Of a stretch of 64,000 nucleotides of DNA, positions 1-64,000 are shown piece after piece. Numbering within the stretch: position 1 is the stretch's first letter; every line of letters starts with the position of its first letter. Below the pieces are notes generated by a model. The model saw nothing but the letters and a program-made list of their open reading frames with translations, was not told where the DNA came from and did no database searches. The position numbers were made by a program, and so were the translations under genes. Source of the stretch: Patescibacteria group bacterium (GTDB lineage: Bacteria > Patescibacteriota > Patescibacteriia > CAIXNZ01); NCBI GenBank assembly GCA_041651155.1, contig JBAZJU010000002.1, positions 21,467 through 85,466 on the forward strand, in the 5' to 3' direction.

Positions 1-44
1 TTCTTAAGATTTCCCATAATCTATTAGAAAAATCAATCGTATTC

Positions 45-473
45 TTGCTAATTTTAGCAATAATCTGGCAATTTGCCTTCCCAAGGCTAACTTCTGAGGC
101 TCAAACCTTAGATGCAAAATCACTTGCTGAGGTTAAACAAGCTGAATTTCAGCAAAAATTAGGCCAACTAGTCAGAACAGTAAATGTGCCAGTCACAGCT
201 TATAATAGTTTACCAGGTCAAACTGACTCAACTCCCTGTTTAACAGCTAATGACTTTGATTTATGCGCAAATAACCAACAAAATGTGATTGCTGCTAATT
301 TCTTGCCATTTGGCACAAAAGTTAGATTCCCTGATTATGATCCTAATACTATTTATACTGTCCAAGACAGAATGAATGCGCGCTATTCATATCGCGCTGA
401 TATCTGGATGAAAGACATAGCACTCGCAAGACAATTTGGTATAAAAACCTTAAAGATGGAAATTTACAAATAA
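45..473 (+). CDS. secreted 3D-domain-like (MltA/RlpA-like barrel) protein, paralog 1
   Basis: ORF track; C-terminal motif ANFLPFGTKVRFPDY..YTVQDRMNARY..DIWM shared with the next ORF and resembling 3D/DPBB domains. Confidence 0.4.
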   Translation: MLILAIIWQFAFPRLTSEAQTLDAKSLAEVKQAEFQQKLGQLVRTVNVPVTAYNSLPGQTDSTPCLTANDFDLCANNQQNVIAANFLPFGTKVRFPDYDPNTIYTVQDRMNARYSYRADIWMKDIALARQFGIKTLKMEIYK

Positions 474-502
474 CTCTGTCTCTGCTCTTAACAAAAAAAC
501 TC

Positions 503-536
503 CGCGTCATTAAATGAGCGGGTTTTTTTGTTGAAG
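503..536 (+). terminator. rho-independent terminator-like hairpin with T-run
   Basis: ctccgcgtcattaaatgagcggg followed by ttttttt after the stop of the 45..473 ORF. Confidence 0.4.
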
Positions 537-624
537 CTAAATGAATGTTTCCCCAGTTTTGACTTATTAACAGCTGATTTTTTGTTTTCGTGTTATAATT
601 AACTTAATAAATGATTAACAAATT

Positions 625-1125
625 ATGAAATTGATTAGCTTTAAGGTTTATTTGTTAACCAAAGCTTTTAAAGGAAAAAGTCTCTTGGTTTTAATTTTTG
701 CAATTTTTGTTGCAATTTTTTGTTTGCCTAAAATTTCATCCTGGGCATATTTTGATTTAAATACCAATGACTATTTCCGGCAAATCCAAAAAGTTGTTAG
801 TTTTGACACAAAAGATAAGCCTGAAATATTAAGGCTTTATGTTACTGCCTATGCGAGTGTGTCTGAACTGACTGATAACACGCCCTGCATCTCTGCCAGC
901 GGGTATGATTTATGCAAACATAATGTGGAAAATGTTGTAGCTGCTAATTTCTTGCCATTTGGCGCAAAAGTAAAATTTCCAGACCTGGATCCTGACAAAG
1001 TATATACTGTTGTTGATCGGATGCATGAACGCTATAATAGCCGCCTGGATATTTGGATGAACTCAATTGAAAAAGCTAAAAAATTCGGCTTAAAAAAATT
1101 AACAGTTGAGATTTATAAAGATTAA
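625..1125 (+). CDS. 3D-domain-like protein, paralog 2 (N-terminal TM/signal)
   Basis: ORF track; VVAANFLPFGAKVKFPDLDPDKVYTVVDRMHERYNSRLDIWM closely parallels ORF 45..473. Confidence 0.4.
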   Translation: MKLISFKVYLLTKAFKGKSLLVLIFAIFVAIFCLPKISSWAYFDLNTNDYFRQIQKVVSFDTKDKPEILRLYVTAYASVSELTDNTPCISASGYDLCKHNVENVVAANFLPFGAKVKFPDLDPDKVYTVVDRMHERYNSRLDIWMNSIEKAKKFGLKKLTVEIYKD

Positions 1126-1891
1126 ATTCATGACCTTAATTGACCGCCTCCTTACTAAAAGATATAACTCGTTAAAAATAATGGTTCTTGGAATCGTTAT
1201 TTTTTTTATAATTATAATTGATATCTTTACAGTATTTTATTTTCACAAATCAATCAGCAATGCGATTTTTGATGTTTTGGCAAGTTTAATTTTGACCAGC
1301 TTTCTGATGGCGTTAGTTTTTTACATTATAGACAAAAAAGAAAAACAGCAAACAGCCCAAATTGAACAGCTAACCGAAGCCTACCAGTATATTGGGCAAA
1401 TTAATAGAAAAATTGATGCCTTGTTAGAACTGGACATTGCTTCTTTGGATCAATCAGCCCACCGGCCCATTCATGAAACTGCTTCTGGCATTTTTAAACA
1501 ATTAATCACCCTGCTTGGAGCTAAAGCAGGTTTTTTACATCTTAATCCGCCGCTGGAATTTAAAATATATATAGATCAACAAAAAAATTCTGAGGTAAAA
1601 AACGCTTTGGAAATTTTAGCCCGCACTGGTGCTAAAGAATTTAGACATAGCCAGGGGGCAGCCAACGAATTATTTTTTAAGGAACTCGGCTTAACCGAAA
1701 ATCTGCTGAAAAAATATGATTTTGTCATTAAGCCGGTTTATATGCACAAGCGGGATATTGGCATTATGTTATTATTATTTAAAAAAAATCAGCCGTTGGA
1801 AGATCGCGATTTAAATATTATCCGCGTTTTTTCTTTTTATCTGGCTTTGAATGCCACTTTTAAGCCCGACTTTTCATCTTCTCAGACTTGA
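1106..1891 (+). CDS. hypothetical membrane protein
   Basis: ORF track; two N-terminal hydrophobic segments; no recognisable motif. Confidence 0.35.
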   Translation: MRFIKIKFMTLIDRLLTKRYNSLKIMVLGIVIFFIIIIDIFTVFYFHKSISNAIFDVLASLILTSFLMALVFYIIDKKEKQQTAQIEQLTEAYQYIGQINRKIDALLELDIASLDQSAHRPIHETASGIFKQLITLLGAKAGFLHLNPPLEFKIYIDQQKNSEVKNALEILARTGAKEFRHSQGAANELFFKELGLTENLLKKYDFVIKPVYMHKRDIGIMLLLFKKNQPLEDRDLNIIRVFSFYLALNATFKPDFSSSQT

Positions 1892-1950
1892 AAAAACTCT
1901 TTAAAAATGTTAAGCTAAAGAAAACTTACCCAGGGTAAGTTTTTATAATC

Positions 1951-2440
1951 TCGGCCAGATAGCTCGTCTCGGCTGGGCAGACAAGCTTTTCTGTTATTAT
2001 AAAATTACATCCGAGCCGAAGCCGGGTAAGGCAGAGGTCTGCCGGCCTCCGCAAATTAAAATTATGGCCTGATAGCCAAGTAGTAAGGCAAGGGTCTGCC
2101 TGCCTTCGCAAATTATGGTCTGGTAGCCAAGCAGTAAGGCAGAGGTCTGCAAAACCTCTATACATGGGTGCAATTCCCATCCAGACCTAAAGACGTTGTT
2201 TGCTACGGCAGGTCAAAATCTAAGGTCCTCCGTAGCTCTTAGAGCGTAGGAGGACAAAACCCTTATGCGTGGGTGCAACTCCCACTCAGGCCTCCATGTA
2301 AATTTGCTTCGGCCAGTCAATATCTATTTAGATCCTCCGAAGCTCCGTAGGAGCGAAGGCGGACAAAACCTCTATGCAGAGTGCCTGCCCTCCATAGTTT
2401 TAACGAAGGAGGGCAACTCCCACTCAGGCCTAAAGCGTTA
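1951..2440 (+). repeat. cluster of tRNA-Cys-derived partial copies (three 5' units, two 3'-half units) with hairpin insertions
   Basis: Repeated GGYCTGRTAGCCAAGYAGTAAGGCAGRGGTCTGC units and repeated ...GTGGGTGCAACTCCCACTCAGGCC units. The minus-strand ORF 1926..2180 shows the internal repeats expected of this DNA. Confidence 0.6.
2117..2188 (+). tRNA. tRNA-Cys(GCA)-like gene, the only complete copy in the cluster
   Basis: Acceptor GGTCTGG/CCAGACC; anticodon stem GAGGT/ACCTC with loop CTGCAAA (GCA); T-arm ATGGG-TGCAATT-CCCAT; discriminator T. The D-loop lacks GG and T-loop position 55 is G, so it is atypical. Confidence 0.55.
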
Positions 2441-2489
2441 AATATTTTTGGTAGCTCATCTGGGCTAAGATAACTTTTATAAAGTTATT

Positions 2490-3320
2490 ATGACGGAAAA
2501 ATTTGTTCTCAAAGAACAACCTCAAGAAAGCATTATTACCAGAGATAAAATTGAAGCCCCGCCTAATTTTGTCAGTGTTTTTCATGAGACAAAAATCGAA
2601 TTTCTGCCACCGATTAATCAAACCGGCTTAAAAGCCAGGATTGAATCAAAAGGCAAGGGCAGGAATGAAGAAATGAAGAAAAGGAATAAATTGATAGACC
2701 AGTATCTCCCGGAAAATTTAAAAAAACTAGGCCTAAGCCGCAATAATATCTACGCCTATCCCTTTTTGGAGCGTGGCCATGGCCTGCTTGGCGCAGATAG
2801 AAGATTTATAAAAAAAGGTGACTTTGCTATTGGACAGGAATTTACAGCTTTTTCAGAAGGTGCGCGATATATATTAAAAGAAATGGGCGTAAAAACACTG
2901 GCAGAATACAAAGCAAAAGTTAACGATCCTGTTTATCTAAAGAATAAATATCCGGGTGAAGTCCTGGAAATAAAAGTTGACCCGGAAAAATGCTATGTGG
3001 GTGACTTGGAGTATATTGTCAGAATACAAGACTTAATGGATCGCGGCTGGACCAGAGAAGATGCAGGAGAAGAGCAGGCTAAATATTACTGGCAGAAATT
3101 AATTACGCTCAAAGATTTTTTAAAATGGTACAGAGAACCTGAATGGGCTGAAGATAACAATAATATTAAAAATGCCGAAGATTTTAAAGAAGAGATTTAT
3201 TCTGCTTCAGATTACCATTTACTAAAAGGCGCGCCAGATAATTTGCCGGAAACAATCTATCATCCTGAGATTTTAATTCCCGCTGACATTCCCCAAAAAC
3301 ATATTAAATTAGTTCAATAA
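2490..3320 (+). CDS. hypothetical protein
   Basis: ORF track; no recognisable motif. Confidence 0.4.
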   Translation: MTEKFVLKEQPQESIITRDKIEAPPNFVSVFHETKIEFLPPINQTGLKARIESKGKGRNEEMKKRNKLIDQYLPENLKKLGLSRNNIYAYPFLERGHGLLGADRRFIKKGDFAIGQEFTAFSEGARYILKEMGVKTLAEYKAKVNDPVYLKNKYPGEVLEIKVDPEKCYVGDLEYIVRIQDLMDRGWTREDAGEEQAKYYWQKLITLKDFLKWYREPEWAEDNNNIKNAEDFKEEIYSASDYHLLKGAPDNLPETIYHPEILIPADIPQKHIKLVQ

Positions 3321-3351
3321 GCATGCGCCCAAAATTTATTTCTTAGAAATA

Positions 3352-3386
3352 AAAAAACGCCTAGATTTTTTTCTAGGCGTTTTTTA
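3352..3386. terminator. bidirectional rho-independent terminator
   Basis: aaaaaaacgcctagatttttttctaggcgtttttt, a perfect 8-bp stem with an A-run before and a T-run after. Confidence 0.75.
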
Positions 3387-3390
3387 AAAT

Positions 3391-4251
3391 TTAATTCATT
3401 TTTTTCACCTCTTTCATTAAAAAATTCCCAATATATTTATGGATTGGCACGCCCGTAACTCTTTCGTGTATAAATAAACTGCAGGCCGTATTAATTTCAT
3501 TTAAAATAAAATTGCCCCTTTTATCCTCAAAAAAATCAATAAAGTTAACTTGGGCTTTAAATGCTCTGGCTGTCTTTTCCGCCAGTTTTTTTAATTTATC
3601 GCTTTCGGGAATGTATTTTTTTATCTTAGGGTTAAGGCAAACACTGCATTTCCAGCTCTGATTTGGCATATCATAAGTATAAGCATTATCTAGTGCCTTA
3701 TAATCAATTACAATAACCCTGATTAACTTTGTGTATTCAATAAATTCCTGAACCTGGATATTCTCGCCAGGCACAATATTAACCTTTTCAAGCAATTCTT
3801 TTTCAGTAATATTAGAATCAATTTTTTGACAAAAAACACCTTGTCCCTGGCTATGGATTGGTTTTAAAACTAAAACTTTGTATTTGGCTAACAGCTTTTT
3901 TATTGTTTCTAAATCTTCTCTTTTGACCTTGCGCGTTCTGGCTGCGGGAATATTATTTTTTGCCGCCCAGGCATTAGCTTTATACTTATTACTAGTAAGT
4001 TCTAAAGTTTTAACAGAATTAATAATTTTAAAACCCATGGCTTCAATTTCAGCTAATTTTTTATTGGTAATCCTACCGGCTGTGCGGGAATGAATTAACG
4101 TATTGCCTGGCATTAAATTGTATTTTTTGATAACTTGCTTTAATTCCCCGCGACGGGCAATATAACAATTAAACCCCTGCCTTATTATATGCTCCTGAAT
4201 CTTGAACGCATATTTAAAACCCCTTTTTGTCCTGACAATAATTATATTCAT
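3391..4251 (-). CDS. ATP-grasp ligase, RimK/LysX-like
   Basis: Glycine-rich loop KPIHSQGQGVF and C-terminal FIDFFEDKRGNFILNEINT are typical of the ATP-grasp fold. Confidence 0.6.
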   Translation of the reverse strand: MNIIIVRTKRGFKYAFKIQEHIIRQGFNCYIARRGELKQVIKKYNLMPGNTLIHSRTAGRITNKKLAEIEAMGFKIINSVKTLELTSNKYKANAWAAKNNIPAARTRKVKREDLETIKKLLAKYKVLVLKPIHSQGQGVFCQKIDSNITEKELLEKVNIVPGENIQVQEFIEYTKLIRVIVIDYKALDNAYTYDMPNQSWKCSVCLNPKIKKYIPESDKLKKLAEKTARAFKAQVNFIDFFEDKRGNFILNEINTACSLFIHERVTGVPIHKYIGNFLMKEVKKMN

Positions 4252-4256
4252 GATTT

Positions 4257-5705
4257 TTAAAATAAATTTTTATAAATCGTCTTAACTATCTGCAAATATT
4301 TAGGCTTTAATTGCCCATTACTTTGTAAAATATTTCTCTTAAACAAAGCGTGCGTAATACGAGCCAAACGGCTCCATTTTTTTATTATAGTTTTCTTTTT
4401 AGGCACTCCATCAACTAAAATAAAATCATTATCGCTTTTTAAATCATCGTAAAAGATTGCCTCTTTTTTAAAAATAATCGTTTTATTTTTAGGGTTAAAA
4501 TTATAAACTCCGACTTCCAGTTCGTTTTTTACAATTAAATCGTAATCTTTGGTATTGGATAAAACAAGGTGACTGCCAGAAATTGGCTTTTGATACATTT
4601 TATTTAATTGGCTTACATTAATCTTATAAGGAATATCCAAAAATTCTAAAAAATGAAAAAAATCCATGGGAATAATTTTATATTTCAAATGAATCATGGA
4701 TAAAATGGGAAACGCCCCAGTATAACGCGCATTACATTCAACCAGATAAACTTTATTGGCTTTTTGATTAACAATCAAGTCAATGCCAAAAATTCCTTTA
4801 TAGCCTTGCTTGTACATATGCTTGCCCAATCCTTGAGCAATCACTTGTGATTGTTTAACAATTTTGGCATTTAATTCTGACCCAAAAACATGGCCGCAAA
4901 AAAGCCCGTTGCCTTTCTTGGGAGAAATCACTTGAGGTATATCAATAATCTGCCTTTGAATTTTAGAAACCAAAGTCCCGTACTTAGTAGCGCAACAAGC
5001 CACGCTACAGCTTAAACCAGTAATAAATCTTGTAACATTCACTAGAGTTAAAACCTTGCCATGGAATTTCCCTTCTTTAATCTGGGCTTTAAATTTTTTA
5101 AACTCTTTCTCATTTTTTATAAATAAAGTCCCTTTGCCGCCGCCTAGCATAAAATCTGGAAGTTGAATTACAAATTTAGGGCCATATTTTTTTCTGAAAA
5201 ATTTATAATCTTTACTATAAAATTCTGAGAATTCAAAAATATTGCCCGCAATCGGTTTTATTCCTACCTTATCCATAACTTTTCTAAAACTCGCCTTGTT
5301 TTCAAAAATTTTATTTACCTTTGACTTATTGGCGATTATTTCTACGCCTAACGGCCTGACAGCATTTTGGATATTATTATTAGATCTGTATAAAAATAAA
5401 ATTTTCTTTCCTTCAAAGTTAGCGATATAATTCCTCACTGTTTTATTGCGTAAAAGATTATTGGCGTTTGAAAACTTTAATTTTATATTGGGCTTTCTTT
5501 TTTTTAAACAAAAAATGTCAGCATATTTTTCCAGAACTTTATTATCCTTTGAATCTTTAAAAGTAATGACTTTAAAATTTTTTAAAAAAAGCCCAGGGAA
5601 AAAACGCATAAAGGCAGTCACGCCCACGCCAAAAACAGTCGCTTTGGGATTTAATTTTTTCTCTAAAAATCTGGAGAAATCTTGATAAGTTTTTATATTT
5701 AACAT
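4257..5705 (-). CDS. ATP-grasp domain protein with ~230-aa N-terminal extension
   Basis: FCGHVFG..GIFGIDLIVNQKANKVYLVECNAR ATP-grasp core; 5 nt downstream of the next gene start, same strand, so probably an operon. Confidence 0.55.
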   Translation of the reverse strand: MLNIKTYQDFSRFLEKKLNPKATVFGVGVTAFMRFFPGLFLKNFKVITFKDSKDNKVLEKYADIFCLKKRKPNIKLKFSNANNLLRNKTVRNYIANFEGKKILFLYRSNNNIQNAVRPLGVEIIANKSKVNKIFENKASFRKVMDKVGIKPIAGNIFEFSEFYSKDYKFFRKKYGPKFVIQLPDFMLGGGKGTLFIKNEKEFKKFKAQIKEGKFHGKVLTLVNVTRFITGLSCSVACCATKYGTLVSKIQRQIIDIPQVISPKKGNGLFCGHVFGSELNAKIVKQSQVIAQGLGKHMYKQGYKGIFGIDLIVNQKANKVYLVECNARYTGAFPILSMIHLKYKIIPMDFFHFLEFLDIPYKINVSQLNKMYQKPISGSHLVLSNTKDYDLIVKNELEVGVYNFNPKNKTIIFKKEAIFYDDLKSDNDFILVDGVPKKKTIIKKWSRLARITHALFKRNILQSNGQLKPKYLQIVKTIYKNLF

Positions 5706-5819
5706 GTCTTTATTTTAACAAAAAATATGCCTTTTTAAAAGCAGAAAAAAGTGATAGAATGAAGATGTTACAAATATACAAATCAAATACAAATTATTAC
5801 AAATATTAATAAGGGTATT

Positions 5820-6263
5820 ATGACAAATAAAGTGATTTATCCAGAATTATCTTATGAAATAGTGGGTGTTTTATTTGATGTTTATAATGAACTGGGTTAT
5901 GGTTACCAAGAAAAATATTATGACAGTGCTGTGGCAAAGGCCTTAGATTTGAAGCATATCAGATTTAAGCGGCAAGTGCCTTTTGATGTAAAATATAAAG
6001 ACAATAAAATTGGTAAAGGAATACTTGATTTTTTAATTGAAGATAAAATCGTATTAGAATTAAAAATCGGAAAATATTTTACTAAACAAAGTTTTAATCA
6101 GGTAAAAGGCTATCTTAAATCCACTAATAAAAAATTGGCAATCATGGCTATTTTTACTCCTAAAGGTGTTAGGTTTATTAGAATCTTAAATGAAAATAAT
6201 AAAATTAGTAAAAATGAAACAGAAATAAACCTTAATAAAGTTAGAGAATTATTCAAATATTAA
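5820..6263 (+). CDS. GxxExxY (PDDEXK_3) family protein
   Basis: N-terminus LSYEIVGVLFDVYNELGYGYQEKYY matches the GxxExxY signature. Confidence 0.7.
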   Translation: MTNKVIYPELSYEIVGVLFDVYNELGYGYQEKYYDSAVAKALDLKHIRFKRQVPFDVKYKDNKIGKGILDFLIEDKIVLELKIGKYFTKQSFNQVKGYLKSTNKKLAIMAIFTPKGVRFIRILNENNKISKNETEINLNKVRELFKY

Positions 6264-6303
6264 TTTGTAAATATTCGTCATAATATTTGCATATTTGTAT
6301 CAT

Positions 6304-9069
6304 ATGCCGAAGGCAAAACAAAAATTCATCCTCATCGACGGCAATGCCCTGGTCCACCGCGCTTTTCACGCCTTGCCGCCGCTCACCACAAAAACTGGCG
6401 AGCTGGTTAATGCTGTCTATGGTTTTATTACCATTTTCTTAAAAGCGCTCAAAGACATTAAACCAGAATACGTGGCAGTTACTTTTGATAAAGCAAAAAA
6501 AACTTTTCGTGATGAAATTTATAAAGAATATAAGGCCACACGTGTCAAAGCGCCTCAAGAACTTTATGACCAGATACCCAAAATTAAGGAAGTGCTTAAA
6601 TTATTTAAGGTACCAATTTATGAATTAGATGGCTTTGAGGCTGATGATGTGATTGGCACAATTGCTCACCATGCAGAAGTGAATAAGCCGGAAATTGAAA
6701 CCATTATTGTGACCGGCGACCTTGATACTTTGCAGTTAATTGATGACAACACTAAAGTCTATTCTTTAAAACGCGGCATTTCAGATACAATTATTTATGA
6801 TGAAAAAAATGTCATGCAAAGATACGATGGCTTAAAGCCAAATCAAATGATTGATTATAAAGCGCTTAAAGGCGATCCCTCTGATAATATCCCTGGAGTT
6901 AAAGGCATTGGCGAAAAAACAGCTATCCAACTTTTAACCCAATTTAAAACTTTGGACAATCTTTACAAAAATATCCAAAGCAAAAAATTCTCTGATTCTG
7001 TGCGCCAAAAATTAATTGATCATAAAGAAGAAGCATATTTAAGCCAGAAACTCGCCACTATTGTACTTAATGCCCCGATAGAATTTAAATTAGCCGATGC
7101 TAAAATAAAACCTTACGACAAACAGGGCCTGATCAATCTTTTTCAAAATTATCAATTTACCAGTTTGTTAAATAAACTGCCTGGAGAATCAGCGCCAGCC
7201 CCAGCTGATGGTTCGACTAGGCTTGCCCTGAGCAAAGCCGAAGGGCTCACCATGACAGCTGGGGTTAATTATCAGACAATTCAAACAGACAAAGATTTAG
7301 AAGTTTTCCTTACATCACTAAAAAAACAAAAAGAATTCTGCTTTGATACAGAGACAACCGGCCTGGATCCTTTTAATTCCAAGCTTATGGGCATTAGCTT
7401 TTGCTGGCAAGTAGGCTTAGCTTATTACTTACCAATTGCTGAAGTTAAAGGCGAAGGTTTATTTGAAGAAATAAAAATAAATCAGGCCTGGTTAAAAAAA
7501 TTATCACCCATTTTTGCTGATAAAAAAATTGCCAAGATCGGACATAATCTCAAATTTGATTCTGAAATGTTAATTAATCAAGGGCTGGAAGTTAATAATC
7601 TGGCCTTTGATACCATGATTGCTTCTTATGTTTTAAATCCTGGTTCACGCGCTCATAGTTTGGATAATCTTGCTTTTACAGAACTGGGACACCAGATGAT
7701 TTCCTTTGCTGATCTTACCAATAATAAAAAAACACCCATTACCCAAGTCCCCTTAGCCAAACTCTCTGAATATTCTTGTGAAGATGCTGATTTTACCTGG
7801 CGTCTGTATATTTTATTAAGTAAAAAGTTAGAAAGTGAAAAGTTTATCAAGTTATTTTCTGAAATTGAAATGCCTTTAATCCCGGTTTTAATTAGTATGG
7901 AACAGGATGGAATTAAAATAGATCCTCAATACTTAAAAATCTTTTCCAAAAAGATTCAAAAATCCATCGATGCTGTTTCTAAAAATATCTTTAAATTAGC
8001 AGGCCAGGAATTTAATATTTCTTCACCAATGCAACTCAAAGAAATTCTTTTTGATAAATTACAAATCTCAACTGCTGGCATTGGTAGAATTAAAACCGGC
8101 TTTTCTACTGATGCTGCTTCTTTGGAAAAACTCAAAGGCAGGCATAAAATTATTGATTTAATTTCAGATTACCGTGAATTAAGCAAATTAAAAAATACTT
8201 ATATTGATGCTTTGCCCCAATTGATTGAAAAATCTACTGGCAGAGTGCACACCAGCTTTAACCAAACAATCACTGCCACAGGCCGCTTGTCTTCTTCAGA
8301 ACCTAATTTACAAAATATACCTATTAAAACCGCCTTGGGCCGCGAAGTACGCAAAGCCTTTATTGCTGAAAAGGGTTATAAGTTAGTTGCTGCTGATTAT
8401 TCCCAGATTGAATTAAGAATTGTGGCTTCCTTATCAAATGACCAGAACATGATAAAAGCATTTAAAGAAGGCGAAGATATTCATACTATTACAGCTGCTA
8501 AAATTCATGGCTTAAAACCAGAAGAAGTGACCAAGGAAATCAGGCGCAGTGCCAAAGAAATTAATTTTGGGGTTATGTATGGCATGGGCGCTAATGGCGT
8601 GGCAGCCAGAACTGGAATTTCCCGTGAAGAAGCCCATGAATTTATTGATAAATATTTTGAGGCATTTCCTAATATAAAAAAATATATTGAAGAAACTAAA
8701 GATTTTGCCAGAGATAAAGGTTATGTGGAAACACTCTTTGGCCGCCGCAGGTACTTGCCTGACATCCATTCAGGTGTTCCCAACATTGCCGCTGCGGCGG
8801 AAAGAATGGCCATAAACATGCCTATCCAAGGCACTGCCGCTGATTTAATTAAAATGGCCATGATTAAAATTCACTCTAAACTCTCTCAAATATCCCCTAA
8901 ATCAAGAATGATTCTTCAAGTCCACGACGAACTAGTCTTTGAAGTTCCAGACAAAGAAACAGCCAAAGTCGCTGACTTTGTTAAAAAAGAGATGGAAGAT
9001 GTTTATAAATTCAAATGCCCAATCAAAGTAGATGTGGAAGTCGGCGATAATTGGGGTGAACTCAAATAA
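6304..9069 (+). CDS. polA: DNA polymerase I
   Basis: 5'-3' exonuclease N-terminus, 3'-5' exonuclease and polymerase motifs (RRSAKEINFGVMYG, VHDELVFE). ATG at 6304 preferred over the TTG at 6295. Confidence 0.95.
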   Translation: MPKAKQKFILIDGNALVHRAFHALPPLTTKTGELVNAVYGFITIFLKALKDIKPEYVAVTFDKAKKTFRDEIYKEYKATRVKAPQELYDQIPKIKEVLKLFKVPIYELDGFEADDVIGTIAHHAEVNKPEIETIIVTGDLDTLQLIDDNTKVYSLKRGISDTIIYDEKNVMQRYDGLKPNQMIDYKALKGDPSDNIPGVKGIGEKTAIQLLTQFKTLDNLYKNIQSKKFSDSVRQKLIDHKEEAYLSQKLATIVLNAPIEFKLADAKIKPYDKQGLINLFQNYQFTSLLNKLPGESAPAPADGSTRLALSKAEGLTMTAGVNYQTIQTDKDLEVFLTSLKKQKEFCFDTETTGLDPFNSKLMGISFCWQVGLAYYLPIAEVKGEGLFEEIKINQAWLKKLSPIFADKKIAKIGHNLKFDSEMLINQGLEVNNLAFDTMIASYVLNPGSRAHSLDNLAFTELGHQMISFADLTNNKKTPITQVPLAKLSEYSCEDADFTWRLYILLSKKLESEKFIKLFSEIEMPLIPVLISMEQDGIKIDPQYLKIFSKKIQKSIDAVSKNIFKLAGQEFNISSPMQLKEILFDKLQISTAGIGRIKTGFSTDAASLEKLKGRHKIIDLISDYRELSKLKNTYIDALPQLIEKSTGRVHTSFNQTITATGRLSSSEPNLQNIPIKTALGREVRKAFIAEKGYKLVAADYSQIELRIVASLSNDQNMIKAFKEGEDIHTITAAKIHGLKPEEVTKEIRRSAKEINFGVMYGMGANGVAARTGISREEAHEFIDKYFEAFPNIKKYIEETKDFARDKGYVETLFGRRRYLPDIHSGVPNIAAAAERMAINMPIQGTAADLIKMAMIKIHSKLSQISPKSRMILQVHDELVFEVPDKETAKVADFVKKEMEDVYKFKCPIKVDVEVGDNWGELK

Positions 9070-9075
9070 AATTGC

Positions 9076-9112
9076 TAGAGGTTCGGCCTCCAATTTGGAG
9101 GCCGAACCTCTA
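9076..9112. repeat. REP-like perfect palindrome (copy 1)
   Basis: tagaggttcggcctccaatttggaggccgaacctcta, 7 nt after the polA stop; second copy at 42252-42284. Confidence 0.7.
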
Positions 9113-9187
9113 CTCCTCCCCATTTGGCGCAAAAAAATCCCTAGTAAATATTATTTACTAGGGAAAGGATTGTACTTAATTTCCATA

Positions 9188-9538
9188 TTATATAGGATGG
9201 GAAAGGAAGTAAACTCCAGGCGAATCTGTCTTGGGATCAAAACTTTTGACTTGCTTTGCAAATAATTCAGCAGCTTTATCCAGAATTTTTTTCGACGCCA
9301 TGGGCAGAACATGCCAGGTTGTTGAACCATCTTCATTCGTCTTAAAAACGATATCACCAAGATATTTATAGGTGCCATTAACATTGCACCAGATGTAAAT
9401 ACCATGCCATGCTTCTGAATTCACAATTCCAGCAACCAATTTTTCGCCGATGCGGATTAATGTTTGATCCTGATTGGAAACTGATTCGATATCCATTTCT
9501 ACGAATTCACCACTGACGAGTTTTACTCTTTTAGACAT
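9188..9538 (-). CDS. hypothetical protein
   Basis: ORF with strong SD (aaaaaaggaggatcgaATG). Confidence 0.5.
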   Translation of the reverse strand: MSKRVKLVSGEFVEMDIESVSNQDQTLIRIGEKLVAGIVNSEAWHGIYIWCNVNGTYKYLGDIVFKTNEDGSTTWHVLPMASKKILDKAAELFAKQVKSFDPKTDSPGVYFLSHPI

Positions 9539-9863
9539 TCGATCCTCCTTTTTTAAAAATTACTTTGTACACTTAAGCTGTATTTTTGATTTGAGCGCAC
9601 TGGGAGGGAGTCTGACCCTCACGGACTCTTACCCTATAGGCAAGTTAGTCCACTAGGTTTGGAACCTAGCGCGTCTCAATTCCGCCACCAGTGCATAGAT
9701 TACTATTTATCATATTTTCTCAACCTTGTCAATCCCATTCGCGTCATTCGCATTCAAAATATTCGCATAAATTTAAAAAGCCGACAATTTAATGCCAGCT
9801 TATGCTTACCCACCGTAGCTCATAGGAGTCCAAATGGGTTGTTGTGTTTATGAAAGATAGAGC

Positions 9864-10412
9864 CTACTTACGCACACCGCCGAACCAAACTACATTTTCA
9901 AATGCACTATTGCTGCCAGCATAACTTCTTCTGACACTAACAATGCGACCGCAACCATCTTCATCTCTATAAAAAATGGCGTAGCCCCAATCTTGGTCTT
10001 GGATTTTCCAAAGAGCCATGTTAGGGAACTCATCCGCAAATTCGAGTTCATTCTCATTGACTGCTGCAACCGCATAAGGGTCATAGATCATCCCCCGATT
10101 TTTAAACTCTCTATCCAAATCTATAAAGGGGATATAATCCACTTTCCCATTGAAAAGAGTGAAAAATACGACTTCAACATTATCTTTTTTTTGGGTCTCG
10201 CATGCAGGCATAGTTCTTAATGCATCGGTTTCCACATATTCTTTCCGGTGAGTGAATGCTATTTCGGCCTTATCCCTATTTTTGATCTCGCATTCGGGTA
10301 TGGTCACTATCACAATGCTTTCCTTGGATATAACCCGACCAGTAGCATTAATTACTTCTTCAGGTGTACGCGTATAATCAACGGAAACGACCCGTCTGAT
10401 TCCGCTAAACAT
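9864..10412 (-). CDS. hypothetical protein
   Basis: ORF track only. Confidence 0.4.
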   Translation of the reverse strand: MFSGIRRVVSVDYTRTPEEVINATGRVISKESIVIVTIPECEIKNRDKAEIAFTHRKEYVETDALRTMPACETQKKDNVEVVFFTLFNGKVDYIPFIDLDREFKNRGMIYDPYAVAAVNENELEFADEFPNMALWKIQDQDWGYAIFYRDEDGCGRIVSVRRSYAGSNSAFENVVWFGGVRK

Positions 10413-10606
10413 GATAGCTGTACCTCATTCCTTTCTTCCGCTTTAAGCGGATATTAAAGCTCATTCTCTGATACCTCGTAAGGCATCGCTTCTATTTATT
10501 TAAAAGTTCAATCCGTTTTTCAGCTCATGAAAAAATTTCCTGGGCTAAAGACGAAAGGTGAGTCAGTTCCCATGAGAATATGGCTCACCTAAAATTTTTA
10601 TTTGAG

Positions 10607-10816
10607 TTACCGCAAGAGGTGCATAAAACGAATATCTGTAATCAAGGCAAAAATTGAAATTACCATAATACAGATATTAAGGAAGAAGGGTGAATCTGTT
10701 ACGTGACGGCTACTGAAGCACGAGATAAGTCCCAGGAACGAAAAAAGGATTCCAAACCCTACCACCACAAAAACAGATAACAAGATTATTTTCGCGAAGA
10801 AATCTAAAATGAACAT
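10607..10816 (-). CDS. small membrane protein (69 aa)
   Basis: SD aaggaggtagtaaaATG; two hydrophobic helices; downstream hairpin 10561-10593. Confidence 0.45.
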   Translation of the reverse strand: MFILDFFAKIILLSVFVVVGFGILFSFLGLISCFSSRHVTDSPFFLNICIMVISIFALITDIRFMHLLR

Positions 10817-10995
10817 TTTACTACCTCCTTAAATTGTTTTCAAAAAAACTTTATGCGCGGGAAAGGCACCTTTGCGCCCTCCCGCACACTATTGAAACCT
10901 CCAGATTTCAATAACTCTAATCTTAGCATATTTTGGAGGTTTTGTCAAGACTTACGGAAATTGCTGATTGTGCTAAAATAAAGCTACCGCTGAAA

Positions 10996-11092
10996 TAAGA
11001 AATAAGTAATATGTAATACGGAAAGGAATATAAATTATATTTAAATAATCTTCCCATCCGTATTTCTTATTACCTATTACGTATTACTGCAT
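10996..11092. repeat. palindromic AT-rich element (GTAATAYGTAATA arms), copy upstream of holA
   Basis: gtaatatgtaatacggaaaggaata...ccgtatttcttattacctattacgtattac. Related copies at 31181-31285 and flanking 43201-43572. Confidence 0.7.
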
Positions 11093-11108
11093 TTTCATAT
11101 ACAAACCT

Positions 11109-12080
11109 ATGATAATATTTTTATACGGTGAAGATACGTATAGATCAAATCAGAAACTCACCCAAATCAAAGCCAAGTTCCTCAAAGAAGTTGATAGTAC
11201 TTCTATGAACTTAACCACCTTAGACGGTGCCAAGCTTAAATTTGAAGAATTTAACCAGCAGGTCAAAGCCAGCCCGTTTTTAGCGCGCAAAAGAATGATT
11301 ATTATAAAAAATTTAATTTCTGAAAATAAATCCAAGGAAATCCAGAAAGAAGTGGTGGAACTTTTAAATTCAACTGACCAAAACGCTAAAGACGAAAATA
11401 TCCTGGTTTTCTGGGAAAGCGCCAGCCATTCCAAAACCAAGGGCAAAGACGCGCTTTGGACACGACTAGCCAAAGAAAAACTGGCTGAAGAATTTGAGCC
11501 CTTAAGACCGGCCCAACTTAATGCCTGGGTCAAAAAAGAAATTGAAACGCAAGGAGGCAAAATTGATAACCAGACCATTGCTTTATTAGCCGCCACTGTC
11601 GGCAATGACCTCTGGCAAATGGCCAATGAGATTACTAAGCTCACAAATTATTGCCAAACCAAGCCGATTACCGCTGCTGACATTGAAAATCTGGTCAAAG
11701 CCAAATTTGATGACAATATTTTTAATTTGGTTGATGCCTTAGGCAATAATAATAAAAAACTGGCTTTTAAATTAATGTCAGACCAATTTAATTTGGAAGC
11801 TGACGAAATGTATTTGCTTTCCATGCTAATTCGCCAGTTTAGAATTTTACTGGAAATTAAAGATTTAATAAATGAGCATCCTAAAATTACCAAAGATTTA
11901 ATTGCTAAAGATTTAAGCATTCATCCTTTTGTAGCTCAAAAAGCATTATGGCAGGTTAAAAATTTCACTTTTGCTAAGCTTAAACAAATTTACCAGCTCC
12001 TTTTAGACCTTGACTTTAAACTCAAAACCTCCCAATCAAAACCCAAGGTTCTTTTTGACCTCTTTATCGCCCAAATTTAA
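11109..12080 (+). CDS. holA: DNA polymerase III delta subunit
   Basis: LYGEDTY start and LWQMANEITKL, typical of HolA. Confidence 0.75.
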   Translation: MIIFLYGEDTYRSNQKLTQIKAKFLKEVDSTSMNLTTLDGAKLKFEEFNQQVKASPFLARKRMIIIKNLISENKSKEIQKEVVELLNSTDQNAKDENILVFWESASHSKTKGKDALWTRLAKEKLAEEFEPLRPAQLNAWVKKEIETQGGKIDNQTIALLAATVGNDLWQMANEITKLTNYCQTKPITAADIENLVKAKFDDNIFNLVDALGNNNKKLAFKLMSDQFNLEADEMYLLSMLIRQFRILLEIKDLINEHPKITKDLIAKDLSIHPFVAQKALWQVKNFTFAKLKQIYQLLLDLDFKLKTSQSKPKVLFDLFIAQI

Positions 12081-12090
12081 ATAAAAAAAA

Positions 12091-12115
12091 AGAGGCTGAA
12101 TTTTATCCAGCCTCT
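12091..12115. terminator. hairpin terminator between holA and the receiver gene
   Basis: agaggctgaattttatccagcctct flanked by A- and T-runs. Confidence 0.6.
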
Positions 12116-12450
12116 GTCAAAATTTTCTCCAGATCCACGATCTCAAACGGCTTTTTAAAAAACTTCACGTTTACCGGCAAATTATTAGGACGCTCATCGG
12201 AAATTAATACGACTTTAGCCGGGCATTTTGAACAAGACTCATGATTTCTAAGCGCATTAATCAAGTCAATGCCGTTCATCACAGGCATGTTAAAATCTAT
12301 GATCAGAGCGTCAAATGGGAATCGTCCGGCCATAAACATAGCCAGCTCAATGTCTTCTGTTGCAAAAACATCGTGACCCAAATCTTTTAAAAAATCTGGG
12401 ATAGAAATCCTCACCCCTTCATCATCATCAACAAATAGAATTTTCACCAT
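12103..12450 (-). CDS. single-domain response regulator (CheY-like receiver)
   Basis: VDDDEG...D(54)FNMPVMNG..K receiver signature. Confidence 0.75.
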   Translation of the reverse strand: MVKILFVDDDEGVRISIPDFLKDLGHDVFATEDIELAMFMAGRFPFDALIIDFNMPVMNGIDLINALRNHESCSKCPAKVVLISDERPNNLPVNVKFFKKPFEIVDLEKILTEAG

Positions 12451-12511
12451 TTCCTCCTTAGTTGATTGTGTAAATATAATATTACCACATTATAAGAAAA
12501 AAGAAAGAGGC

Positions 12512-12859
12512 TCATTGAGCCTCTTTTTTAACCATGTCTTTGAGTTTATCCAATTCGTTTTTATCGCAATAGTCAACTCCCTCCTGAAGTTTAAAAATTT
12601 CGCGTGGATGAGTTGACATCAGAATGATGCGCATTCCTGCAAATTGCGGATCTGCCAGCACATGTTTAATTAAGTTGAGCCCGTCCATAACGGGCATCTG
12701 ATAATCCGTGATCAGCAAATCAAATTTTTCCTGCTCTAATTTCTCTAAGGCTTGCTGACCATTTTCAGCCTCAACAATTTCAAAATCTTTCTTAGGCCGT
12801 AAAAGCCACTTGATTGCGTTGCGCATACGCTCTAAATCATCTACAAGCAATATTTTCAT
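12512..12859 (-). CDS. single-domain response regulator (CheY-like receiver)
   Basis: LLVDDLERMR..ITDYQMPVMDG receiver signature. Confidence 0.75.
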   Translation of the reverse strand: MKILLVDDLERMRNAIKWLLRPKKDFEIVEAENGQQALEKLEQEKFDLLITDYQMPVMDGLNLIKHVLADPQFAGMRIILMSTHPREIFKLQEGVDYCDKNELDKLKDMVKKEAQ

Positions 12860-12991
12860 ACTGCCTCCTTTGTAAAATTATCTACTAGTTTAGCATATCT
12901 AGGCGATTTTGTCAACCACGTCGCTAGCAAGCAGCGTGATTGACCTAGCACTAAACAAAAAAGAGCCTTACGAGCTCTATTTTTGTTTATT

Positions 12992-13291
12992 TTATTCTGA
13001 TTTTTTCTCTTCTTTTTTTGCAGCGCTTCCGCCTTTCTGATGATATTTAACCAAACGGGATAATTTTCTAGCTACCATGTTTTTCTTAAAAATCTTTTTT
13101 TGCGCTGCTTTATCCAGCTTTTTCTGCGCCTCTTTAATCATGGCCTCAACCTTGTCTTTGGCTTCATTTTTATCAATGGCCTTATGGATTTTTTTGAGCA
13201 GGGTTTTAATATCCTCGCGAATTGCCAAATTATGAGCTGATCTTTTTATACTTTGGCGCAAGGATTTCTTTGACTGTTGTTTAATTGGCAT
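12992..13291 (-). CDS. rpsT: 30S ribosomal protein S20
   Basis: MPIKQQSKKSLRQSIKRSAHN N-terminus; basic, ~99 aa. Confidence 0.85.
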   Translation of the reverse strand: MPIKQQSKKSLRQSIKRSAHNLAIREDIKTLLKKIHKAIDKNEAKDKVEAMIKEAQKKLDKAAQKKIFKKNMVARKLSRLVKYHQKGGSAAKKEEKKSE

Positions 13292-13446
13292 AGATGAATT
13301 CTGAATTATGAATTATGAACTATGAAATGAAATACAGATTACAGATAGTTACAGATATGCTGATTTAGTGATTTGTAAATCTGTATATATCTGTAATCTG
13401 TAGTATTAAAGAAATGGTATCAGATTATTATTATGAAGTCAAGGAT

Positions 13447-14478
13447 TTAAGTCTGCGGTTTATCAATTTCTAAAAGTTCAATTTTTGTTTCCTTGCCTGT
13501 AATTTTAGTTACATCCTTATCTATTTTTTTAAACTCTTTGGAGGCAGAATTGTACATATTGACTGTTGTGCCCAGATTGTTGCCTAATTTTTTCAGATAT
13601 TCATCATAAGCCAGTAAATGCTTTTGCAAGTCTTCAACTTTTTCCCTGATTTCCTGGGCTGATTTTTCAATTTGTAAAGCTTTTAAACCTTGCAAAACAG
13701 TCTGCAGATAAGCAAAAAATGAAGTTGGTGAAGTTATTATCACGTGTTTTTCTTTAAAAGCATATTCAATTAAATCGCGCGTATTAACTTTAATCGCCCC
13801 GACCTGGTTAATCAAAAGATCGTAGTAAATTCCTTCGGATGGAATGAACATAAAAGCAAAATCCATTGTTTTCTCACTTGGCCTGATATATTTGGAAGTT
13901 TCGTCAATCCTGTTTTTCAAATCCTGCTTAAAAAGTTTTTCTAATTTTTCGCGTTCTGCTGGATTTTTTTCTTCCACAATCTTATTATAATTTTCCAATG
14001 AAAATTTAGAGTCAATGGGAATAACCTTGTCTTTAACAAAAATTACCGCATCAACAATCTCCCCATTTTTAAATTTATATTGCATTTGGTAAGAAGCCGG
14101 CGGCAAAACATTTTTTAGCAATGTTTCCAGAAAATATTCGCCTAAAATACCGCGCTGTTTGGGATTGGTCAAAATATTTTCCAAACTCTGCAATTGCTCG
14201 GCAAAACCCATCACCTGTTTATTGGTTTCCGTAATCTTTGTTAATTGCTCTGTCACACCCTGAATTATTCTGGAACTTTGCGCGTGCTGTTCCTGAATTG
14301 TTTTGTGTGTATTATTTAACCCGTCTCCCAAGACTTTATTAAGTTCATTTATCTGATTTTGCAGCAAAACCAAAGACTGGTCATCTTTTTTCCCTTGACT
14401 TGTTTTGTTCAGCATAAAAAGAATGGCTGCAAAACCAGCTATAATGACTAGTAAAATTATGATTGAGAATAAATCCAT
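13447..14478 (-). CDS. rmuC: DNA recombination protein RmuC
   Basis: N-terminal TM, coiled coil, and C-terminal HVIITSPTSFFAYLQTV. Confidence 0.8.
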   Translation of the reverse strand: MDLFSIIILLVIIAGFAAILFMLNKTSQGKKDDQSLVLLQNQINELNKVLGDGLNNTHKTIQEQHAQSSRIIQGVTEQLTKITETNKQVMGFAEQLQSLENILTNPKQRGILGEYFLETLLKNVLPPASYQMQYKFKNGEIVDAVIFVKDKVIPIDSKFSLENYNKIVEEKNPAEREKLEKLFKQDLKNRIDETSKYIRPSEKTMDFAFMFIPSEGIYYDLLINQVGAIKVNTRDLIEYAFKEKHVIITSPTSFFAYLQTVLQGLKALQIEKSAQEIREKVEDLQKHLLAYDEYLKKLGNNLGTTVNMYNSASKEFKKIDKDVTKITGKETKIELLEIDKPQT

Positions 14479-14549
14479 AAATTTATATAATTATTCCTAT
14501 TTTATCAGCAAATGTCCAAAAGAGCAATCACCCCTTAGATCTTGACAAA

Positions 14550-14838
14550 CCAAAAATTTTTTGATAATCTAGACAATGCTCGGAAAACACCGGCGTACTG
14601 GGATTTTAAGCAAACCGGGTCTGAATCAATTATGAATCTGATCAGAGTAATTTATCCAAAAATTCTGGTCAAATTCCCTCCGGTTGGTTTGTGCCTCGTA
14701 AACTTAAAATTCTGTAGAGTTGGGCTCTACACCAGTGTTAAACCCAGTTGTAGTGTAACTCGTTTGGGTGCGAGTGGCTAGCAGCCGGACACTGCAATGG
14801 CTTCGAGCTAGGAGCGCATTAAATTGCGCTCCTTTTCA
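14550..14838 (+). ncRNA. unassigned small RNA candidate (~280 nt) with own promoter and terminator
   Basis: -35 TTGACA at 14550 with 17-nt spacer and TAATCT -10; many internal hairpins; terminator ggagcgcattaaattgcgctcctttt at 14812-14838; no ORF. Confidence 0.35.
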
Positions 14839-14884
14839 ATTAAAAAAAGAGGTTATAATAGCCTCTTTTTATGATAAATGGTCA

Positions 14885-15427
14885 TTATTCCAAAAATACT
14901 GCAGAAGAAATAACTGTTGTCCAAAGCCCGTCTTTATTGCCTTCAGCTGATTGTGTTATGCTTGATGTTCTAAAAATATAACCACTGGCTAAATACTCTT
15001 CTTTTCTTTCATCATAGGCTTTATCAGGATCAAATTGAATGCCTAAAGTTGTGGCTAACATGGTGGCGGCTAAATCTTCAGCATAATATCCGCACTTTTG
15101 GCATGTTTCTCCATGTGAATGATGCTCTGATAAATAACCATAATGTGTCCGATCTTTTGGAATTGCCAAGCCTATTGAAGCTGAAATCAAACGATTTGGT
15201 TCATTGGTTTCACTTTTTGCCATAACACAATATGTAATTTGTCCCGGATTTAATAACTCTTTACCTTTATCTTTAGTTATAGTTTGGCAATTTGGAGGGA
15301 AAATGCTGGAAACATAAACTAAATTACATTTTTCAATACCCGCATCGCGTAAAGCTAATTCAAAGGATGCTAATCGTTCTTTGTGCACTCCAACGCCTTT
15401 TGTAAAAAACATTTTACTTGGTACCAT
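14885..15427 (-). CDS. pdaD: pyruvoyl-dependent arginine decarboxylase
   Basis: [16 protein letters not shown]-terminus and overall PdaD-family similarity. Confidence 0.8.
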
Positions 15428-15546
15428 TTTTTTTAATTTTTTAAATTTAAATTAAAAGCTTTTTCAAGGCTCTAACTAAAATTATAAAATATAAAATATA
15501 AAAAAACAACAACCAGGGTCTGCCAGTTGTTGATAACTTCGCAAAT

Positions 15547-16121
15547 TTAAATAAAATATTTTTCCCTGCCTGATTTTAAAGTTTCGGCGCACCACTTTAA
15601 TTCTGTGAAAAATATTTTGCAACGTGCCAAATAACTTTTATCAATTAAATTTCCTTTTGAGTCAAAACAAGTTTTAACATTTGAAAAATATAAATCTTCA
15701 CGAATTGGCATCATGTGTAATTCAATTGAAACTAAGAGTAATTGTTCAACCATCCTAAGCCCGCCAAGACAGCTGCTTGATACGCCGCAAATTCCTAAGG
15801 CTTATGAAAGTATTCTGTGTATTGCAGATCAAGCATTATTTTTATTTCGCCATGATAACCATGATTATATTCTGGTGAAACAATAATTAAGCCATCATCG
15901 CATTTAATTATTTTGGCAAATTTTTGGCTTGGACAATTTTCCCTTCACGATTAGTCGCTGCAATTCTAAAATTTTTAACTTTAATCATTTTTTTTCAAAA
16001 CCAAAAGGCTTGCACTTGTTTCAGTTTGAATTTGGCGGTTTTTATAGATTCGCGACCTTGTTGTGCGGTTCCTAAAATTATTGGGATATACATAAATATC
16101 AGCTATCAAGCCTATTACTAA
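15547..16121 (-). pseudogene. frameshifted/truncated carbon-nitrogen hydrolase (nitrilase superfamily) remnant
   Basis: Minus-strand fragments MIKVKNFRIAATN..; GLIIVSPEYNHGYHGEIKIML (catalytic-Glu PE motif); SYLARCKIFFTELKWCAE (yrKiHLF motif); broken by stops across three frames. Confidence 0.45.
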
Positions 16122-16403
16122 TTATTTAATTAATTCTTCAACTTCGTTTTTCCCAGCTGTCAGTTCATCAACTTGTTCAGAATCTAATTTTAAAAGCATG
16201 GCCTGAAATTCGCCAACATGTGTTTTTTCCTCTTTAGCAATATCTTGTAAGATGGCTTTGATTTCAGAATTGTTGGTCATGGCAGCCATCTGTTCATAAA
16301 GATTAATTGCATCTAATTCGGCAATAATACCTGCTCTTAAAATTTCCTGATCAATTTCAATTTTATTAGATTTGTCTAAATTAATAGGAATTTGTGACAT
16401 CAT
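16122..16403 (-). CDS. small ferritin-like/rubrerythrin-family protein
   Basis: EL.AINLYEQMA and EEKTHVGEF di-iron-like motifs in a 93-aa helical protein. Confidence 0.5.
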   Translation of the reverse strand: MMSQIPINLDKSNKIEIDQEILRAGIIAELDAINLYEQMAAMTNNSEIKAILQDIAKEEKTHVGEFQAMLLKLDSEQVDELTAGKNEVEELIK

Positions 16404-16647
16404 AGACTTGTCTAAGTTAATAATAAATTATATGATTAGTATATCTTAATTTTATCATTTATTGGCTAACAAAGAAATATTCAAAAATCTCTTTTGTGAA
16501 TTTCTTAAATATTTTTTGTACATGCTTTTATTCATTAGATAGTAAATATATTATTGTAATGACAAAATTACCAAAATTATTACTTATTACGACACTTGTT
16601 TTTTCCTAAAATTACTTAAATTTTGCTAATAAGCTCAATTTTACATT

Positions 16648-16673
16648 AAAAATGTTTCACGTGAAACATTTTT
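16648..16673. promoter_or_regulatory. 26-bp perfect palindrome (operator or bidirectional terminator candidate)
   Basis: aaaaatgtttcacgtgaaacattttt in the divergent region between the ferritin-like gene and tRNA-Arg. Confidence 0.4.
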
Positions 16674-16728
16674 AAAATATAGGCTAATATTAGCAATAAA
16701 AGTGTTAATTTACTATAAATAAATAAGT

Positions 16729-16815
16729 CCCTGTAGTTTCCGCCCAAGGCGGATCAGCCTGTCTTGGCCAAGGCCAGGCCTCTGGCTGACAACGGATACA
16801 CTGACAATTAAATAA
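16729..16815 (+). repeat. 5' fragment duplicate of tRNA-Arg fused to a GC-rich hairpin element
   Basis: aaataagtccctgtagtt repeats the tRNA start and is followed by ccgcccaaggcggatcagcct...ggctgaca. Confidence 0.6.
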
Positions 16816-16887
16816 GTCCCCGTAGTTCAACGGATAGAACGAGAGACTCCTAAGCTCTAGATAGAGGTTCGATTCCTCTCGGGGACA
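16816..16887 (+). tRNA. tRNA-Arg(CCT)
   Basis: Acceptor GTCCCCG/CGGGGAC, D-arm GTTCAACGGATAGAAC, anticodon loop CTCCTAA, T-arm AGAGG-TTCGATT-CCTCT. Confidence 0.85.
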
Positions 16888-17001
16888 TATTTTGGCCTTA
16901 TAGCTCTGCCAGCCGGAGTACATTCAGAGTGGGAGAGCTAAAGGGCTCAAGTCCTTATGGTCAAAATATAAAATTTTGCTTTAAAATGAATATGCTAAAA
17001 T

Positions 17002-17250
17002 ATGCCAAATAAAGAGTCCTTGGAACAACAAAATTTACAATTTTATACATTTGCTGATGGAATTTTTAGTTTTTGGGAAGCAAAAATCAATGATAAGCAA
17101 AGCATTATATTTAGGGTAAGAAATGATAGTACTCCGGCAAAAAGGGCTCTGGAAAAGGGTATTTCTAATGGAATTTCATTATATCCAGCTAAAAAAGAAC
17201 CTGTTCAAAAATGGCTAAATTCTCATCCAGATTATCCAATTATTGAATAA
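17002..17250 (+). CDS. hypothetical small protein
   Basis: ORF track only. Confidence 0.3.
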   Translation: MPNKESLEQQNLQFYTFADGIFSFWEAKINDKQSIIFRVRNDSTPAKRALEKGISNGISLYPAKKEPVQKWLNSHPDYPIIE

Positions 17251-17289
17251 ATACGCCAGTAATAGAGCCACCTTCGGTAAAAATTACAA

Positions 17290-17580
17290 TAATATGGCTA
17301 TTTAGCTCCCACCTATGCACCTTTGGAGCTCCGGCTGGCAGGCAACCCTAAAATGACACCATTTGTGGATGTTTATCCTATTTTTACTAAGGGCAATTAG
17401 CTCCAGCCTAAAAGGGCCCCTTTGGGGCTGGTTAGAGCGTACGATTCACACCTGCCTGCCGTAGTATATAAATTCTAAAAATTATTAGCAAATATGGCCA
17501 TTTAGCTCACACCTACGCATACGCTTCGGCGGGCAGGCAGTTGGCTAGAGCGCTTCATTCACACCTGTCCGCCGAAATTA
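17290..17580 (+). repeat. three degenerate 5'-half copies of tRNA-Val with GC-rich hairpin insertions
   Basis: Each copy runs GGC(Y)ATTTAGCTC[insertion]..GTTAGAGCG..TTCACACC(TG) and stops just past the anticodon loop. Confidence 0.6.
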
Positions 17581-17581
17581 T

Positions 17582-17655
17582 GGGATTATAGCTCAGTTGG
17601 TCAGAGCGTACGGTTCACATCCGTAAGGTCAGAGGTTCAAGTCCTCTTAATCCCA
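17582..17655 (+). tRNA. tRNA-Val(CAC)
   Basis: GGGATTA..TAATCCC acceptor, anticodon loop TTCACAT, T-arm AGAGG-TTCAAGT-CCTCT. Confidence 0.85.
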
Positions 17656-17894
17656 ATACTTATGAAGGCGGATTGAAGAGGTCGCAGATTCAAGCCCTGC
17701 AATGGCCATACGAAGGCAGGTTCGTAAGGTCACTGGTTCAAACCCAGTATTGCCCACCTTTGTCCTACGAAGCTTTAGACGGTCGGTCTTCGGCCTTTAC
17801 AGACGGAAGTCGGCTACTGAGCCGACGAATGTCGTTAAGCACAGCCCACAAAACAACATTATTACTTATTACTAATTACTTATTACTAATTTAC

Positions 17895-18971
17895 ATGTCA
17901 TTATCCATTGCTATTGTTGGCCTACCCAATGTAGGCAAATCAACCATATTTAATGCCTTAACTCGCCAAAAGGTTGATGCTCAAAACTATCCATTTTGCA
18001 CCATTAATCCTAATATTGGGTGTGTTAAGGTACCTGATGACCGGCTTGATCAACTTGCTGTCATGTCAAATTCAGAAAAGATTATTTATTCTACCATTGA
18101 ATTTACAGATATTGCTGGATTGGTTAGAGGCGCACATAAAGGAGAAGGATTGGGCAACCAATTTTTATCTAACATTAGGGAATGTAATGTAATCTGTCAT
18201 ATTTTACGACACTTCAAAGATGAAAACGTTGTGCATGTTGAACAAAAAATTGACCCAAAATTAGATTTAGAGATTATAAACCTTGAGTTGGCCATGGCTG
18301 ATTTAGCCCAAATCCAGAAAAAATTAGATTCAATTAAAAATGACCTTGCTTTTAAAGATTTAACTATTCTCCTTAAAAAGCTGCAAGAAAATTTGAATAA
18401 TAATATCTTAATTAAAGATATTATATTTTCAGATGAAGAAAAAATTAGTATTAAAGAATATAATTTTTTAACTGCAAAACCATGTCTGTATATAATTAAC
18501 ATTGCTGAAACGGATTTAAAAAAAGAAGCGCCTGAAATTTTAAAAGAAATAAATTTAGATTTAAATCCTGATGAAGTTATTTTAGTTTGTGGTAAAATGG
18601 AAGCAGAATTATCAACTCTTAGTGAAAGTGAGGTCAAGGAATATTTAAATAACTTACAGATAAAACAAACCGGCTTGGAAAAAATGATAATTGCCGGTTA
18701 TAAACTATTGGATCTAATTTCTATGTTAACCACGGGACCAAAAGAAACAAGAGCCTGGACATTGACTCAAGGCACAAAAGCGCCACAGGCTGCTGGTAAA
18801 ATTCATACTGATTTTGAAAAAGGCTTTGCTAGAGTGGAAGTTATTTATTGGCAAGATCTGCTAAATATCGGCAACTGGATAAAAGCTAAAGAAAAAGGTC
18901 TTATCAGGATGGAGGGTAAAGACTATGTGATTAAAGATGGGGATACTGTTATTTTTCATTTTTCTAAATAG
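17895..18971 (+). CDS. ychF: ribosome-binding ATPase YchF
   Basis: MSLSIAIVGLPNVGKSTIFNALT P-loop and C-terminal TGS-like region. The ORF-track N-terminal extension runs through tRNA-like DNA and is rejected. Confidence 0.9.
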   Translation: MSLSIAIVGLPNVGKSTIFNALTRQKVDAQNYPFCTINPNIGCVKVPDDRLDQLAVMSNSEKIIYSTIEFTDIAGLVRGAHKGEGLGNQFLSNIRECNVICHILRHFKDENVVHVEQKIDPKLDLEIINLELAMADLAQIQKKLDSIKNDLAFKDLTILLKKLQENLNNNILIKDIIFSDEEKISIKEYNFLTAKPCLYIINIAETDLKKEAPEILKEINLDLNPDEVILVCGKMEAELSTLSESEVKEYLNNLQIKQTGLEKMIIAGYKLLDLISMLTTGPKETRAWTLTQGTKAPQAAGKIHTDFEKGFARVEVIYWQDLLNIGNWIKAKEKGLIRMEGKDYVIKDGDTVIFHFSK

Positions 18972-19345
18972 CTGTGGATAACCAAATTTATATTTTTTAT
19001 TGAAAATGCTAGAATTTAATTAAGAGAAAGGAGGCATGTCTTTGAGAGAACATTTTAAGTCTAGGGCGCTAATGTATCAAAGACGTAAGTTTCTGGCGAA
19101 ATTCACCAAAATAAAAAAATGGAGGAGGTAGCAAAAAGATGTACCACATCCGCCATCAAAGACACGAAGAACTGAAACTTATTATGCTGAATCGCTGAAA
19201 GGAGGTGATCTTATATCTAAGGGGAAACACCCCTCATCAGGTTTAGCTGGTTTCAAATAAACCTGATGTCCACAAGAAAGGAGGATTGCCTCTACCTTTG
19301 CAGAAAAAACACCGCTCCGGATTTATTCGGAGCGGTTTTAATTTT
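18972..19345 (+). other. sORF/leader-like region with three strong SD sequences, ending in a terminator
   Basis: agaaaggaggcATG (31-aa basic sORF MSLREHFKSRALMYQRRKFLAKFTKIKKWRR), aaaggaggtgatc, agaaaggaggattgcc; hairpin ccgctccggatttattcggagcgg plus T-run at 19303-19345. Confidence 0.4.
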
Positions 19346-19357
19346 GAATATATTATT

Positions 19358-20542
19358 TTAAATTTTTTCTAGAATAATTATATCCCGCCAAATTAATTGG
19401 TTGGCTCTAAAGTACATTAATTCTTCCTTATTTAATTTTTTAAATCCTATTTGTTCTATTTTATTTATAATATCAAGCTTTGTATTTACATTTCTAAGAT
19501 GAAATACTGGGAAAATAATCACTATTTTGCCTTGTTTTCTAAGGATTTCTTTAAGTTCCTTAAAAGCCTTTAAATACAGCGAATCTAACACCTTTATAAT
19601 TGTTTCAATTTGGCTTAAGCTTTCATTGCCTTTAATTGGCGGCCCTAAAAATGGCTCGGTAATAATTGCATCTATGGAATTTGGTTTTATTTTTTGAGTT
19701 AATTTCTCAACTGGCAGGCTAAAAACCTGAACATTATTGGTGTTCAGCTGATATTTTTCTTTAAGCCAGTTAAGATTTTCTTTCGTATCCTTAATCGCTT
19801 TTTCACTTTTATCACTGCCTATCAGATTTTTATACCCCAAAATTAAGGCCTCCTGCAAAATAGTGCCAGAGCCGCAAAAAGGATCTAAAATTTGCGCATC
19901 TTCTTTTATTTGCGCCAGATTAATCATTATCCTCGCTAGCTTAGGAGGCAACATGCCAGAGACCTGATCGCGGCCAGGCCTGGTAAAATCCCTGGCCCCG
20001 AATTCTTCAAACGCCTGGACAGCCAAAGTTTGCCCAACCAAAATTTCAGTATCCTTAATTAAAAAACAAATTTCCGCTCCATTCTGAAGTAATTTATTTT
20101 TTTTGACTATAACCGATGATAATTCCATTTCTTTAGAAACAACATATCTAGAATTAACATTTTTCTCTTCGCGTAAAATTCTTTTTATTTCCATTGCTAC
20201 CGGAATTAATTTCTTTTGTAGCTTTTGCAAAGACACTTTTTTGTCTAGCAAGTATAGGCTAAAGCCGAAAAATACTTTGCCTTCGCCAAATTTAATTAAA
20301 TCAAAAAACTTTTCTTCAAATTTTTCTAAAGAAGAAATCGTGTCTAAAATTTTCCCAATCTTAACTGTTCCTCCCAAACGGTTATTAAGCCAGTTGACAT
20401 CTAATTCCTTTTCTGTTTCAATAATCAAGACTTTTTCTCCAAATTCTATATTCTTAATTCTAAATTCTTCAAATTCCAAAACAGCTTCAATTTCCGCCTT
20501 GGAGAGGATTGGATTTTTGCCTAGGATAAAATAGTATTGCAT
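19358..20542 (-). CDS. THUMP-domain RNA methyltransferase (RlmL/Trm11-like)
   Basis: SAM-binding motif LDPFCGSGTILQEA; start set at the internal Met preceded by TATAAT. Confidence 0.7.
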   Translation of the reverse strand: MQYYFILGKNPILSKAEIEAVLEFEEFRIKNIEFGEKVLIIETEKELDVNWLNNRLGGTVKIGKILDTISSLEKFEEKFFDLIKFGEGKVFFGFSLYLLDKKVSLQKLQKKLIPVAMEIKRILREEKNVNSRYVVSKEMELSSVIVKKNKLLQNGAEICFLIKDTEILVGQTLAVQAFEEFGARDFTRPGRDQVSGMLPPKLARIMINLAQIKEDAQILDPFCGSGTILQEALILGYKNLIGSDKSEKAIKDTKENLNWLKEKYQLNTNNVQVFSLPVEKLTQKIKPNSIDAIITEPFLGPPIKGNESLSQIETIIKVLDSLYLKAFKELKEILRKQGKIVIIFPVFHLRNVNTKLDIINKIEQIGFKKLNKEELMYFRANQLIWRDIIILEKI

Positions 20543-20976
20543 ATAAATTATTATACCATATAAAGAAAAAAGACCGCCTGAATTGTATGGGACAGTCTTT
20601 TGTATCAACGGAGCGACCCGCATATTTCCCAGGTATGGAATGAACCTTTAGGAAAAACAGCGCTAGCTTTTAAAAAACGCCACTAACTTTGATTATTGGA
20701 AATTGCTTAATTCAAGCCCATGTAAACACCAGGCAAGGGGAGCCTTAAGTGTTATATAACGCCCAGAATTTAAGTATCTTCTTGCGTTATCACATATCCA
20801 TAAAGGATTGTGGGTCGTACCCCATTTGTCATGGCCATTGCCTAGGCAATTTCCGCAAAGATAGTTTTGTTTTTAAAAAGCGTCCCGCCAACCCCATTTC
20901 CGAAGAAACGAGCGCCAGCATTCCTTAATACAGCTCTTCCGTTGATATTTACAGGTTAAATTATCTGCCTAAAAAA

Positions 20977-20998
20977 GTCAAGAACTTGACGCATTTTT
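20977..20998. promoter_or_regulatory. palindromic promoter/operator-like motif GTCAAGAACTTGACGCATTTT (copy 1)
   Basis: Inverted repeat GTCAAG/CTTGAC containing a TTGAC -35 on each strand; second copy at 26270-26294. Confidence 0.45.
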
Positions 20999-21245
20999 AA
21001 ACATAACTAATTATGAGTAAAAAAGCTTCCCAAGTTGCATTTTTTATAATAAGATTAAAGTAATTCACTTATAACATATAACTCGTTTCTGATACTAAAT
21101 CAAGCATTAAAGATGAAGTGTGTGCGCATAGAAACGAGTTGTAAGAAATGCTGAAGGAAAAAAGGTGTCAGCACATCGCACAACACGGGCTATCTGGCTC
21201 CGCCAGAGGAAAAATTTCATTTACTATTTATCTTTTCTCTCTTTT

Positions 21246-21803
21246 ATGAATAAATTTGATTTTGTCTTAGAGGAAATTAAAACGCTTACTAAAAATGCAA
21301 CGGACAAAACTGAGTACGATCATTCGCAGTCGGTTTGGCAGTGGGTTCTAAAACTTAAACCAGATGCGGACATTGCACTTCAAATCGCCGCCCTAGGCCA
21401 TGATATCGATAGAAGTTTTGAAGACTACCGAAAAATGAAGGCAAAATTTTCGACTTATGATGAATATAAAAAAGAGCACGCCTTATTATCCGCCAAAATA
21501 ATGTGTGATATACTAAAAAAACATAATTTTGACGAAACCACGATAGACAAGGTTAGGCACTTGATTGAAAATCACGAAATTGGCGGCGAGGGCGATGTTG
21601 AAATATTAATGGAAGCTGACAGTATCACGTTTTTTAACGATTTGCCACATTATCGCCAGACACATACTCAAGAAGAGACGACAGACAAAATCAAATTTAT
21701 GTACGATAGATTGAACGACAAAGCAAAATCAATGGTTAATCAGATAGATTTCAAAAATGCAGAATCCGCAAAATTATTTAAGGAAGCGATAAATAGTAAA
21801 TGA
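21246..21803 (+). CDS. HD-domain phosphohydrolase
   Basis: ALGHDIDR HD motif; start moved to the internal Met because the ORF N-terminus runs through a GC palindrome. Confidence 0.65.
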   Translation: MNKFDFVLEEIKTLTKNATDKTEYDHSQSVWQWVLKLKPDADIALQIAALGHDIDRSFEDYRKMKAKFSTYDEYKKEHALLSAKIMCDILKKHNFDETTIDKVRHLIENHEIGGEGDVEILMEADSITFFNDLPHYRQTHTQEETTDKIKFMYDRLNDKAKSMVNQIDFKNAESAKLFKEAINSK

Positions 21804-22023
21804 TTTTTTTCTGTCAACGCCCAAATTTCACTTCATTTCATTCAGTGAAACTTCAGATAGCCCGAAACGTTATATGAAACATGCTTTTCTTTTTACGGCT
21901 AACCTGCCGGCAGGCAGGCAGGCGCCTAACAATTTTCTTTGCGCGAATCTTGCGCGAATCTTGCGCGAACCGCTATTTTGTGATATAATGCCAGCGTAGT
22001 CTAAAAAATCCATACTTCATAAT

Positions 22024-23079
22024 ATGTTCAATCCGCAGTACAAGCTAACAAATAAAATTTTAACGAATATTACTGCCATTGCCGAGGCCAAAGGTATTAT
22101 TGAACGTGCCAAAATTTTACCCCAAAAAGAAATAAAATTGCGCCGGCAAGCCATTATCCGCATGACCCACCACTCTACCGAGATTGAGGGCAATCAATTA
22201 AACATGGGGCAGGTAGAAGCGCTTTATGCTAAAAAAAAAGTAGATGCGCCGGATCGGGATGTTTATGAAGTTAAAAATTATTTAAACGCTCTAAAATACA
22301 TAGAAAAAATTGCAGCTGATAAAAAACCGATATCTGAAAAAGTGATTTTAAAAATTCATAAATTAGTAACGGATAAAACCTTGGCTCCGCAATTTTCCGG
22401 CCGCTACCGACCAGGGCCAATTTATGTGGTGCGACGGCAGTTCGGCGTACCGCAAGAAACCCTATATACCGGGCCGGAAGCCAAACAGGTGCCAAAACTC
22501 ATGGCTGATTTTACTGCTTGGCTTAAAGATAGCGAAGCAAAAGAAATAAATCCGGTGATTGTGGCCGGGATTGCCCATTTGGAACTGGCTGCTATTCATC
22601 CGTTTAATGATGGCAATGGCCGTACCGCTCGCGCCTTGGCCACGCTAATGCTTTATCAAAGAGGATATGACTTCCGTCGCTTATTTGCTTTGGAAGATTA
22701 TTATAATACCAATAGACAAGCGTATTATAAAGCCATTAACGTGGGAAAAACGTATGACGAGCGGCGCACGGATATTACTTCGTGGCTCGAATATTTTATC
22801 AAAGGATTTAAAAAGGAAATTGATGAGGTGAAAAATAGGATTTTGCCATTATCCAACCGTCATATTGATGGAAAAATCAAGTCGCAAATTTACCTTACCC
22901 CTGAACAACTAAAAATTATTGATTTTTTGGATCAAGTCGGCCGTATTGCCGTCAAGGATGTAGAGGATGTTTTATCCTGCCCGCGCAGATCGGCACAATT
23001 GCAATTACAAAAATTGAAAAAGATCAAGATGATTAAGGCAACAGGTAAAGGAAAAAATACTGCTTATATTGCCAATTAA
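22024..23079 (+). CDS. Fic family protein (class II, internal inhibitory motif) with C-terminal wHTH
   Basis: HPFNDGNGRTARA Fic motif and N-terminal STEIEGN inhibitory motif. Confidence 0.9.
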   Translation: MFNPQYKLTNKILTNITAIAEAKGIIERAKILPQKEIKLRRQAIIRMTHHSTEIEGNQLNMGQVEALYAKKKVDAPDRDVYEVKNYLNALKYIEKIAADKKPISEKVILKIHKLVTDKTLAPQFSGRYRPGPIYVVRRQFGVPQETLYTGPEAKQVPKLMADFTAWLKDSEAKEINPVIVAGIAHLELAAIHPFNDGNGRTARALATLMLYQRGYDFRRLFALEDYYNTNRQAYYKAINVGKTYDERRTDITSWLEYFIKGFKKEIDEVKNRILPLSNRHIDGKIKSQIYLTPEQLKIIDFLDQVGRIAVKDVEDVLSCPRRSAQLQLQKLKKIKMIKATGKGKNTAYIAN

Positions 23080-23385
23080 AAGCGATATGGCTACAGTTTG
23101 CATTTGCCCATTTAATTCCCCTCCGCCCTTCCCGCCAGAGGCGGACACAGCGTCCAACCTGCCTGCCGGCAGGCAGGAACGGAAAAAGAAAAGTATAGCT
23201 GGCTACCCCTTCGACTCCGCTTCGTTCCGCTCAGGGTCCGCCCATATTGTTCGTCTTAAGATAATCAAGATATACTATAAATAACTAATTCAAAACGAAC
23301 AACATCAGATATCCCGAAACGTTATCGGAAATTTTATTTGCCCTTAATTTTATTTTAATTTTACCCTTTTAATCTAAATTTTAAT

Positions 23386-24849
23386 ATGCTAATTAACATA
23401 CATTTAAATCCCAAAGTAGCTGAAATAAAAGACCAAGAAGAAAAGTTCGATACCCTTATTTCGCCATCAAGCACCGTGGCGACTTTGCTTAATATTGAAA
23501 AGGAATTAGGGCGAAATGACATCATTGGAATTGATGAAGCATTTCCTGGCGAAGCTGAAACAAAAAATAAAATCAGAAGATTAATCGAAAACGATATAAG
23601 TGAAGGGAAAATTACCGCTCTACTTTTCACTTTATTACTTTACAATTCTGAACGCACGCTAAAATATATTGAAGAATTAAAACATGTATTCGGCGAAAAG
23701 ATAAAAATTATAATCGGCGGGCAGCTCGTCCCATTGGCGCGCGAAGCATATTTGAAAAATAAAAATATTGATGCGGTTTGTGTGGGCGACGCCGAGAAAA
23801 TCCTGCCAGAATTATTAAGAGATTTAGAAGTTGGAAATTTAAAAGGAGAATATGCGGGCTGGGTTATGAATGAAAAAGAGAAAAAGTTTTCTGGCGTTTC
23901 ATTTGATCATTTTTGGCAAATAAAAGAACGAATGGAGACGCAAAAAAAGGAAGTTGGATTTTCTCAGCTTACTATTCAGGGGCCTGGTGGTCCAGGATGC
24001 GCTTGGGCAATTTCTAGCATGAAAGGGCCATGCTCATTTTGCTCTTTGCAAAATGTTGAGGTGAAAAGCGAAATGACAATTGAGGAATATTTGGAAAACG
24101 AGAGAGTTCTTGAGCAACAATTTCATCCCGACCGTTTTTATGATGTTGCCAATCAATTTATACCATCTGTAAGTCCACATGAAAAAGTTGAATGGCTCAA
24201 AAAATATATTGAAATAAGAAAAGCCAAAGGCATAAAAGCTGAAAAATATGCTTATCTAACAGTTCCATCGGTCGATGCTGAAGTTGCTGAATTATTAAAA
24301 GAAGCTGGAATTTCAGAAGTGTATTTGGGAATCGACCATTTTAGCGAAGAGGCATTAAAGCAAGAAAATAAGTCATTTCGCAAAAGAGAGACTTTGGAAA
24401 AATGTCTAAATGCGCTCAAATCAAATGGAATAAGTTTTAGAGCAGGAATTGTTTTAGGCTCTGCCGAAGAAAGCTTGGAAACTTTAGAATCTGTACGAAA
24501 TGGAGTAAGATGGATGACAGAAAACTATAGGGATATAATAAAAGCAGTTGGAATTTTTCCAATTGAAATGCTACCAGGCTCGAAAGATTTTGAAAAAATG
24601 CGAGAAGCTGGACTTTGTCCTGGATTATTTGTGAAATTTGATGAAAGTGGATACTTATCACGAGATGAGCAAAGAGAAATGACAAATAGCTGGATTGATA
24701 GCCATAGCAATGTTTCAGCAAAAGAAGTTAGAGAATTTGAAACAGAAATGTTTGATTATCTAAAAAGCGAAGGTGTGTTTGGTTATAGTGTAGACAGGAA
24801 ACCAGAGCAGGCCAATGAATTTAAAGGGGTTGAGGGAAAATTAAAATAA
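23386..24849 (+). CDS. B12-binding-domain / radical-SAM-like protein with degenerate Cys motif
   Basis: N-terminal IIIGGQLVPLAREAYLKNKNIDAVCVGDAEKILPELL cobalamin-binding-like fold; core has KGPCSFC rather than CxxxCxxC. Confidence 0.5.
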   Translation: MLINIHLNPKVAEIKDQEEKFDTLISPSSTVATLLNIEKELGRNDIIGIDEAFPGEAETKNKIRRLIENDISEGKITALLFTLLLYNSERTLKYIEELKHVFGEKIKIIIGGQLVPLAREAYLKNKNIDAVCVGDAEKILPELLRDLEVGNLKGEYAGWVMNEKEKKFSGVSFDHFWQIKERMETQKKEVGFSQLTIQGPGGPGCAWAISSMKGPCSFCSLQNVEVKSEMTIEEYLENERVLEQQFHPDRFYDVANQFIPSVSPHEKVEWLKKYIEIRKAKGIKAEKYAYLTVPSVDAEVAELLKEAGISEVYLGIDHFSEEALKQENKSFRKRETLEKCLNALKSNGISFRAGIVLGSAEESLETLESVRNGVRWMTENYRDIIKAVGIFPIEMLPGSKDFEKMREAGLCPGLFVKFDESGYLSRDEQREMTNSWIDSHSNVSAKEVREFETEMFDYLKSEGVFGYSVDRKPEQANEFKGVEGKLK

Positions 24850-25177
24850 AATTGCCCGAATAATACTTGCTATCGCTCGTGAATTAATTTACATCAGCTA
24901 ACACGGCGTATCTGGCTGCCAGATGACCTACAAAATGAAATATCCATTTTTGACAAAAGAAAAATTGGAAACGCTGAAGGGCTCACTACGAAAGAAGACA
25001 TTAAAGCAGCAGATCAGATAATTGATAAAGTTATAGCAGAATTGGAAAAAACTTGTTAGTTTATTCCTCCGCAAAATTAAAATATTTTCTAAATCACATA
25101 ACAACTTCATTTTAAAAATACAAACTTTTTTATCTTTTAATTAGTGCTCTTTTGAGATTTTTGGAAAGAAAAAGCGT

Positions 25178-25205
25178 CTCCTCATGGAGACGCAATTAGC
25201 GGTCT
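25178..25205 (-). terminator. terminator for gene 25256..25657
   Basis: gcgtctcctcatggagacgc hairpin followed by a T-run on the minus strand. Confidence 0.6.
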
Positions 25206-25255
25206 TGGATCGTGAACGTAGGACTGTTTCATTTATACTTTTCCCAGCAGTTGTG

Positions 25256-25657
25256 TTATTTAACATTTTCCCTCTCAAACTTTTCGAAAAACTCTTTGAT
25301 CTCTTGAAACTTTTCCTTTTCTTCTGACGAATCCGTCAGAACCTGACCGAGACGAACGAGTTTCATGAAGTCCCTGTCGCAATCCATTGTCCAGTGGTAT
25401 GCGACAAACGCCGTAAATTTCTTGTCCTTGGCTTGCTCCATGATGAAGTTGAAACCTCCAAGATGAAAAGCCATTATGCCTATCAACTGGCCCTTCCCCT
25501 CGTCATCAAGATTCTCGGTGACGATTTTTTTGAAAACATCATAGTCGGCACTGGTGCCGCTTCTGGATTTCCAAAGGGCATCCTTTGCTTTGATTCGAAA
25601 TTCTTGCCTTTTCTTGAACTCTTCACTTTTTCTTTTTTTTGGGTCTGTTTCATCCAT
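25256..25657 (-). CDS. hypothetical protein
   Basis: ORF; start at MDETDP with SD aaaggagtgagagcATG. Confidence 0.45.
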   Translation of the reverse strand: MDETDPKKRKSEEFKKRQEFRIKAKDALWKSRSGTSADYDVFKKIVTENLDDEGKGQLIGIMAFHLGGFNFIMEQAKDKKFTAFVAYHWTMDCDRDFMKLVRLGQVLTDSSEEKEKFQEIKEFFEKFERENVK

Positions 25658-25765
25658 TGCTCTCACTCCTTTCTGATTTCGATTATCTGCCTTTACTAAT
25701 ATATCAATAAGCAACTTGAGATTTTTGGGAAGAAAAATGCCAAAACTGCGTAAATAAGATTGTGT

Positions 25766-26212
25766 TTAGCAGACATGTTCCAGCGTTTTTTGTTGACAGT
25801 CAAGTACGCACGCCTCGCCTTTGCCGATCAGTTTAGAACGCAGTTGAACTCCCAATTCCTGAATGGCAAAATATGATGGGAACTCGTCAACATATTCGTA
25901 GTGAGTAACTAGAATAAGCACATCAGCCTCGTCTTTGCGAGAACGAACAAGCTTGAGCGTGCCAGGCAAGTCTTCCCGATGGTCGCATTCAGACCACAGA
26001 ATCTCGTGCTCTTCAAAACCAATGCCGAGAACTGTACCAAGAACTTCTGCGCTCTCTTTGGCGCGCCCAGCGATTGAGGTGAAAAGAAGCACGGACGATC
26101 CATTTATAATTGCCTGTAATTTCTCACCGAGCGCTTTCATTTGATTACGACCACAATCGCTGAGATGAGGACCATAATAGTCTCCATGTCTTACAATTAT
26201 AAGCGTTTTCAT
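25766..26212 (-). CDS. histidine phosphatase family protein (SixA-like)
   Basis: LIIVRHG..LS..G phosphohistidine-phosphatase motif; SD ggaggtaaataATG. Confidence 0.65.
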   Translation of the reverse strand: MKTLIIVRHGDYYGPHLSDCGRNQMKALGEKLQAIINGSSVLLFTSIAGRAKESAEVLGTVLGIGFEEHEILWSECDHREDLPGTLKLVRSRKDEADVLILVTHYEYVDEFPSYFAIQELGVQLRSKLIGKGEACVLDCQQKTLEHVC

Positions 26213-26457
26213 TATTTACCTCCTTATAAATTCAGATTTGCTATAATCTTTGCACTTTTATATAGTTTTGTCAAGAAGAACTTGACGCATTTTAAAGTCT
26301 TTGCTAAGATGTATTTACAATTTAAAACACCCTTCCTACGCCCTCCGTAGCTTTATGCGGAGGAGGGCCATGCCCTTGACTTTATTTGTTAAAGGGTAAT
26401 GAAACCCGATTCCGAGGTTTCAACGGTGCGATTTCTAGTAGCTCTTGCTATTATTTA

Positions 26458-26485
26458 TGAAGTCCCGCCGTCGGGATTTTTTTTA
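26458..26485 (+). terminator. terminator/attenuator-like hairpin in the rpsF leader
   Basis: tcccgccgtcgggatttttttt. Confidence 0.5.
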
Positions 26486-26596
26486 ACCACGGATTTTTGC
26501 TCACGGATTACACGGATAAATTGGAACTGACTCACTGCAACCTTATACAACCTCATAAAACTTAATATAACTTAACATAACCTAACAAACCAACTT

Positions 26597-27118
26597 ATGA
26601 CCGACGAACAACAAGACGAAAAACTTTCACCAAGACTAGATCATTATGAATTGCTTTACATTCTCCCCATGTCTTACACGGCTGAGGAATTAAAGCCGAT
26701 TGTAGAAAAAGTCGCCTCCTTGATCAAAGAAAATGAAGGCACCATTACCAAAGATGACGATTTAGGCAAGCAAAAATTATCTTACACCATAAAACACAAT
26801 AGCCATGCTTATTATCTGCTTTATGAATTTGATTTGCCTAAAGCAAACTTACAAAAACTTAACCGCGCGCTTAGTCTGAGCAACGAAGTTTTGAGATTTA
26901 TTATTGTTAAGAAAAAAATCAAAACAGAAGCGGAAATTATCAAAGAAAAAGAATCTCAGGAAAGATTAGCTAAGAGAAAAGAAAAAGAAATAGAAAAAAT
27001 GAAAGCTGCCAAAGAAGAGGTTAAAGAAAAACCAAAGAAAGAAACCGGCAAAGAAAAAATCAGCCTTGAAGACCTGGATAAAAAGCTTGATGAGATCCTT
27101 GACACAAATAAACTATAA
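26597..27118 (+). CDS. rpsF: 30S ribosomal protein S6 (Lys/Glu-rich C-terminal extension)
   Basis: YELLYILPMS..KQKLSYTIKHNSHAYY bS6 signature; gene order rpsF-ssb-rpsR. Confidence 0.85.
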   Translation: MTDEQQDEKLSPRLDHYELLYILPMSYTAEELKPIVEKVASLIKENEGTITKDDDLGKQKLSYTIKHNSHAYYLLYEFDLPKANLQKLNRALSLSNEVLRFIIVKKKIKTEAEIIKEKESQERLAKRKEKEIEKMKAAKEEVKEKPKKETGKEKISLEDLDKKLDEILDTNKL

Positions 27119-27212
27119 AACTAAACGACTTTACAACTTAACAACCTTACAACTTAACAACATTCCTAAATAATTTCATAATTCATATTTCATAATTCAT
27201 AATTTTACAACT

Positions 27213-27677
27213 ATGAACCTAAACAAAGCCATGATCATTGGCAATTTAACCAGAGATCCGGAAGTCAGAACAACTCCCAGCGGAGTTTCAGTCGCCAGCT
27301 TTGGCGTGGCCACAAATTTTGTCTGGAAAGACGCTAATGGCCAGAAACAAGAAAAAGCAGAATTCCATAACATTGTTGCCTGGCGAAAATTAGCTGATAT
27401 TATCGGCCAGTATTTAAAAAAGGGGAGCAAGGTCTATATTGAGGGCAGAATGCAGACACGCGACTGGACCGGCCAGGATGGAATAAAAAGATACAGGACT
27501 GAAATTATTGCTGATAATATGATTATGTTGGACAGCAAAGGCGCTGGCTCTGGCTCTAGCTTCCAGGCATCCAGCGCGCATTCTGATTTACCAACCATTG
27601 AAGAACCGGCTCCGGCCCCAAAAATTGAATCAGAATCTGACAGCGATGAAATTAAGCTGGAAGATATTCCTTTTTAA
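27213..27677 (+). CDS. ssb: single-stranded DNA-binding protein
   Basis: OB-fold N-terminus [19 protein letters not shown] and acidic tail ending DIPF. Confidence 0.9.
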
Positions 27678-27847
27678 AGCCAAAAAGCCACTAGCCATGA
27701 GGTATTTGCTATAGGTATTAAAAAATTCTTAGCACTAATGCCAAATGGCACTATGGCCTAATGGCTTTCAAATTTTATATTTCATAATTTCTGCCAAAGG
27801 CGGATCAGCCTCTGGCTGACATCACTCATAATTCATAATTCCACACT

Positions 27848-28078
27848 ATGCCTAAAGAAACCAACCCCTTAGAAAAACCAAGATATTGCTATTTTTGTGT
27901 TAATAGCATTAGAGATATTGACTATAAAGATGGACAGCTTTTACGTCGTTTTATTTCTTCATATTCCAAAATTGTTCCACGCAGAAGAAGCGGCGTCTGC
28001 ACCAAACATCAACGCAAATTATCAAATGCCATCAAACGAGCCAGATATATGGCGATTCTTCCTTATCTTCCAAAATAA
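27848..28078 (+). CDS. rpsR: 30S ribosomal protein S18
   Basis: YCYFC..IDYKD..LRRFIS...RRRSGVCTKHQRKLSNAIKRAR. Confidence 0.9.
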   Translation: MPKETNPLEKPRYCYFCVNSIRDIDYKDGQLLRRFISSYSKIVPRRRSGVCTKHQRKLSNAIKRARYMAILPYLPK

Positions 28079-28217
28079 AATTTAAAAATGGTTTTATAGG
28101 TTTTATAAGAAAATAGGTAAAAATGTTTTTTAAAAAATCCTTTTATCTCATGATCTTTTTCACATTTATACCTAAAAGCCTTTATAACCTCTAAAACCTT
28201 TTAAACCTATAAAAAAT

Positions 28218-28784
28218 ATGGCAACAATTTCTACCTTAAACGACATTAAAAAGGGACTCAATATTATCTATAATGGCGATCCTTACATTGTAATGGAGGC
28301 CAAATTTGTGCGCATGCAGCAAAGAAAACCTGTAATGCAAACAAAGCTTAAAAATTTAATTACTGGCAAAATTTTAGAATACTCATTTAAGCCAGGTGAA
28401 AGAGTTGAGGAGGCTGATATGGAAAAAGGCAAAGCTAATTATCTTTATAAAGACGATACAGCTGCTTATTTTATGGATAATAAATCCTTTGAACAATTTT
28501 CCATTCCGCTTGACCAAATCGGCAACAAGATCAAATTTTTAAAAGACGGGACTGATTGCGAAGTCTCATATTTTGACAGTAAACCAATTAATGTAAACGT
28601 GCCAATTAAAATGACTTTAAAAGTGACTTCCTCTCCTCCAGGCGTTAAAGGCGACAGCTCCTCAAATGTTTCCAAGCAAATCACTCTGGAAACCGGCGCT
28701 GTTATTAATGCCCCATTATTTGTCAAAGAAGGGGAAATGATTTTGGTAAATACTGATACCGAAGAATACGTCGGCCGAGCGTAA
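28218..28784 (+). CDS. efp: elongation factor P
   Basis: Three-domain EF-P similarity throughout. Confidence 0.85.
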   Translation: MATISTLNDIKKGLNIIYNGDPYIVMEAKFVRMQQRKPVMQTKLKNLITGKILEYSFKPGERVEEADMEKGKANYLYKDDTAAYFMDNKSFEQFSIPLDQIGNKIKFLKDGTDCEVSYFDSKPINVNVPIKMTLKVTSSPPGVKGDSSSNVSKQITLETGAVINAPLFVKEGEMILVNTDTEEYVGRA

Positions 28785-28786
28785 AA

Positions 28787-28843
28787 AATCGGTTTTGTCA
28801 TGGTGAGCATAGTCGAACCATCAAAACCGATTTTTTATTTACC
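28787..28843. terminator. bidirectional terminator after efp
   Basis: aaaaatcggttttg...caaaaccgatttttt long hairpin with A/T runs; a second hairpin plus T9 at 28851-28890. Confidence 0.65.
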
Positions 28844-28887
28844 AAATTTGAAAGGCGCCGGATTTCCGACGCCTTGGTTGTTTTTTT

Positions 28888-29826
28888 TTATGATATAACT
28901 AAATTTTTTTGCTTTGATGCAGTCACTGATTGAGAGAGAGGTTCAAGCTCTGGCACGCCATTCATGGCAAGCTCATGGAAAAGGCCATCCACGTCCTGTT
29001 TGGCCTTGAGCATAATGTCCAAGTCTTCAAGGACTTCGCTGATCTCTTTCTGGCCTTGATCAGTTGATTCTGCACTCATTATTAGGTCAAAACGAACACT
29101 CATATGGTCAAGTGAAGATAGAATATAAGCTATTCGCTTTTTAACATTTTCCTGACGTTGCAGCAGAATTTCCAGCCCTTTTTCAGATTCAGCCATTAGA
29201 GCTTCTTCGCCGTCGCAAATCCCATTATCTTTTTGTCGATTAATGGTTTTTTGTGCGTCAATGACCTCAACGCCAAGCTCAATGTTTAAATTTAGCAGTC
29301 TTGGCAGTTCTGCCTTGACCAGCTTGTCAATCTTTTTCAAGATTGGCTGAAGCTGCTTCTGTCGCTTTTTGTCTTTAATGATAGCTTTGAGCGCTTTTTG
29401 GTATTTCTGCGCTTCAGCCAGTTCTGCCGGTACACGCGACTGCCACCAATTTTTTGCCTTTTGCCAAATCCTACTAAAAGTTCCTCTTGGATAAAGCCAA
29501 TATCCCATTGCCACCGAAAAATACAGCCCCATACCTCCGATACAAAAAGGCCATAAGGCAAAATATCTAAGATTGCCTTGTAACAATATACCAAATGGAG
29601 CAATCCATGAGGCAAGCGCAAGAGGAATGCCGAAAAGCGCCCACAAAGCAGCCTCCTTGTCATATCTTATCGCCCATCCTTTAAAAAGGAAATGGTAAGG
29701 ATGTTTCTTTGCCCAGGCTATTAATTCTGAATCATCACATTCATCACCCCTTGTTGCTACGATAAGACTTCGTATTGCGGCAATCCCAAAGTAACCACAC
29801 AAAATTAAGGTAAAAGCCAATAACAT
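28888..29826 (-). CDS. hypothetical polytopic membrane protein
   Basis: ORF; start at MLLAFT with SD aaaggagggaaaaATG. Confidence 0.45.
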   Translation of the reverse strand: MLLAFTLILCGYFGIAAIRSLIVATRGDECDDSELIAWAKKHPYHFLFKGWAIRYDKEAALWALFGIPLALASWIAPFGILLQGNLRYFALWPFCIGGMGLYFSVAMGYWLYPRGTFSRIWQKAKNWWQSRVPAELAEAQKYQKALKAIIKDKKRQKQLQPILKKIDKLVKAELPRLLNLNIELGVEVIDAQKTINRQKDNGICDGEEALMAESEKGLEILLQRQENVKKRIAYILSSLDHMSVRFDLIMSAESTDQGQKEISEVLEDLDIMLKAKQDVDGLFHELAMNGVPELEPLSQSVTASKQKNLVIS

Positions 29827-29977
29827 TTTTCCCTCCTTTGGCACTTTGTGCCTCGGCACCATATGCCATTATTTTTAGGGTTTTATTCTTGAATTTGCAA
29901 AGTGCAAATTGTTTTCAAAGTATTAAATAGATTATCATAAAATTTTAATTATGTCAAGCCAAAATCGGCGATAGCAC

Positions 29978-30010
29978 ACAAAAAAAATCCCCGCGAAAAC
30001 GGAGATTTTT
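29978..30010. terminator. terminator downstream of recA
   Basis: aaaaaaaatccccgcgaaaacggagattttttt. Confidence 0.6.
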
Positions 30011-30126
30011 TTATATTATTTTTCCTATCCCTAATACTTATTTCTCGTCTCGGCTAAGTTTTCCTTCCGTGTTAATTTATCTAAAAGTTACAGAGCCGAA
30101 GCCGGACATATTTCTTATTTCCAATC

Positions 30127-31170
30127 TTATTCTTCCAAAGCTTCACCTTCTTCCACCTTATCCCAAATCTCTTTTTTTATAGCTTTTAAAATTTTGGGGT
30201 TATCTTTTAAAAATTCCTTAGCATTTTCCCGACCTACGCCTAATTTGATATCGCCGTCTTTTTTGTCTTCATAAACATAAGAATTGCCGGATTTTTTAAC
30301 TACACCCTTTTCCACGCCAAGATCCAAGGTATCACCACTGACTGAAATACCTTCGTTGTACATAATATCAAATTCGCAAGAACGAAACGGAGCCGCCACT
30401 TTATTTTTCACAATTTTGGCTTTAACCCGGTTGCCAATAAATTTATCACCCTGCTTAATCTGAGCGGCGCGGCGCACTTCAATTCTAATGGAAGCATAAA
30501 ATTTTAAGGCCATACCGCCTGTTGTTGTTTCTGGATTGCCAAAAAAGACGCCAATTTTTTGACGAGTCTGGTTTATAAAAATTAAAATTGTTCTAGATTT
30601 AGAAATTATACCAGCTAACTTTCTCAAAGCTTGGCTCATCAAACGCGCCTGCAAAGCCATGTGATGGTCTCCCATTTCACCTTCAATTTCTGCTTTTGGT
30701 GTTAACGCTGCCACAGAATCAACCACAATCACATCAACAGCATTAGAACGCACCAATGTTTCCACAATATCAAGAGCCTGTTCCCCAGTATCTGGCTGGG
30801 AAATTAAAAGACTATCAACATTAACCCCGATTTTTCGCGCATAATCAGGATCTAAGGCATGCTCAGCATCAACAAAAGCCGCGATTCCTCCGGCTTTTTG
30901 CACTTCGGATACAATGTGCTGAGCCAATGTTGTTTTGCCCGAAGCTTCTGGCCCGAAAATCTCAATTATCCTGCCGCGCGGCACTCCGCCAACGCCCAGG
31001 GCAATATCTAAAGACAAACAGCCGGTTGTAATTGCCTCTACTTGCATTGTTTTGGCTTCGCCAAATTTCATGATCGCACCTTCGCCAAACCTTTCTTTTA
31101 TCTGAGCGATGGCAATGTCTGCTGCTTTTTGTTTTTCTTGACTTTCCCCCTGGTCTTGTTGTTTTACCAT
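30127..31170 (-). CDS. recA: recombinase RecA
   Basis: GPEASGKTT Walker A and full RecA core similarity. Confidence 0.95.
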
Positions 31171-31180
31171 AAAATTTTGT

Positions 31181-31285
31181 AATAAGTAATAAGTAACATG
31201 TAATATGTAATACGGAAAGGAATATTAATTATAAATAAATAAAAATACCAATCCTTATTACCTATTACATATTTCCTATTCCCAA
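31181..31285. repeat. palindromic AT-rich element, copy in the recA 5' region
   Basis: aagtaataagtaacatgtaatatgtaatacggaaaggaata...ccaatccttattacctattacatatttcc. The right arm matches the reverse complement of 43170-43204 over a 33-nt exact run. Confidence 0.75.
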
Positions 31286-31915
31286 TCACTGCACCAGTAT
31301 CTGCCTATAAACCGTATTAGCTTTGCCCTGCTTTTTCACTGCACTTATTTTAATAACATTTAGTCCTTTTTGCAAATCCAAGGTTGCTTTAAAGCCTCCC
31401 TGGGAATCTAAAAATACTTCTTTTTCATTAATATAAACCCGCGCTTCTTTTTCTGTTTTACCTGTAACTTCAATAAATTTCTGTGAAGTAATTAAATTTT
31501 TTGTCGGCTGAAAAATTTCCAATTGCGGCGGTTGGTAAATTTGTTTTACCTGCAAGGCTAAATAACCGACTAGAGCTAAAATAATTAAGACAATTACAAT
31601 ATTTCTAGCTCTCTGGGGTGTTAAATAAATCTTCATTTTTTCAATTTTTTGCTGTTCAATTTTTTGGCCTGAAAAAATTTTTCTGCCTGCCTCGTACAAA
31701 TTTAATAATTTGTTAAAATCCAAGGCTAAATATTTGGCATAAGTTTTGATAATATTTCTCGTATACAAATCATCCGGCAAATTTTTATAATTATCTTCTT
31801 CAATCGCTAAAATCATGCGCCTGCTTATTTTTGTTGCCTTCTCTATCTGTTCAATTTTAATATTTTCAGCTTCTCTATATCTTTTAAAAACCCGACCCAA
31901 TGTTTCCTCTTTCAT
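31286..31915 (-). CDS. RodZ-like protein (HTH + TM + C-terminal domain)
   Basis: N-terminal XRE-type HTH, single TM (IVIVLIILALVGYLAL), C-terminal beta-rich domain. Confidence 0.55.
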   Translation of the reverse strand: MKEETLGRVFKRYREAENIKIEQIEKATKISRRMILAIEEDNYKNLPDDLYTRNIIKTYAKYLALDFNKLLNLYEAGRKIFSGQKIEQQKIEKMKIYLTPQRARNIVIVLIILALVGYLALQVKQIYQPPQLEIFQPTKNLITSQKFIEVTGKTEKEARVYINEKEVFLDSQGGFKATLDLQKGLNVIKISAVKKQGKANTVYRQILVQ

Positions 31916-31967
31916 AAATTTTAATTTCCTTTTTCTGATGCCTAATAGCTAATGGCCAATGGCTTAA

Positions 31968-34280
31968 TTAAAATTCATTATTTTTATCAATTTCTTCTGC
32001 TGCTTCTTCATCATCAACTTCGTCTTTATCTTCTTCAAGAATATCTTCCTTTTTTACTACTTCTTCGTCTTCTTCGGCTTCATCAGAATCAAAAGATGGT
32101 TCATCAACTTCTTTTTCAGTCACTAAAATTTCTCTTGGTTTTGCGCCTTCGCCTGGGCCGACAATTCCAGCTTCTTCCAATAAATCCATTAAACGCGCGG
32201 CTCGCGCATAACCGACTTTTAAGCGTCTTTGCAAGTATGAAGTTGAAGCCTTGCCAGCCTGCAAAATTATTTCTTTAGCTTCATCAAATAGTTCATCACC
32301 CTGGTCTGGATCTGAAAAATCAATTTCACCATCGCCATTAAGCTTGCTTTGTTTTTCAATTACCGCAGTATCATAATCAGGCTTTTCTCCGCTTTGTTTT
32401 AAATGTTCCACAACTCGAGTGACTTCAGCCTCAGAAACAAAAGCGCCTTGCAAACGTTTTGGCTTGGAAAGTTCAGCGCAAGTATAAAGCATATCGCCTC
32501 GTCCAATTAATTTTTCAGCGCCGGAATAATCCAAGATTGTGCGGGAGTCTGTAATAGAAGCTACGGCAAAAGCAATACGCGCCGGCACATTGGCTTTGAT
32601 TAAACCAGTAATAACTTCAACAGACGGCCTTTGGGTCGCTAAAATTAAATGAATGCCAACAGCGCGCGCCATCTGCGCTAATCTAATAATTAAGCCCTCA
32701 ACTTCATGGCCCATGCTGGACATTAAATCAGCCATTTCATCAACTACAAAAATAATATAGGGCAATTTTTCTTGTGAAATTTTATTAAAATCATCAATAT
32801 TGCGCTTACCCATCTTTTCTAAAAGCATGTAACGCTTATCCATTTCAGCGATTGTCCATTTCAAGGCATTAACTGTTTTTTTAACATCAGTAATCACGGG
32901 CGTTAAAAGATGGGGAATATTATTGTACGCAGGCATTTCCACGCGCTTAGGATCAACCATGATTAGTTTTAAAGTATCTGGCCCATTTTGATAAAGCAAA
33001 CTGACAATGACAGAATGCAAAGCCACTGATTTGCCTGAACCTGTTTGGCCAGCCACTAATAAATGGGGCATTTTGCCTAAATCCGCCACCCAGGTTTTGC
33101 CTGAGACATCACGGCCAATAGCCAAGGTTAAATTAGTCTTGCGCTGTTTAAATTCCTGGCTTTCTAAAAGCTCGCGCAAACGCACAATCGCCACTGACTG
33201 ATTTGGCACTTCAATCCCAACCAAAGATTTACCAGGGATAGGCGCTTCAATACGTAGAGGATGGGCAGCTAAAGACAAAGCTAGATCATCATTTAAGGCT
33301 GTTATTCGGGAAAGTTTAATACCCTCTGATGGCTTTAAGGTATATTGAGTTACTGTCGGTCCGACTGCAACTTCACCCATTTCAACGGGAATGCCAAAAC
33401 TTTCTAAAGTTTTTTGGATTATTAATTTATTTTGAGCAATATTGCCTGAAGTTGGCTTGCCGACCTTGCCATCCAATAAATCTAAGGGCATATCAATTTT
33501 ATGAAAAACCTTTCTTGTTTTTGGTTCATCCAGCTTATATTCCTCCTGTTCATTTTTCCCATTTTCTTTAGATTCAATTTTTTTACTGGCAAAAGTTATT
33601 TCCTTGTCTTCATGTTCTGAAGCTTCAGCTTGAGAAAGTTCTGCTTGAGGCGTAATATCTTCCTCATAAACATCTTCGTCATTTTTTGCTGATCTAAGTT
33701 TCAGATTATAATACCAGATCTGCAGTTTAACAATTATCCTGCCCAAAATTGAGCGTGATTCTTTTAAATCTTCAATTGAAGTATTCAAAATTAATAAAAT
33801 TGAAATTATAAAAATTGCCAGAATCGCAATTAAGCTGGCCCAAAATCCCATAATATTTAAAGCAAAATAACTTAAGAATAAGCCGATATAACCGCCGCCG
33901 CGACCCTGATCAACTGCTAAAATTGCTTCGCTAACCGGAACAAATAAATGTAAGAGGCCGGTAAAACTTAAAATAAATAAAAATAAGCCGAAATAATTTA
34001 TTGGTTTAATCTTATAATTTTTATTTAACAAAGCATACGCCCAAATAATCAAAACGATCGGAAAAATATATTTTCCCCAGCCTAAAAATAAGGATAAAGC
34101 TGAATCAATAAATACTCCGGCCCGGCCAGCTAAATTAAATAAGCCGAGCAGGCTGATAAAGGCCAGGGCAAACATAAAAATAATCACCACCCATCTTTTG
34201 GTTTCAGGATGGATTTCAGTCTTTAAAACCCCTTTTTTAAACCTTCTAAATTCACTGTCTTTTGTTTTGTTTTTAGCCAT
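31968..34280 (-). CDS. ftsK: DNA translocase FtsK/SpoIIIE with acidic C-terminal tail
   Basis: N-terminal TM helices; VAGQTGSGKSV Walker A; gamma-domain SYLQRRLKVGYARAARLMDLLE; roughly 50 extra acidic residues at the C-terminus. Confidence 0.9.
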   Translation of the reverse strand: MAKNKTKDSEFRRFKKGVLKTEIHPETKRWVVIIFMFALAFISLLGLFNLAGRAGVFIDSALSLFLGWGKYIFPIVLIIWAYALLNKNYKIKPINYFGLFLFILSFTGLLHLFVPVSEAILAVDQGRGGGYIGLFLSYFALNIMGFWASLIAILAIFIISILLILNTSIEDLKESRSILGRIIVKLQIWYYNLKLRSAKNDEDVYEEDITPQAELSQAEASEHEDKEITFASKKIESKENGKNEQEEYKLDEPKTRKVFHKIDMPLDLLDGKVGKPTSGNIAQNKLIIQKTLESFGIPVEMGEVAVGPTVTQYTLKPSEGIKLSRITALNDDLALSLAAHPLRIEAPIPGKSLVGIEVPNQSVAIVRLRELLESQEFKQRKTNLTLAIGRDVSGKTWVADLGKMPHLLVAGQTGSGKSVALHSVIVSLLYQNGPDTLKLIMVDPKRVEMPAYNNIPHLLTPVITDVKKTVNALKWTIAEMDKRYMLLEKMGKRNIDDFNKISQEKLPYIIFVVDEMADLMSSMGHEVEGLIIRLAQMARAVGIHLILATQRPSVEVITGLIKANVPARIAFAVASITDSRTILDYSGAEKLIGRGDMLYTCAELSKPKRLQGAFVSEAEVTRVVEHLKQSGEKPDYDTAVIEKQSKLNGDGEIDFSDPDQGDELFDEAKEIILQAGKASTSYLQRRLKVGYARAARLMDLLEEAGIVGPGEGAKPREILVTEKEVDEPSFDSDEAEEDEEVVKKEDILEEDKDEVDDEEAAEEIDKNNEF

Positions 34281-34439
34281 AATAATTTAAAAATTAAAGC
34301 GCAATTTAGCCCCTTTTGTTAATAGAATTTTAACATAAAAAATAAAGTTTAGCAAAAAAAGAGAGGCGATTTTTCGCCTCTAACTAGTATTGATTTGACA
34401 TCATCCATCAGCAAGATGATAATTGTGATGTTATTTAAC

Positions 34440-34706
34440 TTATTGTCTGCGCCGATTTTGATTTTTTCTAGTTCCTCTGAGTCCTCTCCAGATTCCAATG
34501 CCTAAGCTTCGGAAAGCAGTGCCGATCAACCTAAAAATCAAATCTACTATTCCTTCGGCTGCCTGGCCTAAAAGCCTTGCTAATCGTCGAGTTATTCTGC
34601 CATTCAAAAGGATCAAATCGGTCAGGATAATAGGCATAAGATATACCAGCAGAGTACAGCTCCAGCTGTAAACCAATATAAAGAGATTATGTCCAAACTG
34701 TTCCAT
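34440..34706 (-). CDS. small membrane protein, hypothetical
   Basis: ORF; downstream terminator agaggcgatttttcgcctct at 34363-34382. Confidence 0.35.
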   Translation of the reverse strand: MEQFGHNLFILVYSWSCTLLVYLMPIILTDLILLNGRITRRLARLLGQAAEGIVDLIFRLIGTAFRSLGIGIWRGLRGTRKNQNRRRQ

Positions 34707-34866
34707 CCCTTTCCTCCTTTTGCTAGGGAATAAGAGTTTATAAAAATGAAGACTAAAGGCTTTATGAATATAATATTAATCTATAATTTTGTAAATTTAT
34801 TGTGGCCACTCCAGCCTAAATAAAAAAACGGCATAGGAAATTTAAGGTTGTTTTTAAACCCGCACA

Positions 34867-34940
34867 AAGCGGGTGACCGGAATCGAACCGGCATCTCGAC
34901 CTTGGAAGGGTCGCATACTAACCATTGTACTACACCCGCC
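34867..34940 (-). tRNA. tRNA-Gly(TCC)
   Basis: Minus-strand GGCGGGT..anticodon arm CGACC-CTTCCAA-GGTCG..T-arm GCCGG-TTCGATT-CCGGT. Confidence 0.85.
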
Positions 34941-34983
34941 CAGATAAAAGTTTGTGCATTTAAAGCTTCAACCTTCTTTTATC

Positions 34984-35216
34984 TCAGCTAGAGAAAAAAT
35001 GGTTTAAACGAATCATCCATAAACTTTTATCTGGGCACGCAGTTATTTTATTTTCTTTTCCCGATTTATTTAAATATTCGGAAAGCATTGTCCTCAAAGT
35101 CGTTTTACCCTTGGTTGTCTTAAAATACTTTTCTCGTCTCAAGGCATCTGATTTATTTAAATATGCTTCGTAAAAAATCAAATCTAACGGCCGCCTATAT
35201 TTAGTTGAGGGACATC
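34984..35216 (-). pseudogene. N-terminally truncated GIY-YIG nuclease-family (UPF0213/YhbQ-like) remnant
   Basis: STKYRRPLDLIFYEAYLNKSDALRREKYFKTTKGK parallels the C-terminal half of ORF 36017..36283; in-frame stops remove the GIY half. Confidence 0.5.
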
Positions 35217-35420
35217 ACCATCATGATGTCTTTTTGTTCTTTCCGTGATGTTAGCGGTAAATCCAATATAAAAATTTTTATCTTTTTGAGATAACAAAAT
35301 GTATGTATAGTAAAACATATTCTGGGGTTAAGGCCATGCACCAGGCGGTGCACGACCATAAACCATTTACCTTACAGTAATGACGGACTCAAGACCCGCC
35401 ATAAACCGCATGGTTTATGG

Positions 35421-35494
35421 TCGGGCTGGTGGGACTTGAACCCACGATCTTCTGGTCCCAAACCAGACGCGATAGCCAACTTCGCTACAGCCCG
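35421..35494 (-). tRNA. tRNA-Pro(TGG)
   Basis: CGGGCTG..anticodon arm TCTGG-TTTGGGA-CCAGA..T-arm GTGGG-TTCAAGT-CCCAC..CAGCCCG-A; downstream hairpin ccataaaccgcatggtttatgg. Confidence 0.85.
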
Positions 35495-35639
35495 TAAATT
35501 ATTTTAAGATAGCCTCCGCCAGAGACTGGTCAGCCTTTGGCTGAAACTTCTCTACGGCCCGTTATTATTAATTACTAATCTTCAATAATTAATTTTCAAA
35601 AATTATAAATTGAAAATTGAGCATTGAAAATTCTAATTG

Positions 35640-35894
35640 TGCCTGGGGGCAGAATCGAACTGCCAACCTGCCTGCCGGCAGGCAGGCGCAAGGCTACGAA
35701 CCACTCACTTCGTTCGGGTGCATGGTAAATTTTTCAGCCTGCCCTGCACTAAAAATTTACTATTGCCGAAGGGCAGAATCGAACTGCCAACGCAAGGATT
35801 TTCAGTCCTTCGCTCTACCACTGAGCTACTTCGGCTCATTTGTATAATATTTTTTAGTGCAGGGTCCTTCGCTCTACCACTGAGCTACCCAGGC
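35640..35894 (-). pseudogene. disrupted tRNA-Phe-like gene split by nested insertions (outer gene)
   Basis: 5' half GCCTGGGTAGCTCAGTGGTAGAGCGAAGGAC at 35894-35864 and 3' part CCTTGCG[CCTGCCTGCCGGCAGGCAGG]TTGGCAGTTCGATTCTGCCCCCAGGCA at 35694-35641, interrupted by an intact tRNA-Phe flanked by 15-bp inverted repeats. Confidence 0.55.
35764..35835 (-). tRNA. tRNA-Phe(GAA), intact, nested inside the disrupted copy
   Basis: GCCGAAG-TA-GCTCAGTGGTAGAGC-G-AAGGA-CTGAAAA-TCCTT-GCGTT-GGCAG-TTCGATT-CTGCC-CTTCGGC-A. Confidence 0.85.
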
Positions 35895-36016
35895 CCGATA
35901 AAAGTCTGCGTATTTAATGGATAAACAATTATTTAACCGCTGATCAATTTAAAATGTTGAACCAAATAATACCTAAACTTTTATCGGGCCAGAGGCCTTT
36001 ATATTATATTTAGCCT

Positions 36017-36283
36017 CTACTTTTTTATAATATTTTGCAAAAAATTCTTTAATCTTTTTTTGAGATATCTTTTCCCCTGACCGCTTTTTAAAAACTTCTC
36101 ACGTTTTATTGCATCATATTTATTTACACAACATTCATAATAAATTAAACAAATTGGCAATCTATTTCTAGTTGAAGGTACTTTTCCTGCCAAATGTTCC
36201 TTGTGTCGCTTTTTTAAATCCGAAGTATACCCGGTATAAAAATTTAAATCTTTTTTGCTTAAATAGACATAAACAAAATACAT
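36017..36283 (-). CDS. GIY-YIG nuclease family protein (UPF0213/YhbQ-like, 88 aa)
   Basis: YFVYVYL...FYTGYTSDLKKRHKEH (GIY-YIG half), conserved R/E, and YDAIKREKFLK; no SD; starts 27 nt after tRNA-Ile. Confidence 0.7.
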   Translation of the reverse strand: MYFVYVYLSKKDLNFYTGYTSDLKKRHKEHLAGKVPSTRNRLPICLIYYECCVNKYDAIKREKFLKSGQGKRYLKKRLKNFLQNIIKK

Positions 36284-36310
36284 AATTTTATTTTTATTTT
36301 AATTTTTGTG

Positions 36311-36384
36311 TGGACGTAGATGGACTTGAACCATCGACCTCGTCATTATCAGTGACGCGCTCTAACCAACTGAGCTATACGTCC
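36311..36384 (-). tRNA. tRNA-Ile(GAT)
   Basis: GGACGTA-TA-GCTCAGTTGGTTAGAGC-G-CGTCA-CTGATAA-TGACG-AGGTC-GATGG-TTCAAGT-CCATC-TACGTCC-A, immediately 3' of the 16S. Confidence 0.85.
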
Positions 36385-36688
36385 CGATAAAAGTCTGCGT
36401 ATTTTATCATTATATGCGGACTTTATCTACAATAAACAAACTACATTTTTTCTAAATTTTACATAAACTTTTATCGGGACACGTCCTAAAAAAATTTTTA
36501 GCTTGATAAACCAATTTTATCAAAAAAGACTGGCTCAATCAAGATCTAAAAGTTGATATTAACTAAGCCAGTCTTTTTAAATTGAGCCTTAACGCCTAAA
36601 AAGTGATAGAATCGTCGTCTGCCTCAAGGTTGAGGCTCGACCGATAGAGTAAAGGGCCTTTACGGTCATTTTACTCAAATACTCCCTA

Positions 36689-38190
<1,502 letters not shown>

Positions 38191-38584
38191 ATGTGATATT
38201 AAAGTATATCACGGACTTATTGTAGAAGTTTTAAACTTCAAATGATTTGACGATTCTATCACTTTTTAGTTGTCAAAGCTTCGCCTTGAATTTCTAATTC
38301 TTGATTTTTGTAAATCTCGAGCGAAGTCCCGAGTCCCGCTACGCGGGACGAGGGATCCATTCCTTCTTTTTTTAAAGAAAGAAAAAAACAGGGAAATCCA
38401 TTGTCTTTTTAAATTATCCCGCTCCGCGGGATTTTTAATAGATTGAATTTGCCTGTTTTTTTCTCCTCCCTTCGACTCGCTCCGCTCGCTCAGGGCAAAG
38501 CCCTTGCCAATATTCTTGCGACCAAGGATATCATCGAAAAAATAAATTTTATTAAGAGTAATTGAAAATTTTAAAGGTTATTTT

Positions 38585-38620
38585 TAAGATATTACTAGTT
38601 TAATCTATTTTAAAAAAGTT
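38585..38620 (-). promoter_or_regulatory. candidate 16S promoter
   Basis: Minus-strand TTGACA, then a 17-nt spacer, then TAAACT. Confidence 0.4.
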
Positions 38621-39575
38621 GTCAAGGGGTTGTTATGGTTCAATACCTTTGCACCACCCTGTGGTAAGCTTGGGTATATGCCATACACTATGAATCCAAA
38701 ATTACCGCGTCTGCGCATGCAGACTGCGAAGCTCGTATTAAAACAAGGTTGGAGTACGCGACAAGCTGCCAGATATACAGGATTTGACCACAGCACTATT
38801 GTCCGTTGGGTTAAGAAAGCAAGGTTAAGTAACAAACGGATTATTCCCACTGAAAGTTCACGCCCTAATCATCATCCCTTAGCCATTTCACACAAAATTG
38901 TCAGTGCAATTTTAGGGCATCGGGACAAGTATCATCGGTGTGCTGAAGTTATCCATTATCAATTAAACAAAGACGGTATTGTTGTAAGTTTGTCTTCTGT
39001 TAAAAGAACGCTAAAACGTTATGGCCTAATTTACCCGAGCAAATGGAAAAAGTGGCATGTTTATCCGCCTCGTCCAATAGCTGAAAAACCTGGGGTTTTA
39101 GTTGAAATTGACTCAATGCAGGAAGGTTTGCCTGCAGAACATTTACACCTCTATGCCTTAATTGATACCTGTTCTCGCTGGGGATTTGCCAAGCCGGTAA
39201 AAATAGTTAATTCCTGGCAAAGCGCCAAGTTCTTTCTAGAGGCTAAGGATAAAGCATTATTTACTTTCCGTATGATCCAATCAGACAATGGAAGTGAATT
39301 CGCCAAGTGGTTTAACAAACAACTGTTGGCTTCGGGAATTGAACATCGCCATTCTCGGGTAAGAAGACCGACGGACAACGGGCACGTTGAAAGATTTATT
39401 CGGACCATACAGCAAGAGTGTTTAGCCCGAAATCCTAGAAGTTTTAAAGCTTGGCAAAAAGCTATTCCTGAATTTATTAATTATTACAATACCGAGCGTC
39501 CACACATGGGGATTAACATGAAAACACCCCTTGAAGTGGTGCGAAGCTATTGACCAGAAAACAGGGGTTTTTTGG
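38610..39575 (+). mobile_element. IS481-family insertion sequence (approximate ends)
   Basis: Transposase ORF with HTH and rve DDE core. Imperfect terminal inverted repeats TGTTATGGTTCAATACC (left) and GCTATTGACCAGAAAACA (right), the latter overlapping the stop codon. Confidence 0.7.
38678..39553 (+). CDS. IS481-family DDE transposase
   Basis: N-terminal HTH (STRQAARYTGFDHSTIVRW) and integrase core with D..D..E (VEIDSM...QSDNGSEF...ERFIRT). Confidence 0.8.
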   Translation: MPYTMNPKLPRLRMQTAKLVLKQGWSTRQAARYTGFDHSTIVRWVKKARLSNKRIIPTESSRPNHHPLAISHKIVSAILGHRDKYHRCAEVIHYQLNKDGIVVSLSSVKRTLKRYGLIYPSKWKKWHVYPPRPIAEKPGVLVEIDSMQEGLPAEHLHLYALIDTCSRWGFAKPVKIVNSWQSAKFFLEAKDKALFTFRMIQSDNGSEFAKWFNKQLLASGIEHRHSRVRRPTDNGHVERFIRTIQQECLARNPRSFKAWQKAIPEFINYYNTERPHMGINMKTPLEVVRSY

Positions 39576-39685
39576 GAAAGGGTAAAATGGGCAAAAAGGG
39601 AAAGAGGGGTAAGAAGGGATTATTAAATTTAAACATTTATAATTCAAAATCCACTTGGCCAATGCCTAATGGCTAATGGCTTTTT

Positions 39686-40441
39686 TTAAGGATTAAATCT
39701 ATCCCAAACCATATCATGAATTGAATTTAAACTTTCAGCAACTTCCTTATTTTTAATCAAAACCGCAAAAGGATTTTCTCTGGTCGTGTAGATCATAACC
39801 ATATCATCAAGCACTGCAAAAGAAGCTTTTATTGGATAAATATTGGGTGAAACCACAATAGATTTTCTTAATTCTTCTGCATCTTTTTTTAATACTTCTT
39901 TCATCGTTGGGGAATCGGGATTACCGGCAACAACCATTCTTCCTTTAATATTTTTTTGCACTCGTTTATTAATATAAGCTGACATCTGCGCTTTGCCATG
40001 TTGAGCCATAGTAGTTTCAACGTTTTCAAATGTTTTTCCGAGCTTTGTCTTAGCATTTTCCAACCAAATATCAGCGGCAATTTGGACACCTTCAATTCCT
40101 GAATAATATCTGATATCCAGCTTTTTTTCTGGCGCGCTGATATTTTTGGATAAATCAGAAATTATTTCATCCAAAGTAATATTTTTTCTGTCTAAAATAT
40201 AATGTAAATCTTTGGGACTAAGCGCCTGGTAATATTTACGTTTGCCAATTTTTATTATTGAAAGAAATCCCTGGCTTACTAAATTCTGAATCGGCTGGTA
40301 AGCGGCTGTTCGGGGTAATTTGGCTGTTTTGGCTAAATCAGATAAATTAGCTGACTCAAAATTCAAAGCCGCCAAATAGATTCTGGCCTCATAAGTATGA
40401 AGGTTGAAGACCATTTTTAATTGCTCAATTTGTTTTTCCAT
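39686..40441 (-). CDS. TrmB-family transcriptional regulator
   Basis: N-terminal wHTH YEARIYLAALNFESANLSDLAKTAKLPRTAAYQPIQNLVSQGFL plus a C-terminal sensor-like domain. Confidence 0.65.
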   Translation of the reverse strand: MEKQIEQLKMVFNLHTYEARIYLAALNFESANLSDLAKTAKLPRTAAYQPIQNLVSQGFLSIIKIGKRKYYQALSPKDLHYILDRKNITLDEIISDLSKNISAPEKKLDIRYYSGIEGVQIAADIWLENAKTKLGKTFENVETTMAQHGKAQMSAYINKRVQKNIKGRMVVAGNPDSPTMKEVLKKDAEELRKSIVVSPNIYPIKASFAVLDDMVMIYTTRENPFAVLIKNKEVAESLNSIHDMVWDRFNP

Positions 40442-40623
40442 AATTTTATTATAACAAATGACGCATATTTCGTCAAATTATTATAAATTAAATTGGCTAT
40501 AATTAGCTAAAATATTAATTATTACCAATATTTTTGTCAATAAAATTTGCAATAAATTAAGATGCTGATATATTAAAGCAAAAAGAAAGTTCTGAACCTT
40601 TAAAATTAAAAGGAGGTAAAAAA

Positions 40624-41727
40624 ATGAAAAAGGAACTTTGCCATACTAGTAGCAAACATTTAGAGGTAGTGGGTCCCTTTGCGGGCTCATTCGCATTTCT
40701 TGACAGGAAAGTGATGCAAAGTAATAATGCACCTTTTGGTGGCTCATTTTCCTGGCTAAACAGGAATCTTTGTGCGGAAAAAGCTAAAAAGCCCAAGACA
40801 ATTATTTCTTTGGCAATCAATGACATCTGCAATCTCGGCTGTCCGCACTGTATTGTAAAAAATTTCGCAACCCAACCTGAAAATGAATTGGTTTTAAACC
40901 AACGGCTCCGTGAACGCTTGAAAGAAATGGGCTGTCCTGGCACGCCACCTGATTTCATCAGCTTTGCCGGCAAAGAGCCGACCGAGACTCCTGAAAAACT
41001 GGTTTGGCTGGCAGAAGCAGTCAGACAATTTCCAGAAACAAAAACAATCTTGATGACTCATGCCTACAAGCTGACTCCGGAACTTCAGCATCAGCTTACT
41101 GGGCTGATTGACTATCTGGATCCATCCTTGGATGGCATTGGGAATGTAATTAAACCGGCTTTTGCTAATGGCAAAGAAACTTCTGCCTGGCAACACATCA
41201 AGTACGCGGTCAAAAACAAGCAATTCAAAAAAGTCGGAATTATCGTGACGCTTATGCCCGATACTTACAAGCGATTGCCCGAGCTGCTTAATCTTTTTGC
41301 CAAAGAATTCGGCAATGATGATAATGTCTCGGCCACAATCTGGTTTTACATTGGGCAAGCAGATGATCCTTTACTTCTCAACAAAAAGCAATTCCTGGAA
41401 GCAATTTCAATCGCGGACAATCATCCATGGCCCAATATCCAAATTGCTCTGCCTGGCCATTATATGTCTTACCTGCCTGACCTTGTCCAACAATTCAATA
41501 TTGATCAGGTAAGCCAAAAATTTTGTTCTCAAACGGGTATTGAATCTTACCTGATTAAAGACAAAATCTTAATTCTACCCACAAATCTCAATCTTTTAAG
41601 GATTGAATTTGATGGTAGGGCATACGCAGGTTGTGGACATTATCTCAACTTAGACGAAGCTCCACTGGGAAATATTGCCCAGGATACAATCGCAGAATTG
41701 TTTTCTCGCCTACCTAATTCAAACTAA
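40624..41727 (+). CDS. radical SAM protein with repeat-containing N-terminal extension
   Basis: CNLGCPHC (CxxxCxxC) with SD aaaaggaggtaaaaaaATG; N-terminus carries two copies of a PFxGSFxxLxR(K/N) motif; C-terminal Cys-rich region. Confidence 0.7.
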   Translation: MKKELCHTSSKHLEVVGPFAGSFAFLDRKVMQSNNAPFGGSFSWLNRNLCAEKAKKPKTIISLAINDICNLGCPHCIVKNFATQPENELVLNQRLRERLKEMGCPGTPPDFISFAGKEPTETPEKLVWLAEAVRQFPETKTILMTHAYKLTPELQHQLTGLIDYLDPSLDGIGNVIKPAFANGKETSAWQHIKYAVKNKQFKKVGIIVTLMPDTYKRLPELLNLFAKEFGNDDNVSATIWFYIGQADDPLLLNKKQFLEAISIADNHPWPNIQIALPGHYMSYLPDLVQQFNIDQVSQKFCSQTGIESYLIKDKILILPTNLNLLRIEFDGRAYAGCGHYLNLDEAPLGNIAQDTIAELFSRLPNSN

Positions 41728-41739
41728 AAAACTTTCTTG

Positions 41740-41775
41740 CAAAAACAAAAGCCCTGAACAATGTTCGGGGCTTTT
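41740..41775 (+). terminator. rho-independent terminator
   Basis: aaaagccctgaacaatgttcggggctttttt. Confidence 0.7.
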
Positions 41776-41982
41776 TTAATATAATTATTTTAAGTCCTAA
41801 TGCATTTTAACTACTCTATTAAATATTTCTCCATTTCTTTTTTCTTTTTCATAAATAAAGCGGTTTCTTCTGCTATTTTTTTATAATCCCGAACTTCGTC
41901 TAATATAATTTGTTTACTGCAAAGATTATTTTCTTTTATCCCTAAATAAGCGGGGTAACTGCACCATGGGTAATCAGCGGCA

Positions 41983-42498
41983 TTATCGGTTATTCCGTGA
42001 ATCTGGGCATTGGTGTTTTACATAGACGGAAAGCCAAAGCAAATGGTCAAAAGAAGTTATTTGAGTCGCTTTAAATTTACCTTGGAATAACACTCCGTTT
42101 CGATTATTTTTAGTATTGAAATACATAGTATAAGATGTCCCTAAACGCTGCATGAATTTTATAATACCGTTTTCTGCTAATTGCCTTACTATAAAATGAT
42201 AATGATTGGGATTTAAACAGTAACAGATAAATTCTACCAGGGGGTCGCTCAAAGGTTCGGCCTCCAAATTGGAGGCCGAACCTTGATCGCCTTGGTCGCC
42301 TACCTTAACTATTTCATTTATCGCTCTTTCCCTCAAAAACTTCCGATAAAACCCACCATCAACTTTGTTAGTATTGAATTCTGTCATGCTTTTTAAGAAT
42401 CTTAAATAATCGCCTTCGTCTAAAAAAACATCGCGTTTATCAACACCGCGATTATAGATATGGTAATATTCGTTATTATTGAAAATTATTTTTCGCAT
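41983..42498 (-). CDS. RAYT/IS200-like Y1 (HuH) transposase carrying an in-frame REP insertion
   Basis: YHIYNRG, HuH motif HYHFIV, GVLFQGKF and Tyr in SVYVKHQ; segment GDQGDQGSASNLEAEPLS is encoded by the palindrome at 42252-42284. Confidence 0.65.
   Translation of the reverse strand: MRKIIFNNNEYYHIYNRGVDKRDVFLDEGDYLRFLKSMTEFNTNKVDGGFYRKFLRERAINEIVKVGDQGDQGSASNLEAEPLSDPLVEFICYCLNPNHYHFIVRQLAENGIIKFMQRLGTSYTMYFNTKNNRNGVLFQGKFKATQITSFDHLLWLSVYVKHQCPDSRNNR
42252..42284. repeat. REP-like palindrome (copy 2), inside the RAYT-like gene
   Basis: aaggttcggcctccaaattggaggccgaacctt with adjacent direct repeats ccttgatcgc / cttggtcgcc. Confidence 0.7.
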
Positions 42499-42503
42499 AA
42501 ATA

Positions 42504-43166
42504 CTAAAAATGACTTTTCTTCTGTCTTTCTCTCCACTCCTTAATCTTGCCGTGATTCCCCGAAAGTAAAACCCCTGGAACTTTCCAGCTCTTAAACTTT
42601 TCCGGCTTAGTATATTGCGGATATTCTAATTCGGCTTGCCCCATTGGGGTTTCTTTGGAAAATGATTCATCTTTTGGCGATTCTAGATTACCTAAAACAC
42701 CAGGCAATAATCTGGTAATCCCATCAACCAAAACCATGGCTGGAATTTCACCGCCGGTTAAGACATAATTGCCAATAGAAATTTCTTCATCAGCCAAATG
42801 TTCAGCCACGCGATTATCAACTCCTTCGTAACGGCCGCAAATCATTATTAACTGGTCATATTTTTTCAAACGTCTCAATTCCTTTTGGGTTAAAGTTTTG
42901 CCCCGAGCAGAAAACAAAATTACCCGAACTTTCTTTTTCTTCTTTATTGACTTGAGCGCCTTATAAATCGGTTCAATTTTTAAAAGCATGCCCGCGCCTC
43001 CGCCATAGGGCGTGTCATCAACTGATTTGTATTTATTGCCCGCATACTGGCGTAAGTCAGTGATTTTAATATAAATTATTTTTTTCATTTGCGCGCGCTT
43101 AACCATGGCTGTGTTGAAATAGCTGTCAAAAATTTGGGGGAAGATGGTGATGATGTTGAAAGTCAT
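42504..43166 (-). CDS. trmD: tRNA (guanine37-N1)-methyltransferase
   Basis: TrmD-fold similarity throughout (ITIFPQ, GGGAGMLLKIEPIYKAL, YEGVDNRV). Confidence 0.9.
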   Translation of the reverse strand: MTFNIITIFPQIFDSYFNTAMVKRAQMKKIIYIKITDLRQYAGNKYKSVDDTPYGGGAGMLLKIEPIYKALKSIKKKKKVRVILFSARGKTLTQKELRRLKKYDQLIMICGRYEGVDNRVAEHLADEEISIGNYVLTGGEIPAMVLVDGITRLLPGVLGNLESPKDESFSKETPMGQAELEYPQYTKPEKFKSWKVPGVLLSGNHGKIKEWRERQKKSHF

Positions 43167-43204
43167 ATGAAATATGTAATAGGTAATAAGGATTGGTATT
43201 TCAT
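43167..43204. repeat. left arm of palindromic element flanking the four-helix-bundle gene
   Basis: gaaatatgtaataggtaataaggattggtattt, a 33-nt identical match to the reverse complement of the recA-copy right arm. Confidence 0.75.
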
Positions 43205-43572
43205 TTTTTATCCTTTGTCTGTTTGATTAAATTATTTAACTTAGCATTCAATAAATTTAATTTTTCTAAAAAATCTTGGTGATTAGATTTTTCGATAACT
43301 TTACGCTCCAGTAACAAATCATTCCAGTGCCTTGCCTCAAATAAAGATGCTCTTGCATTATAATAAAATTTAGCTTTATCTAAATAATGAAATCGGCCAT
43401 AGCCTTCTGCCACATTAGCAGCGATTGAATCTAAAGCTGTTATATATTGACGACCAAATATATAACGATTCTCTGAATTTAATTGCTCAAAATTAGCCCA
43501 ACCAATTCTAGATAATTCTCTGGCCAATTGATAAACTTCTAAATCTTCTAACTTTAAATATTCATTTCCCAT
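43201..43572 (-). CDS. four-helix-bundle protein (23S rRNA intervening-sequence protein family, TIGR02436-like)
   Basis: 123-aa helical protein, LEVYQLARELSRIGW...AANVAEGYGR family pattern. Confidence 0.75.
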   Translation of the reverse strand: MGNEYLKLEDLEVYQLARELSRIGWANFEQLNSENRYIFGRQYITALDSIAANVAEGYGRFHYLDKAKFYYNARASLFEARHWNDLLLERKVIEKSNHQDFLEKLNLLNAKLNNLIKQTKDKK

Positions 43573-43602
43573 ATTACATATTACGTATTACTTATTACCT
43601 TC
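43568..43602. repeat. right arm of palindromic element flanking the four-helix-bundle gene
   Basis: cccatattacatattacgtattacttattacc; its reverse complement matches the left arm of the recA and holA copies. Confidence 0.7.
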
Positions 43603-43660
43603 ATTATAACACAAACTCCGCGCTAAAAAACGCGGAGCTATGGTTTTTAATTCAGACGTT

Positions 43661-44419
43661 TTAGTACAATGGCTTACCAATCTTATAACTGTAAACAATT
43701 GAATCATCAAAATATAAAATTTTGCTTTGATAATCCGCGCCAGCATAAAAAGCTGCCTTGTCTGCAGTAATTGGCCTCAAGGTCAATGGAGCATCATACC
43801 TATTAACATAATATAAAGCCTGATCTGTTGCGCCTTGAACCACTTTCCCAACCAATTCTGAAATATCAGGCCTGTCTGTAAAAATAATTTTATTATTAAA
43901 CTCTTGATAATGATAAACTCGGCTAACAGCTTCAACATCTGAAATTGACAAAGCCCCATAATAATCAGTTGCTTTTATTTCTGTTTTTGTCTTCACAATA
44001 CTTTCATTGTTTGCGCAAATTGGTTTTATTCTGGCGCGATTCAGAGAATCATACCAGCCTTTGCCAAAAACTTCAGACCCTGCGCAAAAACGCGCGTCAA
44101 TTTCCGAATTTTGGGTCAAGCCATTCAGTTGAGTTGCATTGTCTGAAATTGATTCTTGGATATTTGTAATTTCTTCAGGCAAAATAAAAGGTTTATAAAA
44201 AATTAAATTAGTGGCTGGCTTTTGAAGATAACCGCTCAAAAAAGAAGGATCAGTGGGTATGTTAAAAAAATAAGTTTGTCCGGCTTCCAGGCCTTGGGCT
44301 GCACAATCCTCTTGGCAGATGTAAGCGCCATATTGGTCAACAGTTCCAGGCGATGCAAGGACAATTGCAGGAGAAAGTACCATTGATAAAATTGTAATGA
44401 TAAACAACAATCTGCGCAT
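43661..44419 (-). CDS. secreted hypothetical protein
   Basis: Signal peptide MRRLLFIITILSMVLSPAIVLA; no recognisable motif. Confidence 0.4.
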   Translation of the reverse strand: MRRLLFIITILSMVLSPAIVLASPGTVDQYGAYICQEDCAAQGLEAGQTYFFNIPTDPSFLSGYLQKPATNLIFYKPFILPEEITNIQESISDNATQLNGLTQNSEIDARFCAGSEVFGKGWYDSLNRARIKPICANNESIVKTKTEIKATDYYGALSISDVEAVSRVYHYQEFNNKIIFTDRPDISELVGKVVQGATDQALYYVNRYDAPLTLRPITADKAAFYAGADYQSKILYFDDSIVYSYKIGKPLY

Positions 44420-44551
44420 AAATTTAGCTTAAATAATTAAACTCTTAATTTGCTTAAAATTTAGCAAATATCTAAATTTAATGCAAGGGCTTGCCAAAAA
44501 CAAAACCGCCCGCGAAAAGCAGACGGTTTTGCCTATAAAATTCTTTATAAT

Positions 44552-44869
44552 TTATATTTTCAGATCATCAACAACATCAGTGTCAACTTCCTGAGTGCGT
44601 CTTGGAGGTCTTGAACCCTCTGGTTCAAAAATTTTCAAATTGACACGAGCATTGTTTTTGGCACCAACAATTTTTAAAAGGGTGCGGATTGAGCGGGCAG
44701 TATTACCCTGCTTGCCAATGACATAACCCATGTCGCTTTGATTGATGTGCAGGGTCAGTAAAACGCCCATTTCATCAACAGTTCTCTCCACTTTCACATC
44801 GTCAGGGTTGCCCACGATGGATTTAACAATGAATTCAACGAATTCCTTGTCTGCAAATTTCTCAGCCAT
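44552..44869 (-). CDS. khpA: KH-domain RNA-binding protein (KhpA/YlqC-like)
   Basis: VIGKQGNTARSIRTLL GxxG KH motif; sits between rpsP and trmD as in the canonical rpsP operon. Confidence 0.7.
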   Translation of the reverse strand: MAEKFADKEFVEFIVKSIVGNPDDVKVERTVDEMGVLLTLHINQSDMGYVIGKQGNTARSIRTLLKIVGAKNNARVNLKIFEPEGSRPPRRTQEVDTDVVDDLKI

Positions 44870-45043
44870 AGATTTTAAAATCCTTGACTCTTTTAATCAG
44901 TAAAACCAGATTAAAAGCTTAATTGTTAAAATCCGTTATAAAATACGGATAATATCATTATATCATATTGGCAGAAAAAGTCAACCCCAGTTGCTTTAAA
45001 AAACAAAAAAACAGGCTTTTAACCTGTTCTTTTTATGGAAATA

Positions 45044-45436
45044 TTAAGATTTTGGAGTCTCTTCCTTTGGTTCTTCTGCTTTTGCTTCAGGAGCTACTTC
45101 GGCTTTGGGAGCTGGAGCTGGGGTTGGTTCTTCTTTTTTCTTTGTTTCAGCTATTTTAACAGCGCGTCTTTTGGTAATTTTGGTGACTTTTTTCTTTTTG
45201 CCTTCAACAATTCCCTTGGTTACCAGCAAATTCCAGACAGTTTCTGATGGCTGAGCGCCTTTACTGATCCAATATTTAATCCGATCAGCTTTTAATTCAG
45301 CAACTTTGGTGCGAGGATTATAAACACCAAGATTTTCCAAATAACTGCCCCAAGGATCTTTGGTTTTTTCATTGATGATTATTCTGTAATTTGGCTGTTT
45401 GGTTTTGCCTGTGCGTGAAAATCTAATGACTAGCAT
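45044..45436 (-). CDS. rpsP: 30S ribosomal protein S16 with Lys/Pro/Ala-rich C-terminal extension
   Basis: MLVIRFSRTGKTKQPNYRIII...YNPRT..YW bS16 signature. Confidence 0.9.
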   Translation of the reverse strand: MLVIRFSRTGKTKQPNYRIIINEKTKDPWGSYLENLGVYNPRTKVAELKADRIKYWISKGAQPSETVWNLLVTKGIVEGKKKKVTKITKRRAVKIAETKKKEEPTPAPAPKAEVAPEAKAEEPKEETPKS

Positions 45437-45579
45437 AATATAAAAAAAATTAACTAATTAGCTTTAGTTATTTTGTACTTTTAATATTATAATAGAAACA
45501 AACAGAAGTCAAGAGTTTTGGCTAAAATTATTGACAATATTAAAATTTTGTGCTATAATCTGATGAAGCTCAAAATATT

Positions 45580-47637
45580 ATGTTTTTTACTAAAAAACCA
45601 ATTACAAAGAAATTTTTCTTGCTTTTTGTGGCTGTTTTATTTGCCGGCTTTTTATTTTTCCCTCAAAAAAGCCAAGCAGCTGAAAATGATACTTATCCAA
45701 AATTAGCAAATTATTTTACTGGCTGGGATTTGACCAATGCTGACATAGGCCAATTAGCCAAATGGGATTTAGTAATCTTAACTCCTCAAGCCGTAGAAAG
45801 ACAGCCGAAAATTTTAACGACATTAAGGCAAAAAAATCCGCGCATAAAAATCTTGGTCTATGTTTTGATGGAAGAAATTAATAATGAAATGCCGATTATT
45901 AATGCCTCGCCCTTTTATCAGCAAATTTACCAAAAAGTCAACCAAAATAATTGGTGGCTTAAGACTGCAGATGGCCAACACGTGGCCTGGTGGCCTAAAA
46001 CCTGGATGATTAATGTGACAAATTCAAATGCGAAAGAGGCCTGGAATGATTTTTTACCACAGCTTGTTTATAATAATTTCCTAACAAATAATGATTGGGA
46101 TGGCGTATTTTTTGATAATGTTTGGGATAACGTATCATGGCTGAATAAACCTATTGATACAAACAATGACAGCCTGGCGGATTCTCCTGCCTTAATGGAC
46201 CAAAGATGGCAAGAGGGAATAACTAAAGTATTAACCGCAATAAAAAAACTGGCGCCTGATAAAATAATTGTTATTAACGCAAATTCTAACAATTATAATA
46301 ATTTGCTTAATGGCCGCATGAAAGAAAATTTTCCAAACCAGAGTGAAGGCTATTGGACTGGCGCCATGAAAAATTATTTAACCAGCCAGGTCGGTTACCA
46401 ACCGCAATATTATATTATTAATTCAAACACCAAGAATACCGGATCCAAAGATGATTACCGCAATTTTCGCTTTGGCTTAACTTCAACTTTACTCGGCAAT
46501 GGCTATTATAGTTTTGACTATGGAGACCAAGGCCATACTAATGTCTGGTGGTTTGATGAATATAATTTCTTTTTGGGCAAAGGCGTAAGCGATCCCAAAA
46601 ACTTGCTGGCTGCCGACTCCAAGGAAGTCAAACCCGGAGTCTGGCAAAGGGATTTTCAAAATGCCTTAGTTATAGTTAATTCAACTGAACAGGCTCAAAA
46701 AATTAATTTTGATGAGGAATATGAAAAAATTAAAGGATCCCAGGATACTTCTACTAATAACGGCTCTATTGTTAAAAGCCTGACGCTCAAAGCTCATGAT
46801 GGTGTTATTCTCTTGCGCCGTATTGAAGAAATAAAAAACACACCTTATTATAATGGCTCTTTTGTACGCGCCTTTAACAAACTGGGCGATTCTGTCAGAA
46901 ACGGCTTTTTTATTTATGACAAACAATTTAAAGGCAATACTCTGGTTGCAAAAAAAGATATCAATAAAGATGGCCGGCTTGAAACTATCTCTGCTGACCT
47001 GGCAAAAATTTCCATTTTTGATGCTAATAATATTTTACTTGATTCTTTTTATCCTTATGGCCAAGCTTATAACAAGGGCCTGAATTTTGCCATTACAGAT
47101 TTTGAGAATGACGGCTTTTTTGAAATAGTCACTGGCACAATGCGCGGTTATGCTCCGCTGGTGAAAGTTTTTAATTATAAAGGCGAAGCTCAAGGTGAAG
47201 GTTTTTATGCTTACGCCAAAACTTATTTAGGCGGCGTTAATGTAGCAGCCGGAGATACTAATGGCAATGGCCAAAAAGAAATTGTTACCGGCGCTGGCTA
47301 TATGGGCGGACCGCAGGTCAGAATTTTTGATAAAAACGGCAAAATACTGTCTGGCGGTTTTTTTGCTTATAGCAAAGATTTTCGCGGCGGAGTTAATGTT
47401 GCCTGCGGTGATATTGATGGCAATGGCATTGATGAAATTGTTACTGGCGCTGGTTATGGCGGGAGTTCTCATGTTCGTTATTTTAACAGTAAATTCCAGC
47501 CGCTAAGCCCTGGTTTTTGGGCTTTTGGCAAGAATTCTAAAACTGGAGTGCGTGTTTTTCTTAATGATTTAGATGGTGATGGCAAGCAGGAAATTCTAGC
47601 CGCTTCACCTGATACTTTTACCACAGCTATTAAATAA
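45580..47637 (+). CDS. secreted protein: N-terminal glycoside-hydrolase-like domain + C-terminal FG-GAP/beta-propeller repeats
   Basis: Signal peptide; repeated GDTNGNGQKEIVTGAGY / GDIDGNGIDEIVTGAGY / DLDGDGKQEIL FG-GAP-like calcium-binding repeats. Confidence 0.5.
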   Translation: MFFTKKPITKKFFLLFVAVLFAGFLFFPQKSQAAENDTYPKLANYFTGWDLTNADIGQLAKWDLVILTPQAVERQPKILTTLRQKNPRIKILVYVLMEEINNEMPIINASPFYQQIYQKVNQNNWWLKTADGQHVAWWPKTWMINVTNSNAKEAWNDFLPQLVYNNFLTNNDWDGVFFDNVWDNVSWLNKPIDTNNDSLADSPALMDQRWQEGITKVLTAIKKLAPDKIIVINANSNNYNNLLNGRMKENFPNQSEGYWTGAMKNYLTSQVGYQPQYYIINSNTKNTGSKDDYRNFRFGLTSTLLGNGYYSFDYGDQGHTNVWWFDEYNFFLGKGVSDPKNLLAADSKEVKPGVWQRDFQNALVIVNSTEQAQKINFDEEYEKIKGSQDTSTNNGSIVKSLTLKAHDGVILLRRIEEIKNTPYYNGSFVRAFNKLGDSVRNGFFIYDKQFKGNTLVAKKDINKDGRLETISADLAKISIFDANNILLDSFYPYGQAYNKGLNFAITDFENDGFFEIVTGTMRGYAPLVKVFNYKGEAQGEGFYAYAKTYLGGVNVAAGDTNGNGQKEIVTGAGYMGGPQVRIFDKNGKILSGGFFAYSKDFRGGVNVACGDIDGNGIDEIVTGAGYGGSSHVRYFNSKFQPLSPGFWAFGKNSKTGVRVFLNDLDGDGKQEILAASPDTFTTAIK

Positions 47638-47671
47638 AGCATTTTTTACATTTATTTGCTAAACTTACTAT

Positions 47672-49564
47672 ATGAATGAGGAGCAACCAATAAAAAATTT
47701 ACCTGGTGATAATGAAGATAAAAGGATTGTAAAAGTTGAAGCGAAACCAGTGGAAATTCAAAAAAAAGAGACAAAAGCTGGCTTAACAAAAATCAGCAAT
47801 CTTAGAATTGATAAAATTGGCAGCCTGACTTTAAATATTATTGCCAAACCATTAAAAAATAGATATAACACTCATTATAAAAAAGAAAAACTATACCTGG
47901 TCATAGACATAATTTTGGCTGTAATTGTTTTGGTTTTGCTTGGCTCGCTCATTAATCTATGGTTATTTTCCAAAAATTCCCAGGTCCATCTAATGGATTT
48001 TAAAGTTACTGCTAATCCGACAAATCTAATTAATGGCCAGGCATCTGAATTTACCATAGACTATGCCAATAAAACAAATTCGGATTTATCTGATGTAATT
48101 CTAGTTTTAAAAATTCCCGACAGCTTAAAAAATCCTCAATATAATCTGCCTGATTTTAATTTAAAAACAAACACTTTGAATATCGGCAATTTGCCTGGCC
48201 ATGCCCATGGCCAGCTGAATATCAAAGGATTTTTACTAGGCAACTATAATGACAATCATGAATTTATTGCTGCCATAACTTACAAAAATAAATATGGGCA
48301 AAGCCGGCAAGAATTTTTCAACCAATCTTTTACATTGACTGACTCGGTTGTTAAAGCCCAAATTATTTTACCGCCAAAAATTATTGCCAGCGGCAAATTT
48401 ACAGCCAAAATAAATTTAAAAAATACTTCCAGCCTTGACTTTACAAATTTAAAAATAAAAATGCTCTGGCCTGATAATTTTTCATTCCTGAATTCTGACT
48501 TAGGCTCGCCATTATCCGCCGATCTTTGGCAAATAGAACAATTTAAAGCAAAGAGTGAAACCAGCTACAATTTTACTGGCAGGCTTTTTGGCCAAAAGCC
48601 CCAGGAAGAAAAATTTGAAGCTGAAATTTATGCTACTTCTGATCACACCGAGTATCTTTTAACCAAAGTGCAAAATTCTGCTCCTTTAGCATTTTCCAAA
48701 TTAGAGCTGACCTTCTTAAATCAAGAAAACAACCGCTATATTTCACCGGGCGGAGAAACAACTTATACTTTGCATTATAAAAATAATGAAACTTACGCTC
48801 TAACCAATGTTGAAATTAGTTTAGACTTAAGCGGAGAATATGCAGGCAGCCTTAATCCTCTTAATTTTAACCAAAACACCAATCCTCAATTGGCTAAAAT
48901 GGATCCAGGCGCTGAAGGCTCATTTGAAGTTCGAGCCAAAGCCAAGTCCATTATTAATTTTACTATTTACAAAGAAAATGGCTTTCAGCTGGAAGCGCGC
49001 ATCAGTGCCGATTATGATGACCTGATGCAAAATAATCGCATAAATATTGAGAGCGCGCCAATTTTTACTCAGGTTAATTCCCAATTAATCTTAAAAACAT
49101 TGGGTTTGTTTTATACCCAGCAAGGCGATCAAATCGGCGTTGGTTCAATACCGCCTAAAGTTGGCGAATATACTTCCTACTGGGCGATTATTCAGATTAA
49201 TAATACTACTAACAAAATAAAAGATCTTAAAGTTATTGCCAAACTGCCGGCCGGAGTGGATTTTACCAATATATATAATGTCACAGATGGCGACCAAATT
49301 TTTTATAATGACACTACCCGGACTTTAGAATGGTCAGTTGATTCCATTTCAGCCTTAGCTGGTTATTTTAATCCTGCGCCAGAAGCCAGAATCCAGCTGG
49401 CTATTACTCCCACAACCAATCAAGTTGGACAAAGCCCTGCTTTGCTTACCAATATCACTGCGACAGCCACTGATACTATTTCTAATGCCTTTTTATCAGC
49501 TACTGGTAAAAATATTTCCACTGCCATTTTCACTGACCAAAGCCAAAATAAAGTTACCCAATAA
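47672..49564 (+). CDS. large membrane-anchored surface protein, hypothetical
   Basis: Single TM at residues ~75-100 then ~530 aa of beta-rich repeats; terminator agaggcgg...ccgcctct at 49577-49605. Confidence 0.4.
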   Translation: MNEEQPIKNLPGDNEDKRIVKVEAKPVEIQKKETKAGLTKISNLRIDKIGSLTLNIIAKPLKNRYNTHYKKEKLYLVIDIILAVIVLVLLGSLINLWLFSKNSQVHLMDFKVTANPTNLINGQASEFTIDYANKTNSDLSDVILVLKIPDSLKNPQYNLPDFNLKTNTLNIGNLPGHAHGQLNIKGFLLGNYNDNHEFIAAITYKNKYGQSRQEFFNQSFTLTDSVVKAQIILPPKIIASGKFTAKINLKNTSSLDFTNLKIKMLWPDNFSFLNSDLGSPLSADLWQIEQFKAKSETSYNFTGRLFGQKPQEEKFEAEIYATSDHTEYLLTKVQNSAPLAFSKLELTFLNQENNRYISPGGETTYTLHYKNNETYALTNVEISLDLSGEYAGSLNPLNFNQNTNPQLAKMDPGAEGSFEVRAKAKSIINFTIYKENGFQLEARISADYDDLMQNNRINIESAPIFTQVNSQLILKTLGLFYTQQGDQIGVGSIPPKVGEYTSYWAIIQINNTTNKIKDLKVIAKLPAGVDFTNIYNVTDGDQIFYNDTTRTLEWSVDSISALAGYFNPAPEARIQLAITPTTNQVGQSPALLTNITATATDTISNAFLSATGKNISTAIFTDQSQNKVTQ

Positions 49565-49949
49565 AACATAAGTAAAGAGGCGGATTTCTACCCCGCCTCT
49601 TTTTAATTGACTAAACCAAAAAATTATATTATCCTTTTAGTATTGTTTTTTTTCGTTACAAATCTACGAATAACTACAAATGTTTACAAATAATTTTCAC
49701 GCTGAACTTATTAGTAGATTAGTAGTCAATTCGTAAATTAGTATCCATATGAAAAATTACTCGCGTAAAACCAATAAAAAGTTAACGCGTTACCGCACGC
49801 CTTCAACTTTTCGCGCTAATATTAAATTCAATAAACTAATTAAAAAATAAAATCAAAATTTATACCTGGCTTTAGCCAGTTTCTTAATGCCCACTTCCGC
49901 CGTCGCTACGCTATGGCGGACAGGAAAGTGGGGAATAAATTTTAAACTT

Positions 49950-51272
49950 ATGCAATACAAATACGACCTCAAAAAACTCCCCAAAAGCCAAGTAGAAATC
50001 TTGGTTACTATTTCGTTTGAAGAATTAAAGCCTTTTCTTGAAAAAGCCACCCAGCAGCTTTCTGAACAAACAAAAATTGACGGTTTCCGTCCTGGCAAAG
50101 TGCCTTTGGAAATTTTAAAGAAAAAAGTCGGTGAAATGAAAATCCTGGAAGAAGCGGCAGCACTGGCAGTGGAAAAATCTTATGTGGAAATCGCCACCAA
50201 AGAAAAGCTGGAGCCTTTGGGTTCGCCAAAAATTGATTTTGAAAAACTGGCTGCTGACAATGACTTTGTCTATAAAGCCACGGTTAATTTAATTCCTGAG
50301 ATTAAAGTCGGCGATTATAAATCAGTAAAAATAAAAGAAAAGGAAATAAATGTTTCTGACGAAGAAATTGATAAAATTATAAATGAGGTCAGAAACCAAA
50401 AAGCCACTGAAGTTTTGGAAAATAAACCAGTAGGAAAAGGGGACCGGGTAGAAATTGATTTTGATATTTTCCGCGATAATGTGCCGATTGAGGGCGGCGC
50501 GCAAAAAAAATATCCGCTGGTTATCGGCTCAGGCCAATTTATCCCGGGCTTTGAAGAACAGCTAATTGGTTTGCAAACTAATGAGGCCAAAGAATTTGAA
50601 ATAAAATTTCCTGAAAAATATCACAATGCCATGCTGGCCGGCAAACCTGCCAAGTTTAAAGTTAAAATGCTGGCAGTTTATAAAAGAACATTGCCGGAAT
50701 TAAATGATGAATTTGCCAAAAGCCTGGGCATTGAAACTTTAGATAAACTTAAAGAACAAATCCGCCATAATGTACTTCATGAAGAACATCACAAAGAAGA
50801 AGAAAGGGTTGAAATTGAGTTGCTGGAAAAATTAATTGATAAATCCCAGTTTGGCGAAATCCCAGATGTCCTGATTAATTCTGAAGTTAATAAAATGATT
50901 CAGGAACTGGAAGCGAATATCGCCAGACAAGGTTTAAAGTTTGAAGATTACTTGAAACATTTAAATAAAACTACCGAACAAATGAAACTTGAATTTGTGC
51001 CTCAGGCCATTAAACGCGTCAAAGGCGCACTTTTAACTCGCGCGATTTTCTTAGCTGAAAAAATGGAAATTCCTGAAAGTGAAATTGATCAGGAAATTGA
51101 GGCTACTGGTAAAATGTACCAGCAATATCCAGATATGCTAAAAAATCTACAAACTCGTGAATACCGCGACTATATTACAAATATGATCGGCAATCATAAA
51201 GTCATGGATTTTCTCAAAACCATTTGCGTGGAACGAAGCGAGAAGAATAAAGAAATTGAGCATAACCATTAA
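49950..51272 (+). CDS. tig: trigger factor
   Basis: N-terminal ribosome-binding domain (GFRPGKVP), PPIase-like middle and C-terminal arms; start at the internal Met because the ORF N-terminus runs through a GC palindrome. Confidence 0.85.
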   Translation: MQYKYDLKKLPKSQVEILVTISFEELKPFLEKATQQLSEQTKIDGFRPGKVPLEILKKKVGEMKILEEAAALAVEKSYVEIATKEKLEPLGSPKIDFEKLAADNDFVYKATVNLIPEIKVGDYKSVKIKEKEINVSDEEIDKIINEVRNQKATEVLENKPVGKGDRVEIDFDIFRDNVPIEGGAQKKYPLVIGSGQFIPGFEEQLIGLQTNEAKEFEIKFPEKYHNAMLAGKPAKFKVKMLAVYKRTLPELNDEFAKSLGIETLDKLKEQIRHNVLHEEHHKEEERVEIELLEKLIDKSQFGEIPDVLINSEVNKMIQELEANIARQGLKFEDYLKHLNKTTEQMKLEFVPQAIKRVKGALLTRAIFLAEKMEIPESEIDQEIEATGKMYQQYPDMLKNLQTREYRDYITNMIGNHKVMDFLKTICVERSEKNKEIEHNH

Positions 51273-51292
51273 TTTTCTAAAACATCTTTTTA

Positions 51293-51330
51293 CACAGAAG
51301 AAGCGATTTGCAAATCGCTTCTTCTGTTTT
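51293..51330 (+). terminator. rho-independent terminator after tig
   Basis: cagaagaagcgatttgcaaatcgcttcttctgtttt, a perfect palindrome with T-run. Confidence 0.8.
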
Positions 51331-51612
51331 ATGGGAGAAAATGTTTTATTTCCACATTTGTTGACGAAACGCCGGTGTTTCGCCAACGGCGTGATTAATA
51401 ATATAATCCAAAACATTTTCGCTTTATCTTATCCATGCCCCTGTACATTAAAAATACCTAAAATTAGCTCCAAAAGGGCCATTTTAGGGCCAAAATCATC
51501 ACCTAAATCCTTGACTTTTATTAGAATATATGCTACTATTAAATAATCCGAATTAAACCGTTTTTTAACAACAAAATCCTGCTTTGCGGGATAAAATTTG
51601 AGAGGAGAAAAA

Positions 51613-52116
51613 ATGAGAGGACAACAGATGGGTGGAGAAATCGGAAACTCAAAACTTGTCTACACGACCAAAGGTGGCGTAAAGAAAGAAACTCCTAATA
51701 CCGGCGGCTCGGATTATAAGACTCTTGAAACAGTTGAAGCAGTGCTCGTCAGAGTGCCGAAAAAAGACGGCCCATATTTCGTGAAACAAAGCGCGCACAG
51801 CTTCATTGCCAGTGGCAAAGATGTTGAAATACCCGAGCATTTTCGCCATGGCCTGAAAATCGGGAATGTGATTCTCAACCGTCTGTTCTTTGGGCTTATT
51901 GAAACAGACTTCGGCAGGATGATCGTCGCCAAGGTAGAGGTGGTAGAAAAAACCACTTCCTCTGGAGCAAAATACATTTTGCTCAACTTCCACAAAATCA
52001 AGAATGCCAAAGCGCCGCTGGAAATCAAAATATCCGATAAACTGTTATCAACAGAGGATATCAGAATCATCGGCACAAACCCCGCTCAATATATACACTT
52101 TAAAGCAGTTTGCTAA
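51613..52116 (+). CDS. hypothetical protein
   Basis: SD gagaggagaaaaaATG; promoter TTGACT-17-TACTAT at 51510-51538; terminator at 52145-52195. Confidence 0.45.
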   Translation: MRGQQMGGEIGNSKLVYTTKGGVKKETPNTGGSDYKTLETVEAVLVRVPKKDGPYFVKQSAHSFIASGKDVEIPEHFRHGLKIGNVILNRLFFGLIETDFGRMIVAKVEVVEKTTSSGAKYILLNFHKIKNAKAPLEIKISDKLLSTEDIRIIGTNPAQYIHFKAVC

Positions 52117-52355
52117 TAGCCCTGCTTAATAAAATGACCGACGACCCTTTTGGAGAAATCCAAGAGGGTCGTTTTATTTTGGGCGAAAATGTTTTGGCTT
52201 TTATTCCCCGACTTAGACTTAGCGCCTACTACGAAACCCCGATGTATAAAAAACATTTTCGCTTTTTTAAAAAAACACAAAATCTTGACTTTAAATATCT
52301 TATGTTATAAAACTAAATCAGTTAAAGGGCCTGCTCTTTAACAATAAATCCGGAG

Positions 52356-53000
52356 GTGAGAAGCATGCTTCTACCAAACAGGTTACTGAACACGGTTTTA
52401 AGGGGAATCAAAAACGATGGAATAACAGTTAACTTCGTGAATAACGATTGGATTGCAATTTTGGAGGAGATGAAAAACTGCCTCAAATCAAATCTTTCAA
52501 CCTTTGCGAATACTCCCTTGGGTCATGTCAGCTTATTTGGAGCAAAGGATCGCCAACCAATAAAAAAAGACCTCTTGGATGTTCCTAGCGATCCAAATAA
52601 TTTTTCTTTATCCACTCCCGGGTTTTGGGCTGAAAATTATTCTTTTTGTGCAAATGTAGTTTTGCCAAAAGAATCAAATATCGGCACAAGCACGTTTTGG
52701 GGAATTACAAAAAAGGGAAATTGGGCAATTGTAGAACTAAAAGTTCAAAAAATCATTTTAGGGCATACAAAAGGGCTTGAAACCTGCCGCTACAAAGCAC
52801 TGGAAATAAGTTGCGCCAGAGATTCAGACCTTCCCGAAATAGTCGCGCGATGCGAACGTTCTTACTTTAATGTCTGGGACAGCATAGTTGTGGCCGTACA
52901 TGGCTGGGCAAAAAGAAGGGAAGAACTGGCAAAAGAAGCTATGCGCGTTCATGAAAGCATAGAAGCGCTCAATCAGATTATTACGAATAATGACTGGTAA
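52356..53000 (+). CDS. hypothetical protein
   Basis: SD ccggaggtgagaagcATG; terminator aagggctcaaaaacgagccctt at 53018-53040. Confidence 0.45.
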   Translation: MRSMLLPNRLLNTVLRGIKNDGITVNFVNNDWIAILEEMKNCLKSNLSTFANTPLGHVSLFGAKDRQPIKKDLLDVPSDPNNFSLSTPGFWAENYSFCANVVLPKESNIGTSTFWGITKKGNWAIVELKVQKIILGHTKGLETCRYKALEISCARDSDLPEIVARCERSYFNVWDSIVVAVHGWAKRREELAKEAMRVHESIEALNQIITNNDW

Positions 53001-53140
53001 TTACCAATCAGCGACAAGGGCTCAAAAACGAGCCCTTTTTCTTTTCCCAAGAAAAAATGATAAGATTAAGTTATGGAGTAAAAAGTTCATCAAGTTCATA
53101 AAAAACTTTCTACTTTATATACTTTCAAACTTTACACTAT

Positions 53141-53220
53141 TATGTTAGTCGCCATTTTTTCCGACACCCATGATAACTGGCTCAATATTGCAAAAGCCCT
53201 TTATTATTTAACTAATTTTT
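53141..53220 (+). pseudogene. diverged duplicate of the 5' end of the metallophosphoesterase gene (coordinates approximate)
   Basis: Translation MLVAIFSDTHDNWLNIAKALYYLTNF versus MLIALFSDTHDNWPNIEKAIHYLNKH at 53967. Confidence 0.5.
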
Positions 53221-53964
53221 ATGTTAAATCCAAATGAACAACCAATTAAAGCCGCTCCCAATGAAGAAATTTTTAAAATTGCTAAAGGCAAGGAAAAAAA
53301 TTGCGCCTTTATGATTGGCAGTCTATTCCCAGAGATTAAAAATAAGGCTATCCAAGAACATTTAAATCTTATTGAAAAGGCACAGAATTATAAGGATTTT
53401 CTAAAATCTAAATCAAACGAAGAAATACTTTCAACTGCTTATAAAAAATTTGAGGAGCATATGAATGATAAAAAATATGAACTGGCTTATGGCATAGCAT
53501 GTACTTATCTAAAGCAAAATCAAATTGAAAATTCTGGCCAAAAATTGCTTGAAGAAATTTATGAAAAATTAAAAAAATCAAAAAATAAAAAAGAAATTGC
53601 TGAATTAGCCGAAAAGATACTTGAAAAAGATAGGTTCCCCTTTTTACCCGAAATAAATAGGTCAAGCGATATGGTAGAGGATTCTTTGAATTTGCTTAAT
53701 ATGGTAAGAGATAAGCGAAGTAAAATATCTGAAATCGCCTTTTATTTAGGGGAATTGAACCAAAAAATTCTGAATTGGCTAATGCCACCTTTAAAAAACC
53801 CTTTACTTTCTGAAGCTGCTCACCTTTGGGCACGCAAAGCCATTATTTCTTTAATAAACAATAAAAAAAGGGGGGAAACTAATGAATTGGCTAGCGAATG
53901 GGAAAAGAAAAAATTTTTAGACATTGAAAAAGACGCTGATATTTTTGAAGAATTAACAAAATAA
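53221..53964 (+). CDS. hypothetical helical protein, inserted between the duplicated phosphoesterase 5' ends
   Basis: ORF track; no recognisable motif. Confidence 0.4.
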   Translation: MLNPNEQPIKAAPNEEIFKIAKGKEKNCAFMIGSLFPEIKNKAIQEHLNLIEKAQNYKDFLKSKSNEEILSTAYKKFEEHMNDKKYELAYGIACTYLKQNQIENSGQKLLEEIYEKLKKSKNKKEIAELAEKILEKDRFPFLPEINRSSDMVEDSLNLLNMVRDKRSKISEIAFYLGELNQKILNWLMPPLKNPLLSEAAHLWARKAIISLINNKKRGETNELASEWEKKKFLDIEKDADIFEELTK

Positions 53965-53966
53965 TT

Positions 53967-54467
53967 ATGCTCATTGCCCTTTTCTCCGATACACACGACA
54001 ACTGGCCCAACATAGAGAAGGCCATTCATTATTTAAACAAACACAAAATCCGCACCATGATTCATTGCGGCGATATTTGCGCGCCTTTGACTCTTGAAGC
54101 CATGGCCAAACTTTTTAAAGGCAAAATCCATTTTGTCAAAGGCAATGTTGACGGTGATATTGAGGGCTTTAAGGAAAAAATCAGCCATCATAAAAATTTA
54201 AAGTATTACGGACAAACCGGGAAGATAGAAATAGGGGGACTAAAAATTGTATTTTGCCACATGCCGCTAGTTGCAAAAAAGATGGCTGCTTCTCAAAAAT
54301 ATGATTTTGTTTTTTACGGACATACGCACAAACCCTGGCAGGAAAAAATTGGCAAAACAACTTTAATTAATCCGGGAACTGTTGCGGGTTTATTTACAAA
54401 AGCTACTTTTGCCATTTTTGAGACTGAAACTAAAAAAGCGCAATTAATCATACTGGAAAAAATTTAA
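53967..54467 (+). CDS. metallophosphoesterase (YfcE-like)
   Basis: FSDTHDN...CGD...GNVDG...GHTH calcineurin-like phosphoesterase motifs. Confidence 0.75.
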   Translation: MLIALFSDTHDNWPNIEKAIHYLNKHKIRTMIHCGDICAPLTLEAMAKLFKGKIHFVKGNVDGDIEGFKEKISHHKNLKYYGQTGKIEIGGLKIVFCHMPLVAKKMAASQKYDFVFYGHTHKPWQEKIGKTTLINPGTVAGLFTKATFAIFETETKKAQLIILEKI

Positions 54468-55020
54468 ATCCTACGAAAATACAAAAATTTCCTTTAATGC
54501 TGACGTAAATTTGAATTATACTTTTTACTTTAAAATACAATAAAATATTTTTTAGCACTTATAACCAAATCCGTAGTTTCGTAGGCCAAAATTAAAGAGG
54601 GTACCAGTTTGGTACCCTCAAACGACGATAACCTCTTTAAGAGGCGGGGATTGGAACCCCACGATAGAATTTTATCGTGTCAGAACTTGATGCTTTTATT
54701 CTAGCAATTCTCTAATATTTGTCAATAGAAAAATCCCAATTTATTTATTTAAAAAAGTTAACTCTACAAAACTACAGTTCTCTATACAAATATAAAAAAT
54801 CTCCCCAGGCCATGACGTTTTGTGTTTTTTTGAGATACAACTCACAAAAAAGTGTACTTACTAGAATTATTCGTATTATTTGTAGCGTATTCGTAAATTA
54901 GTATCCATAAAAAAAGAGAGGGCACTGGGTGGTGTGTCCTCTGACTAAATGAGTGAAATTGTGGCGGGCGGGGGAAAAGTACTGTTTTTAATCCTGGAAG
55001 AGCCTCTTTGGGGCTATTTT

Positions 55021-55230
55021 TTATTTACTTCTTTTTTTTTGAGCAGTGATAACAACTCCCAAACCAAATGTTTTATGGCACTTTTTACATTCAATCCAAA
55101 TTGAATGAAGAATCCCCAACCGTCCACTACAAGATGGGCATTCCTTGGTCAAAGCCTTTTTTTGCATGGCCAGCAGAATTTTATAATAGAGCTGGTGCCT
55201 AAACAGTGGCTGGCAATTTAGACCTCCCAT
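55021..55230 (-). CDS. zinc-ribbon small protein
   Basis: CPSCSG...CKKCHKT Cys pairs; SD gaggaggattgaaATG. Confidence 0.5.
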   Translation of the reverse strand: MGGLNCQPLFRHQLYYKILLAMQKKALTKECPSCSGRLGILHSIWIECKKCHKTFGLGVVITAQKKRSK

Positions 55231-55351
55231 TTCAATCCTCCTCGCTTAATTAGTATGGTATACTATAAGTATAATTTATTAATATCCAATAATCAATGAT
55301 CAATTTTAAATTAAATTGGTTATTGAAAATTGGTAATCGGACATTAATCAT

Positions 55352-55786
55352 ATGTGGGACATTTTAATAATTGCGTCAAAGCTTTTTTTGGCTGTAATTC
55401 TAGGCTGGATAATCGGCATAGAAAGAGAAACACTGGGCAAACCAGCTGGCAGCAGAACATATGCTCTGATTGCCTTAGGCTCTGCCTTCTATACCATCCT
55501 GGCGGTTCAAGGTTTTAATCAAACCATAATGGCCGGACAAATTATTGTGGGCATTGGTTTTATTGGCGCCGGCATGATTATTTTTCATAAACAGCATATT
55601 GAGGGGCTAACCACGGCCTCTGCTCTTTGGGCTATTGCCGCAGTCGGCATGGCCATTGGGATCGGCTGGTATATTGTAGCAATATTTGCCAGTTTATTGA
55701 TTTTTCTTTTGCTTTTCATCGTCAGAAAAATTGAATTTTCTAAAAACAAAAAAAATACCTTATGGACACTATTCGACAAGAAATAA
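55352..55786 (+). CDS. MgtC/SapB family membrane protein
   Basis: ILGWIIGIERE..GSRTYALIALGSA MgtC signature. Confidence 0.75.
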   Translation: MWDILIIASKLFLAVILGWIIGIERETLGKPAGSRTYALIALGSAFYTILAVQGFNQTIMAGQIIVGIGFIGAGMIIFHKQHIEGLTTASALWAIAAVGMAIGIGWYIVAIFASLLIFLLLFIVRKIEFSKNKKNTLWTLFDKK

Positions 55787-56547
55787 AAAATGAACTGCCT
55801 GTGCTAATTAGAAAAGCAGGGCAGGAATTGCTTAAAATATTTCATCACAGTTCAAAAAACCATCTTAAATTTAAAAGCAAGCATGAAATCGTGACCAGCG
55901 CTGATTTTCTGTCTGAAAAGATAATTTTACAAAAGATTAAGGCCTTAACTCCTAACTGGCGGATAATTTCAGAGGAAAGAGGTGATAATAAAAAGGCCAG
56001 TGATTATCTGTGGTCAATTGATCCTCTGGATGGCACAACCAATTTTTATATGGGCAATCCTTTATTTGCCGTGCAAATAGCTTTGCTTTACAAAAATGAG
56101 CCTATTTTGGCGTGGATTTATGCACCCGCATTAAAAGAATATTATTTCGCGGCCAAAAATAAAGGCGCATATTTAAATAACAAAAAAATTAGTGTTTCAA
56201 ACCGGCCGCTAAAAAAAGCTCTTTTAACCTTTTGCCATGGCGATGACCAGGGTGATTTAAAAAGAGCGATTAAAATTTACGGCCATTTCAAATTGCACAG
56301 TTTTGACATTAGGCAATTAGGCTCAGCCGCCTTGGAATTTGGCTGGGTAGCCAAAGGCCGAACTGACTGCTATATTTCTCCTGGCCACAGGCTCTGGGAT
56401 ATTGCGCCCGGCATTCTCTTGGTTAAAGAAGCAGGCGGCAAGATTTATGACTTTCATGGCAAACCTTGGCGTCTTGGCGCCAAAAGCGTTTTTGCCAGCA
56501 ATGGTGTAATTGATAAAGATATTTTAAAATTTTTAAAAAAACTTTAA
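55762..56547 (+). CDS. inositol monophosphatase family protein (SuhB/CysQ-like)
   Basis: WSIDPLDGTTNF and WDIAPG motifs. Confidence 0.8.
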   Translation: MDTIRQEIKNELPVLIRKAGQELLKIFHHSSKNHLKFKSKHEIVTSADFLSEKIILQKIKALTPNWRIISEERGDNKKASDYLWSIDPLDGTTNFYMGNPLFAVQIALLYKNEPILAWIYAPALKEYYFAAKNKGAYLNNKKISVSNRPLKKALLTFCHGDDQGDLKRAIKIYGHFKLHSFDIRQLGSAALEFGWVAKGRTDCYISPGHRLWDIAPGILLVKEAGGKIYDFHGKPWRLGAKSVFASNGVIDKDILKFLKKL

Positions 56548-56626
56548 CCCTTTTTACGTGTCATCCAAAGCTTTAGCGTAGGATGACCCCTTTTACTCTT
56601 ATTACCCTTCTTACCCTTTAACTCTT

Positions 56627-57229
56627 ATGCTCCTCAAAATTAATTCCCAAAATCCTGAACCTGAAAAACTTGATCAAGTCGTTGAAGTTTTAAAAAATGG
56701 CGGCCTTATTGTTTATCCTACTGACACGATTTACGGCCTGGGCTGTGATATTTTCAATAAAAAAGCCATTGCTAAAATTTACCAGTTTAAAAAGCGCGAA
56801 ACCAAAAAACCTTTAAGTATAATCTGCCAGGACATAAAAGAAGCAGCTAAATATGCGATTATCCAGGATTCCGCCTTTGCCCTATTTAAAAAATATTTGC
56901 CTGGGTCTTTTACTTTTATTTTAAAAGCGCGAAGCCAAACTCCCAAAACAGTCTTGTCTAAAAATAAAACAGTCGGCATTAGAATCCCAGCTAATAATAT
57001 CTGCTTACAAATTGTTAAAATGCTTGGCAATCCCATAATAACTACTAGCCTAAATATCTCTGGACAGGAAGTTTTGACTAATCCAAATCAGCTGAGCAAG
57101 GAAATGCAAAATAAAATTGATTTAATCATTGATTCCGGCTCCTTGGGTCAAGAACCATCAACAATCGTTGACCTTAGCAATAACATCCCCCTTATCTTAA
57201 GAAACGGCAAAGGAAAATTAACTCTATGA
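56627..57229 (+). CDS. tsaC: L-threonylcarbamoyladenylate synthase (TsaC/YrdC)
   Basis: GGLIVYPTDTIYGLGCD YrdC signature. Confidence 0.8.
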   Translation: MLLKINSQNPEPEKLDQVVEVLKNGGLIVYPTDTIYGLGCDIFNKKAIAKIYQFKKRETKKPLSIICQDIKEAAKYAIIQDSAFALFKKYLPGSFTFILKARSQTPKTVLSKNKTVGIRIPANNICLQIVKMLGNPIITTSLNISGQEVLTNPNQLSKEMQNKIDLIIDSGSLGQEPSTIVDLSNNIPLILRNGKGKLTL

Positions 57230-57510
57230 AAAATGTAATAAAAACAATTTTAATAATTATTGTCTTTATTGTCCTGGCCATTGCTATTGCCATTGCCTTT
57301 ACTACTTTTTTAGCTCCCAAAGAAGAATTAACCAGATATAGCGATTGCATTTTACTTCAAAATAGCAAAACCGGTAAAATAGGCTGTTTTGGCTGCGCTA
57401 ATAATATCTGCAAAGATGCGAGCAAGGACTGGGTTACTTATAAAAAACCGGAAATAGGCATTCCCTATGCCTGCTTTAAATCTGACCAAGGCTGTGAATT
57501 AGCCCAATAA
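57226..57510 (+). CDS. small membrane-anchored Cys-rich protein
   Basis: ORF; one TM and six Cys. Confidence 0.35.
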   Translation: MKNVIKTILIIIVFIVLAIAIAIAFTTFLAPKEELTRYSDCILLQNSKTGKIGCFGCANNICKDASKDWVTYKKPEIGIPYACFKSDQGCELAQ

Positions 57511-57512
57511 TT

Positions 57513-57776
57513 GTGGGATTTAAGATTTATGATTTAAGATTAAAGTTTATGGGAAGTAAAATTATAAGCGTAAAAGTCATACCTAATTCAAAAATTAATA
57601 AAATTGTTGAACAAAAAGAAAATTTTTTGAAAATAAAATTAACTGCTCCAGCGCATGAAGGCAAGGCTAATAAAGCCTTAATAATTTTTCTAAGCCAGGA
57701 ACTTAAAATCCCTAAAAGTAAAATCAAAATTATTTCAGGTGAAAAATCCAGGGAGAAAAAAATTTTGATTTCTTAG
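57513..57776 (+). CDS. DUF167 (YggU-like) protein
   Basis: KVIPNSK...IKLTAPAHEGKANKALIIFLS pattern. Confidence 0.65.
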   Translation: MGFKIYDLRLKFMGSKIISVKVIPNSKINKIVEQKENFLKIKLTAPAHEGKANKALIIFLSQELKIPKSKIKIISGEKSREKKILIS

Positions 57777-57886
57777 TTATATTCTCAGCTCTAAAAAACT
57801 CAAATTTCTTGAGTTTTTTTATTTGACAAATTTTTTAGCAAGCACTAAACTCAAAAAAAAGGCACAAGGTGCCAAAAGGAGGAAAA

Positions 57887-58957
57887 ATGTCCCTTAAAAA
57901 ATATCAAAAGGCTTTGGCGTCATTAGCTTTTCAAACCGAAAATGTCCAACCCAGGCGCTATATTGATTACTACAGAAACTATTATGACGATGACGTTCAC
58001 TTTTTTGAAGTCCTGGATCCTTTTGAAATGGATGCGCACAAGATAATCAACAGCAAAGCTTTCCGCCGGCTGCAATATAAAACGCAGGTTTTCCCAACGC
58101 CAAATAATTCGCATATTCGCACCCGGTTATTGCATGTAAAAGAGGTTGAATCAACCGCCGTATTGCTCGCCACAATTCTGGGTCTAAATGTGCCGATGTG
58201 CAGGGCGATTGCCTTGGGACATGATATTGGCCATGCGCCTTTCGGCCATTTTGGTGAAAAATATTTGACCCAAAAGTCTGGGAAAATTTTTTCACACGCA
58301 ATTAACGGCGCTCTCATTGCCCAAAGAATAGAACGAAAAGGAGCCGGTCTTAATCTGTGCAAAGAAACACTGCAAGGCATTTGCCATCATTCGCGTACTC
58401 AAGATCCGAATCTGACACTTTCCCAAAACGTACCCGAAGAATTCAATGTAATAATGCTGGCGGATAAAATAGCTTACGTTTTCTCAGATTACAATGATGC
58501 AAAAAGAAATAATTCCATCAAAGAGCCAAACGACTCAAACATTGAATTTTTTGGAAAAAGACAAAGGCTCCGCGCTTATCACTGCATTGAAGCTTTAGTG
58601 GAAGAGAGCGCAGAACAGGGGAAAATTGCCTTTGCTCAATCACAGACAGCTAAAGAGTTCAAAATTCTGCGGCAATGGCTGCAAAAAAATGTCTACCAGC
58701 CAATCAAATTTGACATACAGGCCATTTACTTTGAAAGGCTGTTGGACTTCTTTAGCTCTGAAAAAGACTACCAAGACTGCGATCCTTATGTCTTGCTCTC
58801 CTTATTAACAGACAACGAGGTCTTCCAGTTTGGCGAGTATTGCAAAACTGCCAGAATCCCCACTAGCGAAAATTTGGCGAATTTCGGCATTAAGGAAATT
58901 GCTCCCTGGATTAAGGGGAAAAAACTGGATTTTTCTTCTCCTAAGCTGGATTGGTAA
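57887..58957 (+). CDS. dGTP triphosphohydrolase-like HD-domain protein
   Basis: HVKEVE...ALGHDIGHAPFGH HD motif; SD aaaaggaggaaaaATG. Confidence 0.75.
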   Translation: MSLKKYQKALASLAFQTENVQPRRYIDYYRNYYDDDVHFFEVLDPFEMDAHKIINSKAFRRLQYKTQVFPTPNNSHIRTRLLHVKEVESTAVLLATILGLNVPMCRAIALGHDIGHAPFGHFGEKYLTQKSGKIFSHAINGALIAQRIERKGAGLNLCKETLQGICHHSRTQDPNLTLSQNVPEEFNVIMLADKIAYVFSDYNDAKRNNSIKEPNDSNIEFFGKRQRLRAYHCIEALVEESAEQGKIAFAQSQTAKEFKILRQWLQKNVYQPIKFDIQAIYFERLLDFFSSEKDYQDCDPYVLLSLLTDNEVFQFGEYCKTARIPTSENLANFGIKEIAPWIKGKKLDFSSPKLDW

Positions 58958-59036
58958 AAATAAAAAAACGCTTCCCGTATCGCGGGAGGCGTTTATTTTT
59001 TTATCTAATTATCGCTACAAACTGCTGAATTCCTAT

Positions 59037-59300
59037 TCAAGGCACTGGATCATGACCGCCTGGAGAAAGAGGATGGCAACGTACAATTCTTTTAATGCCC
59101 AGCCAGCTGCCTTTAATTATGCCATATTTTGAAATTGCCTGATATGTGTATTCGCTGCACGAAGGATAGAATCTACAGCCTAAAAAAGGAAAAATTTTAG
59201 ACATAAAACCATGATCAAAGGATAAAGTTTTTTGATAAAGCCTTATAACCATTAAAACTACTATGCGCAGTTGGAAGCTAAACCATTTAGTAATTTTCAT
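59037..59300 (-). CDS. yidD: membrane protein insertion efficiency factor YidD
   Basis: [10 protein letters not shown] motif. Confidence 0.85.
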
Positions 59301-59671
59301 ACTAGCAATTTGGCCTTAAATAATGTCTGGGATAAAATCTCTCCCATTTTTTTATATTCTAAAACCTTGCCTTGCTTATTAATAATTTTGGGGGAGAGGA
59401 TAATGATAATATCATAACCGTTTTTGATGCTGGAGATATTTAAGCGGATGAGTTCGCTCAAGCGCCGCCTGATTAAATTCCTTTGAGTTGCCTTCTTGCT
59501 TACCTTTGTTGAAACAATTAAGCCAAAACGCGACATATTTAAATCATTCTTAACATACCTAATTAAAAAAACAGGGGCATAGGCTGTCTGGCCCTCTTGA
59601 CTGACTTTGGCAAAATCATTTTTTTTCCTTAAGCGATAAATTTTTTTTAGCATAAAATTGTCCTGATACAA
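59297..59671 (-). CDS. rnpA: ribonuclease P protein component
   Basis: [11 protein letters not shown]...[23 protein letters not shown] RnpA pattern; follows rpmH. Confidence 0.85.
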
Positions 59672-59712
59672 AATTAGACTCTCAAGCCATGCTCGTAGAG
59701 TCTAATAATAAT

Positions 59713-59874
59713 CTATTTTCTTAATCTTTTTTCATCAGAGACTGTTAATTTTTTTCTGCCCCTGCTGCGGCGTCGTTTTAGCACCAATCTCCCCTTTTTT
59801 GAGCTCATTCTTACTAAAAATCCATGGGTCTTGGCTCTTTTTCTTTTCTTAGGCTGGTATGTTCTTTTTGGCAT
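59713..59874 (-). CDS. rpmH: 50S ribosomal protein L34 (53 aa, missed by the >=60-aa ORF track)
   Basis: Minus-strand translation [53 protein letters not shown]. Confidence 0.85.
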
Positions 59875-60095
59875 AAACTAAAATTAAATTTATAAGGCTA
59901 AATTTTGGCTATCTCTACCTAATAGATTAGCACCTGTGGAAAAATTTGTCAAAAGGAAAAATATGTATTAAGCTGTATCCACAGTATATAAACAGCTTAT
60001 AAACTTTTATGTCTTGGCTTATATTTTTCTATATTTTCTTTTATGCTATTATTTCAATATAACATACTTCTCCTAAAAAATTCTTCAGGGGCCCT
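59875..60095. promoter_or_regulatory. oriC-associated region (DnaA-box-like sites) between rpmH and dnaA
   Basis: gtatccacag (TATCCACAG) and ctgtggaaa (box-like) plus AT-rich stretches; classic rpmH|dnaA position. Confidence 0.5.
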
Positions 60096-61490
60096 ATGAA
60101 TACTCAACAAATTTGGCAAGCTGTTTTAGGCGAATTAGAGCTCTCTTTGAGCAAAGCTAATTTTACTACCTGGTTTAAGGGTACTTTTATCTTAGAAATG
60201 GATGAGCTCACTGTTATTATTGGCGTACCAAATGCTTTTACTAAAAATTGGCTGGAAAAAAAATATAATACTGAAATTCTTAAAGCTCTGCGCGAATTAA
60301 GTGAGATTAATTTTAAAGAAATTTCCTTTAAAGTCGCCTCTAAAAAAAACCAAGCCTCCCAGGCACTGGCCGAAATTACCAAGCCAACCCAAAATTCTTT
60401 TTCTCCGGAAAGGCTAACTGTAGAAAAAAGCTATTCAGCTAATCCTAAAGATTTGCCGGGTCTTGCTTATGGCTTAAATCCCAAATATACTTTTTCCGCC
60501 TTTATTGTCGGCAAAGGCAATGAACTAGCCAGGGCAGCAGCTCAATCAGTTGCAGCCACTCCCGGAGAAACCTATAATCCTCTTTTTATTTATGGCGGCG
60601 CTGGCTTAGGCAAAACCCATCTTTTACAGGCGATCGGCCATGAAATAGCCAAAAATTACAGCAAGAAAAAAATACTTTACTTAACCTGTGAAAAATTCAC
60701 TAATGATTTTGTTAATTCTGTGGCTAATGGCAAAGCCTACAATTTTAAAGACCTTTATCGTTCCGTTGATGTCTTATTAATTGATGACATCCAGTTTTTA
60801 GCTGGCAAAGAAGGCACCCAGGAGGAATTTTTTCACACCTTCAATGCCTTACATCAAAACAATAAACAAATTGTTTTGTCTGCTGACCGTCCGCCAAAAT
60901 CTATTCCGGCCTTAGAGAATCGTTTATTGACCCGGTTTGAATGGGGCATGATCGCAGATATTTCTCTGCCTGATTATGAAACTAGGCTGGCAATTTTAGA
61001 AACAAAGGCTCTGGAAAAAAAATATGCTCTTGATCGTGCTATTCTTAATTATTTAGCGACAAATATTTCCAGCAATATCAGGGAATTAGAAGGGGCTTTA
61101 AATAGAATTATTGCCTTTCATCAATTAAATGCCATCCCGCCAACCCTGGAAAGCGTAAAAAAAATCCTGGTTGGAATTACCACCAATCTGCAAAAACGAT
61201 CTCTTATACCCAAAGATATTATTTTAGCTGTTTCTAATTTTTATGATGTAAAATTAGAAGATCTATTGGGCAAATGCCGAGAAAAAAAGCTCGTTAATCC
61301 CCGCCAAATTGCCATGTTTTTGCTCAGAGAAGAAATTAAAAGTTCATTTCCCACCATTGGCCAGGAATTGGGCGGACGAGACCACACCACGGCCATGCAC
61401 GCAATTCATAAGATACAAAATGATTATGATAATGATGAAAAAACGCGCCGGGAAATAGAGCAGATCAAACAACGCCTTTATACTATTTAA
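60096..61490 (+). CDS. dnaA: chromosomal replication initiator DnaA
   Basis: GGAGLGKTHLLQAIG Walker A and a DnaA domain IV helix. Confidence 0.95.
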   Translation: MNTQQIWQAVLGELELSLSKANFTTWFKGTFILEMDELTVIIGVPNAFTKNWLEKKYNTEILKALRELSEINFKEISFKVASKKNQASQALAEITKPTQNSFSPERLTVEKSYSANPKDLPGLAYGLNPKYTFSAFIVGKGNELARAAAQSVAATPGETYNPLFIYGGAGLGKTHLLQAIGHEIAKNYSKKKILYLTCEKFTNDFVNSVANGKAYNFKDLYRSVDVLLIDDIQFLAGKEGTQEEFFHTFNALHQNNKQIVLSADRPPKSIPALENRLLTRFEWGMIADISLPDYETRLAILETKALEKKYALDRAILNYLATNISSNIRELEGALNRIIAFHQLNAIPPTLESVKKILVGITTNLQKRSLIPKDIILAVSNFYDVKLEDLLGKCREKKLVNPRQIAMFLLREEIKSSFPTIGQELGGRDHTTAMHAIHKIQNDYDNDEKTRREIEQIKQRLYTI

Positions 61491-61785
61491 ATTTTTGTGT
61501 AAAACAAGTTGATAAACCACTGGATTTCTGAGGACAGACCCTTTAAAAGCTTGCGAAAAACTATTCACACTTTTAAGCCTTTGGTGGATAAAAAACTAGT
61601 TTAAATTTTATCTGTTTTTTTCTCCACAAGCCATACACAAATCTTACCTGGCATCCTAAACAAGTTATTAAACAGTTTTTTTAAAAAAACTCCTTTATAA
61701 CCGTTAAATTTTGAACTTTTCTCAACTTATCCACTTCCTTATTACTATTATTACTTTTATAAATTAATTATTTAATAATATAAAT
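61491..61785. promoter_or_regulatory. dnaA-dnaN intergenic region with DnaA boxes and AT-rich unwinding-element-like tract
   Basis: ggtggataa (TTATCCACC), cttatccact (TTATCCACT), ttctccaca, then ttattactattattacttttataaattaattatttaataatat. Confidence 0.55.
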
Positions 61786-62952
61786 ATGAAAATATCCTGT
61801 ACTCAAGAAAATTTAAACCAAGGTCTAAATATTGTTTCTCATATTGCCAGTAAAAATACATCCTTGCCGATTTTAAGCAATGTTTTAATAAAAGCTGAAA
61901 AAGGCGTCTTAAGTTTTATTACCACAAATTTAGAAATGGGGATTAATTGTTTGGTCAGGGGAAAAATTGAGCAAGACGGCAGCTATACTGTAAGTTCAAA
62001 ATTATTTAGTGACTATATAAATTTATTGCCAAATCAAAAGATTGAAATAGAGTTAAAAGATGATTTTCTACAAATAAAATCAGCTGATCAGGATACGAAA
62101 ATTAAAGGTAATGGCTCTGAAGAATTTCCCCTAATTCCTCAGGTTGAAAAGAAAAACCCTTTTTCTTGCAAGATTTCGGATTTACTTAAAGCTCTTTCCC
62201 AGGTTTTATTTGCAGTTTCTGTGTCAGAAACCAGGCCGGAAATATCAGGCGTGTATTTTAATTTTAGCGATAATTTTCTAACCCTGACTGCTACTGACAG
62301 CTATCGCTTGGCGGAAAAGAAAATTAGGCTGAAAGAAAAAGTTAAGGCTGACAAAGAAGTGATTATACCAGCCAGAACAATTGCTGAATTGTTCAGGATT
62401 TTATCAGGCTATTCTGCTGGCCAGGAAATGTCTGGCGAAGAGACGGCCGCTTCAGACCAGCTTCAAATTTACTTTGAAGACAACCAAGTTTTATTTGAAT
62501 TTGACAGCGTGGAATTAATTTCCAGAATAATTGAGGGCCAGTACCCGAATTATAAGCAGATAATTCCAGCCAGTCATAAAACCAGGGCAGTTGTCAGCAT
62601 TGCCGAATTTATTAAAGCAGCTAAAACAGCGGCCTTATTTTCCCGTACCGGCATTTATGATATTAATTTGGAGTTTAAAGCAGGTAAGCTGATTGTTTCT
62701 TCAACTAATAGCCAATTAGGCGAGAATCAGACAAAGATTGAAACTAAGGTAGAAGGCGAGGATAATAAAATCGTGGTTAATTTTCGTTATTTATTGGATG
62801 GCTTGCAAAACAGCGATTCCTCAGACATAATTTTTGAAATGACTGATAATAACAACCCCTGCGTTTTAAGGCCGGCTGAAAGTTTGAATGAAAAAAAAGA
62901 AGCGATCGCTTCTGAAGATTATCTTTATATTATCATGCCGATAAAGCAGTAA
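61786..62952 (+). CDS. dnaN: DNA polymerase III beta sliding clamp
   Basis: Three-domain beta-clamp similarity; follows dnaA. Confidence 0.9.
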   Translation: MKISCTQENLNQGLNIVSHIASKNTSLPILSNVLIKAEKGVLSFITTNLEMGINCLVRGKIEQDGSYTVSSKLFSDYINLLPNQKIEIELKDDFLQIKSADQDTKIKGNGSEEFPLIPQVEKKNPFSCKISDLLKALSQVLFAVSVSETRPEISGVYFNFSDNFLTLTATDSYRLAEKKIRLKEKVKADKEVIIPARTIAELFRILSGYSAGQEMSGEETAASDQLQIYFEDNQVLFEFDSVELISRIIEGQYPNYKQIIPASHKTRAVVSIAEFIKAAKTAALFSRTGIYDINLEFKAGKLIVSSTNSQLGENQTKIETKVEGEDNKIVVNFRYLLDGLQNSDSSDIIFEMTDNNNPCVLRPAESLNEKKEAIASEDYLYIIMPIKQ

Positions 62953-63225
62953 AAAGTTAAGAGAATCGCTATCCCTCTAATTCGTCAAAAATGCAGGTTG
63001 TGGTTAATTTACGAAATAAATTCGCATAGAAACGAGTTAAACGAAATAAAAATAGCTCTTTTCCACCCTCGATTTGAAGTACACACTTTTATATTATAGA
63101 ATAATGCAATTTCAAATTCAAAGAAAATCAAATCAAAAACCGAAGTAAAGAAAAGATTGGATTGGCTGAAAACAGAATTATAAAAATTGAAATAATAAAC
63201 CAAAATATTAACTTTAATTATAAAT

Positions 63226-63990
63226 ATGCCAAACCAAGAAAAAGAACCAAATCCAATGCAAAAACCTGAAGAATCTACAAAAGAAGGCGTAGAAGCACTA
63301 AGTCCTGATTTTTTTGATAAATTTAGCTTAGCAAGATCTATTAGTGGCGAAAGAGCTTCCGAAGAGGATGAGACCAAAAGAGATAAATTAAGACAAGAAT
63401 TTGATTCTCTTATTCAATATTTGGGAAAAGAGGTTAAGATGCATATTAAAACAGATAAACAAATATCTGATTTTATAGACCAAGTTTTAGAAAAATGCGA
63501 TTTTGATAACCTTGTAAAAAAAGACGGTAAAATTATAAAAATCCGCCATGACAACACTATTGATGATACGTGGAGGGATATTCATCGAATAGCTTTTCCA
63601 GATGCTTCATTAGACAAGCTTGCCCTAATAGATAAAAAATTTCATTATATTTCTAACTTTCTCCTTTTTGAGTTTTGGATGAAGGTGCGAGATAATTTTT
63701 CCGACGAAAGAACATGGAATATTTTAAAAGATAGATTACTGGATGGTTGTAATTATATTATGCTGGATATGAATAAAGATTATATGGATCAAGTAACTCC
63801 CGAAGTATATTTAAAATATTTAAAAATGATTAAGAACGTTATTTCAGAAAACCCCAAATTGGAGAAAGAGATATTAAAATGGTTATGGCTTTCTTCTGAA
63901 GCAAAAAAATATTTAATGAAAGAAAAGGAGGGCGCTGAACTGATTTCATATCTGGAAAACAGGAAAAAGGAAAGTGAAAAAGAAGATTAG
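63226..63990 (+). CDS. hypothetical acidic protein
   Basis: ORF track only. Confidence 0.35.
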   Translation: MPNQEKEPNPMQKPEESTKEGVEALSPDFFDKFSLARSISGERASEEDETKRDKLRQEFDSLIQYLGKEVKMHIKTDKQISDFIDQVLEKCDFDNLVKKDGKIIKIRHDNTIDDTWRDIHRIAFPDASLDKLALIDKKFHYISNFLLFEFWMKVRDNFSDERTWNILKDRLLDGCNYIMLDMNKDYMDQVTPEVYLKYLKMIKNVISENPKLEKEILKWLWLSSEAKKYLMKEKEGAELISYLENRKKESEKED

Positions 63991-64000
63991 TTTTTCAATA

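Follow-up and report, generated by a model that had tools for sequence, protein, structure and literature searches.

A tRNA-Phe gene nested inside a second, interrupted tRNA-Phe gene in Patescibacteria: a probable inverted-repeat cassette carrying a replacement tRNA

Anatomy of the nested tRNA-Phe locus

The locus lies on the minus strand at positions 35640–35894 of the window, by which we mean the whole stretch of 64,000 nucleotides that was analysed. ARAGORN and Rfam both call a single complete gene in it, a tRNA-Phe(GAA) at 35764–35835 (Rfam tRNA, 72.9 bits, full length; gathering score 29), in agreement with the initial annotation, which had been made from the letters alone. This inner tRNA-Phe, presumed to be the working gene, has the acceptor stem GCCGAAG/CTTCGGC and is enclosed by a second tRNA-Phe gene, the two parts of which can still pair with each other (GCCTGGG/CCCAGGC). 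Positions 7–31 of the inner tRNA are repeated exactly at 35864–35888 (25/25, E = 3e-9) and positions 45–65 at 35647–35667 (21/21, E = 8e-7), and the outer acceptor strands GCCTGGG (35888–35894) and CCCAGGC (35641–35647) pair at 7/7 positions. These matches bear out the earlier description of outer halves that share the D- and T-arms of the inner gene and differ from it in the acceptor stem. The difference amounts to three base pairs, all of them compensated; outside the acceptor stem, the inner and outer tRNAs of the window are identical.

Read 5′ to 3′, the locus begins with positions 1–31 of the outer gene (35865–35894), comprising the acceptor strand GCCTGGG, the D-arm and the 5′ strand of the anticodon stem, AAGGA, and matching the intact tRNA-Phe of a relative, L207. 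The outer gene is split at position 31/32, where the 5′ strand of the anticodon stem meets the loop. The insert at this point, hereafter the cassette, opens with the left arm CCCTGCACTAAAAA (35851–35864) and an AT-rich spacer that reaches to the inner tRNA (together 35836–35864), and closes, beyond the inner tRNA, with a second spacer, the right arm TTTTTAGTGCAGGG (35742–35755) and a terminal CAGG (35738–35741), which together span 35738–35763. The arms form an inverted repeat of 14 nt with 100% complementarity, extendable to 15/16 nt with a one-base bulge. Inverted repeats had been reported before at 35849–35864 and 35746–35760; they are present, the first arm was placed correctly and the second was off by 4 nt.

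The outer gene carries two inserts besides the cassette, both of which had been noticed previously. The anticodon loop CTGAAAA (35731–35737) reads as stranded between the cassette and insert 2, a layout shared by L205, L203, L192, L198 and L103. Insert 2 follows the loop directly (37 nt, 35694–35730) and stands in place of T39, a base whose absence from the outer anticodon stem had escaped the initial annotation. Positions 40–46 of the outer tRNA (CCTTGCG, 35687–35693) come next, and then the 20-nt perfect palindrome CCTGCCTGCCGGCAGGCAGG in the outer variable loop (35667–35686) and the 3′ part of the gene (TT, T-arm, acceptor strand CCCAGGC and discriminator A; 35640–35666).

The nested locus is not an assembly artefact. 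One could suppose that two strains' tRNA-Phe alleles were collapsed into one contig during assembly or binning, and chimeric assembly does occur nearby: in this part of the contig, two assemblies of the strain disagree over the 16S gene, with 313 differences, all within 36750–38185. The nested locus, however, is base-for-base identical in the second assembly (L081), and relatives assembled separately from other samples (L205/L206, L203/L204 and L192) have near-identical nested loci with small differences. In addition, the junctions are unique sequence, not repeats. We give the collapse of alleles practically no weight.

Empty and filled alleles in relatives and metagenomes

Three close relatives found via the protein database (L207, L208 and L210) have an FtsK 79–86% identical and the same Ile-Phe-Pro-Gly-FtsK order; in an FtsK-based synteny search among GTDB species representatives, the best match (Candidatus Falkowbacteria, 76%) has no tRNAs near FtsK. 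All three relatives contain an uninterrupted tRNA-Phe, such as the initial annotation had proposed to seek as the ancestral form. It is identical at 69/72 positions to the outer gene of the window minus its inserts, and at only 64/72 positions to the inner tRNA-Phe. Relatives also differ in which of three tRNA loci is filled and which is empty: the intact tRNA-Gly of the window corresponds to an interrupted outer copy in L205, and the intact tRNA-Ile of the window (72/74) to an interrupted outer copy in L210.

The nesting is not confined to tRNA-Phe. It occurs in the window also at tRNA-Cys and tRNA-Val, with two shells each, in relatives at tRNA-Ile and tRNA-Gly, in at least 32 metagenome loci, and in three layers in L183. 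As a side observation, the 93-nt 'tRNA-Cys' called by ARAGORN in the window is really two tRNA-Val 3′ halves. Of the 62 metagenome loci that were parsed, 32 (about 25 distinct) show an outer acceptor stem that is complementary at 7/7 positions, together with a T-stem at the distance to be expected; by a rough estimate, fewer than one such locus would be expected by chance. In samples Ga0224501 and Ga0224511, many matches to the metagenome pattern proved to be D-arm-like units arrayed in tandem, a different thing, and were left out of consideration; the two-D-arm pattern had a single viral match (L082), an ordinary 5′ fragment beside tRNA-Lys. The cassette is a member of a widespread class in Patescibacteria. 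Its size stays at about 110–140 bp throughout dozens of unrelated contigs, and the cargo is always the same isoacceptor as the interrupted gene. The point of entry differs, many cassettes (Thr, Ile and Cys) splitting the outer gene at 35/36 and the Phe cassette at 31/32.

The initial annotation had offered two explanations, a mobile unit carrying its own tRNA copy into an anticodon arm and a nested duplication. A purely local rearrangement would be an in-place duplication (e.g., by replication or repair errors at a palindrome), followed by divergence and gene conversion, with nothing having moved. It would suit the window, where the inner and outer copies are the same except in the acceptor stem, as well as L192 and L198, where they differ by a single base pair, and L112 and L162, where they are near-identical (0 and 1 differences). 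Against it, inner and outer copies in 25 distinct loci differ at about 40% of stem positions with both copies still paired. The acceptor, anticodon and T stems differ equally between shells (0.40, 0.40 and 0.46 per site); a signature of nuclease escape, with shells differing mainly in the acceptor stem, was rejected on this ground. Judged from the stems, the cargo is usually foreign.

The same arms and cargo are, moreover, found inside different outer genes. L083 and L132 have their arms and inner tRNA-Val in common and different outer acceptor and T stems; the outer anticodon stem beside the insert is also in common, which looks like co-conversion. A tRNA type that is the inner copy in one contig can be found as the outer copy in another. 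Chains of succession can be read from the acceptor strands: GGGCAAT contains GGGCGGT (L128) and GGGCGGT contains GCGCGGT (L132), while GCCGAGG contains a GIY-YIG gene and GCCTGGG (L210) and GCCTGGG contains GCCGAAG (the window). Together with the swapped states at three loci between relatives at 79–86% FtsK identity, these data leave local duplication unsupported as a general explanation and, in our view, quite improbable. The comparative data favour the mobile unit: the outer gene exists uninterrupted in L207, L208 and L210, cassettes are re-used in different outer genes (L083 versus L132), filled and empty states are swapped at tRNA-Ile and tRNA-Gly, and shells are stacked into multi-layered onions. 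On the mobile-unit explanation, the identity of the two copies outside the acceptor stem in the window has to be explained by a closely related donor or by subsequent gene conversion.

An alternative at the RNA level is a precursor built like a Russian doll, in which both tRNAs are functional, and the inserts (the inner tRNA among them) are removed and the outer halves joined, or paired as a two-piece molecule, with protein-dependent splicing. Several features are in keeping with it. In many loci, complementarity persists in the outer acceptor and anticodon stems, arm pairing is kept through compensated changes, the whole 255 nt fold far better than shuffled sequences (−107.3 kcal/mol, z = −5.65), and about 15/18 extra inserts in outer copies lie in loops by our own count; a strict loops-only rule fails at the D-stem of the outer Cys shell and at 28/29 of the outer tRNA-Ile of L210. 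In addition, the outer exon segments of the window and L205 show 0 differences in 64 nt, compared with about 11 in 66 nt in the spacers and insert 2. We attribute the unchanged exons to gene conversion from the inner copy, the alternative being selection on the outer halves.

The outer gene, however, does not yield a correct tRNA. Deletion of the cassette in silico leads ARAGORN to a tRNA-Phe(GAA) with a 36-nt intron, and deletion of all three inserts to a tRNA-Phe provided that a G is taken as position 39; T39 itself is missing. Outer copies elsewhere are defective too: Val outer copies are without positions 36–37, the outer genes of L164, L144 and L179 are without any anticodon loop, those of L152, L103 and L114 are truncated, and in the nested locus of L203, a relative whose shell is further decayed, the outer 3′ acceptor strand CCTCAGC no longer pairs and further hairpin inserts occupy the outer D-loop, variable loop and T-loop. 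No bulge-helix-bulge (two 3-nt bulges with a 4-bp helix between) was found at the junctions of the window and about 30 loci inspected by hand, or in the minimum free energy fold; the arm helix either runs right up to the 3′ junction or leaves unpaired stretches of unequal length. Rfam gave no ribozyme or group I intron match in the region (Intron_gpI, 35350–36000) even at E ≤ 10, and no Intron_gpI match in the whole window at the gathering score. No tRNA splicing endonuclease is known from bacteria, and the outer gene duplicates the anticodon of the inner one and is hence unneeded. Function of both tRNAs by splicing or pairing is very improbable; the outer gene is a relic.

Inverted-repeat arms and the proposed cassette insertion

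Significant flanking inverted repeats are found at nested tRNAs and not at their un-nested neighbours. The arms are thus a hallmark of nested genes, and a general tRNA feature such as leader–trailer pairing was rejected. Arm sequences go with the host lineage and are common to different tRNA identities: the same arm family surrounds Phe in the window and Ile in L210, and surrounds Val(GAC), Val(TAC) and Phe within the one contig L103. The end GTGCRGGGCWGG recurs in relatives 15–20 nt past the nested tRNA-Phe, and likewise in L210 past the nested tRNA-Ile. Within the 64 kb, the Phe arm CCCTGCAC occurs only at this locus. Compensated changes preserve the pairing of the arms (L192, L198 and L103), which implies some constraint on them, at the level of DNA or RNA.

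Comparison with L205 and L198 identifies insert 2 as an arms-only hairpin element. In L205 it is a clean 9-bp hairpin, CCATGCACC/GGTGCGTGG, which is damaged in the window by mutation of the 3′ arm; in L198 its first bases are TTTTACCCCGTTAG, which resembles the motif TT(C/T)ACCCCGTTAG of left arms in Val cassettes. The 20-nt palindrome is a dispersed, REP-like element, present at 3–4 sites in the window and in many other contigs, which agrees with the earlier remark that GC palindromes decorate other loci. Two further copies, at 21899–21922 and 23158–23177, are both intergenic and have no Rfam match, and were dismissed as hidden RNA genes on these grounds. The palindrome is absent from the corresponding site in L192 and L207.

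As with REP/REPIN elements and MITEs, short inverted-repeat units, here copies of the 20-nt palindrome, lie in intergenic DNA; terminal inverted repeats are present (14-nt perfect arms, 10+10 palindrome), and insert 2 and the 20-nt palindrome resemble arms-only members of such families. The cassette differs from them in its tRNA cargo, in its target, the cognate tRNA gene, and in having no target-site duplication at its junctions. To our knowledge, no REP or MITE carries a tRNA gene as cargo or inserts specifically into the cognate tRNA gene. A Y1 (IS200-like) transposase ORF at 41983–42537 is a weak match (Y1_Tnp, E = 1e-5), and none of the arm and palindrome motifs looked for was found within about 100–170 nt on either side of it. 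The bases to the left of the junction vary (AGGA, GTGA, TGGA, TTGA, TTCA, CTTA, TTGG and CTGA). For these two reasons, insertion of the IS200/IS605 type beside a fixed tetranucleotide was rejected; no sequence-defined target is evident at the junction.

We consider it likely that the locus arose at the DNA level, by insertion of an inverted-repeat cassette with a complete replacement tRNA into the anticodon arm of the cognate gene, which left the inner tRNA working and the outer one a relic. The resident tRNA-Phe (GCCTGGG/CCCAGGC) would have been split at 31/32 by a cassette of about 127 bp, consisting in order of the left arm, an AT-rich spacer, the complete tRNA-Phe(GAA), a spacer and the right arm ending in CAGG, the arms being presumably derived from mobile hairpin (REP-like) elements of the genome. 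The inner gene would then serve as the tRNA-Phe, freed by RNase P and 3′ processing enzymes from a long transcript that starts at the 16S gene. Since the outer relic is dispensable, it has since gathered insert 2 and the REP-like palindrome. Repeated rounds of cassette insertion would build the onions. Each tRNA gene is probably single-copy in these reduced genomes, and the survivors would be only those insertions whose cargo restores the broken, essential tRNA.

The arms could instead be recombinase core sites, and the loci scars of larger integrative elements (a phage, plasmid or island) that brought a replacement tRNA and were later deleted to their ends. tRNA genes are classic integration targets. 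In L207, L208 and L210, the tRNA insert is larger and carries a GIY-YIG gene, and in L210 this larger insert is flanked by a 47-nt direct repeat. An archaeal model also ties tRNA gene disruption to a 1.8-kb recombinase-bearing element (PMC3293823). Against such scars, no transposase, integrase or target-site duplication attributable to the cassette was found, no integrase gene lies in or beside cassettes, and the nearest recombinase-like ORF in the window, an IS481-type DDE transposase (38630–39553), is located beyond the 16S gene. No stretch of tRNA sequence is directly repeated at the two ends of the small cassettes: the direct repeats at the window locus are the inner/outer homologies, not end duplications, and the cassette ends are inverted repeats. 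The size is, furthermore, held tightly to about 110–140 bp in dozens of unrelated contigs, and scans of 2.9 million viral contigs for two arm-motif families gave no match. An origin as scars of integrative elements is quite unlikely.

The likely insertion of a small replacement cassette shares single features with several known systems. Integrative elements that target tRNA genes are kilobases long and encode an integrase, and the direct repeat that they create covers only the 3′ (in rare cases the 5′) part of the tRNA. Like these phages, ICEs and plasmids, the cassette inserts into a tRNA gene and brings sequence that keeps a working tRNA; unlike them, it has about 127 bp, inverted arms and a whole tRNA, and leaves both old halves around itself. 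In archaea, where tRNA genes may contain introns at many positions or be split or even tri-split, inserts in disrupted tRNA genes are removed from the RNA by EndA at bulge-helix-bulge motifs, and the exons are complete. The resemblance here lies in multiple inserts, mostly in loops, and in complementary sequence beside the break, whereas the present loci lack the bulge-helix-bulge, often have incomplete exons, belong to a bacterium and contain a full replacement tRNA in the insert. A link of mobile DNA to tRNA gene disruption has been proposed in a Caldiarchaeum model (PMC3293823). Group I introns in tRNA genes of Patescibacteria, which are 184 nt or longer and have a ribozyme core detectable by Rfam, are enriched at 35/36 (PMC13011429; bioRxiv 10.1101/2025.07.03.662931). 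The phylum and the target region are the same; unlike those introns, the cassette has only about 55 nt that are not tRNA, gives no intron match and, for Phe, sits at 31/32.

No description of nested tRNA genes was found in the full-text literature searched. Few genes are as conserved or as immobile as those for tRNAs, and here essential ones appear to be replaced repeatedly by small incoming cassettes, each leaving the old gene around it as a shell. It suggests that a phylum with a large share of bacterial diversity has a route of horizontal exchange and gene turnover that had gone unrecognised, and it offers a bacterial and still-active natural experiment on the old question whether mobile DNA, by inserting into tRNA genes, gives rise to interrupted and split ones. 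Stacked shells would amount to a molecular stratigraphy in which earlier tRNA alleles are kept in order, and shells account for odd tRNA predictions and 'extra' tRNA fragments in metagenome-assembled genomes.

GIY-YIG genes upstream of the tRNAs

Between tRNA-Ile and the outer tRNA-Phe of the window lies an 88-aa ORF on the minus strand (36017–36283) that comprises a GIY-YIG catalytic domain only (Pfam PF01541, E = 5.5e-12). Among the GIY-YIG ORFs gathered from all loci, 17 of 18 (about 12 distinct) are located 5–185 nt upstream of a tRNA on the same strand. The proteins are 82–107 aa long and limited to the catalytic domain; Pfam recognises no DNA-binding domain in them, with weak T5orf172 matches in L207 and L210. 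The protein at the window's locus is only 35% identical to the tRNA-Phe-linked one in L207, L208 and L210, and the presence and position of the gene vary among the window, L203, L205, L207, L208 and L210. Most nested loci of the metagenomes have no GIY-YIG gene nearby.

The placement of these genes directly upstream of tRNAs suggests a homing-type drive. The GIY-YIG homing endonuclease SegB of phage T4 recognises the T-psi-C stem-loop, a conserved motif of tRNA genes, and drives inheritance of the tRNA region, neighbouring tRNA genes being carried along by gene conversion (PMC2330249). As with SegB, a GIY-YIG gene is found among tRNA genes and its presence varies between related genomes, and we suppose the same logic of gene conversion behind the spread of filled alleles. 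The phage enzyme is of full size, acts site-specifically and leaves no tRNA nested in a tRNA; the proteins described here are, in contrast, catalytic domains of 82–107 aa in a cellular genome, most cassettes are without a nuclease gene, and cleavage is putative. If these small proteins do cut the DNA of tRNA genes, they would be the smallest known homing-type nucleases. We suggest tentatively, by analogy, that filled alleles may spread between related strains by homing-like recombination through the conserved flanking tRNA sequence, probably stimulated by the GIY-YIG protein.

A more speculative reading, which we hold to be possible and somewhat doubtful, takes self-complementing tRNA cassettes as selfish elements, of a class not described before, that break and replace the single-copy cognate gene, with the GIY-YIG protein cutting un-invaded alleles and the shells recording an arms race. 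On this reading, each cassette would break a single-copy tRNA gene and replace it at the same moment, so that the host would be unable to lose it, and homing would drive the cassettes through populations. Were this so, repeated rounds with altered sequence would turn over essential tRNA genes continually.

The interval between the GIY-YIG ORF and the outer tRNA-Phe contains a 99-nt hairpin (GGCCCGATAAAAGT ... ACTTTTATCGGGCC, minus strand, 35892–35990), whose 3′ arm extends over the first three bases of the outer tRNA-Phe. We note that a twin of this hairpin is found upstream of tRNA-Gly, at 34939–35035.

Architecture and authenticity of the tRNA-Phe locus

The window, from a member of the Patescibacteria (CPR), carries a bacterial 16S gene (36690-38191) with genes of the RecA, FtsK and TrmD types as neighbours. 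Its FtsK is identical to a protein labelled 'Patescibacteria group bacterium' by NCBI, and among species representatives a Candidatus Falkowbacteria genome is nearest. Minus-strand genes on the 3' side of the 16S gene are, in order, tRNA-Ile, an 88-residue GIY-YIG ORF, the tRNA-Phe locus, tRNA-Pro, a GIY-YIG gene with a frameshift, tRNA-Gly and FtsK. Within the tRNA-Phe locus, the inner tRNA-Phe(GAA), initially annotated as intact, is called as a single complete gene at 35764-35835 by ARAGORN and Rfam (72.9 bits). The inverted repeats described around it are present, but one arm had been misplaced by 4 nt; the arms are 14 nt long, perfectly complementary, and lie at 35742-35755 and 35851-35864. 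The second tRNA-Phe reported outside the arms is likewise there: inner positions 7-31 and 45-65 are repeated exactly (25/25 and 21/21), and ARAGORN reads a tRNA-Phe plus intron after the cassette is removed in silico. As first described, the outer gene has its own acceptor stem, in which GCCTGGG pairs with CCCAGGC and not with the inner GCCGAAG/CTTCGGC. On one side of its anticodon loop CTGAAAA (35731-35737) lies the cassette and on the other the second insert of 37 nt (35694-35730), which leaves the loop isolated; its variable loop contains the palindrome CCTGCCTGCCGGCAGGCAGG (35667-35686). The second insert and the palindrome agree with the initial annotation, and the former has also removed T39.

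The four arm-like segments of the locus form one family. The post-tRNA spacer, ATAGTAAATTTTT, and the first part of the second insert, AAAAATTTACCAT, show 92% complementarity (the segments concerned are 35722-35734 and 35751-35763), and the right arm is also able to pair with the 5' arm of that insert. Such an alternative fold, predicted from complementarity, would display CTGAAAA as a hairpin loop.

An assembly artefact is ruled out by L081, another assembly from this strain, in which the tRNA-Phe locus is identical, and by independent assemblies of relatives (L205/L206, L203/L204 and L192), which have the same nesting with minor differences. The window and L081 are identical over about 6.7 kb save for one tRNA-Pro base, the 313 differing positions all falling inside the 16S gene (36750-38185). 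Past the 16S gene the DNA is not alike, with an IS481-like gene in the window and TrmD in L081, and a chimeric assembly probably lies behind one of the two 16S regions.

Empty sites, stacked shells and decay of the outer copies

Relatives located through FtsK homologues (79-86% identity) provided six contigs that retain the order Ile-Phe-Pro-Gly-FtsK. The empty site sought among them is present in L207, L208 and L210, where an uninterrupted tRNA-Phe has the outer acceptor stem of the window and is identical at 69 of 72 positions to the insert-free outer gene. The nested tRNA-Phe of L205 has the 20-nt palindrome as well, and there the second insert forms a clean hairpin of 9 bp, the 3' arm of which is damaged in the window copy. 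In L203 the outer copy of the nested tRNA-Phe is more decayed: additional hairpins interrupt its D-loop, variable loop and T-loop, and its 3' acceptor strand has lost its pairing. L210 has an older outer shell, a tRNA-Phe of the GCCGAGG/CCTCGGC type riddled with hairpin inserts, enclosing the tRNA of the GCCTGGG type together with a GIY-YIG gene, the two being flanked by a 47-nt direct repeat. The tRNA-Phe locus therefore records a succession from the GCCGAGG type to the GCCTGGG type to the GCCGAAG type. At neighbouring genes the polymorphism is reversed: the tRNA-Gly that is intact in the window is an interrupted outer copy in L205, and the intact tRNA-Ile is an interrupted outer copy in L210 (72/74). 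A further small ORF gained or lost across the tRNA cluster of relatives belongs to the '23S rRNA intervening sequence protein' family (a four-helix bundle) and is found amid the same tRNA genes in L207 (1666-2013) and L192.

Stacked shells occur twice more in the window, both on the plus strand and both with nested segments that tile gap-free. tRNA-Cys(GCA) at 2117-2188 is nested in two split tRNA-Cys shells (1953-2431), the inner with GGCCTGA/TCAGGCC (7/7 pairs) and the outer with GGCCAGA/TCAGGCC (6/7 pairs) and additional inserts in the D-arm and T-loop; a conserved hairpin (GTCCTCC...GGAGGAC) precedes the 3' half of each. tRNA-Val(CAC) at 17582-17655 lies within two shells and an outer 5' fragment (17296-17756). 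These shells have GGCCATT/AATGGCC and GGGCAAT/ATTGCCC stems and a D-loop hairpin insert in both, and the third 5' fragment is at 17296. A 93-nt 'tRNA-Cys' called by ARAGORN at 17666-17758 is false, being two tRNA-Val 3' halves with no Rfam call. Fragments are also seen beside further tRNA genes, i.e., a tRNA-Pro-like 5' fragment with a hairpin in its D-arm (35519-35561, minus strand) immediately upstream of tRNA-Pro, a tRNA-Arg-like 5' fragment (16727-16759, plus) upstream of tRNA-Arg and a decayed tRNA-like stretch (16894-16963, plus) downstream of it; no matching 3' halves were found for these three.

The sequences favour the outer gene being a relic rather than functional. At many loci the outer copy could not yield a tRNA whatever is excised: T39 is missing in the window, positions 36-37 in the tRNA-Val family, the anticodon loop is entirely missing in L164, L144 and L179, the copies of L152, L103 and L114 are truncated, and that of L203 is mismatched. 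Inspection of the junctions found no bulge-helix-bulge geometry, and Rfam matched no ribozyme in the region. A contrary point is that the window and L205 agree throughout their outer exon segments, whereas their spacers differ; we attribute this conservation to gene conversion, because most of the sequence is that of the inner gene.

For metagenomes, we scanned for paired identical D-arms at a spacing too short for tandem genes. Among the matches listed, 62 loci contain an inner tRNA. At 32 of these (about 25 distinct), the outer acceptor strand shows exact complementarity at the spacing expected and the T-stem is intact, against a rough chance expectation of less than one locus. The scan, which used one D-arm sequence, gave at least 120 stretches, and the counts are lower bounds. 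The nested tRNAs among these matches are Val, Thr, Ile, Met, Lys and Phe, the anticodon is common to inner and outer copy in every parsable case, and the outer gene is split mostly within the anticodon loop, often at 35/36. Position 35/36 is likewise enriched for group I introns in Patescibacteria (PMC13011429; bioRxiv 10.1101/2025.07.03.662931). Three further tRNA-Phe loci (L192, L198 and L103) have the exact layout of the window, including the second insert, with arms that differ in sequence and still pair. Other loci (L084, L087, L094, L124, L133, L140 and others, from samples Ga0224501 and Ga0224511) are long tandem arrays with periods of 22-60 nt, the repeated unit of which includes a tRNA D-arm sequence, GCTCAGTGGTAGAGC; ARAGORN called no tRNA in the arrays scanned, and they are unrelated to the nested design.

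A recurring cassette and its proposed relation to hairpin elements

A short inverted-repeat unit with a complete cognate tRNA has been inserted into a resident tRNA gene at its anticodon arm, and the process recurs. The initial annotation had suggested a mobile unit that carries its own tRNA copy and targets a tRNA anticodon stem, and comparison of loci favours such a moving cassette over a local origin. L083 and L132 have the same arms and inner tRNA in unlike outer genes, with a common outer anticodon stem beside the insert, a sharing that co-conversion would give. A tRNA type that is the inner copy of one contig can be the outer copy of a second (L128/L132; L159/L088). Divergence between inner and outer copy usually amounts to about 40% of stem positions, with pairing kept in both, and the cargo is therefore normally a different allele, not a fresh copy. 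Significant flanking inverted repeats are found at nested tRNAs only, un-nested neighbours being without them. Arm families track host lineage, not tRNA identity: the end GTGCRGGGCAGG follows tRNA-Phe in the window and tRNA-Ile in L210, and ACGGGGCAAG follows Val(GAC), Val(TAC) and Phe, all in one contig (L103).

The second insert and the 20-nt palindrome are arms-only versions, and the second insert of L198 starts with TTTTACCCCGTTAG, which is similar to the Val left-arm motif. Such palindromes had been said to mark other loci, and CCTGCCTGCCGGCAGGCAGG or a close variant is indeed intergenic at 21899-21922 and 23158-23177 in the window; elsewhere it is exact in L086, L089, L205 and L208 and present as one-base variants in L135, L149 and L183. 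It occurs in many other contigs, among them unrelated ones of Patescibacteria, and its behaviour is that of a REP-like element spread across the phylum. Of 18 extra hairpins inserted into relic copies (window, L203, L210 and L146), about 15 were placed by eye in a loop (D, anticodon, variable or T) or where a stem meets a loop; stems would be expected to take up about 55% of positions. Hairpin elements may insert into the single-stranded loops of folded DNA.

For the mode of movement, we infer that the arms would derive from the hairpin elements of the lineage, and that persistence would be limited to insertions whose cargo restores the essential gene they break. Filled alleles could then pass between related strains by recombination via the conserved tRNA sequence on either side. 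Each ingredient is familiar, i.e., mobile DNA in tRNA genes, target restoration, palindromic repeats and homing nucleases close to tRNAs. What is unfamiliar is to find them combined: an inverted-repeat cassette of about 127 bp holds a whole replacement tRNA, lies nested within the gene that it targets, and is stacked in shells. A full-text literature search found no description of a nested tRNA-in-tRNA arrangement, and a recent survey of introns in Patescibacteria tRNA genes reports group I introns only (PMC13011429; bioRxiv 10.1101/2025.07.03.662931).

Small GIY-YIG genes as candidate drivers

The sole candidate drivers in view are small GIY-YIG genes. Among the loci examined, 17 of 18 GIY-YIG ORFs (about 12 distinct) have a tRNA on the same strand 5-185 nt downstream, a position taken by several unrelated lineages of these genes, and both copies in the 64-kb window are flanked by tRNA genes. 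A precedent for the link is SegB of phage T4, a homing endonuclease of the GIY-YIG type, which recognises T-psi-C motifs in tRNA genes and takes the tRNA region along with it (PMC2330249); cleavage by proteins of the window type is putative. Counting against such a drive, the proteins consist of the catalytic domain alone, and most metagenome cassettes among the matches listed have no such gene nearby. Neither an integrase, a target-site duplication nor a fixed target sequence was found at the cassettes.

Two transposase ORFs also lie in the window. A weak IS200-like (Y1) ORF (41983-42537, minus strand, E=1e-5) is about 6 kb from the tRNA cluster, and a search for arm and palindrome motifs found none within about 100-170 nt on either side; an IS481-type DDE transposase ORF (38630-39553, plus strand) adjoins the 16S gene. 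The second GIY-YIG gene (35068-35315, minus strand), between tRNA-Pro and tRNA-Gly, is frameshifted and shares 92% identity with an intact orthologue in L205. After the window copy comes a hairpin (34939-35035), the 3' arm of which enters the first bases of tRNA-Gly, and the 3' arm of another hairpin (35892-35990) likewise enters the first bases of the outer tRNA-Phe.

Follow-up and report, generated by a model that had tools for sequence, protein, structure and literature searches.

The perfect palindrome at positions 42252..42284, which lies in frame inside a RAYT-like Y1 (HUH) endonuclease gene, is probably a low-copy REP/REPIN-like hairpin of a clade of such genes that extends across the Patescibacteria, a hairpin that is the predicted substrate of the encoded enzyme and would be copied only rarely. 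It was found in a stretch of 64,000 nt, here called the window, from an ultra-small Patescibacteria bacterium (assembly GCA_041651155.1, contig JBAZJU010000002.1, positions 21,467-85,466 of the forward strand). A palindrome within the gene is the normal state of this Y1 gene family and, placed where the protein model shows a low-confidence coil, it is tolerated without disruption. This reading draws on the observed anatomy of the hairpin, its pattern throughout the family and association with the Y1 gene, the copies that are in frame in genes other than Y1, and the turnover seen at a second site behind polA. Given its fold, the gene association and precedent, the Y1 enzyme would be expected to bind, cut and copy the hairpin.

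Anatomy of the palindrome and of its intergenic counterpart

The in-gene palindrome has a length of 33 nt and is composed of two 16-bp arms around one central base (AAGGTTCGGCCTCCAA-A-TTGGAGGCCGAACCTT). It is perfect (16+1+16 nt), as an earlier note on this DNA had stated, and its placement in the reading frame of the Y1 gene holds as well: on the minus strand it translates as QGSASNLEAEPL. A second palindrome with 18-bp arms (TAGAGGTTCGGCCTCCAA-T-TTGGAGGCCGAACCTCTA) is found at positions 9076..9112, in the gap that separates the polA stop codon from a convergent gene on the minus strand. It starts 7 nt after polA exactly as described, the stop codon ending at 9069 and the palindrome beginning at 9076. 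Both sites carry the palindrome, but the two copies are not identical as had been assumed. Over 33 nt they show three mismatches on the same strand and two on the opposite strand; they differ solely in the outermost pair and the central base, and the core GGTTCGGCCTCCAA/TTGGAGGCCGAACC is identical in both.

The GC content of both copies is about 60%, compared with about 36% for the window. As single-stranded DNA they fold with -20.7 to -22.5 kcal/mol (z-scores from -6.6 to -9.9), and the window contains four palindrome matches against 0.00 expected by chance (100 shuffles). The REP-like nature that had been proposed is borne out by the GC-rich hairpin, which contrasts with a genome of about 36% GC, and by the second copy, which follows the 3' end of a gene and is situated between convergent genes. 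An Rfam scan of the window returned no match at either palindrome. A regular GT[AG]G foot is absent, since the in-gene copy has none and most copies are not double-footed in the GTAG...CTAC manner. GTAG opens the polA-side copy on the minus strand only, and the GTAG...CTAC double foot is present in a copy in a MetRS gene (L004, see below) and in a palindrome behind the polA gene of a close relative.

In this relative (L094), whose polA C-terminal region is 96% identical, the polA 3' site is occupied by a different perfect palindrome (GTAGAGACACGGTT/AACCGTGTCTCTAC, the GTAG...CTAC type just mentioned) nested in an outer hairpin TTGCGCCAAATGGGG...CCCCATTTGGCGCAA. By comparison with L094, the window retains at 9118..9132 (plus strand) only the right arm CCCCATTTGGCGCAA of this older outer hairpin. 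Judging from these two sequences, the palindrome at the polA site has recently been replaced. The terminator consensus scan flagged the polA-side copy solely on the minus strand, with the tail GCAATTTTAT, and found no T-run after it on the polA strand. The context of this intergenic copy includes a terminator-like hairpin with T-run of the convergent minus-strand gene (9138..9164, minus strand).

The host gene and its predicted fold

The host of the palindrome is the sole Y1 gene of the window (41811..42498, minus strand), which tblastn corroborated. It is a RAYT-like Y1 HUH endonuclease gene with the HUH motif NPNHYHF and the Tyr motif SVYVNTNAQIH, probably a pseudogene. The stop codon of trmD (42504..43166, minus strand) precedes its start codon by 5 nt (42499-42503). 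The score with Pfam Y1_Tnp is 24.1 bits and barely exceeds the cut-off of 23, partly because the palindrome-encoded insert splits the match. With the NCBIfam RAYT equivalog NF047646 the score amounts to 26.6 bits, under the cut-off of 80. The TnpAY1 class 2 signature Y---NP is absent as well: the sequence reads YVNTNA, with Ala replacing Pro. His95, His97 and Tyr155 are invariant in 49 sequences, and so is N159.

The family profile found no match among PDB sequences and only the fold search succeeded. Among solved structures the best Foldseek match is E. coli TnpAREP in complex with a REP hairpin (4ER8, E 2.5e-7, about 10% identity in the structural alignment), followed by the IS608, ISDra2 and IS200 transposases. 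With the TnpAREP-REP complex as the top structural match, the designation of the host gene as RAYT-like can be retained. The AlphaFold model of the orthologue P0001, the protein of locus L007, has a mean pLDDT of 86.5. Its residues 64-83, which include the palindrome peptide, are modelled as coil with a helix on one side and, on the other, the strand ahead of the HuH strand, and the mean pLDDT per 10-residue block in this insert region is about 54-61, with values below 50 at residues 73-76. The palindrome encodes 12-13 residues of this low-confidence coil.

Inheritance of the palindrome together with the gene

The orthologue in L007 is syntenic (trmD, Y1 gene, convergent radical-SAM gene) and intact, with a protein that is 83% identical; its palindrome plus one base on each side matches the window in 35/35 nt. 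L088 (78% identity) also has its Y1 gene after trmD and contains an identical palindrome as well as a duplicated half-copy upstream of it. In L098, which comes from another sample, the palindrome is again identical and a deletion of 61 nt is found further downstream in the gene. The order trmD-Y1-radical SAM is kept in L007, L088 and L098. The Y1 gene of L087 (72% protein identity) resides in another genomic context, after ndk. Its palindrome has the same core, the outermost pair changed from A-T to G-C on both arms, so that the change is compensated, and the central base flipped. These orthologue sequences indicate that the palindrome is inherited together with the gene. Independent inactivating lesions occur in 2/5 members of this small clade and the palindrome is untouched in 5/5.

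One of these genes is that of the window, which looks to be in decay. An A-run at 42016..42019 (minus strand) contains an extra A that is absent from L007 and L098. This 1-nt insertion, which had been overlooked in the earlier note, shifts the frame directly after the codon of the catalytic Tyr, about 230 nt away from the palindrome. To judge by the orthologues, the gene is therefore probably disabled by a frameshift at a place other than the palindrome. A 9-bp duplication and missing flanking copies fit this picture of decay: in the flanks of the gene there is no cognate palindrome, the downstream hairpin being an unrelated terminator. The lack of an upstream palindrome follows from the conserved order of trmD and Y1, which L007 and L088 share. 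Being frameshifted and without flanking copies, the window gene cannot currently mobilise anything.

The same comparisons bear on the earlier view that a recent one-off REP insertion, unusual in kind, interrupts and inactivates the RAYT gene and has left a scar. Indeed the window gene is likely non-functional due to its frameshift and a near-repeat does adjoin the palindrome. Nevertheless, this view is refuted by the orthologues and must now be considered highly improbable, because the palindrome is located at the same codon in the intact genes of L007, L088 and L087 (in the last with the same core), because the inactivating lesion is the distant 1-nt insertion and because 41/69 homologues possess a palindrome at the site used in the window. 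A near-repeat of 9-10 bp exists at 42283-42300, but it is not an insertion scar. A target-site duplication was rejected since both repeat units are on one side of the palindrome and L007 has a single unit. This means that the repeat is a 9-bp tandem duplication (42283..42300; TTGATCGCC/TTGGTCGCC on the plus strand), which the gene on the minus strand reads as GDQ GDQ.

Palindromes at Y1 genes across the Patescibacteria

A protein search yielded 2,285 homologues, nearly all of them from Patescibacteria/Parcubacteria MAGs. At the DNA level 80 metagenome loci were examined, and the counts given here refer to 69 full-length homologues, to loci gathered via the Y1 gene itself and to perfect stems only. 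At least one hairpin (perfect, at least 10 bp, stem GC at least 0.4, within the gene or 90 nt on either side) is present in 63/69 homologues. The palindrome centres sit at four fixed places: about -26 nt from the start codon (39 of the 69 homologues), from +187 to +221 (site 1; 41), from +457 to +495 (site 2; 17) and just past the stop codon (30). The window palindrome belongs to site 1, and one gene has a third in-gene site in its C-terminal tail. Site 1 is immediately followed by the strand LVEF.YC.NPNHYH, which runs into the HuH motif, and site 2 follows the Tyr motif YVN.N..VH and comes before SW.EY. A conserved GTAG target in the LVE codons was rejected, as the Val codon is GTA in 23/71 cases against a background of 23%, which is no strong bias.

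Perfect palindromes of at least 10 bp in the coding sequence occur in 50/69 homologues (none in 19/69) and flanking palindromes in 51/69. Where a locus has both, the in-gene and flanking copies share an 8-mer in 35/38 cases. That homologues elsewhere have cognate palindromes of their own on their flanks supports the RAYT reading of the earlier note. Hairpins number 2.26 per kb at the gene and 0.12 per kb in the remainder of these loci, and stems of at least 10 bp are contained in 57/69 real coding sequences compared with 28/1,380 codon-shuffled ones. The usual layout, i.e. the same palindrome upstream, downstream and inside the gene, is RAYT/REPtron-like.

In the alignment of homologues the insert region is hypervariable in both length and sequence. 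The insert is missing altogether in P0013, P0019, P0020 and P0029, and elsewhere the site contains other peptides such as SNPQLGIGS or ELSSEASELSS. Behind these varied peptides are perfect palindromes, with stems of 10-26 bp, whose sequences differ widely. According to the earlier note a conserved loop at this place in RAYT homologues would speak against its reading. In a formal sense such a loop exists, yet the homologous loops are palindromes of different sequence, and this confirms the feature at the nucleic acid level rather than refuting it.

Selection of the peptide loop GSASNLEAEP at the protein level, with the palindromy of the DNA being incidental, is scarcely credible. The peptide does recur in P0001, P0002, P0003 and P0005. 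However, in other homologues the site is occupied by unrelated peptides, each one derived from a perfect palindrome, and the same DNA is found at non-coding positions. The region is moreover a coil with a mean pLDDT of only about 54-61, and selection of the peptide requires synonymous variation in the arms, of which none is seen among the orthologues.

Copies in other genes and conservation of the arms

The exact core was detected in six stretches from six Patescibacteria MAGs, one copy each, in a collection with one genome for each of 185,579 species. In L004 it is inserted in frame in the MetRS gene with arms of 31 bp, and the Pfam MetRS domain spans the insert. In L005 it lies in frame in a PD-(D/E)XK (PDDEXK_1) nuclease ORF of about 1,000 aa. 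L006 has it directly 3' of another Y1 gene whose product is 47% identical to P0001, and in L003 it is about 3 kb away from a Y1 gene with a different cognate palindrome. In L001 and L002 the core is apparently intergenic. Among all loci, 18/46 palindromes away from Y1 genes are inside long ORFs, some of which resemble UvrC, RsmI and RlmN according to motifs read by eye. The genome of the window contains 2 copies in about 83 kb (the window together with extensions of 9.4 kb and 10 kb), since the two flanking extensions contributed no further copies. Viral contigs contained no exact match of the palindrome.

Between orthologues the hairpin nucleotides are conserved far above third codon positions. 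In locus-to-locus pairs, the identical hairpin nucleotides and the conservation of third positions were 30/33 versus 0.54 (L007/L087), 47/51 versus 0.46 (L008/L010), 30/32 versus 0.50 (L025/L026) and 51/58 versus 0.51 (L045/L049). In other locus pairs the palindromes at corresponding sites differ from each other (19/51 and 37/92), which means that palindromes are also replaced in place.

Conservation of this kind together with the fixed positions could point to a cis-regulatory element of the Y1 gene that acts by attenuation of translation or transcription (as mRNA structure or operator) or by autoregulation, with the Y1 protein binding to its own gene or message; the in-gene and promoter-proximal copies would then be selected for control and would not be remnants of mobility. 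Its positions relative to the gene are indeed constant across very divergent homologues, the ACTTGG-type upstream copies overlap a sequence resembling -35 and -10 elements, whose end is about 6 nt ahead of the ATG, the hairpin nucleotides are conserved well above synonymous sites, and the palindrome has stayed intact in two orthologues with broken coding sequence. On the other hand, the same palindrome is present in unrelated genes and at intergenic sites of other genomes, its loop orientation with respect to transcription is not fixed (both tcg and cga occur at every site), 19/69 homologues lack an in-gene hairpin, and the window gene, co-oriented 5 nt behind trmD, has no upstream copy. We therefore regard cis-regulation as an unlikely explanation, and it can be compatible with the one preferred here, a REP/REPIN-like hairpin of the Y1 clade.

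Copies of the same locus have a common core and often copy-specific outer extensions that are still complementary. Extensions of at least 3 bp beyond the common core occur in 29/123 copies, where 1.9 are expected. The outer left arm of the L004 copy, GGCCAAAA, is a mirror of the native MetRS codons for FWP, TTTTGGCC. Arm-to-arm templated copying (template switching in replication) could account for at least part of the upkeep of the arms, as it fits the extensions, the mirrored arm of L004 and the local duplications in the window and in L088. Alternatively, the perfect arms may reflect selection on pairing, and the data do not separate the two.

One can go further and do without any transposase: palindromes would arise and be perfected by template switching (fold-back synthesis) at spots that are structurally permissive and prone to slippage, and spread by ordinary recombination, and it would be a coincidence, or due to a local hot spot, that they accompany Y1 genes. 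Besides the extensions and the arm of L004, the compensated arm changes and flipped central base of L087 and the sequence duplicated close to the hairpin, both in the window and in L088, are in line with this proposal. It leaves unexplained, however, why the same 29-nt core is found in different genes of six unrelated genomes and why the cognate palindrome is enriched 18-fold at Y1 genes and at four fixed sites. In general it accounts better for the perfection of the arms than for the origin of the palindrome. As a full explanation we consider it quite unlikely.

Proposed mechanism

According to the explanation that we favour, one lineage-specific perfect palindrome is repeated at up to four fixed places around and in the Y1 gene. 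By analogy with E. coli TnpAREP and IS608 TnpA, the enzyme would recognise and cleave this hairpin once it is extruded from single-stranded DNA. Rare copying may then place it at gene 3' ends, as with the polA copy, and also in frame in permissive protein loops, those of the enzyme's own gene included. The perfect complementarity of the arms would be upheld either because the hairpin is under selection or because one arm serves as the template for repair of the other. Several points do not fit easily: the copy number is low (2 in about 83 kb and one exact copy in each of six MAGs, compared with hundreds for classical REPs), the Y1 gene of the window is frameshifted and has no flanking copies, a regular GT[AG]G foot is missing, and the score of 26.6 bits stays below the NCBIfam RAYT equivalog cut-off of 80.

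An extension of this explanation, which we offer tentatively and consider rather doubtful, is a self-targeting circuit in which the Y1 enzyme would recognise its own in-gene and promoter-overlapping hairpins, either for control of expression or for re-templating and thereby homogenising them, so that the hairpins would be selected per se. If it were true, hairpins would outlive the decay of the gene, the Patescibacteria would represent a phylum-wide reservoir of a low-copy RAYT system, and palindrome-encoded loops would decorate MetRS, a helicase-nuclease as well as UvrC-like and RsmI-like ORFs (the latter named from motifs recognised by eye).

Significance

No paper that deals with REPs or RAYTs of Patescibacteria turned up in a literature search, and in the searchable literature this phylum has so far not been described as REP host. 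The clade forms a compact natural series of 2,285 homologues with lineage-specific perfect palindromes at four fixed sites, two of them coding. From such a series the co-variation of protein and hairpin could be read directly, which bears on how RAYTs recognise and copy REP/REPIN hairpins. Insertion of palindromes also explains some of the short, peculiar inserts that essential proteins of Patescibacteria contain. For annotation it is of relevance that a low Pfam score is partly due to the palindrome-encoded loop and that such inserts should not be called disruptions; the true lesion in the window is the frameshift.

Comparison with known systems

In-frame REPs inside RAYT genes are already known in kind from other phyla (PMC6006769). 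In TnpAY1 subclass 2.4 (Bertels group 4) REPs flank the tnpAREP gene and are also inserted inside it without breaking the frame (PMC6006769, Quentin et al. 2018). The Patescibacteria genes share with this subclass the cognate palindromes that flank the Y1 gene and sit inside it with the frame kept, the location of the inserts in a peripheral variable region of the protein and the long palindromes of 'double-foot' style. In contrast, the motifs of subclass 2.4 are NH[IFV]H / WQ / YIxNNP (PMC6006769) and those of the present clade NHYH / FQ / YVNxNA, and the inserts, which in subclass 2.4 are 'generally between HuH and Y', here occur before HuH and after Y. Subclass 2.4 is known from Cyanobacteria and Bacteroidetes, whereas the present clade belongs to the Patescibacteria, has a very low copy number and shows no regular GT[AG]G foot.

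With respect to its motifs (NHYH / FQ / YVNxNA) the clade appears to resemble subclass 2.1, namely its second set of motifs, more than subclass 2.4, a placement based on the described motifs. Both NH[YF]H and 'FQ', which belong to this second set in TIRYT/subclass 2.1, match the sequences presented here (PMC3733652; PMC6006769), as do the protein length of about 220-240 aa and the C-terminal tail. When the two ends of a gene have identical palindromes, these would count as terminal inverted repeats too. Nevertheless, subclass 2.1 is reported without REP-like structures and has the Y motif Y[IV]HLNP, whereas in the present clade hairpin palindromes are the rule and the motif is YVNxNA.

The E. 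coli TnpAREP/REPtron (4ER8) resembles the system described here in its Y1 HUH fold, in the low-copy, vertically inherited gene, in the cognate hairpins that flank homologues and in dispersed copies at 3' ends between convergent genes. Its REPs are imperfect, bulged and present in hundreds of copies, compared with perfect palindromes and 2 copies in 83 kb here, and the gene of the window lacks flanking copies. More generally, the palindromes of the Patescibacteria clade differ from those of known RAYT systems in being perfect and often nested.

TnpA of IS200/IS605 is likewise a Y1 HUH enzyme with hairpins at both gene ends and the same logic of a single-stranded hairpin substrate. It has, however, a Y---Q motif and distinct imperfect, subterminal hairpins at the left and right ends, and such elements occur in multiple near-identical copies, in contrast with YVNxNA and the same perfect palindrome at both ends. 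The possibility that the present gene is an insertion sequence of this kind was rejected since it is single-copy and syntenic across relatives.

RPE-1 elements have a length of about 100-150 bp. The elements described here are much shorter (about 23-65 bp), linked to Y1 genes and perfect palindromes. A likeness nevertheless exists between them and both the Rickettsia palindromic elements (RPE) and the intragenic GTAG/CGTC REPs, as palindromic repeats are located in frame in housekeeping genes in all these cases (PMC3733652). REPs have been found inside tRNA-synthetase, helicase, polymerase and repair genes by authors who relate them to the Rickettsia elements (PMC3733652, Di Nocera et al. 2013). 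Within this range of systems the Patescibacteria clade is set apart from subclass 2.4 by lacking a regular GTAG tag, by its low copy number, by its motifs and by the sites at which the palindromes are inserted.

Palindromes in probably decaying genes and in housekeeping genes

The RAYT-like Y1 gene of the window (41811-42498, minus strand), which carries the REP-like palindrome in frame at 42252-42284, is not the only damaged copy of its lineage. Its orthologue in locus L098, which comes from an independent sample, has lost 61 nt from the C-terminal part (L098:500-1010, compared with window 41811-42300), and together with the 1-nt insertion at window position 42016-42019 this makes two independent, probably inactivating lesions within one small clade. 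The palindrome itself is undamaged in both lesion-bearing genes.

The site downstream of polA can be compared with that of a close relative, L094, which shares 96% identity with the window in the C-terminal region of polA. At the same 3' position (L094:1180-1290 versus window 9070-9135) the relative has a different palindrome with the feet GTAG...CTAC, which sits nested within an outer hairpin, and of this hairpin a single arm is kept in the window.

In-frame REP-like palindromes were also found within housekeeping genes of other Patescibacteria (L004:4590-4654, L005:1144-1180, L040:7439-7478, L015:7758-7780, L008:4334-4376 and L046:2212-2259). Among the host genes MetRS and a PD-(D/E)XK helicase-nuclease were confirmed by Pfam, and other open reading frames resemble UvrC, RsmI and RlmN according to motifs recognized by eye alone. 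In L004 the outer left arm of the palindrome mirrors the native downstream codons.

Further palindromes and landmarks of the window

A second perfect palindrome, (CCAA)CCTGCCTGCCGGCAGGCAGG, is present in two copies in the window (23153-23177 and 35662-35686) and is shared with three unrelated Patescibacteria loci (L035:2392, L078:5403 and L080:7178), its flanks being different at every occurrence. The copy at 35.6 kb is located between tRNA-Pro and tRNA-Phe within a tRNA-like stretch with the T-arm-like sequence GGCAGTTCGATTCTGCC on the minus strand, which was called neither by ARAGORN nor by Rfam. A 93-nt tRNA-Cys at 17666-17758 was called by ARAGORN alone. The 16S rRNA gene (36690-38191) is followed by tRNA-Ile, and a 23S rRNA gene is absent from the window.

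A 34-nt perfect palindrome at 51294-51327, ACAGAAGAAGCGATTTG followed by CAAATCGCTTCTTCTGT, lies 22 nt past the stop codon of a 461-aa open reading frame that, as read from its sequence, looks like trigger factor; it has no sequence relation to the REP-like element. At the contig end of L067 (20-152) the hairpin AGGTCCGACCCC-tatgacc-GGGGTCGGACCT occurs in three tandem copies with a spacing of 50 nt and represents a small array of another palindrome.

Near the window end (60096-62952), dnaA and dnaN mark the region of the replication origin; rnpA and yidD are located upstream of them. In ENA assembly ERZ27247363 window positions 1-11125 are 100% identical to k141_2776651 (61 kb) and positions 53226-64000 to k141_2778245 (132 kb); the source record of the window therefore joins these two separate contigs.

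Upstream palindromes and a putative promoter

Several metagenome loci with relatives of the Y1 gene possess upstream palindromes of the ACTTGG type (e.g., L049:5962-6003, L050:5962-6003, L056:2797-2836 and L084:3560-3601). By their placement TTGGAC or TTGGAA forms a -35-like box, and about 6 nt separate the end of a TATAAT-like box from the ATG that follows it. This arrangement suggests a leaderless-type promoter that would be overlapped by the hairpin, and if this is true, autoregulation would be possible.

Follow-up and report, generated by a model that had tools for sequence, protein, structure and literature searches.

A gene for a four-helix-bundle (4HB) protein, bracketed by inverted arrays of tandem heptamers, forms the leader of trmD in the window, the whole 64-kb stretch of DNA analyzed here, and hairpins with related arms and no gene precede recA and holA. 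The gene and its arms are viewed, with slightly better than even confidence, as an IVS-type stem-bracketed gene cassette placed in an mRNA leader and probably processed by RNase III, of which the gene-less hairpins would be deletion-derived empty copies. Sequence comparison and analogy with known systems underlie this view, which is supported by the arms, the repeat statistics and folds of both hairpins, a conserved -10 box, and orthologous armed cassettes in relatives.

The cassette upstream of trmD

The cassette and its surroundings are made by the following elements, listed in the order of the coordinates.

42504..43166, minus strand: trmD (NCBIfam equivalog, 285 bits), of which the cassette is the leader
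43167..43200, minus strand: 3' arm, AATACCAATCCTTATTACCTATTACATATTTCAT, made by AATACCAATCC and, after it, three C-type heptamers (NTATTAC / NTATTTC)
43201..43572, minus strand: 4HB cargo gene, 123 aa, PF05635 / TIGR02436 ('23S rRNA IVS protein' family)
43570..43599, minus strand: 5' arm, four tandem heptamers GTAATAN (G-type), in mRNA sense GGTAATAAGTAATACGTAATATGTAATATG
43603..43613, minus strand: apparent extended -10 box TGTGTTATAAT, read from the sequence, 3 nt upstream of the 5' arm
43614..43639, minus strand: intrinsic terminator belonging to the upstream gene, called by the terminator scan (AGCTCCGCG...CGCGGAGTT, then a T-rich tail)

The 4HB product is a full-length member of the PF05635 / TIGR02436 family, scoring above the curated cut-offs of both profiles: 75.2 bits for PF05635 (cut-off 33.8; residues 9–113 aligned to positions 1–105 of 106) and 72.1 bits for TIGR02436 of NCBIfam (cut-off 24). 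The ATG of the gene is the end of the last heptamer of the 5' arm, measured by TRF as a period-7 repeat of 4.1 copies. The 3' arm fills the interval between the 4HB stop codon and the trmD ATG (43164–43166), with a gap of 0 nt before the latter. The sequence-only reading had described the two flanks as complementary to each other, with the ATG lying within one of them, and both statements hold true for the segments 43570–43599 and 43167–43200. Pairing involves 6-bp blocks separated by single mismatches. The arm duplex measures -24.0 kcal/mol, compared with -13.2 +/- 3.2 in shuffled arms (0 of 300 shuffles fell below -24.2), and the arms are paired across the ORF in the minimum-free-energy fold of a 476-nt transcript. 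As in IVSs, flanking inverted repeats form, in the predicted fold, a stem around the 4HB insert.

The terminator stem found upstream of the cassette is kept in relatives. The TGTGTTATAAT box is found at the same place in the relatives L003, L005, L010 and L040, and near variants of it in L008, L043, L044 and L045; the promoter scan made no call at the box, because a -35 hexamer is missing. Since the 5' arm is separated from the upstream gene by both terminator and box, 4HB and trmD have probably their own promoter, and would not depend solely on read-through from rpsP-khpA. The rpsP-khpA-...-trmD operon proposed earlier is corrected in this respect.

According to the proposed explanation, the two arms would pair in the 4HB-trmD transcript to give a stem of ~30 bp broken by mismatches and, being tandem repeats, could do so in several registers across the 372-nt ORF. 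RNase III would cut the stem and release the 4HB message, leaving trmD with a short G-poor leader devoid of a Shine-Dalgarno sequence, as that of most housekeeping genes here. The recA and holA hairpins would be internal-deletion derivatives retaining the same processing or leader function, and the occupancy of sites would shift slowly by recombination and slippage between arrays. We infer the cleavage of the stem by RNase III from analogous systems. No RNase III gene was found by motif search within the 64-kb window, a result of little weight for the remainder of the genome. Some features count against the explanation. The stem is mismatched at every seventh position and has a moderate stability (-24 kcal/mol); the hexamer cores are stricter than pairing alone needs, which also fits a sequence-specific recognition factor. 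Arrays without a partner, and the one third or so of 4HB loci in which clear arms are missing, weigh on the same side, as does the lack of a sense-strand preference through G-U pairs in the arm duplexes.

Gene-less hairpins and solo arrays in the window

Hairpins without cargo and one array without a partner arm are located as follows; the hairpins are given without strand.

10992..11087: cargo-less hairpin of the holA leader, between the TGCTAAAAT box (10971–10979) and the holA ATG (11109)
17859..17891, plus strand: C-type array of TTATTAC (4.7 copies) without a partner arm, its end 3 nt short of the ATG of a ychF-like gene
31179..31284: cargo-less recA hairpin, filling the spacer between the stop of an HTH gene (31286) and the recA ATG (31170)

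Empty hairpins had been reported at recA and holA in the sequence-only reading, and their limits were moved by a few bases only. The recA hairpin folds at -33.9 kcal/mol (z = -5.4), the holA hairpin at -23.1 kcal/mol in the sense (z = -4.2) and -31.4 kcal/mol in the antisense (z = -3.8) orientation. The recA hairpin has 5 GTAATAN units in its left arm, and its right arm differs very little from the cassette's 3' arm: residues 31243–31279 and 43165–43201 match over 37 nt at 97%, and include the 33-nt exact run already noticed. The other arm pair (31186–31218 and 43566–43598) measures 33 nt, with 88% identity, and the left halves of the holA and recA hairpins share 89% identity over 55 nt. Both hairpins feature, on the inner side of the left arm, a remnant similar to the ORF start (ACGGAAAGGAATAT vs ATGGGAAATGAATAT), which in an orthologous holA hairpin of a relative still reads ATGGAAAGGAATAT; the post-stop segment AATACCAATCC is found in addition in the recA hairpin. 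The notion that the cassette has cargo-less relatives in the recA and holA hairpins, as had been suggested, is supported by the common arms and the ORF-start remnant. The change was likely from full cassette to empty hairpin by internal deletion, and not by insertion of a gene into an older hairpin. In Rfam no family covers the hairpins.

The arms are made mainly of A and T residues, and the G+C content of the window is 30–45%. The elements could in principle resemble each other by chance, as AT-rich low-complexity DNA does, or be ordinary intrinsic terminators; the probability of this is close to nil. Allowing up to one mismatch, GTAATANGTAATA occurs 22 times, vs 0.49 expected and at most 3 in 100 dinucleotide shuffles. 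The longest exact word shared within each of 10 shuffled windows measured 17–23 nt, compared with the 33 nt observed, and the arms are conserved in orthologues. Arm similarity not exceeding that of shuffled AT-rich sequence had been indicated beforehand as a result that would disprove the relationship; the similarity is well beyond it. The terminator scan made no call at either cargo-less hairpin, as the AT-rich arms are not followed by a T-run. A function as terminator or attenuator was rejected for hairpins and cassette alike because no T-tract is present and a canonical terminator is found separately, on the upstream side of the cassette. Shuffle, conservation and terminator tests refute both forms of this explanation.

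Arm-bearing elements are only three in 64 kb. Arrays lacking a partner arm are found in addition to the one preceding the ychF-like gene: TTCATAA solo arrays are located before an rpsT-like gene and ssb, and partner-less arrays precede trmD in L044 and a DUF212 gene in L006. Similar arms, made by a different heptamer, flank a GxxExxY gene in the window. The leaders of most housekeeping genes of the window are G-poor and lack a Shine-Dalgarno sequence.

These arrays fit an explanation in which leader or protein-binding function is primary, and the complementarity of the arms is either secondary or used for pairing in trans, the G-type arm of the 4HB mRNA binding the C-type leaders of other genes. 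The arrays would be initiation leaders operating without a Shine-Dalgarno sequence, or sites for an RNA-binding factor able to read repeats, possibly the 4HB protein itself in pentameric form. S23p and bAvd proteins form pentameric rings which bind nucleic acid, and arms are typically made by 3–5 units. Partner-less C-type arrays abut the start codons of the ychF-like, rpsT-like and ssb genes of the window, as of trmD in L044 and the DUF212 gene in L006; leaders of window housekeeping genes are mostly G-poor; hexamer cores are invariant while seventh positions drift; and the TAACTGA repeats of Beggiatoaceae are mostly upstream of, and co-oriented with, an ORF (PMC4679880). The explanation is nonetheless regarded as doubtful. 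Mutually complementary flanks at two thirds of the 4HB loci, far above neighbouring genes, are not predicted by a pure leader function, and the cargo protein cannot be a universal reader, since the GxxExxY gene is armed with a different heptamer.

Conservation in relatives and occurrence across phyla

Orthologous armed cassettes reside at the same site in L003, L005, L008/L060, L010, and L040/L051/L061. The loss of arms around a 4HB gene at this site would have contradicted the original proposal; all orthologous 4HB genes at the rpsP-khpA-hyp-4HB-trmD site have heptamer arms on both flanks. The 16S identity to the window was measured for two of them, L051 (94.7%) and L060 (90.5%). The dN/dS ratio of the 4HB gene is 0.11–0.19 (window gene vs five orthologues). 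These alignments indicate that the cassette has long been established and is maintained by purifying selection; it did not arrive recently. Arms of the window and of L040 are identical at 42 of 42 hexamer-core and 11 of 11 inner-stem positions at a dS of 0.77, and differ at 5 of 6 free seventh positions. The probability of such identity at neutral sites, as calculated from arm alignment and dS, is < 1e-10.

Among genomes with TrmD identities of 86–91% the trmD site is occupied by different elements, as a different 138-aa 4HB gene with GAGCT-type arms in L045, an unrelated period-10 hairpin in L043, and a solo array in L044. In GCA_028714455.1 the closest homologue of the window 4HB resides between iPGM and fpg, and is armed there too. 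Filled and empty sites could be compared at recA, as had been advised: the hairpin is present at the same site in L061 and absent in L060, where the spacer measures 21 nt. In L048 the orthologous holA hairpin has an intact ATG and a duplicated right arm. Unit numbers vary between orthologous arms. A search of metagenome contigs for the arm-plus-loop pattern gave 12 matches, 2 of which were relevant (the L048 holA hairpin and the L051 orthologous cassette). A 63-nt expansion in the 16S gene of L051, considered as a heptamer-armed rRNA insert, is not heptameric.

Changes in occupancy could also be accounted for by a DNA-level mobile element, the heptamer arrays being the terminal inverted repeats of a small selfish cassette and the gene-less copies being MITE-like. 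Movement would occur in DNA, by recombination between arrays or folding of single-stranded hairpins; the 4HB protein would be the element's own maintenance or mobility factor, and RNA processing would merely make insertion tolerable. Favourable to this are the presence of the recA hairpin in the window and L061 and its absence in L060, the varying occupants of the trmD site (orthologous cassette, L045 4HB gene, L043 hairpin, L044 array), the armed homologue at iPGM/fpg in GCA_028714455.1, and the finding of the 4HB family also within CPR rRNA genes (PMC11270868). Arms are moreover mosaic, the right arm of the recA hairpin resembling the 3' arm of the cassette, fast-changing seventh positions included, and its left arm that of the holA hairpin; empty copies look like internal deletions. 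We consider a mobile element unlikely. The elements are not consistently accompanied by a transposase or integrase, the comparison of filled and empty sites at recA showed no target-site duplication, and arm-bearing elements number only three in 64 kb. Cassette and hairpins are inherited vertically at the same sites across about 5–10% 16S divergence, and the strict G-rich-first polarity has no obvious DNA-level explanation.

The varying unit numbers of orthologous arms bring to mind contingency loci, in which slippage would alter the number of heptamers and thereby the length of the stem and how strongly the downstream gene is expressed, as a heritable rheostat. Coxiella strains differ in how many heptamers precede the S23p ORF (PMC4990558), and the heptamer repeat of hmw1A works in this manner, together with RNase III (PMC12721329). 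Arms made by only 3–5 imperfect units with differing seventh positions are, in contrast, a poor substrate for frequent slippage, and the target genes trmD, recA and holA have housekeeping functions and are neither surface nor contingency genes. Such a role is very improbable.

The occurrence of arms was assessed at 32 4HB loci, with about 206 neighbouring ORFs as controls. The median inverted-flank score is 15.25 at 4HB loci and 7.25 in controls (p = 5e-7), and 66% of 4HB loci exceed the control 95th percentile. Period-7 arrays are enriched both upstream (p = 2e-4) and downstream (p = 8e-7). Polarity was analyzed at 30 4HB loci with reliable ORF calls: G exceeds C in the upstream flank in 27 of 29 (control 99:100; p = 7e-10), C exceeds G in the downstream flank in 26 of 30 (control 102:95; p = 2e-8). 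Inverted heptamer arms, G-rich at the 5' and C-rich at the 3' side, flank 4HB genes in about a dozen phyla. At 21 of 25 loci the 4HB stop is followed within 200 nt by the start of a co-oriented ORF, usually at a distance of 33–66 nt. About one third of the 4HB loci have no clear arms, and among these is the copy carried by a Pseudanabaena plasmid, the single match of the plasmid search. The sense duplex is the more stable at 18 loci and the antisense duplex at 13 (31 loci; p = 0.2), and the lack of a difference in energy does not separate RNA-level from DNA-level functions.

Homologues of the PF05635 / TIGR02436 family at E <= 1e-5 are at least 767 among the candidates scored for this query. 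Viral contigs contained no relatives of the GxxExxY protein or of the 31-sequence 4HB alignment, and the sequences searched thus give no sign that this 4HB subfamily is carried by phages. A sequence search of the PDB gave no match.

A broader reading, tentative in all its parts taken together, is that a pan-bacterial class of stem-bracketed cassettes, as yet without a name, has 4HB genes as its cargo, and perhaps GxxExxY genes as well. Arms would be inverted tandem-heptamer arrays of fixed polarity, G-rich first, and cassettes would colonise housekeeping leaders, operon spacers and rRNA helices alike, being tolerated there because RNase III removes them from the transcript. STRR, the Xanthomonas GGGAATC pairs and the Beggiatoa TAACTGA repeats would be empty or half-deleted remains, and a ring-forming 4HB protein might read the array, one subunit per heptamer, controlling processing or spread. 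PF05635 / TIGR02436 genes were seen in Leptospira and Coxiella rRNA more than thirty years ago. If the armed architecture is the unit of selection, their harmless placement inside rRNA, as before essential genes such as trmD, would be explained, and so would that of genes before nuoD and sufC in other phyla, named by N-terminal resemblance. The reading would connect 4HB genes to RNase III processing, with culturable carriers such as Xanthomonas campestris, Nostoc PCC 7120 (alr0549), Bacteroides thetaiotaomicron and a Rhizobium whose cassette precedes the nuoD-like gene, and provide an origin for the heptamer repeats of cyanobacteria, xanthomonads and Beggiatoaceae. Inverted period-7 arrays of G-first polarity would serve as an annotation signature for cassettes and gene-less hairpins.

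Comparison with known systems

As MITEs, REPs and BIMEs, the window elements are short, palindromic and intergenic, and are present or absent in relatives. As in MITEs, gene-less copies resemble internal-deletion derivatives and share terminal inverted repeats with a gene-carrying copy. In contrast to these families, each arm is itself a heptamer repeat, polarity is fixed as G-first, copy number is low, no target-site duplication is seen, and no transposase or RAYT is consistently linked. Inspection by eye of the recA site (window and L061 vs L060) revealed no bracketing direct repeat, a weak negative result because divergence between filled and empty sites is high. The cargo is a 4HB gene and not a parent transposase, and no transposase is conserved beside 4HB in relatives. 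A Y1_Tnp-like ORF (41983–42537, 26 bits) follows trmD in the window only; a link to REP/RAYT systems through this gene was discarded, as L003, L008, L040, L043, L044 and L045 lack it at that locus.

The bAvd proteins of diversity-generating retroelements have a related four-helix-bundle fold, and the 138-aa 4HB product at the trmD site of L045 matches both PF05635 and PF22296. Unlike in retroelements, no reverse transcriptase or template/variable repeats lie beside the examined loci, and no RVT domain appears in the Pfam lists of neighbours of all loci fetched. A link to diversity-generating retroelements was rejected because no reverse transcriptase is nearby.

STRR are intergenic heptamer arrays of heterocystous cyanobacteria. 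Xanthomonas GGGAATC arrays form 70–75 convergent inverted pairs (PMC4692102). In Beggiatoaceae 169 sets of TAACTGA heptamers, mostly located upstream of and co-oriented with an ORF, have been described, the commonest distance to the start codon being 1 nt (PMC4679880). All resemble the window arrays as tandem 7-nt units found at intergenic, transcribed positions, and differ from them in unit sequence. Solo arrays and 3' arms of the window end 0–3 nt before a start codon (trmD, ychF-like gene), as in Beggiatoaceae. The texts of PMC4692102 and PMC4679880 do not link the arrays to 4HB / S23p genes, and in the literature, incompletely covered, no paper was found tying 4HB genes generally to inverted heptamer arrays.

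In the 5' UTR of H. influenzae hmw1A, a hairpin containing heptamer repeats is cut by RNase III, and expression is raised (PMC12721329). As in the window, a transcribed 7-nt array is one arm of a long 5'-UTR hairpin; in hmw1A its cleavage controls the downstream gene. Differently from the window, only one arm is repetitive, polarity is reversed (the pyrimidine-rich repeat arm comes first), no cargo gene is present, and the locus encodes a phase-variable adhesin and is not a housekeeping gene.

IVSs of rRNA, as the Coxiella helix-45 IVS and the Leptospira IVS, share with the cassette the PF05635 / S23p cargo and the stem-bracketed ORF. In contrast to IVSs, which interrupt rRNA helices, the window elements reside in mRNA leaders or intercistronic spacers (trmD, recA, holA): the cassette has a protein gene on one side and trmD on the other, and the only rRNA gene of the window is an uninterrupted 16S (36690–38191). 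The idea that stem and cargo can occur together outside rRNA is supported at the sequence and comparative level. In the C. burnetii 23S IVS, three to four tandem heptamers (GACAGAT) directly precede the start of the S23p ORF, and the 5' cut of RNase III has been mapped to the first repeat (PMC4990558). Excision by RNase III is known in Coxiella, whereas we infer it in the window; the Coxiella ORF is reportedly in decay and probably not translated, whereas the window ORF has a dN/dS of about 0.15. As in Coxiella, tandem heptamers precede the ATG, the four GTAATAN units of the cassette ending in it. IVS hairpins of ~100 nt without an ORF exist in other bacteria, and are paralleled by the empty copies at recA and holA.

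The 4HB cassette at the trmD site

The DNA derives from a metagenome-assembled genome of Patescibacteria (Parcubacteria group), and one contig that encodes the exact four-helix-bundle (4HB) protein is k141_2778245 of ENA ERZ27247363. The 4HB ORF clearly belongs to the PF05635/TIGR02436 family. Its surroundings, in gene order towards trmD and beyond, are as follows.

45044–45436, minus strand: rpsP, first in the order
44552–44869, minus strand: khpA, after rpsP
43661–44419, minus strand: gene for a 252-aa protein without Pfam match, between khpA and the 4HB gene
43614–43639: intrinsic terminator, directly 5' of the 5' arm
43603–43613: TGTGTTATAAT box, directly 5' of the 5' arm
43570–43599, minus strand: 5' arm, 30 nt, mRNA sense GGTAATAAGTAATACGTAATATGTAATATG, its last bases being the 4HB ATG
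43201–43572, minus strand: 4HB gene (PF05635, 75 bits; TIGR02436, 72 bits; both above cut-off)
43167–43200, minus strand: 3' arm, 34 nt, mRNA sense AATACCAATCCTTATTACCTATTACATATTTCAT, from the 4HB stop to the trmD ATG
42504–43166, minus strand: trmD, directly after the 4HB gene
41983–42537, minus strand: Y1_Tnp-like ORF, after trmD

As the sequence-only reading had proposed, the 4HB gene lies between mutually complementary arms. Both are tandem heptamers (TRF, period 7), GTAATAN (G-type) in the 5' arm and NTATTAC (C-type) in the 3' arm, and their hexamer cores are complementary. As seventh positions mostly mismatch in this lineage, the stem consists of 6-bp blocks. The arm duplex measures -24.0 kcal/mol, compared with -13.2 ± 3.2 for shuffled arms, and when the 476-nt transcript is folded whole, its minimum-free-energy structure pairs the arms across the ORF.

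The TGTGTTATAAT box, or a close variant, is kept in every relative examined; 4HB and trmD probably have their own promoter, which would place the 5' arm at or near the mRNA 5' end. The 3' arm ends at the trmD ATG. Housekeeping genes in the window mostly have G-poor leaders devoid of Shine-Dalgarno motifs, a minority carrying a strong AAGGAGG, and the 16S 3' end (36660–36700) reads CCATCTCCTTTCT, not CACCTCCTT. As leaders of the former type are common, the C-type arm looks like a normal leader here.

Orthologues with 70–84% protein identity occupy the same rpsP-khpA-hyp-4HB-trmD site in relatives L003, L005, L008/L060, L010 and L040/L051/L061 (16S identity to the window 94.7% in L051, 90.5% in L060). 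Relatives having the gene at this site and no arms were looked for; every one has arms on both flanks, G(T/A)AATAN units preceding the 4HB ATG and NTATT(A/T)C units lying in the interval from the 4HB stop to the trmD start codon. The dN/dS of the 4HB gene is 0.11–0.19, and the protein is therefore functional. L040 and the window agree at 42 of 42 hexamer-core positions and throughout the 11-nt inner segment at dS = 0.77, with differences at 5 of the 6 free seventh positions; by arithmetic from dS, such identity at neutral sites has a probability < 1e-10.

Other occupants of the trmD site were seen in genomes with 86–88% TrmD identity. L043 (16S 94.9%) has no 4HB gene, and features a hairpin of ~120 nt and period 10 after a GGTAATAG remnant; in L044 the ATG is preceded by a TGGCTAT array standing alone; L045 carries another 4HB/bAvd-like gene (138 aa), flanked by GAGCT-type arms. 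The window 4HB protein has its closest homologue at another site of the L045 genome (GCA_028714455.1), between iPGM and fpg, where it has GAAATAN arms, and near it a solo TATTTC array precedes a DUF212 gene. The conserved sites and varied occupants indicate that cassette and hairpins are long-lived under constraint, sites being occasionally gained, lost or replaced. That the cassette is a mobile element acting at the DNA level is an unlikely explanation, though one to be kept in mind, and compatible with RNA processing, which would serve as a tolerance mechanism.

Gene-less hairpins and other repeats in the window

Elements of ~100 nt with cassette-like arms precede recA and holA, and an unpaired array of such units stands elsewhere.

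31179–31284: recA hairpin, cassette-type units, -33.9 kcal/mol, z = -5.4
10992–11087: holA hairpin, cassette-type units, -23.1 and -31.4 kcal/mol, one per strand
17859–17891: array of TTATTAC units with no partner arm, upstream of a ychF-like gene

The claim that the three elements have arms in common is borne out. The recA right arm matches the cassette 3' arm at 97% over 37 nt, including a 33-nt exact run; left arms match across loci at 88–93%, and the left halves of the holA and recA hairpins are 89% identical over 55 nt. AT-rich low complexity as the source of this likeness was checked against shuffled windows, where shared exact words measure 17–23 nt only. With up to 1 mismatch allowed, GTAATANGTAATA is present in 22 copies, where 0.49 would be expected. 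The shared arms are thus not AT-rich noise, and chance likeness, or a mere terminator, is rejected as having a negligible probability.

The ATG-proximal arm ends 8 nt (recA) and 21 nt (holA) before the start codon. The holA hairpin, also found in relative L048, is preceded by a TGCTAAAAT box (TGGTAAAAT in L048). The recA hairpin is at the same site in L061, and missing in L060, where the HTH-recA spacer measures 21 nt. Past the left arm, both gene-less hairpins continue ACGGAAAGGAATAT, and the 4HB ORF starts ATGGGAAATGAATAT; the holA hairpin of L048 still reads ATGGAAAGGAATAT, near the ATGGAAAATAAATAT of orthologues. The segment 3' of the 4HB stop, AATACCAATCC, is present in the recA hairpin, and in diverged version in the holA copy. 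It is suggestive that gene-less hairpins may be internal-deletion derivatives of a cassette, and only suggestive because the hairpin loops are short and AT-rich. Arms are mosaic within the genome: the recA right arm is all but identical to the cassette 3' arm, fast-changing seventh positions included, and the recA left arm has its near-identical counterpart in the left arm of the holA hairpin. This points to probable recombination or gene conversion between copies.

Period-7 arrays are generally over-represented in the window (12, against 1–5 each for periods 5, 6, 8 and 9). TTCATAA/TCATAAT heptamers without partner arm (13295–13326, minus; 27175–27204, plus; 27826–27841, plus) abut the starts of an rpsT-like gene, ssb and an rpsR-like gene, the first two arrays being 91% alike over 32 nt. 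A gene-less 70-nt hairpin (13333–13402; -35.2 kcal/mol, z = -8.9), with arms of tandem TACAGAT, lies between the rpsT-like gene and the next minus-strand gene. A GxxExxY/PDDEXK_3 gene (PF13366, 94 bits; 5820–6263, plus) lies in a repeat-bracketed region (5768–6303): upstream the repeats are TACAAAT, downstream they are ATTTGTA and end at the polA ATG (6304). The architecture is like that of the 4HB cassette, but cargo family and heptamer differ, and polarity is reversed (C-type first).

A GC-rich 31-nt palindrome, AGGTTCGGCCTCCAA(A/T)TTGGAGGCCGAACCT, occurs twice, just past the polA stop (9079–9109) and inside the Y1_Tnp-like (IS200-type) ORF adjoining trmD (42253–42283). The copies are 100% reverse-complementary, and may be a REP/RAYT-like pair. 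Three ~100-nt hairpins of one family, CCCGATAAAAGT...ACTTTTATCGGG (34938–35036, 35892–35990, 36381–36480), reside in the tRNA cluster downstream of 16S, two directly abutting tRNA-Gly and tRNA-Ile, interleaved with a GIY-YIG gene (36017–36283, minus) and a GIY-YIG remnant (~35068–35315). The region between trmD and 16S (38630–42537) holds an rve integrase gene, a TrmB-family gene, a radical-SAM gene and the Y1_Tnp-like ORF, and is probably an insertion, since 16S lies within ~0.4 kb after trmD in L051, L060 and L043. Repeat-armed hairpins or arrays of period 8–10 nt (L043 2860–2990, L060 ~20500–20600, window 26538–26591 and 27119–27161), with units of, for example, ATATAACCTC type, are found in ribosomal-protein gene leaders and at the L043 trmD site; repeat-armed leader hairpins are therefore not heptamer-only in this clade.

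4HB cassettes across phyla

When one genome per species was scanned, 31 loci encoding relatives of the window 4HB protein turned up, in Parcubacteria, Omnitrophota, Bdellovibrionales, Gammaproteobacteria, Saprospiraceae, Bacteroidales, Anaerolineae, Chloroflexia, Gemmatimonadota, Rhizobiales, Caulobacterales, Acidobacteriota, Cyanobacteria and others. Most feature, by eye, inverted lineage-specific heptamer arrays on both flanks (e.g. GATATTN/NAATATC, GAATTGG/CCAATTC, GTACTGC/GCAGTAC, GGCAGTA/TACTGCC, AGTGAAT-type); clear arms were not found at about one third of 4HB loci, including one Pseudanabaena plasmid copy. When 32 4HB loci were compared with ~206 other ORFs of the same loci, the median inverted-flank alignment score was 15.25 against 7.25 (Mann-Whitney p = 5e-7), with 66% of 4HB loci exceeding the control 95th percentile. 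Period-7 scores also differ (p = 2e-4 upstream, 8e-7 downstream). Among 30 loci with reliable ORF calls, G exceeds C upstream in 27/29 (controls 99:100; p = 7e-10), and C exceeds G downstream in 26/30 (controls 102:95; p = 2e-8).

In 21 of 25 loci the 4HB stop is followed within 200 nt, mostly at 33–66 nt, by the start of an ORF in the same orientation. In L026 and L033 (Rhizobiales) and L032 (Prolixibacteraceae) the cassette lies 50–66 nt upstream of genes that, judged by eye from their N-termini only, look like nuoD (…RNFNINFGP) and sufC (MLTIKNLHASVEGNE). If these identities are true, the cassette would lie inside essential operons there.

RNA processing and known systems

In the best-supported account, which we hold to be somewhat probable, both arms would be transcribed and pair in vivo within the 4HB-trmD transcript, and RNase III would cleave the stem; the 4HB message would be released, and trmD left with a short G-poor leader, with an effect on expression. 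Gene-less hairpins would do likewise for recA and holA. The anatomy of the cassette, its conservation, the arm polarity, the recurrence across phyla and the precedents are established observations. Against this account, a G-U strand bias of arm pairing was not found at 31 loci, core conservation is stricter than pairing needs, solo arrays exist, and mismatches interrupt the stem. That the arrays serve as leader elements or as binding sites for a protein, perhaps the 4HB ring, is in our view rather improbable.

Precedents for RNase III processing are known. In the Coxiella 23S intervening sequence (IVS), the ORF for S23p, a 4HB-family protein, follows three tandem GACAGAT units and a degenerate fourth; unit number differs among strains, and RNase III removes the IVS, making its 5' cut where the first repeat begins (Warrier et al. 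2016, PMC4990558). For the window arrays, a role as slippage rheostat is very improbable. In H. influenzae hmw1A, a heptamer array in the transcript gives rise to a 5'-UTR hairpin, and RNase III cleavage raises expression (Rapun-Araiz et al. 2025, PMC12721329). Xanthomonas has 70–75 convergent heptamer-array pairs, and in Beggiatoaceae heptamer arrays end 1 nt before start codons, no link to 4HB being drawn in either case (PMC4692102, PMC4679880). In CPR bacteria, 23S_rRNA_IVP ORFs reside inside rRNA insertions (PMC11270868). MITE, REP/RAYT element and DGR identities were rejected for the cassette by membership tests.

In the part of the literature covered, neither a statement of general inverted-heptamer bracketing of 4HB genes nor a description of gene-less copies in mRNA leaders was found, though one may exist elsewhere. 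The Coxiella element, a genuine IVS, has the same anatomy as the window cassette; the latter, which would act in the manner of an IVS, does not fall under that term by definition, as it lies outside rRNA. IVSs with S23p ORFs, the Coxiella heptamers, heptamer arrays in multiple phyla and the RNase III-cut hmw hairpin are already known; what appears to be new is their union, an IVS-like cassette that is conserved in the mRNA leaders of housekeeping genes, with gene-less siblings and a cross-phylum rule of inverted, G-first arms.
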